Of a stretch of 64,000 bases of DNA, positions 1-64,000 are shown piece after piece. Source of the stretch: Setoptus koraiensis (lineage: Eukaryota; Animalia; Arthropoda); NCBI GenBank assembly GCA_048013815.1, contig CM106586.1, positions 7,998,001-8,062,000 on the forward strand, given 5' to 3'. A program made the translations under genes and the position numbers. The notes under the pieces are model-generated. The model did no database searches. It was given only the letters and a program-made list of their open reading frames with translations, and was not told where the DNA came from. How positions within the stretch are numbered: position 1 is the first letter of the stretch; the number at the start of each line of letters is the position of its first letter.

Positions 1-551
1 GACCGCCTTCAATGGTTTGCTTTACGCATTAATATGGTGCCGTCACACATCAACGAAGTCCACGTACCTCCTATTCGAATACGATCCTGGCACTGACACG
101 TAAGTATTTGATATCCATCATTGAGTTTGTTCGCAGCAAATTGTCAACATTGTATAACACTCATATATTTTCGCTTCGTTTTCAACCTGAACCAGTTGGT
201 CACTCTCGCCCATTAAAATTCCCGGCGATCTTTCAGATGAAATTCGTCTTTTAGCATTTTGAAACCAGCTCATCGAATGTGACGCATAGGCTAATTTATA
301 CTTGTGATGCACATTGGCAACGAATAACCATGGATATTTGATGAATGTCTGATTTACGGAATCCGATCGATTATTGAGAACATGAGAAAACTTTAAAACT
401 TGACAACAAACTGATATTTTTCTCTATGGTGCCATCTCTCATCAGAGTGGCCCCGATTCTTTATCAGCCAATCTGAACTATCTCGCTGTTGTGAATCGAC
501 GTTGATTGTGTTGTGACAATTCAGCTATGCCGCCATATAGAGGGTGGAAAC
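1..551 (+). repeat. Direct segmental duplicate of ~9879..10434 (Kelch 3' end, intron and 3' flank)
   Basis: Near-identical sequence by eye, e.g. 'cctggcactgacacgtaagtatttgatatccatcattgagtttgttcgcagc' and 'tcatcagagtggccccgatt' occur in both; offset about 9878. Confidence 0.95.
2..262 (+). CDS. 3' end of a Kelch-repeat gene (array copy 1, 5' part outside window); join(<2..99,196..262)
   Basis: Frame from nt 2 reads TAFNGLLYALIWCRHTSTKSTYLLFEYDPGTD, nearly identical to the end of ORF 8158..9981. A GTAAGT donor at 100 and CAG acceptor at 193-195 restore the Kelch Trp (YDPGTDT-WSLSPIKIPGDLSDEIRLLAF*). Confidence 0.85.
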
Positions 552-736
552 TTGGTTTTGATGTATTCTTCTCAGCTGCTAATATATCTTTGGGATAAGC
601 AATCCAATCTGATCATGCACATAAGCCCTTTAGAAAGTGTCAGAAAGTGTTAACTCCTTGAAGGTCAAAAGGACACAAAAGGAGACTAGCAAAACGGTTT
701 CAAGGCCAAAAGTATGACGTCATAGATACGTCACTA

Positions 737-928
737 ATTAAGCATCTGCATCTGTCTATCTATCATTTCTCAGGAATGTTCAGCACTCACTATAAATACG
801 AGCGAAATCTCCATATATTATGCACTTGTACGTTAGCCTTCATATAGTGAACATATACCTACATCGAAGTACGCATACATAGTCCAATCTGTACTCTACT
901 TTCTAACTCTCACAGTGGTTAAGGTGGT
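737..928 (+). repeat. ~190-bp TATA-containing segment, present in inverted orientation at 10432..10623
   Basis: The reverse complement of 10432-10623 matches 737-928 with few substitutions (attaagcatctgcatctgtctatctatcattt...ctaactctca(c/t)agtggtt(a/g)aggtggt). TATAAATA at 791-798. Confidence 0.9.
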
Positions 929-3042
929 CGGTTTCTGGTCTTTGTCTGGTTTCTACACGACAAACAGCATGTTAATGGTATATCAACTTTTTATTGACTT
1001 GCTATCATATAGAAGATGAGAAGAATACTTCGAAATCAAGTTTTCACTTTCTTTCTTCTTCAACTCATCTTCTACATCCGGATTCCATGGGGCTCAACAT
1101 GATGACTAATTTACTGCATTGGGGCACGTTTCATCACTCAATTGCGACATTGTTGATAATGCATTGATTGGCAACACTATTTGGCTGTGAAACAGTTGAT
1201 CAGTCTCAATTTTTCGGCCCATTTAACTCTATCACTGTATCATATTTCATCGATATAGCAGATGTTTTTTCCATGAATTGATGCTCGTGCAAGCGAATCT
1301 CTGATTTTGATCATCCATATCTGGTGAGATATCGTATACATTAGCAAGTCTAGATATGAAATGACAGGAAATGATGCAAAACATTTCTTATCGGATTCTG
1401 ATGGAGGACCGGGATGGCACAAACAGGCCAAATAAGAGACAAACGCCCCCTCTGATAGTCCATTGATTGTGATTTCCATCCCTCATCGAGCTGCAGGGAG
1501 AAGACACTTCGCGAGAATCGTTTGACCCGATGATAGTTGTCTCTCAATTTTGCACGATGCACCCATTGTTTCGAATGATGGAGAAATGTTTGTCTGTTTT
1601 CTCGTTTAACCCTTTTATTGCCCCATTGCAGACCAATTTATTACTAATAGATTTTTCGAGCGACAACAAAATCGAAAAAGACGGAATGCAAGAGAGTCTG
1701 TCTTGTATTCTATCATACACGATTCGTACCTGACACATTGTCGCAAAAAGAATTGCGTTTATCAGTGTGCCCGTGTCTTGGATGAGAGAAATCACAGAAA
1801 GAATCGCAATCAACACCACATACAACGGTGCACTGTGGAAGCTCGGTGCACCCTTTCGGTCAAGAGATGAACTTTTAACGAGCATCCATTAGTCGACGCT
1901 TTTAACGACCGTCCATTGGTTAACACTTTCAATTTGAAAGTTTCAAATGATCCATGTTGCTACGATGTAAATGGTATGGATCAGTGATACACTGTGATGC
2001 AGTTGCGCACACAATCTCAACCATTGCAAAACTGTTGCTGCTTTCAAATATCCTTCTAGAATATTCCACGCGATTGGGCAGCAATGAGGCATAGGCCATG
2101 AACAGTTTGCCTTTCTTGCTCCAACAAACTATCAATATCGTAGCTGACAGCGACTAATTACTGTCGGCTCCTAATTATTGTAAGCCTCTAATAGCATCGC
2201 GATCCATTGTACGAAATATGCCAGAGCCGTTTTTTATTGCTTTATTATTTCACGCACTGGTGTTAAATTTCAATCGGACTAGCCCTAGTGCCGTGATAGT
2301 GTCATAGTATAACGCGCTGTCCGACTGTCTTGATTTGGTGCCGCAATTATGTATCTCGAACCCGACGAAACTCAGCCAAACCACCTATCGTTGGGCCACA
2401 ACAGACAGGCTATCTGTTGCAGTGTATTTATTGAGTCGACGTATCGCCGACACAAACCAATCTCGTTCAATGTGGACGAGCAAAACGTTAATCTTTCGCT
2501 CTACTCGCTCTATTCGCTCTATGCAGTTTGTTCTGCTCGATCGCGGCAAAACATATTTGCACGATTGATTGCTCACGGGAATCAAGATGCTACATCTTGA
2601 TAAGTCGAGCTAACGCAACATCTTCCCAGCCTGGCAAGTATCAAATTGTGAATCATGTTTTACAGCCAAGGTAGATAGATTACATTGTGAGATAAGATTG
2701 TTTGTTCTCGTGTACGCGCATCGTGTATCAGCGCCAACTGGCGACTTGTTAGTAACGAGGCGCCAATAGGACAAACAAATCTGCTGGGCTATCATTTCGG
2801 TCACCGATGCGCTGCTAGCAGCAATACAACTGCCGTGCATACAACTCGACCATTTCCAGCACTCGGACAAGAAAAACGAAGAAAGTGAAATTTGATATTT
2901 TAAAACCCATTTAATATTATAAACCCCTAAATGTTATAAAACCCAACAGTATGACCGATATTTGCCCACATCTATCCACTGATTTTTCATCCAGCGCAAT
3001 CCGGCCAACAATCATCACTGCATTTGTCGCGACACTCAAGAT

Positions 3043-6000
3043 ATGCATGCCTCACATTCTAGAAATATGCACTGCGGATTGACCGTTGTTCAACCAAATC
3101 ATGGCTGCTCCAAATGGCCCCAAATCACGCAACTGCCAGTGCACAAACTTCAAATGCTCGACATAGACCAAGAACTGGACGCCATCAATGGCTTCACGTA
3201 TCATTACTTATCGTCCCATAATCAAACAAACTTTCTCAAAGAGATCGGCCACATTTCCATGTGCCGCGAAGAATTGAGACGAGACAACGAAACTCGCCGA
3301 CATCCCTTGATTGGTAACATCATAGAGCCCATTCTGCCATTGGTGCGCAATTTCAGACAATGGCAAACGACATCAACTGATCCGAGAGACACCTTCGAAA
3401 CGGTGCGATCAAAAATAGACAGGCCACCATGCGAGAATCATAGACACTTTCCGAGAATGTGGAGCTGTTATCGAGCTATAGCGGCCTTCATTATCGCACA
3501 GTGTCCAGAAGGATTGCAGCGCCTGACAGACAGGCAAGTGATTCAATCTACCAATAAAAGCGGCTCTCTGGGATGGCAAGAAAGGCTTGAGTTTGGCAAC
3601 AAATATGGCACTATGAGAGAATACATCGAAGACGTAGACCAGTGGAAATGTCGAGTGAATGAGCTCAAACAACATCTTTCGATGGGCGTCAGCAAGAATG
3701 GCATTTTCAGCATGACACCAAAGACCGAGGTGAAAGAATCGCAACGAGGCCGATTTATCTGGTCGTTGGGTGCCACCGGAAGAATCTACGAGAACATACT
3801 CTTTGGGAATTTTGACAATCTTCTGCGGGAGTTGCCGTATTGCGTTAGTGGAATCCCTCCGAATGATTTCGGGAATACAATCGACGATATTTTCACCCGC
3901 ATATCAAACCCCAGGGCAGTTTGCGACGACGTTTCGGGCTGGGACACCAGAGTCAGCTTCTCTATGTTGTGCATGGAGGCTGAATTTTTGCGATTGCTAA
4001 CTCACGACAAGCAGCACAAAGCGGAAATTCGAGCCATGTACAGACTGTATGCCTATCCTCTTGTTTGGATAGATAGACCGTCGTCATATAGCGACGATGG
4101 ACAAAATAGATATGACAAAGTTTTGTATCGTTTACAGGGCCAAGTGGCGTCTGGCCGTAGAGTGACCTACTCGATGAACACTGTCACCAATATCGTGGTC
4201 ACAATGTGTCGAGCTGCCTACAGCCAAGATGTTGACGAAAGTGACATGTATATTTGGACATTAAGTATGCTGATGAGCGGCCACTCGGAATTGTATGGCG
4301 GCAAAATATGTGGTGACGATTCGGTGATTATCATGAGCGAAGAAAATGCAAAAAAATATGCCAAGAAGGGGGCCAAGTTTATGAACGAAATTGGAATGCC
4401 CAGAAAGAATAAAAATCCCAACCAGCCGTCTGACATATTTGAGCGTATGCAGGACATAAACTTTTGCAGTCACATGTATTCACTGATTGAACTGCCCACG
4501 AGATCGAGAAGGGCAAACCTCTCGATGTGGGTCCCCAGAAGGAGCATAGGCGAGATATTGGCAAAGGCATCCATTATGAAAAATCACATTGAAGATAGAA
4601 TGATGCTGGTTTGGGCTAGGGCCCAGGGTCTCGGTCTTCTGGTCAAATATTTTCACATAGCAATCGTACGCTTGGTGGCACTGGCAATATTAAGTGCGAC
4701 ACCCAACGATCTCAGTTTTGATTGTTTGCCTGACAAGATGCGCAAAAGAAAGCCCTGGATTCGCGAGGGAGATGTCGTAGATATCATTAACAACTGTTTG
4801 TTTAGAGGCAAAATAGAAGGACATCGCATATCCAATATAAATGAGCTGGTCGCAATGAGAGTAATTCTCGGACGAGGAGAAACTTTTGACAGTCGGAGTG
4901 CCACTTATATCAATTGGCAAAGATCATTATTGGATATTGTTGAGGAATCAAGGCTACCCAACCAGCATTACGATGACTGGATTTCGGAGGCGATAATACA
5001 AGTGTCAGAACAAGAGCCGATTTACGCAATTTGTTGTCTCGCTATCGCGGAAGAGAGAGACGAAACCTTGGATGGTACAGTCATTGTCAATAAAAGGAGA
5101 ATTCCAGTCAGCAGGATCAAATTATCAGCTTGTTCGCCCATTTTCAAGTCGGCGTTCTCGGGAGGTCGCAAGGAGAAAGTATTCAAAGACGTGGATAGGG
5201 ACGCAATGGAGATGATCATAGATTTTGCCAACACAAGCCAACTGTCGATCACAAGTACAAATGTTGAGACTCTTCTCGCAACATCAACACGGCTACAAGT
5301 GCGCAGAATTCGCGCCGGATGTTTGGATTATCTGGAGCGTCATTTGGATGGCGATAATTGCGCAAAAATGCTCAATATAGCAGAGAAATTCTCCTGTGTG
5401 AGATTGTCAAAATTAACGAAAGAGTTCATAGCAGAGAATTTCGACCATGTTGCCATACGAGACGCTGATCTGCTGACTTTGAAGTATTCTCAATTGATGG
5501 ACATCATCAAATGCGGCAAGTTGAACTCACCAGCAACAACTGTCAGCAAGGCTGTCATGAGATGGTGCACTCATGACTATCTGAGATTTTGCAATGATCG
5601 TATCGAGCTGCTTCCTGATTTGTTGGAACACGTTCGCTGGTCTCAAATGGATTTGCATCAATTTACAAATATTTTCACTCATCCGTTGATCAAACGAAAC
5701 AAACGTTGTCGCGAATACATTCGTCGTGCCGCAATCAATATGTCGTCAAGCAATCAATCGGAGCTATCAATCAATATGATCACAATGGCACAACCTGGCA
5801 GGCGCCGTTGTCCTGCATCTTTGTATTTGTTTGCGACAGACACTAGTCGAGCGTATGTCAAAAGATTTAATGCCCACCTAAACGAATGGTTTGATTCAAT
5901 TGAACCGGAAACGCTTCACTCATCACGCTCATCATGCGAATGTGATCCGATCATTGTGCCAGCTCAAGATGTGATTTACATCATGGATCGTGCCATAAAC

Positions 6001-6813
6001 GATCGAACGGGCTCCATTGAGACTTATCATCCCGAACGAGGGACCGTCTATGAAGTGTCAGCTCTAAAACCTTACGACGGCTGGAGTTGTACTGCGGTCT
6101 TTCACCACAATTCGCTCTATTTCAACGATGCTCGAACAACGGATGGTATATACGAGAGTAGATTCCTCAAGTACTCGCTAGGTAAAAAGTATAAAAGATG
6201 GACAAGATGTACGCCCATGTCCTCAATGCAACATAGATGCGAATTGGTCAGTCTCAACAATTATATTTACTCCATAGGAGGCTACAGCTCCTCACCTCCA
6301 AATTTCACGAGAACTGTCGAACGCTATGATTCCACCACTGATCAATGGCGTTCGATAGCACCCATGGGCAAATTGAAAATATATGTTAAAGCAGAGGCTC
6401 TTCATGGATGCATTTACGTGATTGGGGAGGATTGTGCTCCAATGGATGAACCGTTTAGCTTCAGTGGAGAGAAATACAATCCACAAACTGACACTTGGAC
6501 ATGCATTTCGTCACCACCGATGATGGAATGTGGAGATATAATACTCAGTTTGAATGCATTTGACGGTTTGCTCTACGCACTAATTCGGACTGATGATTTA
6601 GATGACGATGATGGGGAGAAGCACAAATTATTAGCATACAACCCCGACACTGATACGTAAGTTTATTTTATCAATAGTTGAGTTTATTTTCGTCATTTTG
6701 GCAATATCTTCTAACACTAATACGTCCCTAATTTTTTCACCTGAATCAGATGGACAGTTTCGCGGATCACTCTCCCCGACGGAATTAATTTTCATTGTTT
6801 GCTAGCATTCTGA
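3043..6813 (+). CDS. Chimeric protein: flavi-like (jingmenvirus-like) NS5 RdRp domain fused to BTB-BACK-Kelch; join(3043..6656,6750..6813)
   Basis: One open frame. NS5 features: pre-A TSTDPRDTFETVRSKIDRPP, motif G-like KSGSLGW, F MTPKTEVK..RGRFIW, A CDDVSGWDTRVS (3922-), B QVASGRRVTYSMNT (4141-), C ICGDDSVI (GDD 4312-4320), E INFCSHMY, thumb PWIREGDVVDIINNCL, C-terminal WQRSLLDIVEESR. Then BTB (~5070-5370: RIKLSACSPIFKSAFSG...LQVRRIRAGCLDYL), BACK (NCAKMLNIAEKF...AVMRWCTHD) and Kelch repeats (YIYSIGG...VERYDSTTDQW; GEKYNPQTDTW). A GT..AG intron at 6657-6749 restores YNPDTDT-WTVSRITLPDGINFHCLLAF*. The 5' end is uncertain. Confidence 0.9.
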
Positions 6814-7018
6814 GGGCTGCCCTTGATCCAGAGTGATTAGTTTCGCGGATAATTTACAACTTTTAAAGAGATTCGAGTGCACAAATCGAGAAGTAAGACT
6901 AAAAACGAAGAGATTCCATGAATGTCTTGTACTAATGATGGTGTGGCAATTAAACATCTTGAGCTGCAATAGATTAGCTTGTGCGTTAAATTCAGTTTTT
7001 CCATCTTGTGTAACCGGG

Positions 7019-7518
7019 NNNNNNNNNNNNNNNNNNNNNNNNNNNNNNNNNNNNNNNNNNNNNNNNNNNNNNNNNNNNNNNNNNNNNNNNNNNNNNNNNN
7101 NNNNNNNNNNNNNNNNNNNNNNNNNNNNNNNNNNNNNNNNNNNNNNNNNNNNNNNNNNNNNNNNNNNNNNNNNNNNNNNNNNNNNNNNNNNNNNNNNNNN
7201 NNNNNNNNNNNNNNNNNNNNNNNNNNNNNNNNNNNNNNNNNNNNNNNNNNNNNNNNNNNNNNNNNNNNNNNNNNNNNNNNNNNNNNNNNNNNNNNNNNNN
7301 NNNNNNNNNNNNNNNNNNNNNNNNNNNNNNNNNNNNNNNNNNNNNNNNNNNNNNNNNNNNNNNNNNNNNNNNNNNNNNNNNNNNNNNNNNNNNNNNNNNN
7401 NNNNNNNNNNNNNNNNNNNNNNNNNNNNNNNNNNNNNNNNNNNNNNNNNNNNNNNNNNNNNNNNNNNNNNNNNNNNNNNNNNNNNNNNNNNNNNNNNNNN
7501 NNNNNNNNNNNNNNNNNN
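7019..7518. other. Assembly gap (500 N)
   Basis: Run of exactly 500 N, probably a placeholder size. ORFs in the track spanning it are artefacts. Confidence 1.
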
Positions 7519-8157
7519 ATTATTATTTGTTTTTTTTTGTCTATTTTTCTCACCTAATATCACCACCTTCCGACCTTAATAAACTCGCCACAGTCTTACC
7601 TGTGCTCATGTATCAATAATCCAGCAAAACAGTCGCTTACTGTTACTCAACTACTTTTGCATTACTCGAATGATTGGATATATCTGTTCAATGTACTGTA
7701 ATTGTTAAAACATGTAGCCCAAAAACATCGAAGCTTGTCTCGTGTCTAACTAACACACTCTATTCTGTCGTATCGATGTGGTGGATGTTTTCTCATCTCA
7801 AGATCGTGAACACAATCTTTTAATCTTTGACTATTCTATTTGGTCGATCATTATCTGTTGTGGTAGGTTTAGCCACAAAGAAGGGCTAAATTACATTATG
7901 TGACAAATTCAAAACAACGGCATTGTAGGTGGCTTGCAAAGTCAGATAAGATATAATCATTTTCATCGCTCTTCTCGCTGAGCACAGCACTACACTGAAT
8001 CTAAACATAACTAGGAAGCTTTTTAGTTGCATCGTCCTTTAATATTGGACAATCCACTTATTAATATATCAAATTATACACTAATTTGTCCATGTGTGTA
8101 CCATTTTTTTGACCGATTCATACCGGCATCTATGCTGTTGTTGTAACATTTTTCAAT

Positions 8158-10140
8158 ATGGACACTCCGGAAATCGAATACATATTTGAGACAGCCGTCC
8201 AATGGTGTGACATTATTTTCTCTCACCGCAACGGTGATAGCTGTCAAGGCGTGCTGGCAAATAGGGGTTCCAGCAAGAAAGAAGCAGCAATGGCCCTTGG
8301 TCTGGCCAAAGCACGAGCACTCGATATGCTCGTCAAGTATATGCACATACCGATAATACGCTCGATGGGGCTGTCAATTTTGAGTTGTACATCAAACAAT
8401 ATCGGCCCTGATAATCCACCCGAGGAGATGGAGAAAAAGAACCCATGGATTTTGAAACGAGATATGATAGGCACCGTTCGAAATTGTTTCTTTGGAGACA
8501 AAACACTCGAACAGCTTACGCCGTGCCTGATTGATCTGGCCGCAACAAACATACTGTTCGAACAAGATACAACTTCCGACGACCAAATGCCCATTTCTAT
8601 CGATGAGCAGAAATCTCTTCAGAATCTTGTCAAGCACTGGAGTGAGCCACCTAGCATTGAGCATAATTTGGATGTATCTAATTGCATAAGTCTACACATA
8701 TTGGCGCAAAAGTTTTCATCTGAGGATTTGTCGAAATCTACGAGAGAGTTTATTGTGGAGAATTTCGACGATGTTGCCAAACAAGATGCATTTGTGATAT
8801 TAGAGTCAGGTCAATTGATTGAAATTATTAAATGTGACAATCTGAAATCTTCTGCAGCAACTGTGTACGAGGCTATCGTAAAATGGTGCAATCATGATTC
8901 TGGTATCGATCGTCGGAAGCTCCTTGCCGATATACTGCAACATGTTGATTTCTCGCAAATGGAGCCTGATTATCTCGTCGACATTTCTAACGATCCGTTG
9001 ATTGACGATGACAAACGATGTCGTAAGTACATTAGACACGCTATGATTCGATTGCTTCCCAGCAAACAAACTACATCGAGCAGCTCTACTTCTCGAGAAA
9101 ACATGGATAAAGAACAGTCCTCAGAAAGCTGCAGAGGGATTTCATTGTATTTGGTTACGGGAGAGTCCAGTAGAGAAAATTTTCTCAAGCAATACGATGC
9201 CGCTATAAATCATTGGATAGATATAAAATATATAATATCCAATATATCAACCAATAATAATCCACATATAAGTATGGTAAGTGACGCATTGTTCATCTGC
9301 GATTGGTTGTGGAAACCCAGAGAAATCTATCATCCTAAGATATTCTACCGACATACATTGCCACCCCCCAGATGTCACACTCACCTGATGTATACTAGTG
9401 GTGCAGTCGCTCACCTTGGTTCGCTGTACTTGAACATCACTGATCGGAACCAGAAGGAATATAAATGCGAATTTCTAAAATATTCTCTCGAGGATGAGAA
9501 GTGGATCGCCCGCAGCACCATGCAAACTCAACTTTGCGAACAGCAATTGGTCAGCTTGAACAATTACATTTATGCAATTGGGGGAAGTAGCTCTCTGGCA
9601 CCTACAAACACTGTCATGTGCTATGATCCTTCAACTGATCAATGGCAAGCGCGGGCACGAATGCTCAAAGCGAAAGAGAAATTAAAAGTTTCAGCATTTC
9701 AAGGACTTATTTATGCAGTAGGACTTGCAATAGATTGTGATACCGTTGAGCACTATCGCTATAGCGGAGAAAAGTACGATCCACACATCGACACTTGGAC
9801 GCGCATAGCATCTCTGGATTGCGAATTACTCTCAAAAGAGCTAACAGAAAGTGTTAAAAGTGTGTATATTGTCAGTTTGACCGGCTTCAATGGTTTGCTT
9901 TACGCATTAATAAGGTGCGATCACACAGAAACGGGGCACACGTTCCTCCCATTCGAATACGATCCTGGCACTGACACGTAAGTATTTGATATCCATCATT
10001 GAGTTTGTTCGCAGCAAATTGTCAACATTGTGTAACACTCATACATTTCCGCTTCATTTTCAACCTGAACCAGTTGGTCACTCTCGCCCATTAAAATTCC
10101 CGGCGGTCTTTCAGCTGAAAGTCGTTTTTGGGCAGTTTGA
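8158..10140 (+). CDS. Paralogue: NS5 thumb/C-terminal fragment fused to BACK-Kelch, BTB largely deleted; join(8158..9977,10074..10140)
   Basis: LVKYMHIPIIRSMGLSILSCTSNN...PWILKRDMIGTVRNCFF aligns without gaps to LVKYFHIAIVRLVALAILSATPND...PWIREGDVVDIINNCLF of the 3043 gene (25/55 identical). It then joins directly to IEHNLDVSNCISLHILAQKFS (BACK start) and Kelch repeats (YIYAIGG, GEKYDPHIDTW). An intron at 9978-10073 gives YDPGTDT-WSLSPIKIPGGLSAESRFWAV*. Confidence 0.88.
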
Positions 10141-10431
10141 AACCAGCTCATCTGATGTGACGCATAGACCAATTTATACTTGTAGGCAATGCACATTGGC
10201 AACGAATAACCATGGATATTTGATGAATGTCTGATTTACGGAATCCGATCGATTATTGAGAACATGAGAAAACTTTAAAACTTGACAGCAAACTGATATT
10301 TTTCTCTATGGTGCCATCTCTCATCAGAGTGGCCCCGATTTTTTCTGAGCCAATCTGAACTATCTCGCTGTTGTGAACCGACGTTGATTGTGTTGTGACA
10401 ATTCAGCTATGCCGCCGTATAGAGAGTGAAA

Positions 10432-10623
10432 ACCACCTCAACCACTATGAGAGTTAGAGAGTAAAGTTGAGATTGGACTATGTATGCGTGCTACGATGTA
10501 GGTATATGTTTGCTATATGAAGGCTAACGCACAAGTGCATAATATATGGAGATTTCGCTCGTATTTATAGTGAGTGCTGAACATTCCTGAAAAATGATAG
10601 ATAGACAGATGCAGATGCTTAAT
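10432..10623 (-). promoter_or_regulatory. Inverted copy of the 737..928 segment; TATA box on minus strand facing the Kelch 3' end
   Basis: TATTTATA at 10562-10569 (TATAAATA on minus). Repeat identity is seen directly; promoter function is inference. Confidence 0.35.
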
Positions 10624-11314
10624 CTTGTGTAACCGGGCTGAACTTTTGCAATTTGTAACATAATTCTTCGATTGAATTTGATTCTTCTAATTTTATTACA
10701 GTATTCATTGAGAGTAGTATCGACGATTGCCGTGATCGGTCTCACGTCTCATTGGTAGAGAGAACAGAATCGGTCGTTAAAACTACTCCGATTCGGTTTT
10801 GATGCGAGCCAAACGTACGTTTTTCGGTTTCTTCCAGCCGAAATTAGTGATCAGGGGAGGAAAGGAGGCCCCCACGGTCTAAGAAAGACAGCGAGGTGTG
10901 GGATATCGTCCCCCTCAAAAGTTGATAAAAACATACCCGATTTCTAGTTTTTAAAACAGAAAACAGATTCGTATCTCCTTAGTAATCCGATACCCTCAAT
11001 TTAAAAACTGATACGGTGATCTTGAAGGATCATTATTCACGGCGTTGCTGCCAGAGCGATAGAAGATTCACAGGTTAGATTGCCCTAAAGGCTGATGTGG
11101 CATCAGTTTCGATAGGAAGCAGCGTATTAAAGTAGCGCTCAGCCTGAGAGAGTGCTAGTTGCTGACTTGAGATCATTCAATCACTAATGAAAGTACCAGA
11201 ATGTTGATCAGAAAAGAAAAGACTCGATCCCGAATCGATTCGACCCTGGAGAGAGACCGTAGGTATTGTTAGATAGAAAAACAGGAATATTGAGAGATTA
11301 GAAGATCCGAAAAA

Positions 11315-12463
11315 ATGGCCCCTGCACCCATGCGAACAATTTTGTATTGGGCGATATGTGTGTTGTTGGCGATCTTTTTCGTATCCTATCATGAACAGTT
11401 GGTCTCAAGTGCTGACCAGCAAATCGAGTTAACAGACAAGGCGGAATGGGGTGACTCAAACGAACGATATAACGAACGAGCAAAAAATAAGTCACCGTTT
11501 TCGGGCGATAACAGAAGAAGAGAAGCGAGGCGTTCGAATAGGCTGCCGAAAAGACAATTGAAAAGCCTAAAACTGCGCTGGGCCGAGGCTAACGTCAACG
11601 ATCTTAATCCTGTCTCGTGTGGTGCTACATATGATATGGTCACCAATCATGTTTCGGATACTTCTCCTCAATTAAGAATGATTGGTGCCAATGGAATCGA
11701 TGTAAAACGACATCCATGGGTGGTAACTATAAATATGAGAATGCTCAATGAATCTTGGGCTCGCTACCGGTGTAGTGGCGTTATAATTCACGAGGAATTT
11801 GTATTAACGACTCGAGTGTGCGCCAATAGTATTGACATAAGACCAGGCAGCAATTTCGAAGTTAGAATAGTGGCTGGCGCAAACGATCCATTTAAAGGAC
11901 CATTCGATGATGCACAAATTGGAAATATTTCAGCACAACAGAGCCACCCAGATGCTGATTTGGCAGTAGTGCAAATGGGAAAACCATGGATATGGTCGGA
12001 TACTGTCCGACCTATTTGCGTTGCATTCCCTCAGTATGATACCGCCGTTTTTCACAATGTTACTGCCAAAGACATGGCTTTTATCGCTAGTTGGGGAACC
12101 GATAGCTGGAGCGAAGATGAGCAGTTCACTCTTCCACATCAACTACAAATTTCTCGCGTCACTGTTCGGGGTGCCAGTGTTTGCGCGAGAAAAGCAGAAG
12201 AGTTGAATTCACGGTTTGTGTCCGATTTGATGTATTGTTCATTTTCACCCTGTCGTTCGAAGCGGAAAACTTTCCCTTGCGGAGGTGATCGGGGTGCACC
12301 ACTCCTGTATCAAAACAAAAATAGAGGCAATGTTTGGGAAGTTCAAGGTATATTGAGTCATTCTGGCGGCAAGCATTGCGCTAACGACTTTATCGTCTAT
12401 GAGAAGCCGAGTGAATACTACAAAGATTGGCTAGAAGCATACGTCCATCAAGACCCTTACTAG
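11315..12463 (+). CDS. Secreted or membrane-anchored trypsin-family (S1) serine protease homologue, predicted non-catalytic
   Basis: N-terminal hydrophobic segment; HPWVV, CSGVIIHEEFVLTTRVC (TAAHC site, His absent), DADLAVV (Asp present), VRPICV, CGGDRGAPL (GDSGGP site, Ser replaced by Arg), W-V-GILS. Single exon. Confidence 0.85.
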   Translation: MAPAPMRTILYWAICVLLAIFFVSYHEQLVSSADQQIELTDKAEWGDSNERYNERAKNKSPFSGDNRRREARRSNRLPKRQLKSLKLRWAEANVNDLNPVSCGATYDMVTNHVSDTSPQLRMIGANGIDVKRHPWVVTINMRMLNESWARYRCSGVIIHEEFVLTTRVCANSIDIRPGSNFEVRIVAGANDPFKGPFDDAQIGNISAQQSHPDADLAVVQMGKPWIWSDTVRPICVAFPQYDTAVFHNVTAKDMAFIASWGTDSWSEDEQFTLPHQLQISRVTVRGASVCARKAEELNSRFVSDLMYCSFSPCRSKRKTFPCGGDRGAPLLYQNKNRGNVWEVQGILSHSGGKHCANDFIVYEKPSEYYKDWLEAYVHQDPY

Positions 12464-13991
12464 TTGCTACTAATAAACATAATAATATGCGATAATTTGA
12501 TGTACATATTCAACATTTATAATAAATGTTTTTCAATAGTTCACTGCGACTCAGATTTCTTGTGACAAACTTGCCCAAGGTGAACATCCACTTTTCTTGC
12601 GATGGGGTGCCCCTGATCATCACAAGAAAAATGTCAATTCGGAACCACTGCTCTTTATCGAAATGAGTATAATGGGTATTTTCAGAGCTTCACAATTTAC
12701 TATTATTGTTCACGTCCTACATACTGACATACTTGTAAGATTACTGTTACAATGCGCCTACGATGCTGGCACATGGTCTAAATATTTGTGGTATTTCAGA
12801 TTACAATCGCTCATTAATTTGTCATTGATATGCTCATGTTATCCTGTCAAATGAATTTCACGGTGAGTTGCAAACAAGCGATCATTGAGGGATGAAAATA
12901 GAGTTTTGCATCGAGTAACCTTGACACTTGACAGAGTGGCTAGTTTTAAGCTGGCTAGCAGTCGGTGTGACCAATGTGATATAGTAATTAGAGAAGCTTA
13001 TAAGGCAATGAGACAGCAGTCAGCTGGTTAGCGTCTTTATCGTGATCACTATGACGATGATTAATAAAATAACAACAACAACAATTACTATTGTTAAATT
13101 TGGGCGATGCCGATTGTTCGGCCCGCAACTGGCTAGAGAATACTGACGCTGGCCAATATTAGCATGATATTTACCGTTATTCAATAATATAAATATAAAC
13201 ACAATTACAAACAAACACAAACTGGATGCAACATTTGCATTCGCTTGCGTTCGGTTGCGTTCGCCATCACCTAATGGGCGTTGGTGTGGCTCGAGTTGGC
13301 CACAGATAGGCGCACTATGCTGGAATAATCGCACTGGCGCCATTAAATGTTAATGAGCCGCCGCTCGTCCGACGGAGTCAAAGAAATAAATTAAAATTCG
13401 GCCAGCTCGGCGGGCTCAGCGAGATTCGCCGAGCTGCGGCCAGCTGACAAACCGGCCGGCCGAGAGAGCGATTTCTCGCAATGGGACGCAATTGGCGAAA
13501 TTTAAATTTGAGGCCGACGACGCCGATGATAAAACGGGCGCTAATAATTTTGAGAGAACAGCACGCCGGGCCGACCGTTGCGAGCTAAAAGCGGACCGGC
13601 TGGCCGGCGATGCAAATAAGGCAAAGAGATGATTCAACCGGCAATTAGTCTCGCCAGCCGAGTCAGTGTGGCCAGGCTGTTGGCGAGCGTTGCGTTGCAA
13701 GCGAACCGAACGTAACGTGTTTGTCAGCGATGGAAAGACGGTGGGCGACGAGGGCGCTCGCTTATGGCAAGCGTCGCCCGATGGCGGGGGCGGCCGACTA
13801 GCTGCGAATCACTTGCGTGCCAATTGGTTCCAGATCGCCGTTCGGCCAGCCACTGAGCCAGTCGGGCGGCTCATCATTGTTGGCACATCGAAGCCGCGCT
13901 AATTTATTAATAAACGCTTGGTTTGTGTGTAAAAATATAATCTAATTATTTGATGAGTGACGGCGCTCTTGCACACACGAGCTCTCAAAAA

Positions 13992-14044
13992 GGCTCCCTC
14001 TTGTGGTGCCTCGATTTCCAATCAAGGCACCACAAGAGGGAGCC
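13992..14044. repeat. Perfect 20-bp inverted repeat hairpin
   Basis: ggctccctcttgtggtgcct (13992-14011) is the exact reverse complement of aggcaccacaagagggagcc (14025-14044). The inner gatt/aatc can also pair around a 3-nt loop. Confidence 0.9.
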
Positions 14045-16381
14045 GAAATCGCAGTACAAATTCGTATATTCGCTATGCGCGCGACCGACCACCACAACTG
14101 ACACTTGTGGGTATCGCTTCCCAGGTACCCAACGATTCCGTTGGCACCCGTCGACGGGCCCATCCGCGATGTTGCCGGCAAATCGCGGCAAATCTCGACA
14201 ATCGCGGCAGTCGCGGCAGTTTCGACAGCCCAATCGGCGGCTCGCCGGAGTGACGATGCGACGGCGCCAACGGGTTGCCGCGGACACAACTTCCGGCCGC
14301 GAGAGTCACAATAAATCTACGCGTAATAATAAACGCTCGACGGTTTGTGGCTGGCGATTGTTGCAGCCAGCAAGCGAACGAGCGAAACGAAGCAAATGAG
14401 CGAAACGAAGCGAACGAGCGAAATGAGGCGAATGGATGCAACAATGGACAAACTGCTGGCCAGCGCGATATTAATGGCACCATTGATCACTGTCGACTGA
14501 CGGACAGAGACAAATTCGCGGCCATTAGTCAGCGCCCGTTGGAATTGCTTGTCACTGGTTGTTTGTTTGTTGTTGGCAGTCAGTTCAAGTGGCAACCAGT
14601 GGGACTGTCGGCCGGCGACGGCAGCGCCAAACTCATTAGTTTGGGCACAACAAGCGGCCGACAACGAACAACAATGATACAAATTGATTGATTTCGTTTT
14701 CGTTGGATCGCAATTTGAATTTGCTCAATTGCGGCAAATTATTTGCATTAGTTGTGCGCCACATTTGCCGCCACTTTCACTCGCAAGTTGTCAGTGCGTT
14801 CGTTGGTTGTTGTTGTCGGTCCGTCGGTTGTTGTTGTCGGTTCGCTTGTTGTTGCTGTCGGCTCGCTCGCAGTCGGCCGGCCGGCCGGTGAGCTGGCGAG
14901 CGCAAGGTGAGCTGATTGCCGTCCACCTACACCCAATAAAACACATCAGGTGATCGGGCGATCAGGTGAGACAGACGCACACTCGCGCCTTACCGTTATG
15001 ATTTGTGGTTGTGCGTTCGCTCGCAGCGGCAACAACAACAACAACAGCAACAGCAACAGCGGCAACAACAACGACAGCAACTGGCGAGTCGCGCTCACCT
15101 GTTGCACTCACGCCGTTCGCCTGCCATTGTTTGTAATGAGCAGCATTATCACCACCACCGACTACTGCACTATTGCTCGCAACAACAATGGTCTCGATTG
15201 TTTGTCCGTCCCCCTCTCTCGCTGGCTGGCCGATCATCTGTTTGCCGACGTTTACGAGTTGGTGAGTGTGTGTGTGTGCGTGTGTGTGTTGGCAACATCA
15301 AGGTGTCTTACCATTTTAAGAAGAAGCTGCTGCCCGAGTTGGTGTTGTCTCGCTGGCATTGTTTCATTGTTGATACCTACACCTGTGCGAGTAACGGTTG
15401 TTGGGCACGAGCTGGCTGTTAGTGGCCGTTTGTTGTGATTTGGCGCCACTTTGTATCGTCGTCATCAGCAGCAGTTGACTGTTGTTGTTGTTGTCGTTGT
15501 TGTTTGCAGCGATTCGTTCATTGTAGCCACCATCAGATCTGGCTAATCGCTGATATTTGTGGCCAGCGCAGTTATTGGGCGAGTTCAATGTCAACGCGCA
15601 CGCCAACCGCATTCGAAATACATGACTTTTGACACGGGTCGCTTCTTCGCCCGAGCGCTTCTCGCCGTCCGACCGACCAACACAACAACCAATACAACAA
15701 CCAGCCAACCGCCAGCCGAACACAACAGCCAGACACAACAGCCAGACGCAACAGCCAGCAAACAAACGAGCCAGCAGACGAGCGAATCGTCGGCAAATAT
15801 CATCGCAAATTGAAATTGAAACGATTCCCGAAATGATTTCTCGTTCGTGTCATCATTACACGCGCGCATTATTTGCACCGTATTATTGGCGGCCATTGTG
15901 CAATTGTATCACTTGTTGCACGGCCACTTGTTGAGTGCAGTCGCGTGCAGTGTATCATCGTTTGTTATTGCATCATCTCTTAGTTTATCACCCGTTAGTT
16001 AATTATTTGTTAGTCTATCATTTGTTATCATTTGTTAGTTAATCATCTGTTAGTTTATTATTTGTTAGTTTATCATTTGTTAAACAGTCGGCTCGCCATT
16101 GGCCATTGTTAGCTCGCGCGCGTCACATCACATGCATCACAAGTTCACAAGTGGCCACAAGTCGACACAAAGCGCCATTAATCATAGCTCGATATGGGTC
16201 AGTGTTGGCCAGTGTGATGACGCAATTACCACAGACACAAACACAACGCAATGCAGCCATGGAACCGAGTGACAGACCCAAACCAGCATCAGCAGCCAAC
16301 AAGTTACACAGTGCGTGCACCCCAGCGACAAAAGTAAAAAACAGCAAACCGTTACAATTACCGATCACACCAGCCAAGCTA

Positions 16382-19300
16382 ATGAGCGGCCACACAAATC
16401 GGGACACAATCAGTGCACCACTAATTATCTTTTATATATCGCTCACATGTTTTGCAACCATTTCCGGGGCCCTCACAACTGGGCCGCCCAACAACCAGAC
16501 CCTAGCGGCCGCCCAAGCAACCAACCAATCAAGATCGCAACAAGCGACAGCCAAACTAGACGAACTCTATGATCTGCAACAACAATCAGTGATAAACAGG
16601 CGCATTGGCGCCCCCGAGGATCTGACCGACTCGTCGTCGCTGCAAGCGGAAGAGTCGCGTCTCGATGCGCCGGGCGCGGTCGTCGCTGTGGAGGCGCCCG
16701 GCCATTTGCAGCAGCAGCAGCAGCCGCCGATCACCTCGCAGCAACCGACTACTTCACAGCGACCAGCCAACACCAACGCAAACCAATTCCAAGAACAGTT
16801 CAGCAACGGAGCGGGCAACTCGTACTACTCGCTGGCCACTGACGGAACCAGCCGCTACCAGTTCGGCTTCAACACCGTGGGCCCGTCCGAGTCCGCGCGC
16901 CACACATCGGGTCCCGCCGAGCCCAATCTGATGCGCGAAGAGACCAAGCTGCCCGACGGAACTGTCGTGGGCCGGTACGGTTACACGGACCCGTTCAATG
17001 TGTTCCGGATCGTGCACTATGTGGCCGACGCCAGCGGCTATCACGCCAGCGAGGAGGTAGACACAAACGGCTCCATGCAACAGTTGGTGCAGCAACAGCA
17101 AAACATCGACAATTATCCGTTGAACGGAGAGGGCGCCATCAAGTTTCAGTTGAACAGGCAGCTGCTGAAGGTGCTGCAAACGCTGCAACAACAACAGCGA
17201 CAACGCCGACAACTGTGGGCCTCGCCACAGCGGTCGAGGCCCACCGGCCCGGGCGAACGGGCGACGCGAGCCGCCGGCAGCGGCGCAGCGGATCCGCTGA
17301 TGGGCAGCGACAGTCTGGCGCTGTCGTCGTCGTCGCCGGCCAGCGGCGACTCTCTCAACGACCACGAGAGAGAGATGGTGGCCGGAAGTGTGCACTATGC
17401 GCTCAGAATCAATCACGGCAACTCGGCCGCAAGACAGCCCGCAGCGGCGCCGGCGGCGCAACCCGACGCCACGGTCCTGTCCCATTTGCGGCACATATTC
17501 AGGCAGGCGAGCAGAAAGCCGGCGCACCAGGCGGCGCCCCAGCAACTTGTGGTGCCCCAGCAACTTGCGGCGCCCCAGCAGCAGGTGGCGCCAGTGCATC
17601 AGGGGGGCTCACAAGCGCAAACGACCATCGGCGGCCAGCACTTCGGGCTCGATCTGGAGGCGCGCCGCTCGAGACTGCCCAAGCCGATAGTGACGCCCAC
17701 CAGTTACTCGATCGGCATAGATCACCAGCAGCCGCAGGTGCCGGCGGCCGGAAGCGGCGGCGGCCCGCAGCTCGGGCAGCCCGCGAGCGGCGGCTACGTG
17801 GCCCAGTTCAGCTACCCGTACCGCGGATTCCAGCAGGCTCAGCAAGCAAGCGCCAACTCTCACCATCAGCAGCAGCAGCAGCCGTCGTCTTATCCTAGTC
17901 TCGCCGTCATACAGCAACAGTTGCGACAAATGCTCAAAAACTATGCCGGCAACAACACCGGCCAAGCGCCCGCAAAGCCCCAGTCGCCCAACGATTTGTC
18001 GCCGGCCCCCAGCAGCCACCGATGGTCGCAATCGGCCCAATGGTCCAACCTCAATGGACAGCGCTCCGTGGCGCCCCTGGTGACGGGCTCGCCGACCTGG
18101 TCCATACTGAACGACAACTACAACGGACAGCACCAACTGGTCATCGATCACAACGACAGAGACGGACACCGGCAGGCCTATCTGCAGCAACGGTTGCAGG
18201 CCAACAACAGCAGCGCCTCAGCAGATCGCGAATCGGCCGTTCTCGCAGAATTGGCCCAGCTGAAACTGAACCAGCAGTGGGCCCTCGATCAGCAGCGACA
18301 CCAGCAGCGACAGGCGTACAACAGCCACTGGCCGGCCACTTCCGGTGCCGTCTCTAACCGACAGCTAGGCGGCGCCACCGATCTGCTCAAAAGCGCCTCA
18401 ACTGGCTCGAGCAGCGTCAGCGGCAACGTCGGCGCGCCATCGACACAACAGCAGCACGGTCACACAAGCACTCCGCTCGTGTTACATAATAGCACGGTTA
18501 CAGCCAGCGGCAACCATCTCAATTATCTCGACAGGTATGTCGAGTTTGGCATGCGCAAGGCGCTCGCGGCCGAGCCCGCCTTCGTCATTGGCCTGCCCGA
18601 GACAGGCGCGGTCCCGGCCTTCAATGGGGCGGCCCAGCGGACAGCGGCCGCGCCACTGGACGGTGCCGATCAACAGGTTGACATAACGAAAAATTACGCC
18701 GCCACATTCACGCTGAACAATTTCAGCCCGCCGCTGTATCATCCGCGCGTGCACGAAACAAGGGCGGCCTCTGTGCCCGCCGAGCCGCTTTCGGCCGGCT
18801 CTGTGTCGTCGGTCGGCACCACTAGCGACGGCACCGCGCACTACTCGAGCGTCATAACTCACTCGATCGGGCACGCGCAGCAACCGCGCTACGATTATCC
18901 GTTGTGGGCCGGCCCGCTGAATGCGCGCCCGCAGCAGTACGGCTCCGGTTCGCCGGGCGCAAGTGCGGACGAGTTGCAATCGAGCGCCACCAGCGCCAAG
19001 CGGCAATCGGTGGCGACAAGTGGTGGCGAGACCGCAAACAAAAGAGAGCCACATTCGGGCGCGTATGGAACTCGCAATCAGCAGGCGAACGGCGACAGAG
19101 CGCGATCGGCGATAATTAACGCCGACACGGGATCCGCTCTGGCGGACGATCTGTATCTGGACGAGAGCGAGCAGATCTTGTCCACCGTCAACGACACCAG
19201 CGCTGGCGTGGCCGCCAGCGGCAACAGCAGGGCTCGCAATCCGGACAGGTCAAAGAAACTGTCAAACATATTCAAGGCTCGCTCGTCGGCCGGCTCTTCC

Positions 19301-19423
19301 GACCTGGAGGCGGTCGTGCGATCGTCGGACGGTGCCCACTTGGCCAAGATCCGCCGCCCTGTGCCCATCAACGCCAAAAAGCCCGCCAAACAGCAACAAC
19401 CGCAACAACAACAGCAACAACAA

Positions 19424-19458
<35 letters not shown>

Positions 19459-22321
19459 ACAACAACAGCCGAGAACAATCAATTATGCAACGAGCAGCCT
19501 GGCGTCACCGGCAACGACAGCAACACCGATTGTCATTTCGGCAACAACAGCTGCTACCGCTTCTGTTGCTGTTGCAACCGCCGTACCGACGACAGGTGCA
19601 TCTTCTGCGCTGGTCAGCGCAGCCACCGTTCGAGCCGACGGCGGCAGCGCAACAACCGACCACCAGGTGACCGCAACAACGCAAGCGGGCCAGCAGCAAC
19701 AGCAGCAACAACAGCAACAACAGCAACGACAGCAACAGCAACAACAGCAGCAACAACAGCAGCAACAACAGCAACAACGACAGAGACAACAGCAGCAAAA
19801 CAGCACGTCGGATGAACCTGCCGCAACGCTAATTAAATCAGCAGATATGGCGACTGCCAGAGACGCTGGCAGCGAGCACAAAAAGAGTGGCCACTCCGGT
19901 CAAGCGTCTCTGGCCAGCAAAAGCGCCAATCGGACAATGACAATGCCAAACAAACAATCGCTCACCAACGTCATTGACCTGGCCAGCATTTACAATGTGT
20001 CGGCCGGGGCAGCGCTCACAAACAACTCCATGAGTCTGTCCACAAATCAATTAGCGAAATTAGTTAGTCTCGTGGTGGACAAATTAGACAAGCCGGCCGG
20101 ATTGTTTCTGAGAGCGGACAAGAGCCCTAACTCGATACTGGTCGACAATACACTGGCCACCAGCGCCAACAATAACAACAATAACAACAATAACGCTCAC
20201 CTGTCCAAGCCTAACGCCACCACCAGCGCCACCAGCAGTGCCGATGTCACCACAAACGCTAGTGTTGGGCCCGAGTGGCCAGCGTCAGGCGATTCGAGTG
20301 CCAACAACAACGACAACAAGCTGCCTGTTGTCAACAATAATCTTATAACGGGCCAATTGCAAAACATTAACTCTGTAATGGAGCAAGGTGATTTCCTGTC
20401 GAAGATTAGCCTAGATTTGGACAATTTTGACAGCGTTCGTCAGACGACCAACGAAAGTTTTGTTGGTTTGAGTCAGCACAATGTCGATCTGGACACTCAA
20501 ATGACTCTGATGAATGCCACTGCAGCCGAGAGTAGAATCGAGAAAACTTTCGTCAGTCCAACATCGTCGATGCAAACGATCGAGAAGCAAAGTAAACCAA
20601 CCACCAGCGGCCCCCAAGTGGCACCATCAGTGTTGCTTGCAACGACAACAATTGCACCTGTTACACCGAAAGCAACAACAATCACAACGCCCATATCAAC
20701 AACCGTATCGGCGAGCACGACAACATCAGCACCGACAACAGCAATTAAACCAATAACAACAACAACGACATCGGCACCGGTGACGCAAACAGCACCCGCG
20801 TCTGTATCATCGACGACCGCTCAGATACCAACGACAGCCAGACCAACACTACCAATAACAACAACGACAACCAGACCAACACTGCCAGTAACAACGACGG
20901 CAGCCAGACAAACGCCGACAACAACAACAACAGCAGCCAGACTAACGCCGACAACAACAACAGCAACAGCCAGACCGGCACCAACAATGACAACAACAAC
21001 GACAACGACAACACCCATACCAGTGCCCTTAACAAGCAGCAACCTCACGAGGCCATCGTTGGCTTTCGGAGCGGAAAGCCCACAACGATTCGGAGACAGA
21101 GCAAGTGCGGCCAACAAGGGCGATGGCATCTCCTTATTTAACAAAGAAACAAACAGTGAGACGAAGAACAGGAAATTCAATCGAGTTGTAATAAAACGGG
21201 GCCAGCGCATAGTGGCCAAATTTGACGCAAATCAATCAAATTTGTTCGACGCCACCAAGAGGCCCCTGGCCATCAACGAGGCCCAAAATAACGGCTCAAC
21301 AGTCACAACAAACTCACGAGATCCACAAACTACAAACAGTGATCCTTCATTCAGGCCAAAACACTGGAGACGCACCGTCAAACGAGTGCCCATGCTGGCC
21401 CGACTGAACCAGTCTGACAGTAGCCAACAGGCCCCAATTTTGTCGGCCATGATTAGCACGATGGTGGCGTCGGACGAACGAAACACCAACAGCTCTCTGG
21501 TGTCGGCGAACTCGACAACTATAGCGGTGACCACAACAACTACAACGACTACGACGACGACAACAACAAATCCAGCGCCAATCAAACGAACGGAGCAAAC
21601 TGACCCATTGCCCTTAAATTCTTACATAACATCATCGACATCGACATCTTCGCCATTGCCTAGTGATTCAAAAGGCAGCAACGACAGCAGCAATGTTAGT
21701 GTCGCTGACATCAAAATGGCCAGCAACAGTACCGAAGATGATAATTTGCATAAACACAACTCGGCCAACTTGAGGGCCCAGCCGGCAGATGGCAGCATCG
21801 CCGGCAGGTCGCTTAGATCGGCCTCCTATCTGGACACTTTTCTACACGCTCAAGACGACGATCTGATGAGCTCAGAGTCAATTAGTTCACAGACGACACA
21901 ACTAAACAATTTTGACAGTAGTGCCACCAGTGCCAGAAGAAGGCCAACACTGACAACTTCCGGTCAGCTTGGCCAAACGTCAGCGCTGTCGTTGGTGGAT
22001 ATAAAACAGAAACGCAAAAAGCGAAAGCCCAAACTGTTGTGCATTGAGGTGGCCCCAGACGACAGTGCCGAGACAATGGTGGACGAAGATCAACCACAGT
22101 CGCAGCCACAGCCAAAAACACAACCACAACCACAATCGCAACAACAGCAGCAACAACAGCAGCAACATCACAATCGCCAGCAGCAGAATCAAGCCAACAG
22201 ACAGGGCCTGCAAATGACAGGCAAGCAGCAGCAGCCAGCAGCTTCGATGGCAAGACCATCGTCGCCAGTGGTCAGTTTCGGCGACGACAAAAACTTTGGA
22301 AAACGGTTGTCAATGCGATGA
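16382..22321 (+). CDS. Giant cuticular protein with one Rebers-Riddiford chitin-binding (chitin_bind_4) domain and long Q/N/T-rich extensions
   Basis: Single open frame 16106-22321. Signal-like LIIFYISLTCFATISG after Met 16382 (earlier in-frame Mets at 16217 and 16259). RR motif YQFGF...REETKLPDGTVVGRYGYTDPFNVFRIVHYVADASGY at ~16855-17045. PIVTPTSYSIG motif, polyQ tracts, mucin-like Thr-rich region ~20640-21030. Confidence 0.8.
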
Positions 22322-23710
22322 CACGTTTTGCAGTGACAAGTTTTTTGGCAGCCACAACCGGCGCTCCGTGCGACCGCCAACTGTCAATTATGTCATCTAA
22401 TTGATTTCGAGCTTTGACCCTCGACAAGTTACCCGCTCATTAAAACAATGACACACACGAATACATGATATGAATTAATGTGTATTTGTTATTCATCGAA
22501 TAACAGCGACAGACAAACAAACAATTGGAGTGGCAAAACGACAATTATTTATGTAAATTGCATATTAGATAACAACAAACAGACCATTCTCTCTGCTTGA
22601 CACAATCAGATTAAATCTCTACTGCTCACCTGGCGAGAGAGTGAGCGAGCGAGCGAGCGAGCAGCAAGTGTGGACTAAAGATCTTTAGATTAGTAGTAAG
22701 GCAATATAATAAAACTAATTACAATCGCATTACTGTATCCACTGTTGTCATTCGCTTTCTGTTTCACGCTAACTGTAAATCCGTTAATTACTGCCCTTAA
22801 CTTTTGGCACAACTTTTGTCTCTCTCTCGCTCCGTCGGACCCAACACACAATTCGAGCATTGGCCATCTGATCATTGAATCACTGAGTAGAGTTTGCCTG
22901 TCTGTTTGCTGTCACTTGGGCGCTCAACAAGTCAATGATTGGCACCTGATGCAAACAAACAAAATTTATCTCTCTGTTATCCGACTGTTCGTTCGCTCGT
23001 TCGTTCATTCGTTCGTTTGTTTGTTTGTCTGTTCGGTTGGTTGTCCGGTTGTTCCGACACACAGTTACAAAACGATAGACATACTTGATAACGTAAAATG
23101 TCGGATAGCTCGACGACGTTGCTGGCCGATAGCCAACCCTTGTTACCTTTGCAATTATAACCACTTTTGCAAGCGCCAACTTGTAGACTATTCGTTGTCC
23201 AATAATTACTTTACATACACATTTATGGTATTTGCGTACAGCTAGTTAATACTCTGGTTAGACACACAGACTGAACTTGCTCTGTTATACAAACTTGATC
23301 GCTAGGTCAGAGTTTTACACTGCTTCGACGCTGTTAACGGTAATGGCTTGTTTCTAATTTGAACGGAACACTCCGGTTTCTTCGCGGATTCCGACCATTA
23401 CCGACAAAACTAATAATATGAAGAACCTTCAAACAGATTATGATGCAATCGAGGTTTCTTGTGACGAAATCCGGCCAGTTGTCGTTGTGTTGTCGTTGTT
23501 GCTGTTGCTGTTGTCGAGGGCATGCTCTCGAGTTTGATCTTTTACCTTGGAACCCCGATAACATGACAGTTGTCACTTGTAATTGCTAACTGCTATGTCT
23601 AAATCAGAACACTGTTACACTGTTCGTGGCATATGGGACGAGCGTGCCCTTGGAAAGTCGCATAACATACTATATTGCTCCCGTTAGCTTTATCGCGTCA
23701 ACTCGATCCA

Positions 23711-23717
23711 TATATAA
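23711..23717 (+). promoter_or_regulatory. TATA box upstream of small secreted protein gene
   Basis: TATATAA about 150 bp upstream of ATG 23863. Confidence 0.5.
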
Positions 23718-23862
23718 GCGTAGAAAGCGCTCAGAACAATATCATTTGCGGCCCATTCGTCGATACCAATCGATCACAAAAGTAACAGCAAGACTTTGAA
23801 ATTGTCAACAAATTCATCGAATTTCACTTCAACAAGTTCATAACTCAAAAATTATATCAAAG

Positions 23863-24126
23863 ATGCCGTGCAACAATAGTAACAAGAGTCGATCACCGGC
23901 CAGAATGTTCTACTTGTTTATCTTGGTGTCAGTGTTGGTGTGCCTCGCCATTTCGACAGCACCGCAAGTGGAGGCCGGAAAAAACAAGGGCGAGGATATC
24001 ATTCTCACCAAACACAGACTAATTATTAGAGGCGGCAAAGGTGGCAAAAAGGGTAGCTTGATCATTGATGACTCAAAACACTCATCGCACATGGGACATT
24101 TTGGAGGTTACGACCAATTCTTTTGA
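23863..24126 (+). CDS. Small secreted Gly/Lys/His-rich protein, probably cuticular (start may be Met 23905)
   Basis: Signal peptide MFYLFILVSVLVCLAISTAPQVEA, followed by GKNKGEDIILTKHRLIIRGGKGGKKGSLIIDD; upstream TATA. Confidence 0.7.
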   Translation: MPCNNSNKSRSPARMFYLFILVSVLVCLAISTAPQVEAGKNKGEDIILTKHRLIIRGGKGGKKGSLIIDDSKHSSHMGHFGGYDQFF

Positions 24127-25272
24127 TGATCAATACAAAATCAACGCTCATCGACACTGCGACAACATCAATTGACGAGGGTAGCAACACACCCAATTAT
24201 TTCTAATTTAAGACATTGCTTCATTGAAATGTGACCACAACAGGCCATGCGCGATACCCATCTGACTGACTTGCAAAATGATGACCGACAAAGTAGACAC
24301 CAAGTTTGGGAGTTTAACGGCAACAACAACAACAACATAACTGTGTAACTTTCTTTGCAAGAGTGTTACAATAAACAATCAAATTGTTATTTGATGTCAG
24401 CATAAAACCCAAATCATAACATAAACAAAATAATGAGCTGTCCTCCTACTCACTGGCCCTATTGAAATCTCTAATTAAACTAAAATCGACTCTATCCAAT
24501 AGGGATAATCCGATGTTCTGACACAACGCCAAAGTTGAAATATTAATAATAATGACTTTATATAAAGCCAGACCATTTCGTAATCGCGAATGACCATCGT
24601 TCGATAAATAAGTCGTTGAAATGTATTGAATGCTAACGACAGACCTTGTGTTGGCAACTTACTCATGAGATTACATTGAGTGTAAAGCAAGTGTGATTAC
24701 ATCGCTTAGACGCTTACCCAATGGTCGTTAACCCAGTTATAGTCGGCCACTAGTCCGCCAGTCCTTTAGCACGCTACACTAGACTTAGGGATGTAGTACC
24801 ATTAGAGTATATAGTTGAATGGCCACTTCAATAAAACCGTAAATTATAGATCCCTTAAAAGTTCTGCTGATTGAACTGATTGTTATATCAGTCAGAGAGC
24901 GATTGTTTTAAATTGTTGTGACAAAACGGTTTGCCCAAAACAACTGCCCGACTGAAGCCGTCGGGATTTGCAAGCCAATTATTGATGTGATCGTGCCGCA
25001 GAGAATGTATCGTCCTCCTTGTTAGTTTTGTTTTCGTGATCGTGTTTCTTTCCATTTTCACATGGCTAATTCAAATTTGTCGTCTGGGAAATTATCAGCT
25101 CAATAATTACTGTGATTCGCTTGATCATGATTAATTTAGGAGCAAATAGACAGCTCAATAGATGCATAAAATGAAGTTACACATGCACTTTACTCTATTC
25201 GGAAACTTGTTCTTCCACACGGACTGCTCTAAATAATATTCTTGCCCCTGTTATTGTTGTATTTGCTGCGCC

Positions 25273-25276
<4 letters not shown>

Positions 25277-25309
<33 letters not shown>
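25277..25309. repeat. (GA)n microsatellite
   Basis: About 16 uninterrupted GA units. Confidence 0.95.
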
Positions 25310-25314
<5 letters not shown>

Positions 25315-28287
25315 TCGAGACAGCAACAGGTTGAAGTTGATTAATCTGTTCGGGTGATTATGATCGAAAAAGTAGGAAGTTTGGAATGATGGCGTTGATT
25401 AACATAATAAACATGAGCAAATCTAATGAGATGATAATGTTAGTATGCATACTTGCATGTGCACTCATAAAGTTAAACAGTTATATCATACAGGTATAGT
25501 AAAAGTTTTTTTTCTTTCTTTTTCTAGGTTAACATTGTGTGTATCACTTGTCTTGCATTCAAGTGCACACACATTATAATACAATATCAATTTCATTACG
25601 GATCGTGCAATGGATTATTAAAATGAGAGGCGACCAAAAATCGGCTAGCTTGCCTTCTCTCTGCTTGGCTCGGTCTCTCAATTTGAAATTGGTTAGTTGC
25701 ATCACATTGTTACTGTTGCTATTGCCATTTAGTCATGTTTATCAAGTTCACTCATACTTGATTACGATCTCCGATGAATCTTATTGTTTTTTAATCGAGC
25801 TTCTTGTCAAACTTTATTGCTGCTTGTCTGGATATCAGTAGTAGTGGTAGCAGTAGTAATATCACTTAGTTGGTTGGAGAGAAAACAGATTTCTCATCCG
25901 ATAGAAGGAAACTAACATAGATTCGGTCGAATGAGGTCGAACCATGACAAAATCGTGCTTGTGAATAATTGGTACCTGGTAAATAATGTGTTTCTGACTC
26001 ATTTCGCAATTCAAATTTACAATTGAATGAACAGCCCAAATGAGACAAAAATTTTTTGGTGGTTGCTGGTCAAAAAATTGACAAGAAACTTTGTTGTCTG
26101 GTACAACTATGTTTCACTAATTATCACACTAATCAGTATGTTTCTTGCAATGAGCAGAGTGTCTACTATTAATAAAAAGTATCAACATATACATTTTCTT
26201 CTACTTATACCATAATAATATATAGATGTCAGAGCATAACAACCAGTGTCCAACACAAACATACACTTTACATAATATAGTTATGTGATAGACGCTTGGT
26301 ATTAACGATCTTCATCTCGACATATTGTGCTCATGCCAGTGTTATTTAGTAGCTAATTATGCAATCTTTGTTTGTTAGCTCTTTCTACATTGAGAATCAT
26401 TATTTATATCGACACGTGTTCTCATTATGAATATGTATATTTTTTTTGGTTCTATTGCCATCTGATCCATGTCCATTTATGAAAATGATTCTGGACACGC
26501 ATGGAAATCGCAAGAGGTACTGTAAGGCACTTGGTGGCTTGATCAGACAAAAAGTTACCAGAAGCTCTAACAGCTACATTGCTAAAGGGCTGCTTAGTAT
26601 CAACTAATAGACAGATCAAATCAGGTGAATAGAGGGAAAAATGACCAAGAAGCTACGGACAAATAGAGTGCAAGTTGTTCTTGTTTTGTCGATTTCCTAT
26701 TGATAATCAATCGCTTGCCAAGTATGTAGTAGCCATATCATATATAGGTGATTGGAGATTTAAACATGTATAATCAATGCATTTAGGAGTGGTAGCGAGG
26801 ACGGTGAAAGTGGTAGCAACAGGTTGAAGGTTGTTGCATTAGATATCAGGCGTAAGGGTACTTATTATTACTGATTATGAAAATCTGGCTCGCTTGAGAT
26901 TATTGAACTTCGTTTTAAGCAAATGTTGTCTGTGCGAGCGCAAGTGCTTGAGAACGTTATTAGTGAATTTCAAAGGTCATCAGTGGTAATTGGGTGGTTG
27001 CATTGGCGTTGGTGTTGATCGGATAATTACCAAGATGATGAGTTAAAGCAAAAAATATGGTCCATGGGCGAGTGCATCTGAACAAATCCAGTATCGCATG
27101 TGGTTGAATTTGAATAATATCACGCTTGTGTTGTCGTTGTGTGTAATGGCTATCAGTTGGCCATAATCGATTAATTTGCGACGTGCTTTGCCCCCGGTGC
27201 CGTTGTTGTTGTTGATGACAATGCAACTGGAAATATATGAGTCTCATTGACCATGAGCCTCCAGAGAGGAAGTCGGATTGTTGGAAAATTGCCCGTTTGT
27301 TGTGATTGGCAACAATGATTGTTGGCTCGTATTCATTGTTTGCAATTGGCGAAACCTTGTTGCTGAATAGAGCGCGGAGTCCATGAATTTGCTGGCGGAG
27401 ATGATGATATATCATGAGTGAAGGTCCATGATTAACCTTTCAATGACACAATACACAAACACAGTGTATAATCTCTTGTGCCGCTTCATTTCGCGGCTGT
27501 CCCCGGCACTGGCGGTCAGTTGGCGGTTAGGTAACGGCATAACTCATTTTGTTGCTGTCGGCGGCGGCGGCGGCTCGAAATAATCCTATCTGTTTTCCCT
27601 TATCGCGATACAGTCTAGACAGTGGCCAGTGTTTGTATTAATTTTGCTATTAAAAGACCCAACGTGTTGCATGTAAAATGGAGTGGCGCGTAGACTAGAT
27701 CAATTGGCGGATAAATTGAGAGGCTTAAGACAAACTTGCAATTGTCGAGTCAAGGTTGCAAATCTCGTTAGAATTTATATTGTTTATTGTTGCCAGTAAG
27801 TGGGCGAGTGTGATGCAAGTTGAATGGTCGAGTTCAAAGGTTGATCAGATCGGCTCGGATTGGTTCGGTTCGGATTGGTTCGGTTCGGTTGGGATCAATC
27901 AGGCCAACAGTTGGCGAGGAAGGAAACTCGAGGTTCGGTTAAGTTCACGCAGAGAACAACGAGTTGTTCCATGCCACTTGCTTACCGCTGTGTGCGTGCC
28001 CGCACAACTGCACCATTTATCATTGTCGATGGTCTGGGCGCGCTCGCAACGGTTAGCTGTTTCAATGCTATGGTAACGGCCTGTACTCCACACGTAACTG
28101 CACAAGACGAATAGCGCAGTCGATGATGGTGTATCGGGCGAGCCTCTCAAGTGGCAGCTGCCGCCGTCCATTCAATGGATTCCATTGCACAAGTGCGCTC
28201 ATTTGTGTGCGCTGGCAACATCGTGTAACTTGCAACTTGCGAGTTGCAGCTCGAAACTGGCAGTCGGCACACACTCATGTAGAACAC

Positions 28288-28322
28288 GACTCATGTAACA
28301 TGACTCATGTTACATGAGTCAT
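28288..28322. promoter_or_regulatory. 33-bp palindrome containing tandem AP-1/GCN4-type sites
   Basis: gactcatgtaacatgaCtcatgttacatgagtc has perfect 16-bp arms. ATGACTCAT at 28300-28308 and ATGAGTCAT at 28314-28322. Function is inferred. Confidence 0.4.
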
Positions 28323-29727
28323 GTTTCACTAGCAGTGTAGCTGTGCCCATTGTCGAACAACACACAAAAGTTCTATACAACGTTGTCCGGCAACGTGGCC
28401 AGCGTAGAACTTTCACTTTGGTTACATGTTGGCTACATGTGCAACATGGCGACTGTATTGTCGAACTTTGTCGCCTGTGTGACACAGCCTGTGTCCGTGT
28501 AACTCGCTCAGCACGAGTGTTCAACCTGCACACAGCGTAACTTACACTGTGTAAGTGCGTGTCGAAACACGTTACTAACGTGACGCTAGCGAACTATGAC
28601 AACCTGGCAGCCATTGTCGGCGGCCATGTTGGCAGCGAACGCGCGACGCGTTGTCCAAGCGGCTGCAACGGCCGCCATCGCTCGCCGCTGTTATCAATAG
28701 AATCAATGATCAAATCGTGTCTGGTCGTGAGTCGTGTTTGGTCGTCAGGGGGGCAAGCGCGGGGCAACACACTGTAGTGAGCCGCTATCTGATACAGCGA
28801 CCATCAGTGTTATTATAGGGCGGGTCGAAGGTTCGGCGAGCGACAGCGAAAGTATTGTGTCGCTGATTCTGCTGCTGTCTTGAAGTTGGCGCACGAAAGT
28901 GGCAGTCAGTGCGGCAGTTAGTGCAATGGTCAGTGATGCCAGCAGCAGCCGCTGAACCTGCCGCGCGCTTGCCAGTTACTGGCAGCCAGTACGTTGCAGT
29001 GTGAAACGAATCGCGCAACAAGCAACTAACAACCAAATCGCCAACCAATGGAAATGAGCAGCCATGCAACAAGCGCGCGAAACGAATCGCCAGCGCGCAC
29101 GCACATAGTTCGACAGAGCCAAACATATCGGTGTCGCTAATTGAATGCGCTGTTGCGCCCACCACACTGCCCCCAGCCCACTGGCTGTTCAGTGCGAGTG
29201 AGCTTGAGTTAAAATTCTCAAAAGTGATCCCCAGCTATGGCGGCCAACAAATCGAACAACAGAAAGGAAGTCAAACACAAAGGCGGGGGGAGGAGATGGG
29301 CGAGCTGCGCGGCTTGTTCGCTTTCTTCAACGCCCGTGCATCAACCGTTCGAGCCGGATCGCCGACACTTACATAATAGCGCCGCTCTGACCAAACGGAC
29401 ACCAGTTCGTCGTTTGCTCCAGATTGATCAACATATCAAGTTGAAGAGGAAGTTGAACAAAATTTAATTTTTATTTTATCATTATCAGCACATAATCGTC
29501 GTAACAACAGTGTGAGTACAAGTAATCAACAGGTTGACAAGTTCAAGCACCAAGTCGCTCAAGTGACAGCGTCCAATCCGTGCGATATTCTCACACAAAA
29601 TCACAATTCTCACCCACTTTCTCTCCCGAATCGATTCCCACGGAATTCCCAACCAAAAATCTAAATAATAATAACAATAATAATTGATTGATTGTTCGCC
29701 CACTCATTCCAACACAGTCCACACAAA

Positions 29728-31170
29728 ATGGTAAGTACACCCGTGCCCGTTCGTTGTTTGCATTTGCCACCACAACAATCAACATTTGCGAATGTGCCAC
29801 ATCTTAATTACTCAGCGCACCCGACTGACATGGCACTAACCTCTATCCAAACATTTTCACCTAATTATCACCATCGACAGTTGACCAAAATAGTTGCTGT
29901 CACTTGCCTGGTGGCCTCTCTTGCCCATTTGGCGACATCGCAAGCCACCCATCCAACAACAGCAAGCGAACAGGCCGCCAAGCTACAAGCTCAACAGGCC
30001 AAGCTGCATTACGTAGAAATTGGACCATCACTCAAGGGAGACTACAAATTTGGTTATGACACAGGTAGCGGACCAGCAGGACAGAGCTTCCGTGAGGAGA
30101 CCCGTCTCGATGATGGAACAGTCAAGGGTGCATATGGCTACATTGACGCAAACGGTAAACAACGTATTGTCAAATACTCGGCCGGCAAAGCCGGTTTTGT
30201 TGTTGAGGGCGATGAAGAGGCACCAGGTCAAGCAGCTGCTGCAGCGGCCGCACCAGCCCATGCACCAGCTCCGGCGCCTGCCCCAAGACACCACGCCCCA
30301 CAACCACAACATCCAGCAGGTTTGGCAGCTACCCTCGAGTACCCGGTCACCAGAGTGGCCGCTCCGGCTCCACAACCGGCACCACAGCCACAATATCAGC
30401 CACAACCAGCACCAGCACCACAACCACAATACCAGCAACAACCATCAGCAACGCCAGCTCACCATGTTGTTGATCCCCAAAACGGACAATATTTCTCTTC
30501 GACCAATGATGCCAACCTAAACAATATCCTCATGCAACAGTTGCGCCAATTGCAACAAGGACCAGTTTTCTCACCTCAATACGCCCCACCGCCGGCACCA
30601 GTTCAACAAACTCAACCAGCTCAACAAGCCACCCAACAATACCCACAACAGCCTCAGCAAGCCCACTTCCAACAACAACAACCCCAAGCTCCAGTCAATA
30701 ACCCGGATGAGTTCAGTCATGTACTTCGCGCCCGCCAAGTAGCAGCTCAACCGCAACCGCAACAACAACAACCACAGGCCACCAACCAAGCATCAGCAGC
30801 TTTATTGGCTTTGGCCCAACAACAGCAACACGATGCTCAGATGTTAGCCAACCTGAGACAGCAACAGTTGCTTCAATTGCAACAACAGCAACAGGTCGCA
30901 CGTCAAGCTCAGCCAGCCCCACAACCTCAATACCAGCAGCAACAACAATTGCAACAACAACAACTGCATCAACAGCAACAGCTCCAACTACAGCAGCAGC
31001 AACAACAGCACCAACAACAACAACAATTTCAAGCTCAACGTCAGCAGCAATCTTCACCTGTTGCAACACAGGAGGTAGCACCTGCACCCCAGCCTGAAGT
31101 TTTTGGCCCACCAGTCATCGATGTTAGAACTCTACAATACTCAATAGGACAACAAACTAGAAGTGGATAA
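29728..31170 (+). CDS. Cuticular protein with RR chitin-binding domain, Q/P/A-rich; join(29728..29730,29881..31170)
   Basis: ATG|GTAAGT at 29728-29736 and CAG acceptor at 29878-29880 give signal peptide MLTKIVAVTCLVASLAHLATS. RR motif DYKFGYDTG...REETRLDDGTVKGAYGYIDANGKQRIVKYSAGKAGF. C-terminal PVIDVRTLQYSIG. Confidence 0.92.
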   Translation: MVSTPVPVRCLHLPPQQSTFANVPHLNYSAHPTDMALTSIQTFSPNYHHRQLTKIVAVTCLVASLAHLATSQATHPTTASEQAAKLQAQQAKLHYVEIGPSLKGDYKFGYDTGSGPAGQSFREETRLDDGTVKGAYGYIDANGKQRIVKYSAGKAGFVVEGDEEAPGQAAAAAAAPAHAPAPAPAPRHHAPQPQHPAGLAATLEYPVTRVAAPAPQPAPQPQYQPQPAPAPQPQYQQQPSATPAHHVVDPQNGQYFSSTNDANLNNILMQQLRQLQQGPVFSPQYAPPPAPVQQTQPAQQATQQYPQQPQQAHFQQQQPQAPVNNPDEFSHVLRARQVAAQPQPQQQQPQATNQASAALLALAQQQQHDAQMLANLRQQQLLQLQQQQQVARQAQPAPQPQYQQQQQLQQQQLHQQQQLQLQQQQQQHQQQQQFQAQRQQQSSPVATQEVAPAPQPEVFGPPVIDVRTLQYSIGQQTRSG

Positions 31171-31235
31171 ATATTCAAGTCAACTTATCCTTTGTTGGGT
31201 CAAAGCTATGCCCAAAATATTATTTTATTTTTTTT

Positions 31236-32042
31236 AACATCCAACTAAGACGCTTGACAATTCTAATCATCATCATGATATGTATATAAGCATATTATTG
31301 TTGCATGCTCTGATGTTCAGCATTGACTTGTTGGAAAAAGTTTGCGGGTGCTCTCAAAAAGCATCCATTAATATTATCTAATAATCATAGTTATGTATTA
31401 TTCGACAATATCTAGATAAATGTCATTCCTGATTGACTTTGGTTATGTGTTGTTTATGATCATAACTATATCGAATCGCCATAGATATTCTAATCTTATT
31501 CTAAATAAATATTTATATTAACTGAATGTGTATTTGCCCTTTACAAAGTTACTCAATTTCGTTGCCACCTGAATAAATGATCTTATCATCAGCTAACTGT
31601 GCTACTGCTCATCATCTGAGCCGGCATACATACTAGAATATATTTGTAGAATTTATAAAATCTACTCTCTGTATGTAAATGTAGCTTCAAAAATTCTTGG
31701 GAGAGCTCATAGAGAATACCTGGGTTTCCATCTTATTAAAAGTTTATCAGAACGCAGATGAGCAACAAGAACTTCTTAATAGCATAAAATAGGTTGGACA
31801 AACACAGGCAGTCTATCGAAATAAAAATGGTACATTTTCTCATCTCGAGCGGCCACTATTCGACTTCAGTGGGCCATAACGGAGGACAACGGGATGTTTT
31901 TTGTGGAGATCCAAGCATGCTTGATGGATAGAGTCCCATTGTTTAACAACTATGACATAATGGCTGTTCAATGATAGTAATAAATTGTCAACTCGACTTA
32001 TCCCTTGTCGAATCAAAGTTGTATCTCGTATATCATTGCTCC
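31236..32042 (+). repeat. Diverged tandem duplicate of the region upstream of the 33082 gene (second unit begins ~32043)
   Basis: aacatccaactaagacgcttgacaattctaatcatcatcatgatatg at 31236 vs aacatccaacaaagacgctagacaatctcaatcatcatcatgatatg at 32043. Colinear for ~340 bp, including 'gccatagatattctaatcttattc'. 31590-31700 also matches the promoter region 32850-32960. Confidence 0.85.
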
Positions 32043-32932
32043 AACATCCAACAAAGACGCTAGACAATCTCAATCATCATCATGATATGCATATAAACAT
32101 ATCATTGTCGCATGCTCTGATGCTCAGCATTGATTGATTCAACACAATTAGCTTATGCTCCTCACAAGCATTAATTGAATTCACCTATTAATCATAGTTG
32201 CGAATTATGCGGCACTATTTGGATAAATGTCAGCCCCGACGGTGTTTGGTTATATATTATTTATAACGACAACCACGTCGTATTGCCATAGATATTCTAA
32301 TCTTATTCGGAATAGATATTTATATTAACTAGATGTGTGTTCGCCTGCTACGAGGTTGCTTAAACCCTCTAACACCTGAAGAAATGAATCTATCAGAGCA
32401 CGCAGTCATGATTTTCGTATTGAAGCTAAAATTTCTTCCGTTTAGCAACCTTGACCTTGTCTTGTTATTCTCTAGTTTTCCTGACTTGATATAAGCAATC
32501 GAGCACCTTCCTATCGACCCGGTTCACGCGCAACCACAACAAGCTTGTCACAAAACATAGATACTATTTATATGTGTTTCCGACTGTCGAATTAGCCAGC
32601 CGAAAGGCAGAGAATATCAATTGATTCATTCAAAGTCAGCCTCTTTACTCATGCTCACGACCACCGAATGTGTGCTGCATCCGTTCATATTCAACAATTT
32701 GTGTGCAATGCTCAAGGGATGCATCTTCGCGAGAGTCACAAGCTCGATAGTTCAGGTGGATATTCGCTAGCAAAAAACTGCGAAGCCGCTTATCGAAGCA
32801 AGTAGATGAGCCTCCCGAAATAGATTGGGATCATAGTCAAATGTCACCTGCTAGCTTCTGTTGCCTATCATCTGAGCTGACATACATGTCATAGTGTACT
32901 TATTCTACAGCTTCTAGAATATTCTCTCTGTC

Positions 32933-32940
32933 TATAAATA
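32933..32940 (+). promoter_or_regulatory. TATA box of Cys-rich peptide gene
   Basis: TATAAATA about 140 bp upstream of ATG 33082. Confidence 0.55.
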
Positions 32941-33081
32941 GAGCCTAGAAAACTGTTGCGAGGCTTGCAGCGAGGACTTCATTCTATTCGACTTGTATCA
33001 GAAACAAGATAAGTGACAGAAATTTCTTCACAATTTAAATTAAGTTAGGTAAATCTAAGCAGCAGATCCACCGGAAACAAA

Positions 33082-33393
33082 ATGGTTCGTCCATCGTTGG
33101 TCTTAATAGCAGCTGCTGCTGTTGTAATGGCAATAATGGGAGCTCCGGTCGATTGTGACGAGGAAACAATCGACATGTTTGACTTGACTCCCAGAAAAGT
33201 CACGTTGCATCCTGATAGCCTGTTCGAAGAGGCACCAGAGGATGTTTGTAAGGGTCAGCCGCCAAGATTGTGCGCGGATTGTTGCCGCAAAAATGGGTAT
33301 CACTCACACCGTTCAAAACACTCGGATCCAACTTCAACATTTGGATTGACACCAAAATGTACGTGCCTGAAAGATCCCAAGCGACAAGTTTGA
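33082..33393 (+). CDS. Secreted cysteine-rich peptide with acidic pro-region, defensin-like (CSalpha-beta-type spacing)
   Basis: Signal peptide MVRPSLVLIAAAAVVMAIMGAPVDC; acidic segment; six Cys in the mature part as C-x7-CADCC...CTC (CxxxC plus CxC); TATA upstream. Confidence 0.7.
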   Translation: MVRPSLVLIAAAAVVMAIMGAPVDCDEETIDMFDLTPRKVTLHPDSLFEEAPEDVCKGQPPRLCADCCRKNGYHSHRSKHSDPTSTFGLTPKCTCLKDPKRQV

Positions 33394-35803
33394 GGTCGCT
33401 GACCATGGTGAATTCAGATGTGTGATCGGATGACGCTTATCGAAGCCAGCATTTATGCAAGCACGCTCAAGAGAGAGTCTCATTATTTGTCATCTATGGG
33501 ACAAATGACTGATTTCTCACAATCATCCTGACAAGCGCTTTGTCGTTTTGTCTTTGTCCGTTGCAACAATAAATATCACCTAACTGATTTTTAGACCTGA
33601 TGATTGATTTGGTCGGCTCGAATCGGAGGATTCGTTGGTGTATCTCGCGTGGCACCGTCAAAAGAGAGACCAACCATACGGGGGGGGGGCCGACGCAGAT
33701 TGTGATCGTCGAGGAGGCCACAATGAGAGCATGATGGATGCGAACAATTAATGAGAGTCCCACAAACAAGATATTCAAGGGCAACTGTGAGTTGTGTTAT
33801 ACGGCTCAATCAAGTGGCGACGACAAGCTCAACTACGACATACTCGCTTACTTGTTAGACTGGCACATGCACTCGCGCTAGCCGAGATTGCAAACTCGAG
33901 AGGTCAAATTGTTGGCAGTCGATGCCAAGATCTCGATCCGATTATTATCGCTCGTTTCGGCTTATTATTGCCATCGCCATTTGTTTGTCGCTCTATTGAT
34001 TGTCTTTGTTGTTGTTGTTGCTGCTGCTGGTAGCTGCTGCAGTTGCTAATTTGCAAGTGAAAAGCAACAACAATCTGGAATAGAGTATCGCGATTCGCGA
34101 CAGGTTCTGTTCGCGAGCAGAGAGAGAGAGAGTGCAGATTCATTTGATTGTCGCTGGTACGCTGACGGCCACAGCCAGCGACGACAGTGGCGAAACTTCA
34201 ACCAAACAAAACAAATATTGCCATGAGCATGATAATGGTAATAATCATAACGTAGCGAAGCAGCGTACGTAATGAAGACGTCAAGCGACTTAGACGAGAC
34301 ATACATCAATTCAGGCGACTCTATAGTTGGCAGAATGGATACAATAATACGCATTACATTGGAACAGTTTAAAACAAGAAATTGTCTGCTTCATTGATGG
34401 CGATAAGGCATTCACGTAGCGAGCATTAGTCGCTAGTGTCACTTGACTGTAATGGTTTACAGTGTTTAGTTTCATTGTAGCCAGTGAAGACAGCGTAAAT
34501 GATGGCTGTCGTTGTTGTTGTTGTTGGTGCGTTGTTGAGAACGACGAAATAACAGATAAGAGTCGCTGTAATAGAGAGAGAGAGAGTTAGACAAAACAAC
34601 AACTATATCGACAAGCACATTGTTGTTTGGCGCTTGTTTGTGTTGTTGTTTCGGTTGTTATGTAAATGGTGACACGCAAAGTCACGACAACAACAACAGC
34701 AACATCAACCGCAACCACATAACCAAACTGAGGGCAAAGAGTGCTCGTTGGGCCATGCATCAACCAAGTTGATACACACACAACAAACAAACATGTGATA
34801 ATGACAATGAGCGAGCCAGAGTAGATAATCGAGCGAATTGAGTAAAACAATTAACAACAATTTCAATTGTAAGCGATGTGTGTGGCTTGTGCGCTCGGCT
34901 CCACCGACAACCGCCCGAGAGATAATAATTGTTTTATTTAATTCAAGCTTGCATCTCATTTCATCATTCATTTACCAAGCATCATTTCACCGAGCCGTGA
35001 TGAACTGGGACCTTTGCACAAAGGGCCGTCGTCTCGGAGTCTCGTTAGTGGCTCCGCGATGAGTCATGAGCGAGTAAATAGCGAGCTGTTGGATATTGAA
35101 CTTGAACTATCTATCCGCCCGTTGCCAGTATCATCATTGTGTGTGTGTGACTCTAGTGCATTTCAGAGACATCTCGTTGGATTATCAATGGTACCAAAGC
35201 GGGCGAGTGAGCTAGAGAGAGAGAGCGACAGAGATCTAGATTAATCGACACGAACAGCTAATCGTTGCCTGCTCTTAGGATCTCGCTCACGTTGTTTCGT
35301 TATTTTGTTGTCGACACACCGCACATGATGGAGCGGATGATCCAGCAGATGATATCCGTGATATCTGATGCTGGCTGAGAGAGAGAGAAAGCCCGTCTAA
35401 GGGTATAGAGGCGCCGAGACGACGCGGCAGCGTCTCGACAGCGAGCTCGCTAGCGCAACAAGCGAGCGACTGCGACTAGCTAATAAAATTTAAAATGCAA
35501 GATGTAAAATGTAAAACGTAAAACGCAAATTGTATTTGATAATAGATGGAATAAAAAAGGGAGACTTAATCATTAATTAAACAGAATGTGATGATTATTC
35601 TCGCGTTCGTAAGTCGTTAGCTTTTTTAGCGGCGCACACAGGGCGCCACAAAATGAACAAACTTCACTGCCAGCTCAACGAATTTTAACGAGAGAAACAA
35701 CTAAAACACAACAGTCATACTAAATACATGCCGACAACTAATTACGGACCGCGCTCGCTGGTCCCTCTAATTGGGCCTCGATACCGGCTAGCGCGATTAT
35801 TAC

Positions 35804-35870
35804 GAGCCCGATTATCATGAGCCCGATTATCATGAGCTCGATCATCATGAGCTCGATCACTGTGAGCTCG
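35804..35870. repeat. 15-bp minisatellite (gagc[c/t]cgat[t/c]atcat), about 4.5 copies
   Basis: Units at 35804, 35819, 35834, 35849 and 35864. Confidence 0.85.
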
Positions 35871-36497
35871 TTCGCCATTAGAATGCTCCGAGTGTCCGCC
35901 CACGACGAATATCCGGCCTGCTGACGGGTTGCTGTTCGCCATCAAGTCCCACTGTCTGCTCTGTAAACATGGAGAGATATATCCAGCCAGCTGCTGGCTC
36001 GACGATAATGAGGCTTCCTCTGTGAATTGTGGCCCCTGTTGACCTGTCGCCAGGCGCGTTTGTGTGTGTGTGTGGCGACTCGAGCAGATGATGACGATAA
36101 GCAAAATGACGACAACCGCGAGATGACGACAACAAAATAATATTTTGAGTTATCCGTCGCTAGTTTTACTTATCCGTCTCACAATCGCGTATCGCGCATC
36201 GCACAATGACGCTCCGCGAACGCGAACCTAGCGAGGGGCCATTCATGTGCGCTGTGTGCGTGCCTTGTTGTGCGCCCCCGACAAGACGCAAACAACAATT
36301 AGACAACAATATTCTAGTGTCAGCGTTTTGATGATGGCTGCCATTAGAGCGGCATTGACATTGTATCAATTAGTTGATGCGTGGGCGCCATATCGCTCCA
36401 GAGACACAGTTGGCAGCGACAGACACACATCGATCGCTCTTCCGATCGTCACGCATCAATACATCACGCAACTCACACACGTCACATGTACCCCGCA

Positions 36498-36590
36498 CAT
36501 CACACATATCCCATACATCACATATGCCCCATACATCACATATACCCCATACATGCCATAGATCACATATATCCCATATATCACATGTAT
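36498..36590. repeat. Degenerate 18-bp minisatellite (catcacatat-cccata)
   Basis: Units at 36498, 36516, 36534 and 36561. Source of the His/Pro/Tyr-repeat ORFs in the track. Confidence 0.8.
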
Positions 36591-38164
36591 CAGTATGTGT
36601 CAATGGCGCTCACTTATGTGTGTCTCGGCAAGTACAGGCGGCCAAGTGCAGGCGAGCTGGCCGCCGTTGAGTGGGACCCATTAACAGCGAATGTGTGGGC
36701 GTGCGAGCTTAATTGCGATTGCGGTTTTAACAATCGATAAATTATGCAAACATGCACTTGCTTAGTTGCTAAAAAAGTGCACTACAACTGGCTCATGAGT
36801 CGAGCGATTTGTCGAGCTCGGGCTCGCGATCCGTCGACAAATCGCTCGTTTCAAGGCTGTCGCCGCTCGACTGTTGTCTGGGATAGGCAAATATCCAGCG
36901 CAAGCCGCCTCGTTTGCGTCGTCATTTGCGTGTTGTTTGCGTCGGCGGACTGCCGGCGCTGACGAGCGCTGATTTGCAGCGATCGACACGACAAGTGCAA
37001 CAATCGTCGCAAGTGTAACAATCGTCGCAATTGTCGCCATTGTCGCCATTGTCGCCACTGGCGACATGAGCGACACAACGGCCGCCCAATGCAAACAATT
37101 GGCGCGACACAGCCTGTCGATCGATGGATGATTATGTAACAGGCCGTGGCCGTGTCGCCTATTACATAATCGTGGCCACAATCATCGTGGCCATAGCGCA
37201 CACGGCACCTGTGCGCAGCATTGTTGGCAGCATTGTCCAATCTCGGTGTGCTCCGCCGAGACGGGCGCCCACAAGCCGGACAGAGACGGCCGGACATTGG
37301 CAAGCCGGCGAGGCCAACGGGGCTCGCTCAGCGTGAGCATCCGATTTGCTGACTGACAATTGTGAGCAACAGGATAAATTGACACGGCCGAGACAAGACG
37401 AGCGTACATGTAGGGCGAACATGATACGCGCCATACGTATGATGTTCAATATGATGTTATACGGATGAAAACATGATATAATGCGCTATGATATGATGCG
37501 CTAACATGCTGCATTATAAACGGGATTATGCGGGATTTGCATTACATTACATGCGCTGTCAGTCGCAGTTTCTAGCGCTCGCCTGTCACTTTACTCAAGA
37601 TTTCACTTTTGTGTCTTGTTGCGACTGCTTCAAAACTGCAGTCGCAACACAATTTGCGCTCGCAATTGACATTGTGTCACCTAGAGAGATTTTCATTTAT
37701 TTTTGATGCCTCCAATTTGAATTATCCAGTCAACTTGATACAAACAATAGAACAACATCCGTTGTCATACCTCATATGTGTGTGCGCGCTGTCATGTGGA
37801 TCGTTACACCGCAGTGTTGTTTATTGTAGTTGTTTAGTGTTGTTGTTCAGTGTTGTCGTTCAGTGTCGTTGTTCAGTGTTGCAGTTGTCGTCGCTGTTGT
37901 TGGTGCTGCCGTTGTGGCCATAGGATGATTTAGATTCATCAAGTTCATCCGTCAGAGTTGCGCCGGCATCAATCAGTATCGCACACACACACACTAGCCA
38001 AAGTTGTCAAATTTGTCCAGCCACAATTGTCAAATCTGTCTAGCCAAAGTGTCAAATTTATCTAGTCAAAGTCGCCAAATTCAGTTAAATCTAGTCAAAT
38101 TCAGCCTAGCCAGCGCAATCAATCAGTGACACTGACAATACCAATCAATCAGCACTAGTCGACA

Positions 38165-39225
38165 ATGTCGAGGAGAAACAGTCTCATAGACATCAACACC
38201 ATCAAGGCGTTCGGCGATGGCCTCAAGGGCGGCAAGATAGGCGAAGAATGCAAATTCACGATAGCGGGCACAGACGGCGGCCTGGCGCTGTCCTTTCACA
38301 TCGAGGGCCCATCGAGACCAATATTCGAAACCATGACGGGCAAGGAGATGACCCTAGACATATGCTACATACCAACCATGGCCGTAAGTTGTCCAGCTCA
38401 CACCAATCCATACATCGGATACATATGATAACTCTAATCATTACTATTACTCTAATCATGCTAATAATTGATATTAATTGATCTTGATTGATTGAATTTT
38501 GACATTTTGCAGGGCGATTACAAGCTGTCGCTCATGTGGTACGGCAAACACATCGAGGGCAGTCCATTCGAGGTAAGTTCAACGCTCAGTGACACTCTCA
38601 ACATACTTGCACTATTCACACACTTACCTGTTGTATATCGCCATTTGTAACGGTTATGTAACGGACATGACGCAATTCAGTTCACAATAGAGGGTAAGCT
38701 AACGTTTTGCATGTCCACTATTCGCGTAAAACACACAACTGTCACCGTCTAACATTTGATTATGTCATCGTGTTGCCATCACACCCATAGGAGATGGACC
38801 GCCGCCCACTCTGGAGGAGCTCGTGAAAAAGATTCGCGTTGGTGGTCGAGGCTTGAATTTGGCTCACGTTCAACAATACAACGAAGTCTTGGTTGATTGT
38901 AGACGAGTTTACCTGAAAGGTGAGCCATTCGTTTCACTCATTCGTTATAACGGGCATGCATACAATCAAATCAAATCACATAAAATAACATTACACTTGT
39001 TTTTGTATTTGTATTTGTCTGTTTATCACCCGGCCAGATCACAAGCTCAAATGTTCCGTTAAATCTCCACCGAGAAGCTCAGCCATGGTTAAATTACAAG
39101 ACAATCTGGATGGTACATATACCATGTTTTTCAAGCCGACATTTCCAGGCCCTTATCAATTGATTATTAGGGTAGATGATGTCGACGTGCCGGGCAGCCC
39201 GTTCACATCGCAAGTGAAAAATTAA
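38165..39225 (+). CDS. Small protein of two filamin/ABP280 Ig-like repeats (~202 aa); join(38165..38383,38513..38572,38681..38693,38791..38919,39038..39225)
   Basis: KAFGDGLKGG...FTI, IEGPS, YIPTMAGDYKLSLMWYGKHIEGSPF; RVGGRGL, DNLDGTYTMFFKPTFPGPYQLIIRVDDVDVPGSPF. All four introns are GT..AG with compatible phases (0,0,1,1). Confidence 0.88.
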
Positions 39226-40413
39226 TTTTCTTTCAATTGTTTTGATATTGGAGCACAATAATATTTATCCATTAACAACACATAACAAATCCGTCTCTTT
39301 GTTGATCAATTGTTAATTGTTTTCATCACACAACTGGACGATTTGATGGATACCACGTTATGCTGATGTTCACAATTTAAATGCATCACTTGCCATGTCC
39401 GTCACACATTGACTTTGCCCAGCCAATTTATTATTGGCGTTTTACAAAACTGATGTTACTAACGCTAAAAGTCAACTTTGGTGTTTCATCATCACCATCA
39501 TGTATTATATCATTATTATCATTATCATTATTATTATTACTATTATTATAATTAAATTGTTGTAATTATTACCACCATATATCACGTAGCTTCGTAAGCA
39601 TCATTAATAATCATAGGATAATCAACTACAACACAATACACAAGCAACAATAATAAACTTAATGTAAGCGACTGAATGTAGCTGTTTCTTTGTTTGTTGA
39701 ATGTTCAATTTAACAAGAGTAAGTTTCGATTTCCGATGCCAGATCGTTTCGCAAGATTACCTTGCTGGGAGCGCTGTAACTAGTGTAAAGCAATTGCATT
39801 CCCACATTGATTTGATCTGGTGCAGTATGTGGAATAAAGCCGATGATTATCATCACTGTATTGCAGTAGTGCACTTATGCCTATTCTTTGCCATTTCGTC
39901 GTGTGTCTAATCTAGATTATATTGTTGTTAGTAGAGCATATTGGATGAGAACCTATTCCATGCTTCATGTGATGGTTGCAGATAATCGTCATAACAATGG
40001 CACAAACATATCAACAAGTATATCAACATATAATATGATGATATGTGAGTATCATTTATTTAGTTTGAAATAGTCGTTTCAGCAAAGTATCGTTCATTTC
40101 CACCTTATATCCCATTTGACCGTGGCGCTATCTCGTTTGAGCATCTAACATTTACGTCAATAATTAGACAGACAAATGGATTCCGCGCTGTTATTGATCC
40201 GACATCCATTCGAAAAGGATTGCAGCATTCAGATGATGTGAGACACTCGCGACTGGTCCAAAGTCGAAACAACCACAAACAAACACCAAATAAAGCAACC
40301 ACGCTCGACAACAACCCAATTTCTCCAACCTCAATTTGCCATCTACAATCTGGCATATATCAGCACACCGTCTAGGTCACTTTCGCACCTCAATACAACA
40401 GCCACCAAACAAG

Positions 40414-42107
40414 ATGAGTTCCACTCTCCATCAAGCTCAGTCTCATCCCGTATTAAGAACATGGCAAAGCCAGAGAAATGACATTAATCATCATGCCGAT
40501 TTTGTTTTGCCCATGTTCATAGGAAACGATGACGATGCCATTGATCCCATCGAGTCCATGCCAGACGTAAACCGTTACGGTTGTAGCACCGCTATAAAAT
40601 ATCTAGAACCATTAGTTTACAGTTTTGGCTTGAGAGCTGTCCTATTGTTTCCCGTTGTAACCAAGCCCTCTAATATTAGCGAAGATCAGGTGGGTTTTGT
40701 TGGTGATGATCAAGACGACGACGAGGATGATACAGACTTCACGTCGTCTACTAGCGCGCGGTCATTGTCAACTGAGAGCAACAGTGCTGATGGCTCAGAT
40801 GACGATAGCGATGATGAGCCCAAAAAGGGAAGAATCGTCTCTATGAAACGAAGACCATCAACTTCCAGTAGGGACAAACGAACGCGAATATTTTCGGCCG
40901 AAAATAGCGGCCCCAAGATGGGCCTTCTGGAAAATTCTAAACATCAGGATGTCAGATTGATCAAGGGTCTGGCGTTGAGAGAGGAAAACAACCCTGTTTT
41001 GAGATTGATACCAAAACTGAGAGAAAAGTTTCCAAATTTATTGATAATTTGCGATGTATGTTTATGTGCATTTACATCTACTGGTCATTGTTGTTTATTC
41101 GACGATAATTCAATCAAAATAAAAGCATCATCATCATTAGCTAACAACAACGCAAACTACGTCAACATTGTTGACAGCCATGATATTAGTGATAAAACAG
41201 TAGATCAGACTTCAAGAGTAAGCGACGTCAATCCAGGTGAAAGGAAAAGGTTATCGAACATTGAGCTAACACAGTATCTAATTTCAAACAAGATCTCTTG
41301 TCAGTATTTGGCCAGATTAGCTATCGAATATGCATCGCGCGGTTGTAATGTGTTAGCTCCCAGCGACATGATGGACGGACGTATACAAGTTATTAGAGAA
41401 AAGTTGAATGAAAACCATCTACACCACGTCTCTATCATGAGTTACTCCGCGAAATTTGCATCCTCATTCTATGGTCCGTTCAGGCAAGCAGCCGCTAGTA
41501 AGCCACAATTTGGAGATAGAAAGGCCTATCAGTTACCTCCAGGATCTAGAGCGATGGCGCTCAAAGCGGTCAGCCGTGATATAGATCAAGGTAAGATGAA
41601 ATCAATTTTGCATACCTATAATCTTCTGGTTTCGGCGATATTTCTCACACATAGAAAAAAGAACAAGATGATTAGCTGCAAAAAAAAGTCTCGCTCGCTC
41701 TCTCTCTCGCTCTGTCTGCCTCTCCCTTGCTCTAATACTCTACATCTCTCTTTCTTTCCCTCAATATCACACTGATCACAAACGCACAATGTATTCTCTA
41801 CTGACACACATTCTCGTTGTATCTTGTAACATTCGCAGGCGCCGATTTCGTCATGGTGAAACCCGGAACTCCATATTTAGATATTGTTAGGGATGTTAGA
41901 GAAAGCCATCCATATGTGCCGATAGCAATATATCAAGTTTCAGGCGAGTATTCTATGCTAAAGCTAGCCGCCGAAGCCAATGTACTGGATTTAAAGTCGG
42001 CCCTTCATGAATTACTTGCTTCTTATAGGAGAGCTGGAGCAAACATTATCATCACCTACTTCACACCGGCGATATTAAGGGGTGAGCTGCAAGTTCTTGT
42101 GGCCTAG
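40414..42107 (+). CDS. ALAD: Delta-aminolevulinic acid dehydratase (porphobilinogen synthase); join(40414..41590,41839..42107)
   Basis: HPVLRTWQS, Zn-ligand [90 protein letters not shown]. Phase-1 GT..AG intron at 41591-41838. Confidence 0.97.
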
Positions 42108-43109
42108 TGGATTGTTTTTCTGAATAAATTCTGAACATTCATCAACATCGCGGAAAGCTAACTCCTCGGTTATGAATTTGAGAGACACGTTTGGTCTATA
42201 GGATTTGAAAATAATCTTCAATGCTTGTTTGCGTTCACGCTCAATAAACCAATCAATTAATCTTGCTGACATCGATGGTGATTTTGTATAAAGAAAAAAT
42301 AATTTATGGTAGTTACATAATGACCAGGCGCGTCTTACCTGCAACGCGTGCTCAACCACTGGATGTTGTCGAGATGATGGTGGTAGCTTTGAGAGGGTCA
42401 TTTGTAGATCTGTTGTATTCTCAGTGAATACATAGTATAATATAAGGTAGCCTAGGAATTCACATTCATGATCACTATGTATAGACTCGTATAATGTTTT
42501 CAATTGACTTTGGCATTGATTGAATTCTTCGTGATCTCCTATCTCAAGCGCAATCCTAGCGTGAGTCTCATAAACTTGAACAGTGAATTCATTTCGAATG
42601 AATTGTACAGTTAAATCCTGTCGAATTGATTTCAATTGATCGCAAGCATAACGGTAATCATGGTGGTGCTCATTATTCCTCCAATACTTAACAACCATCT
42701 CTAGTGACTTGTGCAATACTTTCAATGGTCTAACTGTCGATGGGTCTGGTGCCGATGTCAAGCGCAAGTATTGTTTCTCTAAATCCTGACACGTGCCCAC
42801 AATGGCTTTCTCAAAACTAAACTCACCTAAACAAGCTTGCTTTTTCCTATTGTCATCATGTTGTCTTTCACTATTTCTCTTCTTGCTGCGCGACCTCCTA
42901 CTACTGGTTTCTTTTCTCCTTGGATCAGGCAATTTTGCTCTCGACCAATCGGTTGTATACACTGTACCGGATTCGAAAGCTTTCAACAATATCTTTTTAA
43001 GCTCTGTCTCAACTATATCTTTGTCTTTTTCAGTATGACAATTACTGAAGGCATCATGGGCAAATTTTTTCAAGCTCTGTGGCCATTTCTCGTATCTCTG
43101 ATCTTCCAT
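42075..43109 (-). CDS. LENG8: LENG8/THP3-like SAC3/GANP-domain protein, compact and intronless
   Basis: [13 protein letters not shown]...DKDIVE..LK...[70 protein letters not shown]. Confidence 0.9.
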
Positions 43110-43905
43110 ATCTATTTATACTTATACTTTTTCTACTATTTATGTATAATTATTATTTAAAATTCAATTTGATTTTAATCAATATTTATTATTAGTAATA
43201 AGAATACTAATTTAAATAATAATAATGTAAAATTGCAGTTTCATTTCTATTGCGTATGGTAGAATAAAGGAATTTAGCCAAATGCGAAGAAAAATTATGA
43301 TTTCAATGTTTTCACTCGTTTTTCAGCGGCAAGTTTGAATTTTTTTTTTTTGTGAGTCACTCACAGTCAGACTCTCATAGATTGTGAGTCTTTTGACCTG
43401 TGAGAGTAAGGACATGCACTATGCATCTTGCGAAAGCTTATTTAGGTCAGTTGGAATTTGGTCCAGCCATCTTAAGAACAAGAATTCAGCCAACATGGCC
43501 ATTCTCAAACATCATCATTTCACCAATTCATCTGATCCTAACCAGGTTTTTTTATGGGAGCGCGAGCTAGCAATAGCAATATAACTTAAATCCACAACAG
43601 TACATCAGGTTAGTTTGATGAATAGGTGTCTTATAGGGTAGTGAATCATAAAGCTATCATGAAGTGAAAGAATTTGTTGGCCTACGAATATCATTTACAC
43701 TAGCTCAGATGGCGATAGCCATGTTGGACTTTTACAATCAACGAGCCACTCATGGATTTTGTCATTTCTTTATATTACAATCATATATCGACTTCGCTCA
43801 AGTTTTATTCAGGGAAGAGGGTCCTAACAATAACAACATAACTTAATAACAGTACATAGAGGTAGCTTGCAAGGGTACCATAGAGGTTGCTTAATCAGGC
43901 TAGCA

Positions 43906-45831
43906 TCAAACGAAAGAATTTGTTGGCTTGCAAATATCATTGATATTGTACACTTCTAAAACAATTCCAATTCCTTTGAGGAAGGCATGGCGCAACATTA
44001 GCTTACTTCTTGGCTTTACATATTCGGGGCGTTTCATAAATCTAAATAGGACACAGTAGAGGGAAGTTTCATTCAGTCCTAATGAGTTCTCTTCATTTGC
44101 GGAAACTATACTACACGTTTGCTTCACGTTCCCCACATAGATAGATACTTGGCAACCGATACCTATCTTTTGATTGTGATTCCCTATCAATCTAATCTGC
44201 GCTTTGAAATATAAGCATACAGGGAAATTGTTCACCCAATCAGGTTCTAATTCTCGAAGTACCATACCTTTGCGGGCTTGCAAGTTATTGTGAGAGTCCG
44301 ATTTAATGGCTAGAGTGCAACATTGGCCTGCACGAACAGTCGCACATGGCACTTTGTGCCGCTGTAACGAAACAATATACACCTGTTCAAACGATCCCCT
44401 GTTATCGGGTCCAAGTAACATTTTATCTCCCTCTCTAACAACCCCATTAACTAAAAGTCCGCTAACCACCACACCTGTACCTGGCACTAAAAAAGTTTCG
44501 TCTATTTGCAATTCGGAGGGTAGATTCAACGCTAATTCCAGATCAGTCGAGTTCAATGATGGGGCTAGTCGATTGAAGAATTCGTATAATAGATTTATTC
44601 CTGCTCCTGTGACACACGAGGTGAAAAATATGGGTCTAATATTTTCGTTCCTCAGCCTAGATGACACACAACCAGCATCACCAACATCAAGCACCTTCTT
44701 GATTTCGGAAGATGGGGAGCACTTCATCAGTATCCTAATTAGTGCCTCACAACACTGGTTTTGTTCTTCGTTGGAGGCTAGATCTATTTTGTTTATCACA
44801 ATCACCAATGCTTGACCGATACCAAGTGCCAAAGAAATAAGCTCTTCTGTGACTAGAGATATTTGTGAAACTGCGCTAACTACTAAAAGAACAATGTCGG
44901 GTGAGTTGCTACCGAGCCCAAACAATGTAGTCCTCAGGTAACGTTGGTGTCCGGCAAGATCTATTAATGTAATGATCTTGTCCGCTGATTCAATGATCTC
45001 CTCAGCCGTAAGGCATTGATTGTAAGTGATTGCCTGCCCGCCACTATCAAAGCCAAGAATTTCCTGGCTTATGCTGGACGTATGTCCTGATTTGATTTCG
45101 TGTCTGTGCCTAAACAGATTCAACCTTGCGCTCCCTCTACCATTATCGTATTCACTATGGCTCAATACACCCAATAGTGACGATTTTCCACTATCGGTGG
45201 GACCTAGCACAGCAGCTCTCAGTTCGTTGGGTATATCGTGAGTCTTTTTGCGAACCAGAACCTCTAACACTTTCCTGTTGTTTGTTGAGGATGATTTGTG
45301 ATTAGTAATTGAATTGTGCCTGCTATTTGTTGCTGTTCTGATGTTACTATTCTGCGAGATACCCGTCGATCTAGGTTGATTGTTTTTGTTGTTATTTGCC
45401 GAATTCTCCTTATAGAGTCTTTGTCTTTCGAGATTTCTCGCCTTTGGGCAAAGATGTTCCTTATTGTCTTCGACATTACGTTCCCTCACAATGGTGACAG
45501 TGGCACCAATTTTCTCTGCCATGCACTCTAGCGTTTCCATGGACGATTTCACCTCATCTGGTGTGAGTCCCACCAGATTGCCATCATCTTGCACCCCAAT
45601 AACAACTATTGCCTCTCCTTGGCCCTCCCTGATTCTCCATTTCAATTGTGACACTAGACGCTCTATTCTAGCCGGAGACGGGTCTATAAGCCTGAGTTTG
45701 TATTCAACATTTCCTATTTCATTCTCTGGTTCCAATTTGTTTTGATCTAAATTATCTATAAATCTTCTAGTTCCGTTGTGCAATCCAAAAGGGACGCACA
45801 AATTTTCGTCATTACTCGAAAATAGACTCAT
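43906..45831 (-). CDS. GTPBP2: GTP-binding protein 2 (translational GTPase, GTPBP1/2 family), intronless
   Basis: EPENEIGNVEYKLRLIDPS..RIERLVSQLKWRIREGQGEA, G1 GPTDSGKSS, GRGSARLNLFRHRHEIKSGHTSS, G3 DLAGH, G4 NKID, EF-Tu-like domains II and III. Confidence 0.92.
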   Translation of the reverse strand: MSLFSSNDENLCVPFGLHNGTRRFIDNLDQNKLEPENEIGNVEYKLRLIDPSPARIERLVSQLKWRIREGQGEAIVVIGVQDDGNLVGLTPDEVKSSMETLECMAEKIGATVTIVRERNVEDNKEHLCPKARNLERQRLYKENSANNNKNNQPRSTGISQNSNIRTATNSRHNSITNHKSSSTNNRKVLEVLVRKKTHDIPNELRAAVLGPTDSGKSSLLGVLSHSEYDNGRGSARLNLFRHRHEIKSGHTSSISQEILGFDSGGQAITYNQCLTAEEIIESADKIITLIDLAGHQRYLRTTLFGLGSNSPDIVLLVVSAVSQISLVTEELISLALGIGQALVIVINKIDLASNEEQNQCCEALIRILMKCSPSSEIKKVLDVGDAGCVSSRLRNENIRPIFFTSCVTGAGINLLYEFFNRLAPSLNSTDLELALNLPSELQIDETFLVPGTGVVVSGLLVNGVVREGDKMLLGPDNRGSFEQVYIVSLQRHKVPCATVRAGQCCTLAIKSDSHNNLQARKGMVLRELEPDWVNNFPVCLYFKAQIRLIGNHNQKIGIGCQVSIYVGNVKQTCSIVSANEENSLGLNETSLYCVLFRFMKRPEYVKPRSKLMLRHAFLKGIGIVLEVYNINDICKPTNSFV

Positions 45832-48800
45832 AGTCCTGGTGAGATGGAGTGATGAGTCTTTGTAGTGTCAATGTCTAGTTTAGTATTGGTCAGTTTAGTG
45901 TCATCAGACCGTGAATTGTTCGTTTTGTTGTTGCTGTCGTTGTGCTATAATGGTCTTTAATTTTATACGACTGATTAGCTGATAATAGAAGGTGGCCTCA
46001 AATTCACTACCGATATATTATTATAGTTATTTATATCATACAATCCTTCCGAAGATACGATTTGGTTGTTCGGATTATATTATTAGTGTGTGTCCTGAAG
46101 CTGTTATTGTAGCTGATGTTGTTGTTGTTGGTGTTTAAGTCATTACAACTATGGATGCTGTTATCGTCAAATGAATTCCTATCAAGATGGTGGTGGCACA
46201 TTTGTGAATATTGAATCATCACACACAGGTTATTACCCTTTTGCTATCAATAACAATAGTGATGATATGTTTGTTGTAAAACTGTTCAGTCTTTGTGCGG
46301 TCGTCATATGGATACCATCAATTGCATGTTTATTTTGTAGTGTCCAAAAATAGATTCGTCATCATCTAATTACGCTAATTGATGTCAGTGTCGCCTGTAT
46401 ATGTTGCTTTTGAGTTTAAATTTTGCAATTTTTTCTATCCTTGCCCGTCTCATGCAATCAGATACATGATACAGTGTCCAATCTCCTATTGGTGGCGGTA
46501 GTGGTGGTGATCAAATGTATATGTGGTGTTAATTTATATAAGTGCAATGACGCAGCATGAGTAGCTGTAACTGTATACGATATGTGTATCTAGCAGTTGA
46601 ATAGAATCACTGTCAAGTGTAACTGCATATCTAGGTACAGTTTTTTTTAATAATATGATAAATAATAATAACAATAATTATAATTATAGTATAGATAATA
46701 ATATAGAAATAAAGACGGAATATACAAAATATCCGCATTACTCCGTGCAGTAAGATTTGTCAGCCAAATGCATTAGGTGCTTGTGAGTGTGTGTACAGGG
46801 TGTACCAAAATGAGTGTTGCAACTTTTGCGAAGAATTCAGTATAAGTATGTGGACACACTTTATACACACACAGAGAAAATAATCTATGCGCATTATTAT
46901 TGAAAAAACATACATAGTCAAAAGTATTGTAAGGACAGAGCGAACACAGTGGCGTCCAATTGTTTTTGGGACAGTGTGTACAGTCGTTGAGTTGTTTATC
47001 ATTCGCGCGCCCTGTCAGTTGTTTCTGTCGCAATTGACACAAGTGTTAACGCGACACGGATTCAGACGACACGGATCACATAATAAAATCTAGATATACA
47101 CACACTACCGGTAGATCACAGAACAATACACTTACGTAATTTGTCGTCGTGTTTCCGACACACAATCACTGTTGGCATATGTTGTTAATAACAACTTGTC
47201 GTACACGTTTACACGATCGACAACAATGTGTGCAAATGCAACAAAAGTAAAGAGAGTGAGAGATACTGTTTTTACGGTCACATTACCAAGGTTGTTGCAT
47301 AATCAGTTGTTGCATTGTTGTCGTGATTGTCGTTGCTGTGGTTGTTGTTGTTGGCGTTGTCAATGTCGGCGTCGGCGTATCGACAGCCACACCGATAAAG
47401 AGAGAGGGCAACTACTGGTGGCGTACGAACGATATTGGCGAGCTATTGTGAGACGAAAACAATTAACAACAGCAAACAGCAACAGCTTGATTTATTGCAA
47501 GCAAAAACCATTATCGTTATTACGAGCGACCAATCGCCAATATTGGCTCATTGGCTGTTTGTGGCGCTGAGTGTCGATATCAATCGACTGACACCGAACA
47601 CCGACGATAACAATAAACGGCCCTGTGCTATATGGCCCTGTGTAGCACTGGTATAAAGTACACAGGCTACAGGTGAGCTTGGTATCCCTGGTTGGTCGGT
47701 CGGTCGGCCGGCCGGCCGGCCCGTGTTTACAAATTGCCAAAACTTATCATCATTGGCACTTGTCAGTGTGCGGCCAGTGTGGCCCATGGCCAGTTTGCTC
47801 GGCCGCCACAACCGGCTACACATTTGTTGGCCATATCTGTTGGCGAGACACTGCTGGTCTGCGTTGACTGACCATAACTAATTCCAGTGGCAATGCCGCC
47901 AAGGCTAGCTCCAAGTTGATCTAGCACTGGCGTTGGATATGCTATTGAATGAATTATTATTATTTTTTCAAATTATATATCCGAGCGAGCGAGCGGGCGA
48001 ATTGCGAATTGCGAATCGTAATATCGACAGCGCACAAACACAAGAGAGCCATTGGCAAGCCGGCGCCACTTGTTGTCTGGCTAATGGAAGTGGTGATCAG
48101 CCGAGAAAAGGTCCGTCTAGACTCTACTAGTAGTAGGTAGTGTGCACTGCAAAGGTTCAGCTTGAATTTATTTGAATAGATTCATCTCTTGCAATGCGTC
48201 TGGCGGGTAACTCACCTGTGCGCTAATGCCTGCATGTGTCTAGGTTGGCTGGCTGTGTGCTGTTGTGTTGACTGGCAGATTTATGTAATAATATCAATAA
48301 TCGGGCACCATGTCGATAAGTGAACTCGCTGCTCAAAATGATAATTGACCAACCGACAACAGCAACAACAGCAGCAGCTCGGCTACAGCAAGCGGCACTC
48401 GCTGTTTGTGCCATTGGCAGCGATACCCACTGGCCGATACTGGCCAATACAAACTCGTCCGTCATCCCGACAAAGAGATGGCACGGACGAGATGGGGGTT
48501 CAGCGTAAGTTAATAAACATTGAGATCCGGCCATCATGATTGCATGATTCACACTGACGCCGAGAGAATCAAATCGATGGCTCGCCCGATGGCCACTCTG
48601 CGGCTCGGCCGTGCACATCAGCCGTATCAGCCACATCGGCCACATCGATCTATTGACCAAAATGCATTGACTGCGACAGGGCACGGGGTTACGAATGGCT
48701 GCAGTTGCATCATCATCGACCATCAATAGTGTTGCTGGGATGCAGTCACCGAGAAGGCGGTTGAGGTCAGATGGCAACAAGTGCGTCATCGTCGCATTGT

Positions 48801-49729
48801 TGCGGGCACCAGCCAGTGAAACCGAGCCGCCGGCCGAAATGATTTGCATTGTTGATCTGCCAGATATCGGCCGGCGATTGGCCCGAGACTGGCCGCTCGA
48901 ATCAGGAGAAATCGGGAGAAATCGAGAGAAACCGGGAGAAAGGCAAGTCGAGCTGCGAACGGGCCGCTCGGAGGCGGACAGCGCGAGAGCCTGAGTAATG
49001 GGCACTTGTTGCGAGGGTGATCAATTAATGGCGAAAATCATGAATTATAATTAATTGATTAGAGGCAGCTCCATTTATGAGCTGCTGCTGTTGCTGCTGC
49101 TACAGTTGCGACTGGCAAGCCATCAGTTATCATGTTGGCAGTTATCGGGATAGTGCGCTTCGAGTGTCACATTCGGCCGATTGGCGTCATGCGAAGGTGT
49201 GACTGTGCTCATATTATTGCGATATTATTGCCATAATATTATCGAGCTGCATAAAGAAGTGTTTGTTTCGTCGGCCGCAGTGGGCAAATGGGCAAGTGGG
49301 CAAGCGGCAGCACGCCAGTCGGGCCAGTTAAGCCGCTAGTTATGGCAGCTTCATTTAGTTATTATGGTCACTTTCATCTATCATTGTTGACTGTCGGACA
49401 AATTGTTTATTACTATCCCATTTGTGGCGCAAGAGCCGTGCTTGTTTGCACGGTTTCCCTGGCAATTTACGACCAGTCGAGCAACTGTTTGCTGTTGGAT
49501 GAAGTTTGCCGTCCACTGTTTGCCGTCCACTGTCTACGCAGACAAACATCACACAGGTGAACGGATTCACCTGTGCCCACCTATGCCACACTGCTATACG
49601 ATGCTATAAGATGCTGGCTGCAGTTGGCGGCCTCACAGTCGAGTTGAGAAGCGAGCTGAGAAGCGGCGCCAGCCAACGCACCGACGGCCACTGGATATGG
49701 ACATGATTATATCACGGCACGGATATAGC

Positions 49730-49804
49730 GTGGATCTGGTGTGGATATGGCGTGGATATGGCGTGGATGTGGCGTGGATATGGCGTGGATATGGCGTGGA
49801 TATA
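49730..49804. repeat. 11-bp minisatellite (gtggatatggc), about 7 copies
   Basis: Units at 49730, 49741, 49752, 49763, 49774, 49785 and 49796. Confidence 0.9.
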
Positions 49805-52228
49805 GGAGCGCGCGAATGATGGATCACTTGTTGATTATGGTGGCTTTAGTGGTGCCAATGGTGCCGATGTAGCGATAAAATGATAAAATGAAATAAAATA
49901 AACCGGGGTGGGGGCGTCGTTGCGTCGACGAGCCGAGTGTATCGACGAGACGCAGCATGCGCCTCTAGTCGGTTACTGTGCCGCGACGCCCGCCGGATGC
50001 CGCGCCATCCCCCTACGACGATCCGCGGGCACCGATCGGGCCAGTCACACATAGTTATATGCAGTCATATACAGTTACAGTTGGCTTGCCGGGCGGCGCC
50101 GGCGATCGGCCCAACGCGAATCTGCGGACGCCTCGAGACTGTCGGGTCGACAGCATCGGCGGCCTCCGGTGCATGCTCAGACTGCAAATAATATGAGTGC
50201 CAATAATATTTATGAATTGCCCGTTGCAGTTGCGCAACCCGAGCTCTCACAGTTGCAACGGCCTGTAACTGTAGCAGTTACAGGTGAGCGCGGCAGTTAC
50301 CGTTGCGGGCACAGGTACGCCGGCCACAGGTGAGCCGGGTCAGTGTGAGTGGATATGAATATGAATCAGTTGCTGCAAGCTGCACGAAACTTGTTGTTTG
50401 GCGCGCCAGCTGCCGCATCGGCCTGCCCGGTCTAGATAGTATTGATTTATCCGTCGCCGCTTAGTCGCTTATTGACCCATTTCTGGCCATTGAGCTCGGC
50501 GGCTTCGGTTGCTTCGGCGGCTTCGGTTGCTTCGGCGGCTCGGCGGCTCCGGAGATTCGCAGATTCGCAGATTCGGCGCTTCGGAGAGCCGCCAGTTCGC
50601 GCAGTCTTCGCAGATTCGCAGACTCGCAGCCGATGGCCGAGCGCTGGCGGATAATGGCCGCCCGGCCAAGCGTCTGGCCAGGCCACTCGGCCGCCGCCGC
50701 CGCTCTCATCGTGGCGGCTGCTTATCGACACGACAACCAACTAATGGCCGGCCATGCGAGCGAGCAGCCGATTGCGGCGCCGAGCTGGACACTGCAGCGC
50801 CGAGCTGGATATTCAATGGTCGGGGAGCCTCGGGCTGCAAGCTCATATTGCGTGCCTGGCGAGTTGTTGCCGGCGCTGCGACCGAACGTTGCCATCGGAC
50901 GGCGTTCAGCGCTCGGCCGGCCGACCGGCCAGCGAAATCAAATAAACAGAACACAGGACAACATAGATCGGCGATTAGCGCTAATTTAACGACGAGCGTC
51001 GCAACAACAACAGCTCGCCATTTACAACCGTTTACCATTTATCCCTTACCATTTCGCCGTTTCGCCATTTTACCTTTTCAGCGTGGCGCCATCGCTGTTG
51101 GCGCTGCTGTTGTTGTTGTCCGCTGTTGTTGTCCACTGGCTACCTGGTCGTTGCGTAACCCGGCCGAGACGCAACGCCTAGACATTATGTAACAATGTGC
51201 GCTGTGCGTAACATGACTCGGCGTGTCATGCAACGGACAGTGTCGTGTAGTGTGTGTGTTCCTCGTTGGCCATTCACGCCACCATTGCGCAACCATTGGC
51301 GCCACACAGGTGATGCCGGCTCAGGTGATGCAGGCAACACAGGTGAGACTGTGCCGGCTGATGCGCGATCGCCTGACCGACGAGGGCCGCGCTCGGCCAA
51401 TCTCATTAGGCTAACATTACACTTGTTGTCGGCTCGCCATGGGCCTGTTGTGATTTGCGGCCAATGAGCTCGGTGTGATTCGCAGCCAATGAGCCCGTTG
51501 TGAACGGGCCGGCGTTCGGCTCCGCTCGGCCAAACACCGAACGAGCGCGGCAAACATCGGCGCAACCCCATTCAAGGCATGCGACCGGCAAGCGGCCCGG
51601 TGCCGTATGGCCGCCGTGACGTGATGACATAATTGACTTTGTTTACACACACACACACTCACTCACTCACCGCGATTATTGTGTAATTATTTTAATTAAG
51701 TTTAATGGTTCGCATTTGGCATTTAATCGGACCTGAGTGACATGCTGTCGCCGTGTTGATGCTGTCGGGCATGCCAACGCTCTCTAATGCCGAGAGTCTC
51801 GAATGCCGACGCTCTCGAATGCCGAGAGTCTCGAATGCTGAGAGTCGCGAATGCCGAGAGTCGCGAATGCTGAGAGTCGCGAATGCTGAGAGTATCGGTG
51901 CGCCCAACGTGGGCTCAGTGTGTGTATGTTGTGGAGATCGCATTACATTATTGTTTATTATTATTAGTATTATTACATTAGTATTAATAGATATCACATT
52001 TAATCGCGCCATTGACCAAACTCTATCGTGCCAGCTCGACGGCCAAAGTGGCCGCTGGCCAGCGGCCACTGCACAACCACTAGCTTGCAACGGTTTATTT
52101 GCTTGCGCACTCCAAATAAATTATTGTGTGTCGTTGTTGTGCTGCCGTTGTCGTGTCATTGTTGCTGTTGCTGTTGTTGCGTTTATGCTGCAGTGACCAT
52201 GATTAGCCGATTACTGGCTCACTTGCAG

Positions 52229-52296
52229 CAGGTGAGTTACAGGTGAGCCGCTAGTCACAGGTGAGCTGTTAGTTACAGGTGAGGCGCACAGGTGAG
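52229..52296 (+). promoter_or_regulatory. Cluster of five CAGGTGAG motifs (E-box / 5' splice-site consensus)
   Basis: CAGGTGAG at 52229, 52240, 52258, 52275 and 52289. Function unknown. Confidence 0.35.
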
Positions 52297-52352
52297 CGTA
52301 TGAGCGCGGTCGGGATAATGCAACCGATAAGTTGCAAACCGATACCTGGGTC

Positions 52353-52383
<31 letters not shown>

Positions 52384-52515
52384 TCGTTGCTGTTGTTGTT
52401 GTTGCCGCTGCTGTTGCTGTTGCCGTGCGTTGGCATTGGCAGCGGCACGCAACACGGCAGCGCCAAGCCAGTCAAAGTATTATGAGTGTAATTTATAAAT
52501 AAACACGCCGGGCGC

Positions 52516-53880
52516 TCAGCGCTTGTTGAAGCGTGATATAAGATCCTTAACCGAGGACGCGGCTCGCCTCGCCGGCTGCCTGTTGCCGGCGCTCTCGGCG
52601 CTCTTGCCGGCCCGGTCGGTGCTGTGGTTGCCGTTGTCGCCGTTGTTGTTGCCGTTGTTGTTGCCGGTCGCTGGCTGGTCGCCGGATCCAAATTGCATCT
52701 TGGTGAGCATGGCATTAATGGCGTCGTCGCCGTCGCCGTTTACATTATCCGCGACCGCTGATCTTATCGCCGGACCTTTCGCCAAACTGACATTGAGATT
52801 AGCGCCGAGATTATCATGCAGCGAGCAATAATTCATTTCAATGCTCGATTGTTGTTGTTGTTGTTGGTGCGCCGGCCAATCTGCGCCGGACTGGCCCTTA
52901 TCGGACTGGGCCTGATCGGCCGCCGGGCCATTAGTGGCGGCCACTTGCTGCTGGCCGCTATGACAAATCGCGCCGCTTGCCACAGAGTGATCGTTATTGC
53001 CAATCGGCAATAAATTACGGCCTCCTCCTATATCGGTTGTGTCGCTGTCTTGTTTGCCAAAGCTATTGCGTAATAACGATTGCGATAACAATGATGATGA
53101 TGGCTCGCCATTAGCCGCTTGTTGCGTGCCATACTGCACTGTCGCTGTTGTTTGCTGTTGGCCGCTCGTCGCGCACTCGATAATACTCTGCTGCTGCTGA
53201 TCATCGTGGCCGTAATTGCAATGATTATTACGATCGTGATTGCGCAATCCGTCGCCGCTGCCGCCGCCGCTGCAGCCACCAGCAACAGGTGACTGACGAA
53301 CGGACGATGGCACTTGGTGGTTGCTGTTGCTGTCGTTGTTGTGATGGCGCGCCAAACACGAATCACCATCTACACCTGTCGCTATTAGTTGTTGTTGCTG
53401 TTGTTGTTGCTGCTGTTGTTGCTGCTGTTGTTGCTGCTGTTGCCGGTCGTTGATGTTGTGATCGTGACCCACGGGGCGGTTGTGGTCCGACTGAGTGCCT
53501 GCTGCCGGTGGCGCCCGGCCCGAGGCTTCGGGACCGAAAGAGTTGCCACTTTTCAATAACAGCGACTCTTTGTTTGTTTCCTCTTCATTTGCATCGCGCT
53601 GCTGCTGCTGCAAACTCTGGCCCGCGATGCTAGTTCTGGGCTTCGGTTGAACCGCCGCCGCCGCCGCCGTCGCCGCTGCAACCGGCGGACTTTGTTTGCT
53701 CGCTGGCACTTTCGATAGTCGATCGGCCCGACTGGCCGGCGTTGCCGTTGATGGTGCCGCTGTCGATGTCGGAGTCGCCGATGTCGGTGTTGCCGTTGTG
53801 TGACAATCGGCAATATCGGCGATTGTCGCAAATGCGCCACTCTCGCCAATGGTTGTTCCTGTTTTATCGCTCATAGACAC
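52516..53880 (-). CDS. Probable terminal coding exon (Q/N/S-rich) of the minus-strand Ig-domain gene
   Basis: 454-codon open frame beginning immediately after an acceptor (cccctcgcttctatgattag|, phase 0). Ends in SVKDLISRFNKR*. Phase matches the donor at 61049; the link is inferred. Confidence 0.55.
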   Translation of the reverse strand: MSMSDKTGTTIGESGAFATIADIADCHTTATPTSATPTSTAAPSTATPASRADRLSKVPASKQSPPVAAATAAAAAVQPKPRTSIAGQSLQQQQRDANEEETNKESLLLKSGNSFGPEASGRAPPAAGTQSDHNRPVGHDHNINDRQQQQQQQQQQQQQQQQQQLIATGVDGDSCLARHHNNDSNSNHQVPSSVRQSPVAGGCSGGGSGDGLRNHDRNNHCNYGHDDQQQQSIIECATSGQQQTTATVQYGTQQAANGEPSSSLLSQSLLRNSFGKQDSDTTDIGGGRNLLPIGNNDHSVASGAICHSGQQQVAATNGPAADQAQSDKGQSGADWPAHQQQQQQSSIEMNYCSLHDNLGANLNVSLAKGPAIRSAVADNVNGDGDDAINAMLTKMQFGSGDQPATGNNNGNNNGDNGNHSTDRAGKSAESAGNRQPARRAASSVKDLISRFNKR

Positions 53881-54626
53881 CTAATCATAGAAGCGAGGGG
53901 CACACAACATGGATAAAATGAACAAGAAGAGGATAAAATTAATTACGACATAAAACTATTTCATCATTAAGCGTTATTCGGTTACTAATAAAGTTGGCCG
54001 CATAAGATCTACAGCTCAGCTACTATTTGGGTGCAGGACTTTTGCGCAAATTGGCTCGCAAAATCTTCCAAGATTCTATGCGTCGCTGATCCGACGAAGC
54101 ATAAATGACAATTGTGGCACTGGCGGGCGATTGTCTCAGTGCCTACACTTAGTCTGGCTACGACCAGCTCACAAGTCAGTTAGTCGGAATACTCTGGTGA
54201 ACTCGAGTGAATTCGAATTGACTGCCAGCCGGGGCGATAAACGAATTTCGAGTCACAAATTAATGAGTCACAAATAAATGAGTCTAGACACATTTTTGAC
54301 TTGGTTCATTTTGATCAAATTGCGTTTGTGTCCGATTGATTGAATCGCCACAAACTTGTCTCACTCGATGGATGCGCCACTATTGAGCGGACAAATTTGC
54401 AAGTGACGATGTTGCCATTGTGACATTCGCCAATTGGAGCGCCATCAGGCAACAGCGAGCGCCGTTGGCTCCAACAGTGAGTAGGACAATAGTGAATTTC
54501 AATTATAATCGGCATAATCGCTGTAGATAGATCACCTGTAATCGAGCTAGACAGAATCACTGTTAACAGCGGCCAGAATAGCCAGCTTAGAGTGGGCAGC
54601 GAGCAAGCAGCAACAACGGCAACAGG

Positions 54627-55518
54627 ATGAAAGTAACTCGTATCACAGCGATGGTGCTCGTACTACATCACATGGCTATCGCAACCGAATCTCAGCAGTT
54701 TCTCGCGAGCCTCATGATTTCGGCCGCTCTAATGGGTACGTAACAACAATAATCTCATTTGCATACGACCGCGATTAATCAGTTTAGCTAACTCAATCAA
54801 TTAATTAATATTAATTCAATTGAATCGCTGCCGTGCGCCAACCAAAAACCAACCAAAACAACCAACCAATATCAACGGTAACAGTGGCATTCTCACGTAC
54901 CAAAGTCAACAACAAGACAGTGATCGTCGACGCGGGCCTCAACAGTCAGCCCCACTACTACCCGATATCTTACTACCCCAACCAGTATCAGTATCAGCAG
55001 CAGCAGCAGCAGTACCAATTGCAGCGGCACCAGCAGCTACAGCCAACCTTCTACCAAGTGCCCTACCAAATGCCCTACCAGACGCCCTACCAAATGCCCT
55101 ACCAGACGCCCTACCAAGTGCCCTACCAAGCGCACTATTCTCAGCAGCACAGTTCCTCTGACGGCCCTCACGTGTAAGTTTCGCTCTGTCGGCCCCTGTC
55201 GGCCGAATCGTCAATTTCCGTCGGGCCGAATTGGCGCTAAAATTGAGCGCTGAAATCGTCCGACACAACTGACCGAATCAAGCGGATCGGTCAGACCGAT
55301 CGATCGAGACAAGACGCTAATTGGCGTGTCATAATTACTGTAATTACAATAATCGCTCCTCTCGTTCTGCTGCCTCCCATTACGGCGCAATTGCAATATT
55401 GCGCCGCACTAAATGTCTGGATATTATTAGACTGGTCGTACCCATTAATTACGTTGGCGGCCGCGTTGGCGGCGCCGTGGACGTCGGCGCACTCACCGGC
55501 CCGCACTACTTCTACTGA
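54627..55518 (+). CDS. Small secreted Tyr/Gln/Pro-rich (cuticle-like) protein, 140 aa; join(54627..54632,54696..54735,54885..55173,55431..55518)
   Basis: Three GT..AG introns with compatible phases give signal peptide MKQFLASLMISAALMVAFS, PYQ(M/T/V) repeats and C-terminal VPINYVGGRVGGAVDVGALTGPHYFY*. The last intron is less certain; the CDS could stop at 55177. Confidence 0.6.
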
Positions 55519-55595
55519 CCAGTGACTACTACCGACCAGTGACCACTGCCGACCAGTGACTACTGCTGACCAGTGACTACTGCTGACCAGTGGTC
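55517..55595. repeat. 17-bp minisatellite (gaccagtgactactgct), about 4.5 copies
   Basis: Units at 55517, 55534, 55551, 55568 and 55585. Confidence 0.9.
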
Positions 55596-56234
55596 AGTGC
55601 TGGCGCAAGCGACCGGGCACAAGCGACCGAGCGCAAGCAAGCGAGCGCAAGCGAGTGCCAATCAACTGGCCCGATAACTAAACTTATTGAGACCATTGGC
55701 TTATTGTCGGACTATCGGGAATGCGCAAACACATTGGGTGTTGATTGGTGGAGCTTGCAATAAAGATAAATCGGAATAAAGATTGGCAATAGTGAGCGGT
55801 GGTTGGTCAACGACTCAAATGAATTCACTCAAATTATTCCTTGTTGTTTGTTAGTTATTTGTTTGGCTGGCCTGTATTGGTGCCAGCACACCAGCGCATT
55901 GCATAACAATAATGGCGTTGTAATCAGCTTGCATTGCAAACAAAACACACTTCAAGTCAGCGCTGACCTGGCTCGTTGCGAGTCAATTGTTGTCCGATCG
56001 GCCAACAGCAACAACGGCGCCAACAACAACAACAGCAACAACAATCATAAATTGATCATCATCAATTGTTTTGTTTTTAACTAACCAACTCTCGACTAAC
56101 CTACTTCGCCGTTGCCCCCTCACTGCCCTCTCGAGCGCACTCTCTACGCCATGCTCTCTAGTTTGCTCACCAGTATGGTCTATTTTATCTCTGCCTGTAG
56201 CCCGGCGCGGCGCGATGACGCAATCACAGAAGAT

Positions 56235-56325
56235 GACGCAATCGGCGCGAACGAGCGACGCAATAGCCGCGAACGAGCGACGCAATCGCCGCGAACGAGC
56301 GACGCAATCGCCGCGAACGAGCGAC
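56235..56325. repeat. 22-bp minisatellite (gacgcaatcgccgcgaacgagc), about 4 copies
   Basis: Units at 56235, 56257, 56279 and 56301. Confidence 0.9.
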
Positions 56326-58189
56326 CAAGCCCGAGAAACGCCATCCATTCTCTGTTGCCTTGTTTTATCGGTTCGTCCGCGCGCTGCCGTCGTTGTTGTC
56401 GCTGATGCCGCTGTTGTTGTTGTTGCCGCTGTTGTTGTCGTTGTTGTCGTTGTTGTTGTTGTTGCCGCTGGAAGAGGCGCTGGTGGCGCCAATCAATTAG
56501 CCACAGTTCGTACGGGCAGCGCAACAAAGCAGCCAGTTACTCTTATCGTCTCATCGTCGTCATGAGCCGCGTCTCTTTGTCTCATTCTGCGGCTCGCCGA
56601 TTGTCCGAGCGACGCAATCCCGCGCCGAGCTCGCGATGCGACAGGTGCAATCGCGCTGCCGGCCAGCGATTTATATGGGCCTGGCCGGGCACAGGCTGGC
56701 GGGGGACACTGCGCATAGATTTGCAGTTTTGCGGGCTCGACAGTGCGCTCTCGCTCGCAAACAACCGCCGCAGTCGCCGCAGTCGCCGAGGAATTCAGAG
56801 GAATCGCTCCTCCTTCGAGCGCTTCATCGAGCGCTTCATCGAGCGCTTCTCCGAGCGCTTCTCCGAGCTCTCGCCGGCGGTTCGCTCGCATTCTTCGGCG
56901 CCCGGTCTCGCCGAGAATGGCGACTGGCCGGCCGACTTTTTACTCGGCGAGCGCTGTTTGTTGTGGCCTTTTGTTGTTGCCTTTTGTCGTTTTGGCTGGC
57001 CCATCGACGATTGAACTCGCTCAATAATGATGATAAGCGCTCGCTCGCACAAAGCGCCAGTCGGCCAGCCGACGCCGAGATATGAACTAATAAATAATCG
57101 CCGGCAACAACAACAACAACGACGCCAACTACAGCGACGGCTAATGATGATGATGATACTCATTAACGCAAAATTTGTTCCCCTCTCAATTGTTGTCGGC
57201 CGGCGGACGGTCGGGCCGGCCGCGGCTGTTTGACTCGGTCCGGCTGGCCCTATTCCGGCCAGAAACAATGTGCCAGAAACTCTGTTGTATCGCCTCTGTT
57301 GTGTTGGCTCCGTTGGCTCTGCAAGTGCGCAGATTGCAAGACGTTGCAAGGGATTTAATAGATGAATTGTTGAATGCTGTTGGCGGCCATCTTCTCCGTA
57401 GTGGCAAGTGGACAAGTGATCAACCACTTGCCACCAGTCGCACACAACAACAGCAACAACAACAGCAACAACAACATTGCGTAATATTAACATTGCGTAA
57501 TATTAACGTTGCCCAACAACATTGCTCAACAAGCGCACAGTTGAGCCGAGCAATGTTGCATCATCACTTGTTGCGTGTTTGCGCTAACGGTTCAACAACG
57601 GCACACACCAACAACACACACACTTGACTACTTGACCACTTGACCACTTGACCACTTGACACACACACAGCACTGAAGTAGTGAAGAGTGTACCTGTTGT
57701 CGGACATTGTCGGCCCGCAACGAGCCGGCCAGACGAACAGGAAGCCCGGCGATAACGACACAATGGGCACCAACGTCGCTTGTCGGGCTCAATTAGCAAC
57801 CAGTTTTGCCTGGCATCTCACCCTGGCGGCCGAGCGCCGCATGACAAGCCAGCCTCATGCCAAAACTCATCTGTTATGCGTTATCACACTGCCTACAAGC
57901 CATGTCTGGAGGTCAGCTGATGATTATGTACAGGCTAGATTATATAACATTACATAACGTTAAACATTAACAATTGTAAGTAACAACACATGCAATGGTG
58001 TGCTACATGCAACGGGCTGTTCGTCGCACTTGTTGGCCGGCACGCACATTCGGCTGGCCGCCAATCGTCATTTGCCGTTCACGCTCGGGCCGCGCGGGCC
58101 GCCCAGGCCCACCCGACCGCTGTAGGCCCCCTTCCAGCCCTAAAGTAGACTACCGATGTACCGATGGGTGCAAATCTGCCAATGTCTTT

Positions 58190-58365
58190 GGGGGTAACTG
58201 CCGAAAGGCCCAACTTCACAAGGCCGAACTTCACAAGGCCGAACTTCACAAGGCCGAATGATCAAAACGCCGATATCATAAGGCCGAAAATTATAACGCC
58301 GAGATTGAGATGGCCGAGCTTCTTATGGCCGAAATGTTAAAAAGCCGAGAGCTTGAATGGCCGAC
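58190..58365 (+). mobile_element. Probable DNA-transposon terminus (MULE-like) with ~15-bp periodic GCCGA sub-terminal repeats
   Basis: GGGGGTAACTGCCGAA followed by about 11 units spaced 14-16 bp (ggccgaacttcacaa-like units at 58207, 58222, 58237, then degenerating), then an AT-rich tract to ~58880 contrasting with GC-rich flanks. No matching opposite end seen. Superfamily is inference. Confidence 0.45.
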
Positions 58366-59685
58366 ATCTTGATGAGATAATGTTGAAATGATCAAGAGAA
58401 TCGTCTCGTGAGATGAATCTCGAGACTTGATTGGAAAAAAATACTTTCATCTATCTTTTGTACTTCTGATTATTCACGCGCTCGAATATCTCAATCTAGA
58501 TATGTGTTCACATTCATTCAGTCACATTTGAACATCATTAGCATCACTGCAACTACTGATTCAATATTCACTTGAATACACCGATATAAATTCTTAAACC
58601 ATTTACTATCATGGAAAGTTCCATTGATAATAATACTGGTTTGGTAATCTCTCTTTCATGAGAGCGATGCTTCTCATGAAAGAGAAGTTATTATTTCGAA
58701 AACAAATAAAGGCCGACCTTAGTCGATGATTACGGATTCGAATTGGATAAGAAATTGAATAATGAAACAAACACTCATTACTGTAAATGTTGTGAGTATA
58801 GAACAAAAGGCTGCCTTAGACGCTTGATCGCTAACTTGATAGGAGCAAATCATATATTTATCCGATTTAGTATCGACGGCTGGAGATATCGACAATGCAC
58901 ACATGGCAGACTGGACCGACCCGATAACTGACCACATAACCGACGGCCTGCCGGCCAGTCAAACCGGGAGTTTGCATCATAAATGAAAATTAGCGATCCC
59001 AATTAGATGCTGGCCGCTCAAATTGGGCCCGACACGGCAAGAGGCAAATTCGGCAAGAGGCAGCGATGGACTTTGGATAACTTTGTCGAGATTGTCGCAC
59101 GTCGAGCCTGAGTGCCGTCGGGCCGTCGGGTTTTTGGGGCGGCAGCAGCAACCACAGCAACTACAACGGCAACCACAACGGCGTTGTTGGCCACTGTCGG
59201 CCGTTGTTGGCTGGTGTAAATTAGAATTGGCACACAAACAAAGCGCCGGCAGTGTGCGTGCCGACGCAAGAGTCGCAATGAAAGGAGAGTTTTTATCCGA
59301 TTCTCTCACTGCGAAATCACCGCTGGCCGTCGTAACGTGGTGGTCGCTCCTTTGTCAGTGCCAACACTCAGCCGGCCAAATTGATTAGATTTGGTCGTAT
59401 CAATCAAGCGACTACCGCGCCGGCCGGCCGGCCGGCCATCGTGCCGAGCTATTATCAGCCGGCTAACTTGATAAGTTGCATCTCTCTCTTTCATGACTTG
59501 AATGGCGAATGGCGAATGGCGAGCGGCCAACGGCCAGCGCTGGCCGCAATCGCCGGCAAACGCTCGAATGGCGAATGAGATTATTATTATTATGAGAAAG
59601 TAAAAAGCTTAGGCTTAGTGGCAGGGTTATGGTCGCTTTATGCGCTCGCCCGGCTAGTTATCGGCGGCCATTGTCGGCCGTGTCT

Positions 59686-59742
59686 GTGGCGAGACTCTCA
59701 AGTGGCGAGACTCTCAAGTGGCGAGACTCTCAAGTGGCGAGA
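59686..59742. repeat. 16-bp minisatellite (gtggcgagactctcaa), 3.5 copies
   Basis: Units at 59686, 59702, 59718 and 59734. Confidence 0.9.
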
Positions 59743-60617
59743 ACCGTTCTCAGCGAGCTTGTTTGCTGCTCGTTACGTCATACTTGTTGCCTTGTGTCTT
59801 TATTTTATTGGGCTCAGCGGCCGTGCGCGCTGTGCAACCATTAACTCGCCTTATTAATGGCCGGCCGGCCGGCCCAGCCACTGGCGACCTAATGAACGAA
59901 TATAAACAGTCCCTGCCAACGATAATTGTCTGCGCACAAATCTCATCTGCATATCTGCGTCCGATCTGCACAGTTCGCGCATTGTTTCAGCCGGCCGGGC
60001 GAGTGGGGCCGCGCGGCACAGCCCCGCACCGGGCGCACAACATCGGTTACATGATACCGGATAAACGAGCGCATAAGCGAGCGGATAAACGAGCGCACAG
60101 CACGAACGAAAGAGCGCGCAAACGAGAGGGGAGCGCTGTGAGAAATCGCGTTTATGCAAATTAATCAGCCTTGGCGGACAAACTCTGGCGAGACACACTC
60201 ACATTGGCATTCACATGTATACTATCGCATGTTGTATACGTCACCCCTTTGGCCGGCATGATGAATCATGATCACGACCGTGAACATTCATCAGGCCTCC
60301 ATGGCGTGCGATGGCAGCAACATCATTAGAGTTGTAAATTATTCAGTTGGCTCCATGAGATCCAGTTGTCCTATTGCATGTCGGCCGGCCAGTTTGTGTG
60401 AGTCCGCCCGTTGGCCGGCGCTCGCTTGCTCGCTTGTCCGCTCTCGGGCTCTCGGCCGGCCGCTTCGGGGGCTTCGAACGGCCGCCGCCGCGTCATATCG
60501 GCACCGGTCTAAATTATTCATCGTTCTTCAGCATCTATTTAATTATCCAAATTGATTTAGAGAGCGCAGCACTTGAGCGCCGTCCCGCAACAAGTGCCGC
60601 TCGCCCATGCCTCCCGA

Positions 60618-60771
60618 CTCCCGCACCGAGACTCCCGAGCCGCGACTCCCGCACCGAGACTCCCGAGCCGCGACTCCCGCACCGAGACTCCCGAGCCGCG
60701 ACTCCCGCACCGAGACTCCCGAGCCGCGACTCCCGCACCGAGACTCCCGAGCCGCGACTCCCGCACTGAGA
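60618..60771. repeat. 28-bp minisatellite (ctcccgcaccgaga ctcccgagccgcga), 5.5 copies
   Basis: Five perfect units at 60618, 60646, 60674, 60702 and 60730, each a dimer of related 14-mers. Confidence 0.95.
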
Positions 60772-61048
60772 CTCGGACTGCGAGTCGCGGCTGCGCCGAC
60801 GATCGCGACCGCGTCGACGGGCTCGGCCGCATCCACGGTCGTGTCTCGCCGGCCGAGCGCCGCCCGATTAATTATAAACTATAAATCATAAATTATCCGA
60901 GAGGCGGCCGATCTGGCCGGCGAGCTGCCCTCCGCTCGCCACTGTCGACGCTCGATTGTCGACCCTCGATTCTCGACGCTCGACGCTCGGCTCTCGACGC
61001 TCAAAGCTCGATTCTCGACCCTCGACGAGCGCACAGTTCGCAACTTAC

Positions 61049-64000
61049 CTGGTCGTAAACGTCGGCCGGCGCCGAGTAGGTGAGCGGCCGGTCGTGGCCC
61101 GGCGCCGACGAGCCCGACTGCGCTCGGCGGCTCAGCGTCAGACTATTAATTTTGTTCTCCATTAATCGTTTTGTTAGATTTTCAACACTGTACGGATTGT
61201 TGGGTATGACGGCGCTGGTTGTATTCCACTTGGAGTGCTCCAATTCGCCAATGGCGCTCATTAGTATGCGGTTCGGCTCTTGCTGTTGCTGTTGTTGTTG
61301 CTGCTGCTGATGCTGTTGCGATGGTTGTTGAGACGGTTGTTGCTGGTGGGCCGGCTCGGGCCGGCGCTGCGACCAAGTGCGCAACAGGAACGGCTCGCCC
61401 GTCTGCTCGGCCTCTGGCGACAACTCCTGAAAGTTGCCCGCCGGTTTGAGCGGAAACTGGCCGTGAATTATGTTGCCATTGAGCGCAAATTTGTCTCGCT
61501 GGCACTGCTGTCTCGCCAGAGTGGAATTGTCTTGCGCAATGTGTCTCAATTGTTTCTTGGACAGCTCGTTGCACGAGTTGGCCGGCTGGGCGCGTTGCTG
61601 TCGGCGCTTCCGGTCGCTCACAAATTGCTCACTGTTGTTGTTGTCGCTGTTGTTGTTGTTGTCGCTGTTGTTGTTGTCGACGAAATTCAGCTCAAACGTG
61701 CACCAGCTCTGGCCAAAACGGTTATAGACGCAGCAGTGATACACGCCGCAATCCGTATCACAATTGACGTCGCGCATTTCCATAATGCACGCGTCTCTGT
61801 CGCGCACGAACCTGAGCCGCTGGTCGTGCGACGCCACCACATCAAACTGGGCGCAACACTGCACCGGCACCCGGTGCCACACCTGGCCGCAAGGTGGCGC
61901 GTCGGTTGTCGCTGGCGCTTGTAGTCGCAGCAACTTGTCGCCCATTATGAGCGGCCTGTCGCCCTTGAACCATTGTATAAACAGCGGCAATTGGCCAATG
62001 ATGCGACAATAGAATTGAATAATGGGCAAGTGTCTATTGTGCAGATTGGCGCCAACGGGCCTGACGTCGAAGCGGGCCGCGAGCCGGCTGTTTGCTGCTT
62101 GCTGGCCGCCACTATTGCGCAACAGCAACCTGTCGCTGTCATTAGCCGGCTCATTATATCGGCCGCCATTATATGTGTCGTTGTATCGGTTGTTGCGCCT
62201 GTTGTTGTGTGCGCCGGCCCGGTCGCCATGACGACGCTCGCCGGAGCGTAACCCCTCATTATCCCCTGCGCCCGATAATGATTTGTCGCTGTCGTTGTTG
62301 CCGCTGTTGTTGCTGTTGTTGCGGTTGTTGCTGTTGTTGTTGCTGCTGCCGCCGCTGTGGTTGTTGTTGCTGTGGTTGTGGCTGTTGTTGTGGCTGTTGT
62401 TGGCCTTTGTGGCCGCTGTCGCGACCACCACCTGTTTGCTGGCGCTCGTATCCGCGTCTTGCCGGCGGCCGGCGTGATCCGCCGAGCCCGCGCCCGCTTG
62501 GCAAGCTCGGCCCTGACACTGCAACTGACAGTGACAACTAAACTCTTGCAAATGGTCTGAGCGGCCGCTCACCGATTTGCAAGTTGCATCATCGTGGCCG
62601 GCAGCAGCAAATTTGCATATTTGCTGCTGCTGGCCGCTGTTGTTGGCAGCGGCAAAATTTGCAAAACAAACAGCCGGCTGGCCGTCGCTTGACAAGTGGC
62701 CATTAAATTGGCCACAATTGTCGTGACCGTGCGACAACTGACTCAAATCAATAGCAACATGCTCAAATAGGCGCTCAAATATTCTCTTGATTACGTCATG
62801 CGGCGCTCGCTCGCCGGCATCGTTATCGTTGGCCTTGCTGGCCTTGTTGGCCAGCTCGCTGTCACTGTCCAGTGGCGAGCCGGTCAGCTGTTGCTGTTGT
62901 CGTTGTTGCTGTTGTTGTTGTTGTCGTTGTTGTTGCTGTTGTTGTTGTTGTCGTTTCTGTTGTTGCTGCTGTTGTTTGTTTTGTTTTGTGTCGCTGTGTT
63001 TGGCAAGCCAGACGCATATCAGTCGGTGTAGCTGCGAGCCGTTCACCTCGACCGTGTGGCCCGCAAACAGATCAACTGGTTGCATTGCGTCATATCGTAT
63101 GCGAGTGACAAGCGCACCTTTTTGTCCTGTCTGTCTTGGCATCTTGTCTTGGCCGCTGGCCGCGTGGCGTCGCCCGCGTCGCGCTTCACCTGTCGCCGCC
63201 CGCTGACCCGAACGACAATGGTCGGCGTCGTTGTCGTCGTCGTCGTCGCTTGTGGCCAGCAAATATCGCACCGGATCGTGTTTGTCGCGACAGTCTCGAC
63301 TGCACTCGTCAGGCCAGAGATAATTCAAAACCTGCTCGTGTTCGTCTGTGTTGCGCTCGACGGCGCGCTGCCGCGAGCACATTTTGCACGTGCTGGTGTC
63401 GCTCAGCAGCGCGTCCACGTACGAATTCTGTTTGGCCAGTTGATTCACGTACACGTGGTGCAGGTAGCCGGTGAGCAGTTGCACCAGTTGGTCGAGCTGG
63501 TCGCTGTCGGCGTTTGCGCTTTTGTGGGCGCCGCTGGCGCGCAACTGGCCCTCGTAGTGGCGCCGTAATTGTTTGTGGCGCGTCAACAGGTCGCGATAGT
63601 AATGCGCAGCGGACAGCCACTTGGAGTCGCGTCGGTGCTTCAGGCAAACGGCCTCGCTCGTTGCGTCATACTCGGCCGTTGCGCCACGAGTTGAGGCTGC
63701 GTCACACGTGGCGCGCGCCGACGGACAGGTGATCTTGAGGGGCGCGTAGCGGTCGTAAATGAGCGTCGCGTAGGTGCACTTGTCGGCGCCGCTGTCGTGC
63801 CGCTGCTCGTGCTGCGCGTGCTGCTCGTGCTGCGCGACCGGACGCGACTGGAACAGCCAGTTGTCGTGCCAACTGCAGCCGTTTCCGGTCCAGTTGTTTG
63901 CTCTGTCGGCTCCGGCAGGGGCGCCCGTGTCGGCAATGGCACGCGCATAGGAATAGGTGAGAAATGCGAAGCCTCTGGCGCAGTCGTGCAACGACGACGA
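61049..64000 (-). CDS. Large coding exon of an Ig-like (I-set) domain protein with low-complexity linkers; 5' part outside window
   Basis: Frame open to the window edge. Ig motifs FYCRIIGQLPLFIQWFKGDRPL ... IMEMRDV...DCGVYHCCVYNRFGQSWCTFEL (~61680-62040). Ordered-looking KWNTTSAVIPNNPYSVENLTKRL. Strong donor CAG|GTAAGT at 61049, phase 0. Confidence 0.7.

Follow-up and report, generated by a model that had tools for sequence, protein, structure and literature searches.

A jingmenvirus-like polymerase joined to a BTB-BACK-Kelch gene in Setoptus koraiensis, possibly an antiviral sensor-adaptor

The window analysed here, 64,000 nt of Setoptus koraiensis DNA (assembly GCA_048013815.1, contig CM106586.1, positions 7,998,001 to 8,062,000 of the forward strand), contains Kelch genes together with sequence derived from an RNA virus. 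This raises the question of how many such genes there are and what they do. An earlier note on this DNA had proposed a tandem array of at least three Kelch paralogues, possibly an expanding antiviral family. The layout that it described was confirmed. The + strand contains three Kelch 3' ends, whose stops end at 262, 6813 and 10140, and each copy is interrupted by a GT-AG intron at one shared codon position (100-195, 6657-6749 and 9978-10073). Copies 1 and 3 are alike at the DNA level (92.8% over 555 nt between 1-551 and 9879-10433), copy 2 is strongly divergent (38% identity to copy 3 over 466 aa), and the 500-N gap is located at 7019-7518. No match was obtained in an Rfam scan of 1-11300, and none of nine window proteins was present as an exact match in the protein collection. 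The features of this layout are:

2..262, + strand: Kelch 3' end of copy 1 (exon 2-99, intron 100-195, last exon 196-262)
263..551, + strand: 3' flank common to copies 1 and 3 (13 substitutions in 289 nt)
552..736, no strand: segment X, missing from the copy-3 path (joint 549/551 to 928/926)
737..928, no strand: segment Y, inverted at 10432-10623 (94%)
7003..7018, + strand: 16-nt identity with 10622-10637, where the two paths run into common downstream sequence
7019..7518, no strand: 500-N scaffold gap (likely between two alternative haplotypes, judged from depth and contig paths)
10432..10623, - strand: inverted segment Y, likely the scar of a deletion-inversion-deletion

Copy number was gauged from short-read contig depth in runs X1, X2, X4 and X6, which is a weak measure of copy number; coverage of X4 is uneven, and X1 and X2 possibly represent the same material, because contig boundaries are common to both. 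The summed depth of copy-1-type and copy-3-type contigs was 0.77-1.13x that of the flanking single-copy gene at 9920 (in the three of four runs with cover) and 0.97-1.10x at 9823 in three runs (0.49 in X6). By contig depth, the two copies together therefore behave as one locus, at about 1x and not 2x the flank. Moreover, contigs from both assembly paths terminate on one inferred 30-mer in X4 and X6, and the non-coding divergence between copies 1 and 3 (4.4%) is near the 1-3.7% found between alleles of the flanking gene. Taken together, copies 1 and 3 are probably alleles on two haplotypes placed end to end over the 500-N gap, which likely joins these alternatives; none of the short-read contigs bridges it. 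Copy 1 and 9879-10434 thus look like two haplotypes of one locus, the very case that the earlier note had set against its own array, and the window would hold two loci instead of three. Haplotype A would probably carry copy 2 and copy 1, the latter likely the allele of copy 3 and possibly a Kelch-only gene. Haplotype B would carry copy 3, copy 2 having likely been removed by the event that left the scar at 10432-10623. Copy 2 itself was found at 0.53-0.69 of flank depth, and haplotypes without it are common, about half.

A true array, with copies 1, 2 and 3 on one chromosome through recent duplication, appears unlikely but retains some support. It would agree with the scaffold order, and the depth of the Kelch-only joint in X4 (1.53x flank) fits it as well. 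The haplotype sums, which exceed 1 in all three runs (1.17-1.37x flank), and the combined depth of thumb and Kelch-only forms in X4 (2.03) count against the allele model. A surplus of 1.3-1.7x at 9579 also favors an array, but it includes a more distant paralogue, and the single-locus depth at 9823 and 9920, the shared 30-mer and the allele-like divergence all oppose one. The duplication separating copies 2 and 3 is old (dS 0.9-1.9) and does not speak for a recent expansion. Further paralogues do exist elsewhere, as the earlier note had suspected: an 86%-identical Kelch contig occurs at flank depth in X4, and there are loose contig ends.

Copy 2 comprises the following features:

3043..6813, + strand: RdRp-BTB-BACK-Kelch gene (exons 3043-6656 and 6750-6813; 1225 aa from the first ATG, the start codon being inferred)
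3094..4986, + strand: jingmenvirus NSP1-like RdRp domain, from the linker through the viral C-terminus, with no methyltransferase
5053..5343, + strand: BTB domain, with an alpha3-beta4 loop shorter by 5 residues
5359..5670, + strand: BACK domain (Pfam)
5821..6810, + strand: Kelch propeller, boundaries approximate

According to Pfam, a complete polymerase domain is joined in frame to BTB, BACK and Kelch domains. Copy 2 is an intact gene that is present in several samples. X1, X4 and X6 each supply a single contig that spans the fusion junction; the X1 contig alone covers 2934-6955 in 4022 nt with 1 difference, and the sole indel listed in the coding region is an in-frame one of 6 nt. An assembly chimera, which we had considered, was ruled out by these junction-bridging contigs in three of four runs. 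Unspliced contigs over the junction and the intron, together with a mite-like host gene in the window, place the polymerase in host DNA as an endogenous viral element (EVE) of non-retroviral origin. The first 3.6 kb of the gene contain no intron. The BTB-BACK-Kelch architecture is complete in copy 2, while copy 3 lacks the BTB domain. The BTB domain of copy 2 has the conserved Glu and the 3-box helices, and its Cul3-clamping alpha3-beta4 loop is the part that is shortened.

The viral half is of jingmenvirus NSP1-like type. Motifs F (3721, 3748), A (3925), B (4150), C (4312) and E (4462) are all present, and the best PDB matches are jingmenvirus polymerases (E 9e-77 to 5e-73), with other flaviviruses at 9e-24 or weaker. 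In the tree, copy 2 falls among jingmen-like viruses, where P0001 and P0002, the Plasmopara-lesion virus cluster, join it in a 100/99 clade; its identity to the nearest relatives is 42-45%. Three further relatives without a methyltransferase (P0003-P0005, on contigs of 8-18 kb) retain the motifs and carry no Kelch domain. The fork between them and copy 2 (92/93) is open and does not separate a single integration from several. No methyltransferase remnant turned up upstream of copy 2 or copy 3 (best tblastn E 0.057), and a candidate for one at 2951-3082 was discarded. Among the virus-conserved columns, 66 of 75 (0.88) are kept by copy 2, compared to 0.80-0.99 in a reference set of 15 NSP1 sequences and about 0.41 under a neutral no-stop null at 0.45 changes per site. 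As expected for a domesticated EVE, the frame is intact and under purifying selection, gauged indirectly via paralogue dS within a single species. None of 110 polymerase relatives (7 plus 103 further) scored with the BTB-Kelch profile at E < 0.05, while both controls did, and no close relative of the Kelch half was present among the best 120 of 174 matches. Scans of metagenome and viral contigs yielded a jingmen-like contig of 3.3 kb, which came up twice, and a single distant locus.

Copy 3 is a shorter form:

8158..10140, + strand: copy 3 gene (motif-E/thumb NS5 remnant, BACK and Kelch, no BTB; 628 aa; exons 8158-9977 and 10074-10140)
8158..8655, + strand: thumb-subdomain remnant, with internal deletions, in frame
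8094..9097, + strand: stretch deleted in a variant found in all four runs, leaving an in-frame ATG at 9103 (Kelch-only form)

The thumb remnant is 34% identical to copy 2 over 123 aa. It scores below the cut-off of Pfam PF20483 (E 8e-4), and flavivirus RdRps lead the Foldseek rows for its model (pLDDT 68), none of them at E 1e-3. Variable viral-domain content, as claimed in the earlier note, is therefore real: copy 2 has a whole polymerase, copy 3 a thumb remnant. Between the two copies, dS is 0.9 for the thumb, 1.19 for BACK and 1.91 for Kelch, and four-fold sites are identical at 9/18, 14/25 and 27/52 positions, respectively. This comparison indicates that the fusion arose once, before copies 2 and 3 split. 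In the Atlas, only generic KLHL clusters were found for copy 3. Lacking a BTB domain, copy 3 cannot be an ordinary CRL3 adaptor.

Selection on the Kelch propeller loops, for which the earlier note had proposed tests, is indicated by comparing copies 1 and 3. In 54 codons we counted 18 nonsynonymous and 1 synonymous changes, an excess with p=3e-4 relative to adjacent non-coding DNA, 0.045 relative to synonymous sites alone and 0.018 if counted by codon; the changes include clustered multi-base ones, and the signal concerns copies 1 and 3, not copy 2. This apparent excess of amino-acid change falls mostly in the DA loops and the distal hairpin of BC, and BC and DA loops form the substrate face of Kelch proteins according to PMC3597819. 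Within this range of 54 codons in copies 1 and 3 only, the pattern is that of restriction factors, i.e. diversifying selection at a binding surface.

What, then, is copy 2 for? Our leading reading, held at somewhat short of an even chance, is that this jingmenvirus-like polymerase-BTB-BACK-Kelch gene, in a host that is probably an eriophyoid mite, works as an antiviral sensor-adaptor. By a mechanism that we propose with similar reserve, it would bind viral RNA and mark the replicase for ubiquitination. Related viral RNA would be bound by the polymerase domain at its promoter stem-loop or its ends, in competition with the viral enzyme and possibly with short uncapped products as a result. BTB-BACK would then recruit Cul3, leading to ubiquitination of the replicase or of anything else bound at the Kelch face, and it is the Kelch loops that changes in the virus would chase. 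For jingmenvirus RdRp domains, binding to the 5' stem-loop (KD 0.16 uM) and de novo initiation are reported (PMC13681716), and a construct without methyltransferase is active and gives more short products (PMC11014250). Against an antiviral role stands a report from tick cells, in which virus growth was not noticeably lowered by an unfused jingmenvirus polymerase EVE of ticks (PMC9501327). The shortened Cul3-clamping loop and, for copy 3, the missing BTB domain likewise count against the reading.

Alternatively, the polymerase could be a working host enzyme that produces dsRNA for RNA interference from viral, transposon or host templates, with BTB-Kelch serving only for dimerization or localization and no ubiquitination taking place. 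We consider this unlikely, though it accounts for the long-term retention of every catalytic motif, for the shortened Cul3 loop and for the motifs kept by P0003-P0005 in the absence of any Kelch domain. But the thumb fragment, which copy 3 keeps in frame (dN/dS ~0.57), is non-catalytic and therefore points to a binding role, and the Kelch loops diversify. Less probable still is a pure protein decoy, in which the viral domain baits the helicase-protease or polymerase and poisons the replicase, its catalytic residues surviving for the fold alone. The retained thumb, the loss of the capping domain and the presence/absence variation would suit such a decoy, but the motif columns are conserved to a degree that is also seen in functioning viral enzymes. 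Accordingly, the likeness to integrated decoys drawn in the earlier note stands for variable viral content and the diversifying signal, but as a pure decoy it leaves the kept catalytic residues unexplained. A passenger, i.e. a viral insertion that gave the Kelch gene a start and is now shed stepwise (whole, thumb, none), is improbable. Here only Kelch would matter, evolving fast toward plant, symbiont or germline targets. The graded loss series exists and about half of the haplotypes do without copy 2, but an open frame alone predicts ~41% of conserved columns instead of the observed 88%. For copy 2 this largely refutes a passenger unless the polymerase is a much younger replacement, which its four-fold identity with the copy-3 thumb (9/18, few sites) opposes. 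Finally, capture of a host Kelch gene by a virus before integration of the chimera, or an assembly chimera, is very improbable: the intronless first 3.6 kb would fit, but the spliceosomal intron is conserved in all three copies, BTB or Kelch occurs in 0/110 polymerase relatives, and the junction is bridged in three of four runs.

The sensor-adaptor reading can be compared with known systems. Like the jingmenvirus NSP1 RdRp (PDB 8wim/8wil and 8wu2/8wu3; Plasmopara viticola lesion-associated jingmen-like virus 1), copy 2 possesses the entire RdRp domain, including motifs A, B, C, E and F, but it lacks the methyltransferase, lies in host DNA and has its natural C-terminus fused to BTB-BACK-Kelch. 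Ixodes ticks likewise carry jingmenvirus segment-1 EVEs, population-variable polymerase genes in a chelicerate genome; the accessible parts of PMC9501327 and PMC13155725 give >76% nucleotide identity with a living virus and describe no in-frame host-domain fusion, whereas copy 2 is an old, fused and duplicated gene with splicing near the 3' end. The eEBLL-1 gene of Eptesicus bats is also a viral RdRp gene with intact frame and motifs under selection, its function being unknown; it differs as a stand-alone bornavirus L whose expression has been shown and which has no E3-adaptor fusion (PMC4865735, available part). BTB-BACK-Kelch (KLHL/KBTBD) Cul3 adaptors share the domain order and variable BC and DA loops (PMC3597819, in part), and the best Foldseek row for the propeller fold is KLHL20 (E 6.5e-16). 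By contrast, identity to the named KLHL matches listed is only 22-31%, the Cul3 loop is shortened, a viral domain stands in front, and copy 3 has lost the BTB domain. Planthopper NlToEVE14 (PMC10636211) is another RNA-virus gene domesticated by its host, and yeast STORM (PMC13756089) comprises domesticated RNA-virus genes in an asymmetrically evolving tandem array; both are of Toti-like origin, with no polymerase-E3 fusion described in the portions available. No description of a polymerase-BTB-Kelch fusion was found in the literature covered; File S1 of PMC13155725, a list of jingmenvirus sequences and EVEs, could include mite EVEs.

A bolder version of the sensor-adaptor reading, which we regard as rather doubtful, is that a still-active captured flavi-like polymerase acts as the sensor of a ubiquitin-ligase adaptor. 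It would represent a new class of restriction factor, in which an enzyme taken from the virus serves to recognize the promoters of viral RNA, and its complete, thumb-only and Kelch-only forms would be maintained together as a balanced polymorphism. TRIMCyp, CGIN1/NYNRIN and the integrated decoys of plant NLRs place a virus-recognizing or virus-derived module on a host ubiquitin or immune scaffold and show allelic diversity; to our knowledge, neither a Kelch adaptor nor the polymerase of an RNA virus occurs in any of them. The usual view of non-retroviral EVEs is that most of them, if they act in any way, do so as templates for small RNAs, and we know of few documented cases of an RNA-virus polymerase co-opted as a protein, none with a known function. 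The polymerase of copy 2 comes with a host domain that suggests one, and the natural deletion variants provide built-in controls. The fusion also testifies to a long-standing link between jingmen-like viruses and mites that feed on plants, some of which vector crop viruses. If the sensor-adaptor reading is true, arthropod antiviral immunity could use viral enzymes as sensors.

Three Kelch 3' ends lie on the + strand at the sites proposed in the earlier note, 2-262 (copy 1), 6400-6813 (copy 2) and 9700-10140 (copy 3), with stop codons ending at 262, 6813 and 10140, and the gap within the stretch is a run of 500 N (7019-7518). All three copies are interrupted at an identical codon position by a GT-AG intron (93-96 nt). 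The described closeness of copies 1 and 3 was recovered (92.8% nucleotide identity between 1-551 and 9879-10433), and so was the divergence of copy 2, whose BACK-Kelch part is 38% identical to that of copy 3 over 466 aa. The viral regions of copies 2 and 3 are 34% identical over 123 aa. Segment Y (737-928), located 3' of copy 1, matches 10432-10623 as an inverted repeat (93.8%).

Copy 2 belongs to a fusion gene (3043-6813), in which a single open frame (2983-6657) encodes Flavi_NS5 fingers/palm and thumb, BTB, BACK and Kelch, each above the Pfam cut-off. Its viral part is delimited as follows:

~3094 to ~4986, + strand, viral part of copy 2, from the linker to the viral C-terminus

The best PDB matches of this part are jingmenvirus polymerases (E 9e-77 to 5e-73), whereas non-jingmenvirus flaviviruses reach 9e-24 or weaker. 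No methyltransferase remnant was found upstream of it. Copy 2 forms one clade (support 100/99 in a 41-row tree) with two NSP1-like relatives, P0001 and P0002, the latter belonging to the cluster of Plasmopara viticola lesion-associated jingmen-like virus 1. An assembly chimera as the source of the fusion was ruled out by contigs from separate sequencing runs. A single 4022-nt contig of run X1 covers 2934-6955 with one difference, and the polymerase/BTB-Kelch junction is bridged in X1, X4 and X6, three of the four runs compared. X4 is a distinct population, with 49 differences over 1338 nt of the flanking gene. X6 and X2 are the same sample, and X1 and X2, whose contig boundaries coincide, may derive from one source; the fusion therefore occurs in at least two independent samples. 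Upstream of copy 2, 2917-2994 contains TATA-like stretches, an out-of-frame ATG at 2951 that opens 43 codons, and a pyrimidine tract with AG at its end (2994). An upstream exon is possible, so that the start at 3043 is uncertain.

Neither BTB nor Kelch was found in any of 110 polymerase relatives, and the 120 matches listed, out of 174, for the Kelch half include no close relative. TRIMCyp, CGIN1 and NLR decoys are analogies; the literature listings searched, which largely exclude subscription journals, contain no such polymerase-Kelch fusion. The closest precedents are tick jingmenvirus EVEs, bat eEBLL-1 (PMC4865735) and co-opted toti-like EVEs (PMC10636211, PMC13756089). Three further NSP1-like relatives (P0003, P0004, P0005) lie on contigs of 8-18 kb, without methyltransferase and with non-viral N-termini. 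They keep 0.88-0.92 of the virus-conserved columns and probably represent additional conserved polymerase EVEs carried by other hosts; a clade with 100/100 support unites P0003, P0005 and P0178.

Downstream lies a trypsin-like ORF (11315-12463, Pfam), in which the usual catalytic His and Ser motifs are apparently replaced; it is probably an inactive protease homologue. Long, intron-poor host ORFs, which include GTPBP2, follow at:

16043-22321
29692-31170
40294-41775
42075-43115
43906-45867

Among these, we take two to be cuticle-protein-like, one porphobilinogen-synthase-like and one SAC3/LENG8-like. The best named match of GTPBP2 is Aceria tosichella (55%), against at most 46% for other named chelicerates. 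Judged by this single gene, an eriophyoid mite without close affinity to Aceria is the likely host.

The copy 3 gene (8158-10140) starts at about motif E and encodes a thumb remnant with in-frame deletions, followed by BACK-Kelch without BTB. Its predicted BACK-Kelch model (pLDDT 82) matched KLHL propellers; the thumb remnant folds weakly in the model, with flavivirus polymerases as top, non-significant structural matches. A variant in which 8093 is joined to 9098 occurs in all four runs compared and keeps an in-frame ATG at 9103, giving a Kelch-only gene. In blades 2-3 (9199-9438), depth falls to ~0.7 of flank at 82% likeness, and a copy-3-exact contig has ~0.27-0.30 in X1 and X2; alleles may exist that diverge too far to align here.

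The proposed three-copy tandem array is probably in part two haplotypes joined in the assembly, as copies 1 and 3 together have about single-locus depth. Relative to the neighbouring trypsin-like gene, taken as single-copy (14181-14522 for X6), and with contig depth being a weak copy-number measure, copy-1-type plus copy-3-type depth was 1.10 (X1), 1.03 (X2), 0.97 (X4) and 0.49 (X6) at 9823, and 1.06, 1.13 and 0.77 at 9920, where X6 had no cover. Copy 2 reached 0.53 (X1), 0.57 (X4) and 0.69 (X6) of flank, and the inversion joint 0.64, 0.80 and 0.59. The last 16 nt ahead of the gap are identical to 10622-10637. The copy-2 contig of both X4 and X6 stops 14 nt beyond 7018, and the copy-3 contig of these runs at 10651; from the overlap geometry, we infer that both ends fall on the same 30-mer. 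In the simplest reading, haplotype A carries copy 1, segment X (552-736), segment Y, copy 2 and the downstream region, and haplotype B, the product of deletion-inversion-deletion, carries copy 3, inverted Y and the downstream region. We thus favor, with fair confidence, copies 1 and 3 as alleles, that is, two loci and not three. Against this stand haplotype depth sums of 1.17-1.37 and a summed thumb and Kelch-only depth of 2.03 in X4. Copy 1 itself is probably Kelch-only, since the depth of the Kelch-only joint follows that of copy 1 in X1 (0.48/0.56) and X2 (0.40/0.38), though not in X4 (1.53/0.77). Further paralogues, which the earlier note had anticipated, do exist: an X4 contig at flank depth has 32 differences in 228 nt, and loose contig ends at 71 and 5648 are another sign. 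X4 also contains two inversion-joint versions (542/549-911/928; depth 15 and 12), suggesting that the rearranged haplotype itself diversified. A high-copy element occupies 954-1077 (depth at 1027 ~11,400 in X1, 8,000 in X6), and 1010-1047 matches 544-581 in inverted orientation (84%), next to the inversion breakpoint.

A signal of the suspected positive selection on Kelch was found between copies 1 and 3, which differ by 18 nonsynonymous and one synonymous change in 54 codons (pN 0.148, pS 0.025; non-coding 17/385). Fisher tests gave p 3e-4 with non-coding DNA as the reference and 0.045 with synonymous sites; by codon, the residue is altered in 14 of 14 changed codons (p ~0.018). Among the 24 coding contig variants listed, which mix alleles and paralogues, 3/7 in the thumb and 14/17 in Kelch are nonsynonymous. 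On the predicted model, most copy 1/3 changes map to the distal BC hairpin and the DA loops, those of the last exon, outside the model, being placed by repeat pattern. These loops shape the Kelch substrate pocket, according to one study (PMC3597819). The evidence points to diversifying Kelch loops in copy 2's paralogue.

Jingmenvirus RdRp domains bind a 5' stem-loop element (KD 0.16 uM) and initiate de novo (PMC13681716), and a methyltransferase-less construct is active, making more short intermediates (PMC11014250), as far as the available sections of both papers go. Together, this makes a captured domain with a kept active site a plausible viral-RNA sensor. By analogy, the polymerase domain would be a candidate sensor of cognate viral RNA, and its tether to the BTB-BACK-Kelch scaffold would place a Cul3 adaptor on the replicase. 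The Cul3 step is disfavored by the Cul3 loop of the copy 2 BTB, which is five residues short, and by the absence of BTB from copy 3; an unfused tick EVE reported to have no noticeable restricting effect on virus in cells (PMC9501327) counts against the mechanism. As rivals, the copy 2 polymerase could be a host RNAi-amplifying enzyme, or the viral domain a pure decoy.

A passenger in the course of being shed is poorly compatible with the retention in copy 2 of 66 of 75 virus-conserved columns (defined on 15 NSP1-like references, not all confirmed as free viruses), where a neutral null that forbids stops predicts ~0.41 at 0.45 changes per site; the references themselves keep 0.80-0.99 in leave-one-out comparisons. 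With as few as 0.2 changes per site, a neutral 1.9-kb frame would survive with a probability of ~1e-8. The polymerase has motifs A, B, C, E and F. A single indel is listed for the coding region and keeps the frame, against indels of 1 and 10 nt in the upstream sequence. This points to purifying selection on the copy 2 polymerase. Thumb, BACK and Kelch are common to copies 2 and 3 in identical order, with dS of 0.9, 1.19 and 1.91 and similar four-fold site identity (9/18, 14/25 and 27/52), indicating a single fusion before their duplication. The locus is thus well supported as an old virus-host fusion gene with presence/absence variation.

Follow-up and report, generated by a model that had tools for sequence, protein, structure and literature searches.

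How does the polymerase of an RNA virus come to stand at the head of an animal gene, and does the animal still use it as an enzyme? The question is raised by one open frame in the window, by which we mean the whole 64-kb stretch of DNA analysed here. The frame runs from stop to stop over 2983-6660 on the + strand (1,225 codons), and Pfam recognises in it Flavi_NS5 and Flavi_NS5_thumb, followed by BTB, BACK and Kelch. This RdRp-BTB-BACK-Kelch fusion is encoded in DNA and lies in a host scaffold: the 64-kb sequence carries host genes around it, namely two cuticle-protein genes (Chitin_bind_4) and ALAD, and also a SAC3/GANP gene and a gene for a translational GTPase that each occupy a single long frame, which points to an intron-poor arthropod, perhaps an eriophyoid-type mite. 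The features referred to in the following are these:

1..262, + strand: 3' end of a third family member, with an intron at 100-195; its 5' part lies beyond the window
3043..6656, + strand: long coding exon of gene 1, with leader, RdRp, BTB, BACK and Kelch in a single frame
3109..4989, + strand: jingmenvirus-type RdRp domain, beginning in the MTase-RdRp linker and ending with the thumb
3721..3783, + strand: motif F, KTEVKESQRGR at 3721-3753 plus Arg 3781 (Lys 3721, Glu 3727, Arg 3751, Arg 3781)
3925..3948, + strand: motif A, DDVSGWD at 3925-3945, with Asp codons 3928-3930 and 3943-3945
4138..4182, + strand: motif B, GQ..SG...TY..NT, including SGRRVTYSMNT at 4150-4182
4312..4320, + strand: motif C, GDD
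4393..4407, + strand: motif D region, G..RK, invariant columns kept; the letter D is our presumed assignment
4462..4473, + strand: motif E, FCSH
4717..4758, + strand: priming-element loop as placed by alignment, first aromatic absent, second (Trp 4756) kept
5053..5343, + strand: BTB domain (Pfam BTB, E 1e-15)
5359..5670, + strand: BACK domain (Pfam BACK, E 1.7e-13)
5821..6656, + strand: Kelch propeller of six predicted blades, the last finished by the next exon (Pfam, model strands, Foldseek)
6657..6749, + strand: predicted GT-AG intron of 93 nt, at the same place in both paralogues
6750..6813, + strand: predicted last exon of about 21 codons, completing the last Kelch repeat
8158..9977, + strand: gene 2, an RdRp thumb remnant (8158-8649) followed immediately by BACK-Kelch, with neither palm nor BTB
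9978-10073, + strand: predicted intron of gene 2, followed by its predicted last exon at 10074-10140

Gene 1 is a host gene in which a jingmenvirus-type RdRp domain is joined in frame to BTB-BACK-Kelch. Its nature as a host gene is evident from the 3' end, where the apparent stop of the open frame falls within the GT donor of the predicted 6657-6749 intron, a short exon follows, and an intron is also predicted in the two paralogues. P0034 and P0044, the closest homologues of the host half, end at the column of the gene 1 exon end, and the spliced homologue P0056 continues with W. At the 5' end the first ATG at 3043 is a candidate start codon, with further ATGs at 3067 and 3154 and a possible splice acceptor nearby, ending at 2993. 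An ATG-led frame of 43 codons (2951-3082, + strand) overlaps the leader in another frame than gene 1 and is possibly an upstream ORF or a chance occurrence. Several other genes in the window have peculiarities of their own. A trypsin-fold gene in one frame (11315-12463, + strand; Pfam Trypsin E 1.2e-20) starts with an N-terminal hydrophobic stretch, and its catalytic His and Ser positions, located with what we take to be the trypsin motif consensus, are apparently replaced, so that the sequence is likely to encode an inactive protease homologue. The Pfam match of the ALAD gene (40294-41775, + strand) comes in three stretches split by long acidic and Asn/Ser-rich insertions, and a low-complexity frame of 2,092 codons (16043-22321, + strand) has one Chitin_bind_4 domain close to its start.

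Independent sequence data cover the joint between the two halves. A single contig of X1, a run of study P1 that is independent of the window assembly, spans 2934-6955 and thereby all of gene 1 with 1 difference, at a depth of 100.6 as compared to 84.2 for the contig of the upstream flank. A contig of X4/X5 bridges 4496-5078, across the end of the RdRp. X4 and X5 are apparently one data set, which makes two independent data sets in addition to the possible source; X7 (share 0.09, 6/30 bins) and X2, X3 and X6 (possible source sample) were left out. The six runs added by study carry next to none of the window's words, which is no proof of absence. Between runs at least 7 substitutions fall in the frame, among those listed 4 silent and 3 non-synonymous, and the sole frame indel among those listed measures 6 nt. 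The codon of the invariant motif F arginine differs silently from the window in both X1 and X4/X5. A gap of 500 N at 7019-7518 separates genes 1 and 2, and none lies inside gene 1; the adjacency of the two genes thus depends on the scaffold join. A 17-nt word ahead of this gap is seen again at about 10621-10637.

Is the viral domain complete? A sequence-only reading of this DNA had listed motifs A, B, C, E and F as intact and free of frameshifts, and all of them do lie in a single stop-free frame at the sites given, albeit motif F sits upstream of the range 3922..4470 assigned to them and motif E extends 3 nt beyond it. The motif F residues, invariant in 47/47 full-length relatives, are also present in gene 1; KIDRPP is found at 3412-3429 and, in the C-terminal part of the domain, WQRSLLDIVEESR at 4915-4953 and YDDW at 4969-4980. 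Pfam assigns the domain to Flavi_NS5 (E 8.6e-15) and Flavi_NS5_thumb (E 1.2e-16), and phmmer matches it to the ALSV and JMTV RdRp structures with E 7.5e-78 to 5.5e-74, with orthoflaviviruses reaching 8.8e-24 at best. For 3109-4989 an AlphaFold model built from 55 sequences (pLDDT 91.5, pTM 0.93) predicts an intact fold that superimposes best on the JMTV and ALSV RdRps 8wim, 8wu2, 8wil and 8wu3 (Z 47.6-48.3, rmsd 2.6-3.4 over 548-576 residues), the best orthoflavivirus reaching Z 39.2. The resemblance to jingmenvirus NSP1, which had been proposed, is thus borne out by sequence and fold comparison, and the phylogeny agrees. The domain also runs to its natural C-terminus, as had been claimed, with the match extending as far as the final helix of its viral counterpart (chain residues 603-617 of 620-622). 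The description of the capture as domain-precise holds for the viral part, which begins in the MTase-RdRp linker (tblastn with relatives puts the onset of homology at 3082-3115), but in the reading frame about 20-45 unrelated codons come ahead of it.

Across all 55 aligned rows, gene 1 among them, 21 columns are invariant, and of the 47 columns shared by at least 90% of the 47 full-length relatives the gene 1 RdRp keeps 44, the 3 changed columns affecting no catalytic Asp, Lys or Arg. This retention of 94% compares with a viral leave-one-out median of 98%, a lowest quartile of 96% and a minimum of 84%. The priming-element loop is the least confident part of the model (pLDDT <50 at model residues 546-549). 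Two priming-element aromatics have a described role (PMC11014250), and the alignment columns at 4717-4758 would correspond to them; the first aromatic is missing in many full-length viral relatives too, the loop being variable among viruses. Taken together, the gene 1 RdRp is a complete jingmenvirus-type domain with all catalytic motifs present. A cellular RdRP of RNA silencing was also considered for gene 1 and rejected: such enzymes have a double-psi-barrel fold, whereas the model has the right-hand viral fold, so that gene 1 could only work like one.

What is missing is the methyltransferase, in agreement with the earlier reading: neither Pfam nor a dedicated profile sees one, be it in the frame or in the window. 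The profile was made from the methyltransferase halves of six relatives and recognises a control NSP1 with E 1e-111, but in all six frames of the 64-kb window it has no significant match (best E 0.061, elsewhere than gene 1); among about 90 tblastn fragments upstream that were considered as remnants, the best E of 0.12 is what chance produces. Gene 1 therefore does not amount to a whole jingmenvirus NSP1, having no N-terminal MTase and lying on a 64-kb scaffold instead of a segment of ~3 kb. The 8-nt stem-loop element of tick jingmenviruses is not enriched in the window either (89 matches versus 80 expected), with no exact match near gene 1.

Where did the polymerase come from? Phylogenetic analysis places the gene 1 RdRp inside the jingmen-like viruses, on a branch shared with PVLaJlV1 and UYO08033 (support 100/98), the two nearest known viruses, which are 42-44% identical to it. 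Three further proteins, P0003, P0004 and P0005, are 41-44% identical and likewise without methyltransferase, and they lie on contigs of 7.9, 17.9 and 8.2 kb, in contrast to the MTase-bearing Logan/JGI representatives with a recorded contig, 12/12 of which lie on 3.1-3.9 kb. They are probably further endogenous polymerases; five more MTase-less matches are either fragmentary or come from contigs of 1.5-2.3 kb. The group of gene 1 with P0003-P0005 receives 94/93 under LG+G4, 79/86 under a mixture model and an SH-aLRT of 89 in a quick large tree, the first two trees having taken 21 and 14, respectively, of the 68 RdRp matches. The free trees favour a single origin of the four MTase-less proteins, but in the AU test, in which P0001 and P0002 are the viruses PVLaJlV1 and UYO08033, the alternative of window plus P0002 is rejected narrowly (p 0.046) and that of window plus P0001 and P0002 is not rejected (p 0.126). 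Monophyly of the four is accordingly not firm in these sequence data, and a single ancient capture behind gene 1 and P0003-P0005 is suggested by them. The called frames of P0003-P0005 have neither BTB nor Kelch; on their Logan contigs these proteins have unrelated N-terminal leaders, and P0003 and P0005, which are sisters, resemble each other in their hydrophobic C-terminal tails. None of the relatives at 7 metagenome and 29 viral loci is flanked by host sequence, all being short viral contigs or flavivirus genomes as judged from length and content. One match, P0043, carries the label 'ANT-5 [Toxocara canis]' but represents a fragment of a jingmen-type RdRp, and a 974-aa protein in its cluster comes from a contig of 3,278 nt; we take P0043 to be Toxocara canis larva agent virus.

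The host half is predicted to fold as BTB-BACK-Kelch in that order (pLDDT 84.9; Foldseek TM 0.70-0.77 by target against Kelch domains), with the KBTBD2/KLHL adaptors of Cullin-3 as best matches. It resembles adaptors such as KBTBD2 and KLHL3 in domain order and fold but differs from them by the polymerase at the N-terminus, the altered BTB loop and the loss of many conserved Kelch residues. The BTB loop at about 5167-5178 lacks 5 residues relative to homologues: the alpha3-beta4 loop retains its Glu, the residue two before it is charged in gene 1 while it is Met or Leu in 35/46 homologues, and the five residues after the Glu are missing. This hydrophobic-x-Glu loop is presumably the Cullin-3 contact. 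Overall the host half keeps 25/38 conserved columns as compared to 35 in P0034 and 34 in P0044, which are 33% and 32% identical to it, and its retention differs from the 44/47 of the RdRp (Fisher p 0.0016), suggesting that the BTB-Kelch half has been relaxed relative to the polymerase core.

How old is the fusion, and has it been under selection? The sequence-only reading had left a choice between selection for activity or fold and a recent insertion, and had considered the divergence of the paralogue to speak against the latter. The gene 2 thumb scores 62.8 bits to gene 1 versus at most 35.6 to every other protein compared, and genes 1 and 2 have 12 private residues in common versus 0-6 for each of six outgroups, so that both thumbs descend from one capture. 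At four-fold sites the two genes differ in 9/17 positions of the thumb and 32/60 of BACK-Kelch, about 0.9 substitutions per site each, the thumb estimate resting on just 17 sites; Nei-Gojobori dS differs from it, with 1.0 for the thumb and 2.4 for Kelch. As the gene 2 thumb is nearer to gene 1 than to any virus and is nonetheless separated from it by about 0.9 substitutions per four-fold site, the fusion is old, and comparison of the two genes shows that it predates their duplication. This divergence, together with the shared private residues, upholds the objection to a recent insertion. High third-position G+C speaks against great age: it is 0.50-0.52 in the viral parts of both genes (RdRp 0.52) versus 0.37-0.40 in four host genes, so that amelioration is incomplete.

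In addition, the two copies have fared differently since the duplication. Relative-rate counts in the thumb favour gene 1 with 40:11 (P0001, p 6e-5) and 44:10 (P0002) and, with the other outgroups, 36:12, 31:11, 30:15 and a non-significant 32:18, that is, with p <0.05 for 5/6 outgroups. In BACK-Kelch the counts of 47:38, 44:31 and 30:37 give gene 1 no advantage, the Kelch halves having changed equally. In simulations of unselected drift of at least 0.1 per site, 0/2000 trials remained free of stops, and at 0.1 per site all 11 catalytic-motif residues survive in 6.5%. The paralogue comparison thus bears out long purifying selection on the open frame and shows that the viral domain of gene 1 was selectively kept after the duplication; with the rate asymmetry, the drift trials and the 44/47 retained columns, the choice left by the earlier reading falls on old and selected rather than recent. 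Gene 2, whose thumb is open without a palm, suggests that this copy, at least, has a binding role; a search with gene 2 returned 7 generic Kelch proteins. The end of the third member is 93% identical to that of gene 2. A direct repeat (1-551 and 9879-10433, at the kelch 3' end, 93%) and an inverted repeat (737-928 and 10432-10623, 94%) show a recent duplication and inversion. Summed depth of X1 at 1-234 amounts to about six times the gene 1 value, a hint of further family members elsewhere.

Several known systems come close to gene 1. Viruses of the PVLaJlV1/UYO08033 type have in common with it the RdRp fold and motifs A-F as well as the linker and the end of the thumb, but gene 1 is encoded in DNA in a host scaffold, has no MTase and continues into BTB-BACK-Kelch and a predicted intron. 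Jingmenvirus polymerase EVEs have been described in ticks (PMC9501327; PMC13155725) and, in the form of short pieces, in midges and water striders (PMC9752770), and chuvirus EVEs linked to exons in horseshoe crabs (PMC12282059). The NSP1 EVE of Ixodes ricinus likewise adjoins a host gene in an arthropod genome (PMC9501327), with a coding region of 2,733 bp in about 27-35% of the ticks of one region (PMC9501327, PMC13155725) and DNA >76% identical to ALSV (PMC13155725); unlike for gene 1, the available text of the two reports does not describe in-frame fusion or long-term selection (PMC9501327, PMC13155725). In eEBLL-1 of Eptesicus bats a viral RdRp with conserved motifs is also intact and under selection in an animal genome, but it is a whole, unfused negative-strand bornavirus L with transcription shown (PMC4865735). 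The totivirus-like STORM array of Scheffersomyces yeasts, as here, consists of tandem domesticated RNA-virus genes with asymmetric paralogues, one of which has the full domain; it differs in being fungal, from a dsRNA virus and mostly capsid, fusion to a host domain not being described in the available text (bioRxiv 10.64898/2026.05.24.726934). Both halves were found together in 0/174 homologous proteins compared (68 matching the RdRp, 105 the BTB-Kelch half), the representative protein search behind this number covering the best 150 of 15,329 matches; an ESM Atlas search gave no usable match. A flavi-like RdRp fused to BTB-Kelch was not found in the literature searched either, though supplementary EVE tables may list the locus. 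Within these searches it is the combination of viral RdRp and BTB-Kelch that is new, selected viral RdRps in host genomes being already known but rare.

What could such a protein do? The explanation we favour, and to which we give just short of an even chance, is that the gene 1 RdRp is an active enzyme that copies the RNA of related viruses into uncapped dsRNA and thereby triggers RNA interference. Taken by itself, continued enzymatic activity is likely, as the polymerase core has been maintained since the old duplication, and the role is probably antiviral. A cDNA of a jingmen-like segment 1 would have been inserted at the 5' end of a kelch gene with hardly any introns, taking over its expression. 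Catalysis would be the selected trait, since gene 1 retains the residues that bind metal and NTP while its BTB-Kelch half is relaxed, a pattern that suggests selection for catalysis rather than for fold or RNA binding. Cognate viral RNA would be the most likely template, because a jingmenvirus RdRp freed of its MTase binds the viral 5' stem-loop and copies such RNA: MTase-free ALSV RdRp binds the 5' RNA with a KD of 0.16 uM and copies a stem-loop-bearing mini-genome (PMC13681716), and MTase-less JMTV RdRp is active with increased abortive products (PMC11014250). The BTB-BACK-Kelch half might, speculatively, now be more of a dimerising or localising scaffold than a Cullin-3 adaptor, and the uncapped or double-stranded products would feed silencing.

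Alternatively, the polymerase might serve as bait that docks on viral RNA or replicase partners while the replication complex is destroyed through Cullin-3 brought in by BTB-BACK, catalysis being incidental. The complete BTB-BACK-Kelch fold, the KBTBD2/KLHL adaptors as best matches, the retained loop Glu and the fact that the thumb-only gene 2 stays open would fit such a ligase, but the loop has a charge in place of its hydrophobic residue and no longer has the five residues after the Glu, 13/38 conserved columns of the host half are not retained, BTB is missing from gene 2, the called frames of P0003-P0005 have neither BTB nor Kelch, and a pure bait does not need catalytic aspartates; we consider it unlikely. 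Somewhat more doubtful still is a dominant-negative decoy, a capless polymerase that sits on viral promoters or replicase partners and stalls replication without RNA interference. It would make sense of the MTase loss and the altered priming loop, of the tight stem-loop binding of MTase-free ALSV RdRp (PMC13681716) and of the rise of abortive products without MTase (PMC11014250); alone it leaves the retention of every catalytic residue unexplained, and jingmenvirus grew in a tick cell line despite an integrated NSP1 copy (PMC9501327).

To the same low degree it is conceivable that gene 1 stands in for a lost cellular RdRP and uses host, transposon or any viral transcripts to amplify silencing RNAs. 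No cellular RdRP gene is present in the eriophyoid mite Aculops lycopersici, other Acari having 1-5 (PMC7738191), the window is that of an arthropod (two Chitin_bind_4 genes) poor in introns (conserved genes of 653 and 346 codons in single frames), and related MTase-less RdRps lie on three other long contigs. Against this stand the preference of jingmenvirus RdRps for terminal initiation and viral stem-loops (PMC11014250, PMC13681716) and the monophyly of the four MTase-less proteins, which is not firm. A recent neutral insertion that is in frame by chance is very improbable: young EVEs are expected to have intact frames, as the Ixodes ricinus NSP1 insertion does (PMC9501327), and third-position G+C is above host level, but the deeply diverged thumb is common to gene 2, the relative-rate asymmetry and the drift trials speak for selection, and the closest known virus is only 42-44% identical. 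An assembly chimera of live virus and host kelch gene, for which the 500-N gap in the scaffold at 7019-7518 might be adduced, is hardly credible, refuted as it is by independent contigs across the joint at host-level depth, by the same thumb-Kelch order in gene 2 and by the gap-free sequence of gene 1.

Co-opted viral RdRps are very rare, and none with an assigned function was found in the literature consulted. In gene 1 the source is a positive-strand flavi-like virus and the fusion partner is of a class tied to ubiquitin ligation, and gene 2, a paralogue without the catalytic palm, provides a built-in control. The locus makes directly testable the long-standing question of whether a viral polymerase, once captured, serves an animal as an enzyme, and it records an old infection of the host by a virus lineage like that of PVLaJlV1. 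If the host belongs to the mite group reported to be without cellular RdRPs, the captured polymerase may explain silencing amplification there. As an outside chance one may go further and imagine that a mite lineage without a cellular silencing RdRP took a jingmen-like polymerase once, dropped the capping domain and keeps gene 1 and P0003-P0005 as dsRNA-making silencing enzymes, gene 1 having been further fused to BTB-Kelch. If this were true, a viral replicase would perform the task of a lost core eukaryotic enzyme.
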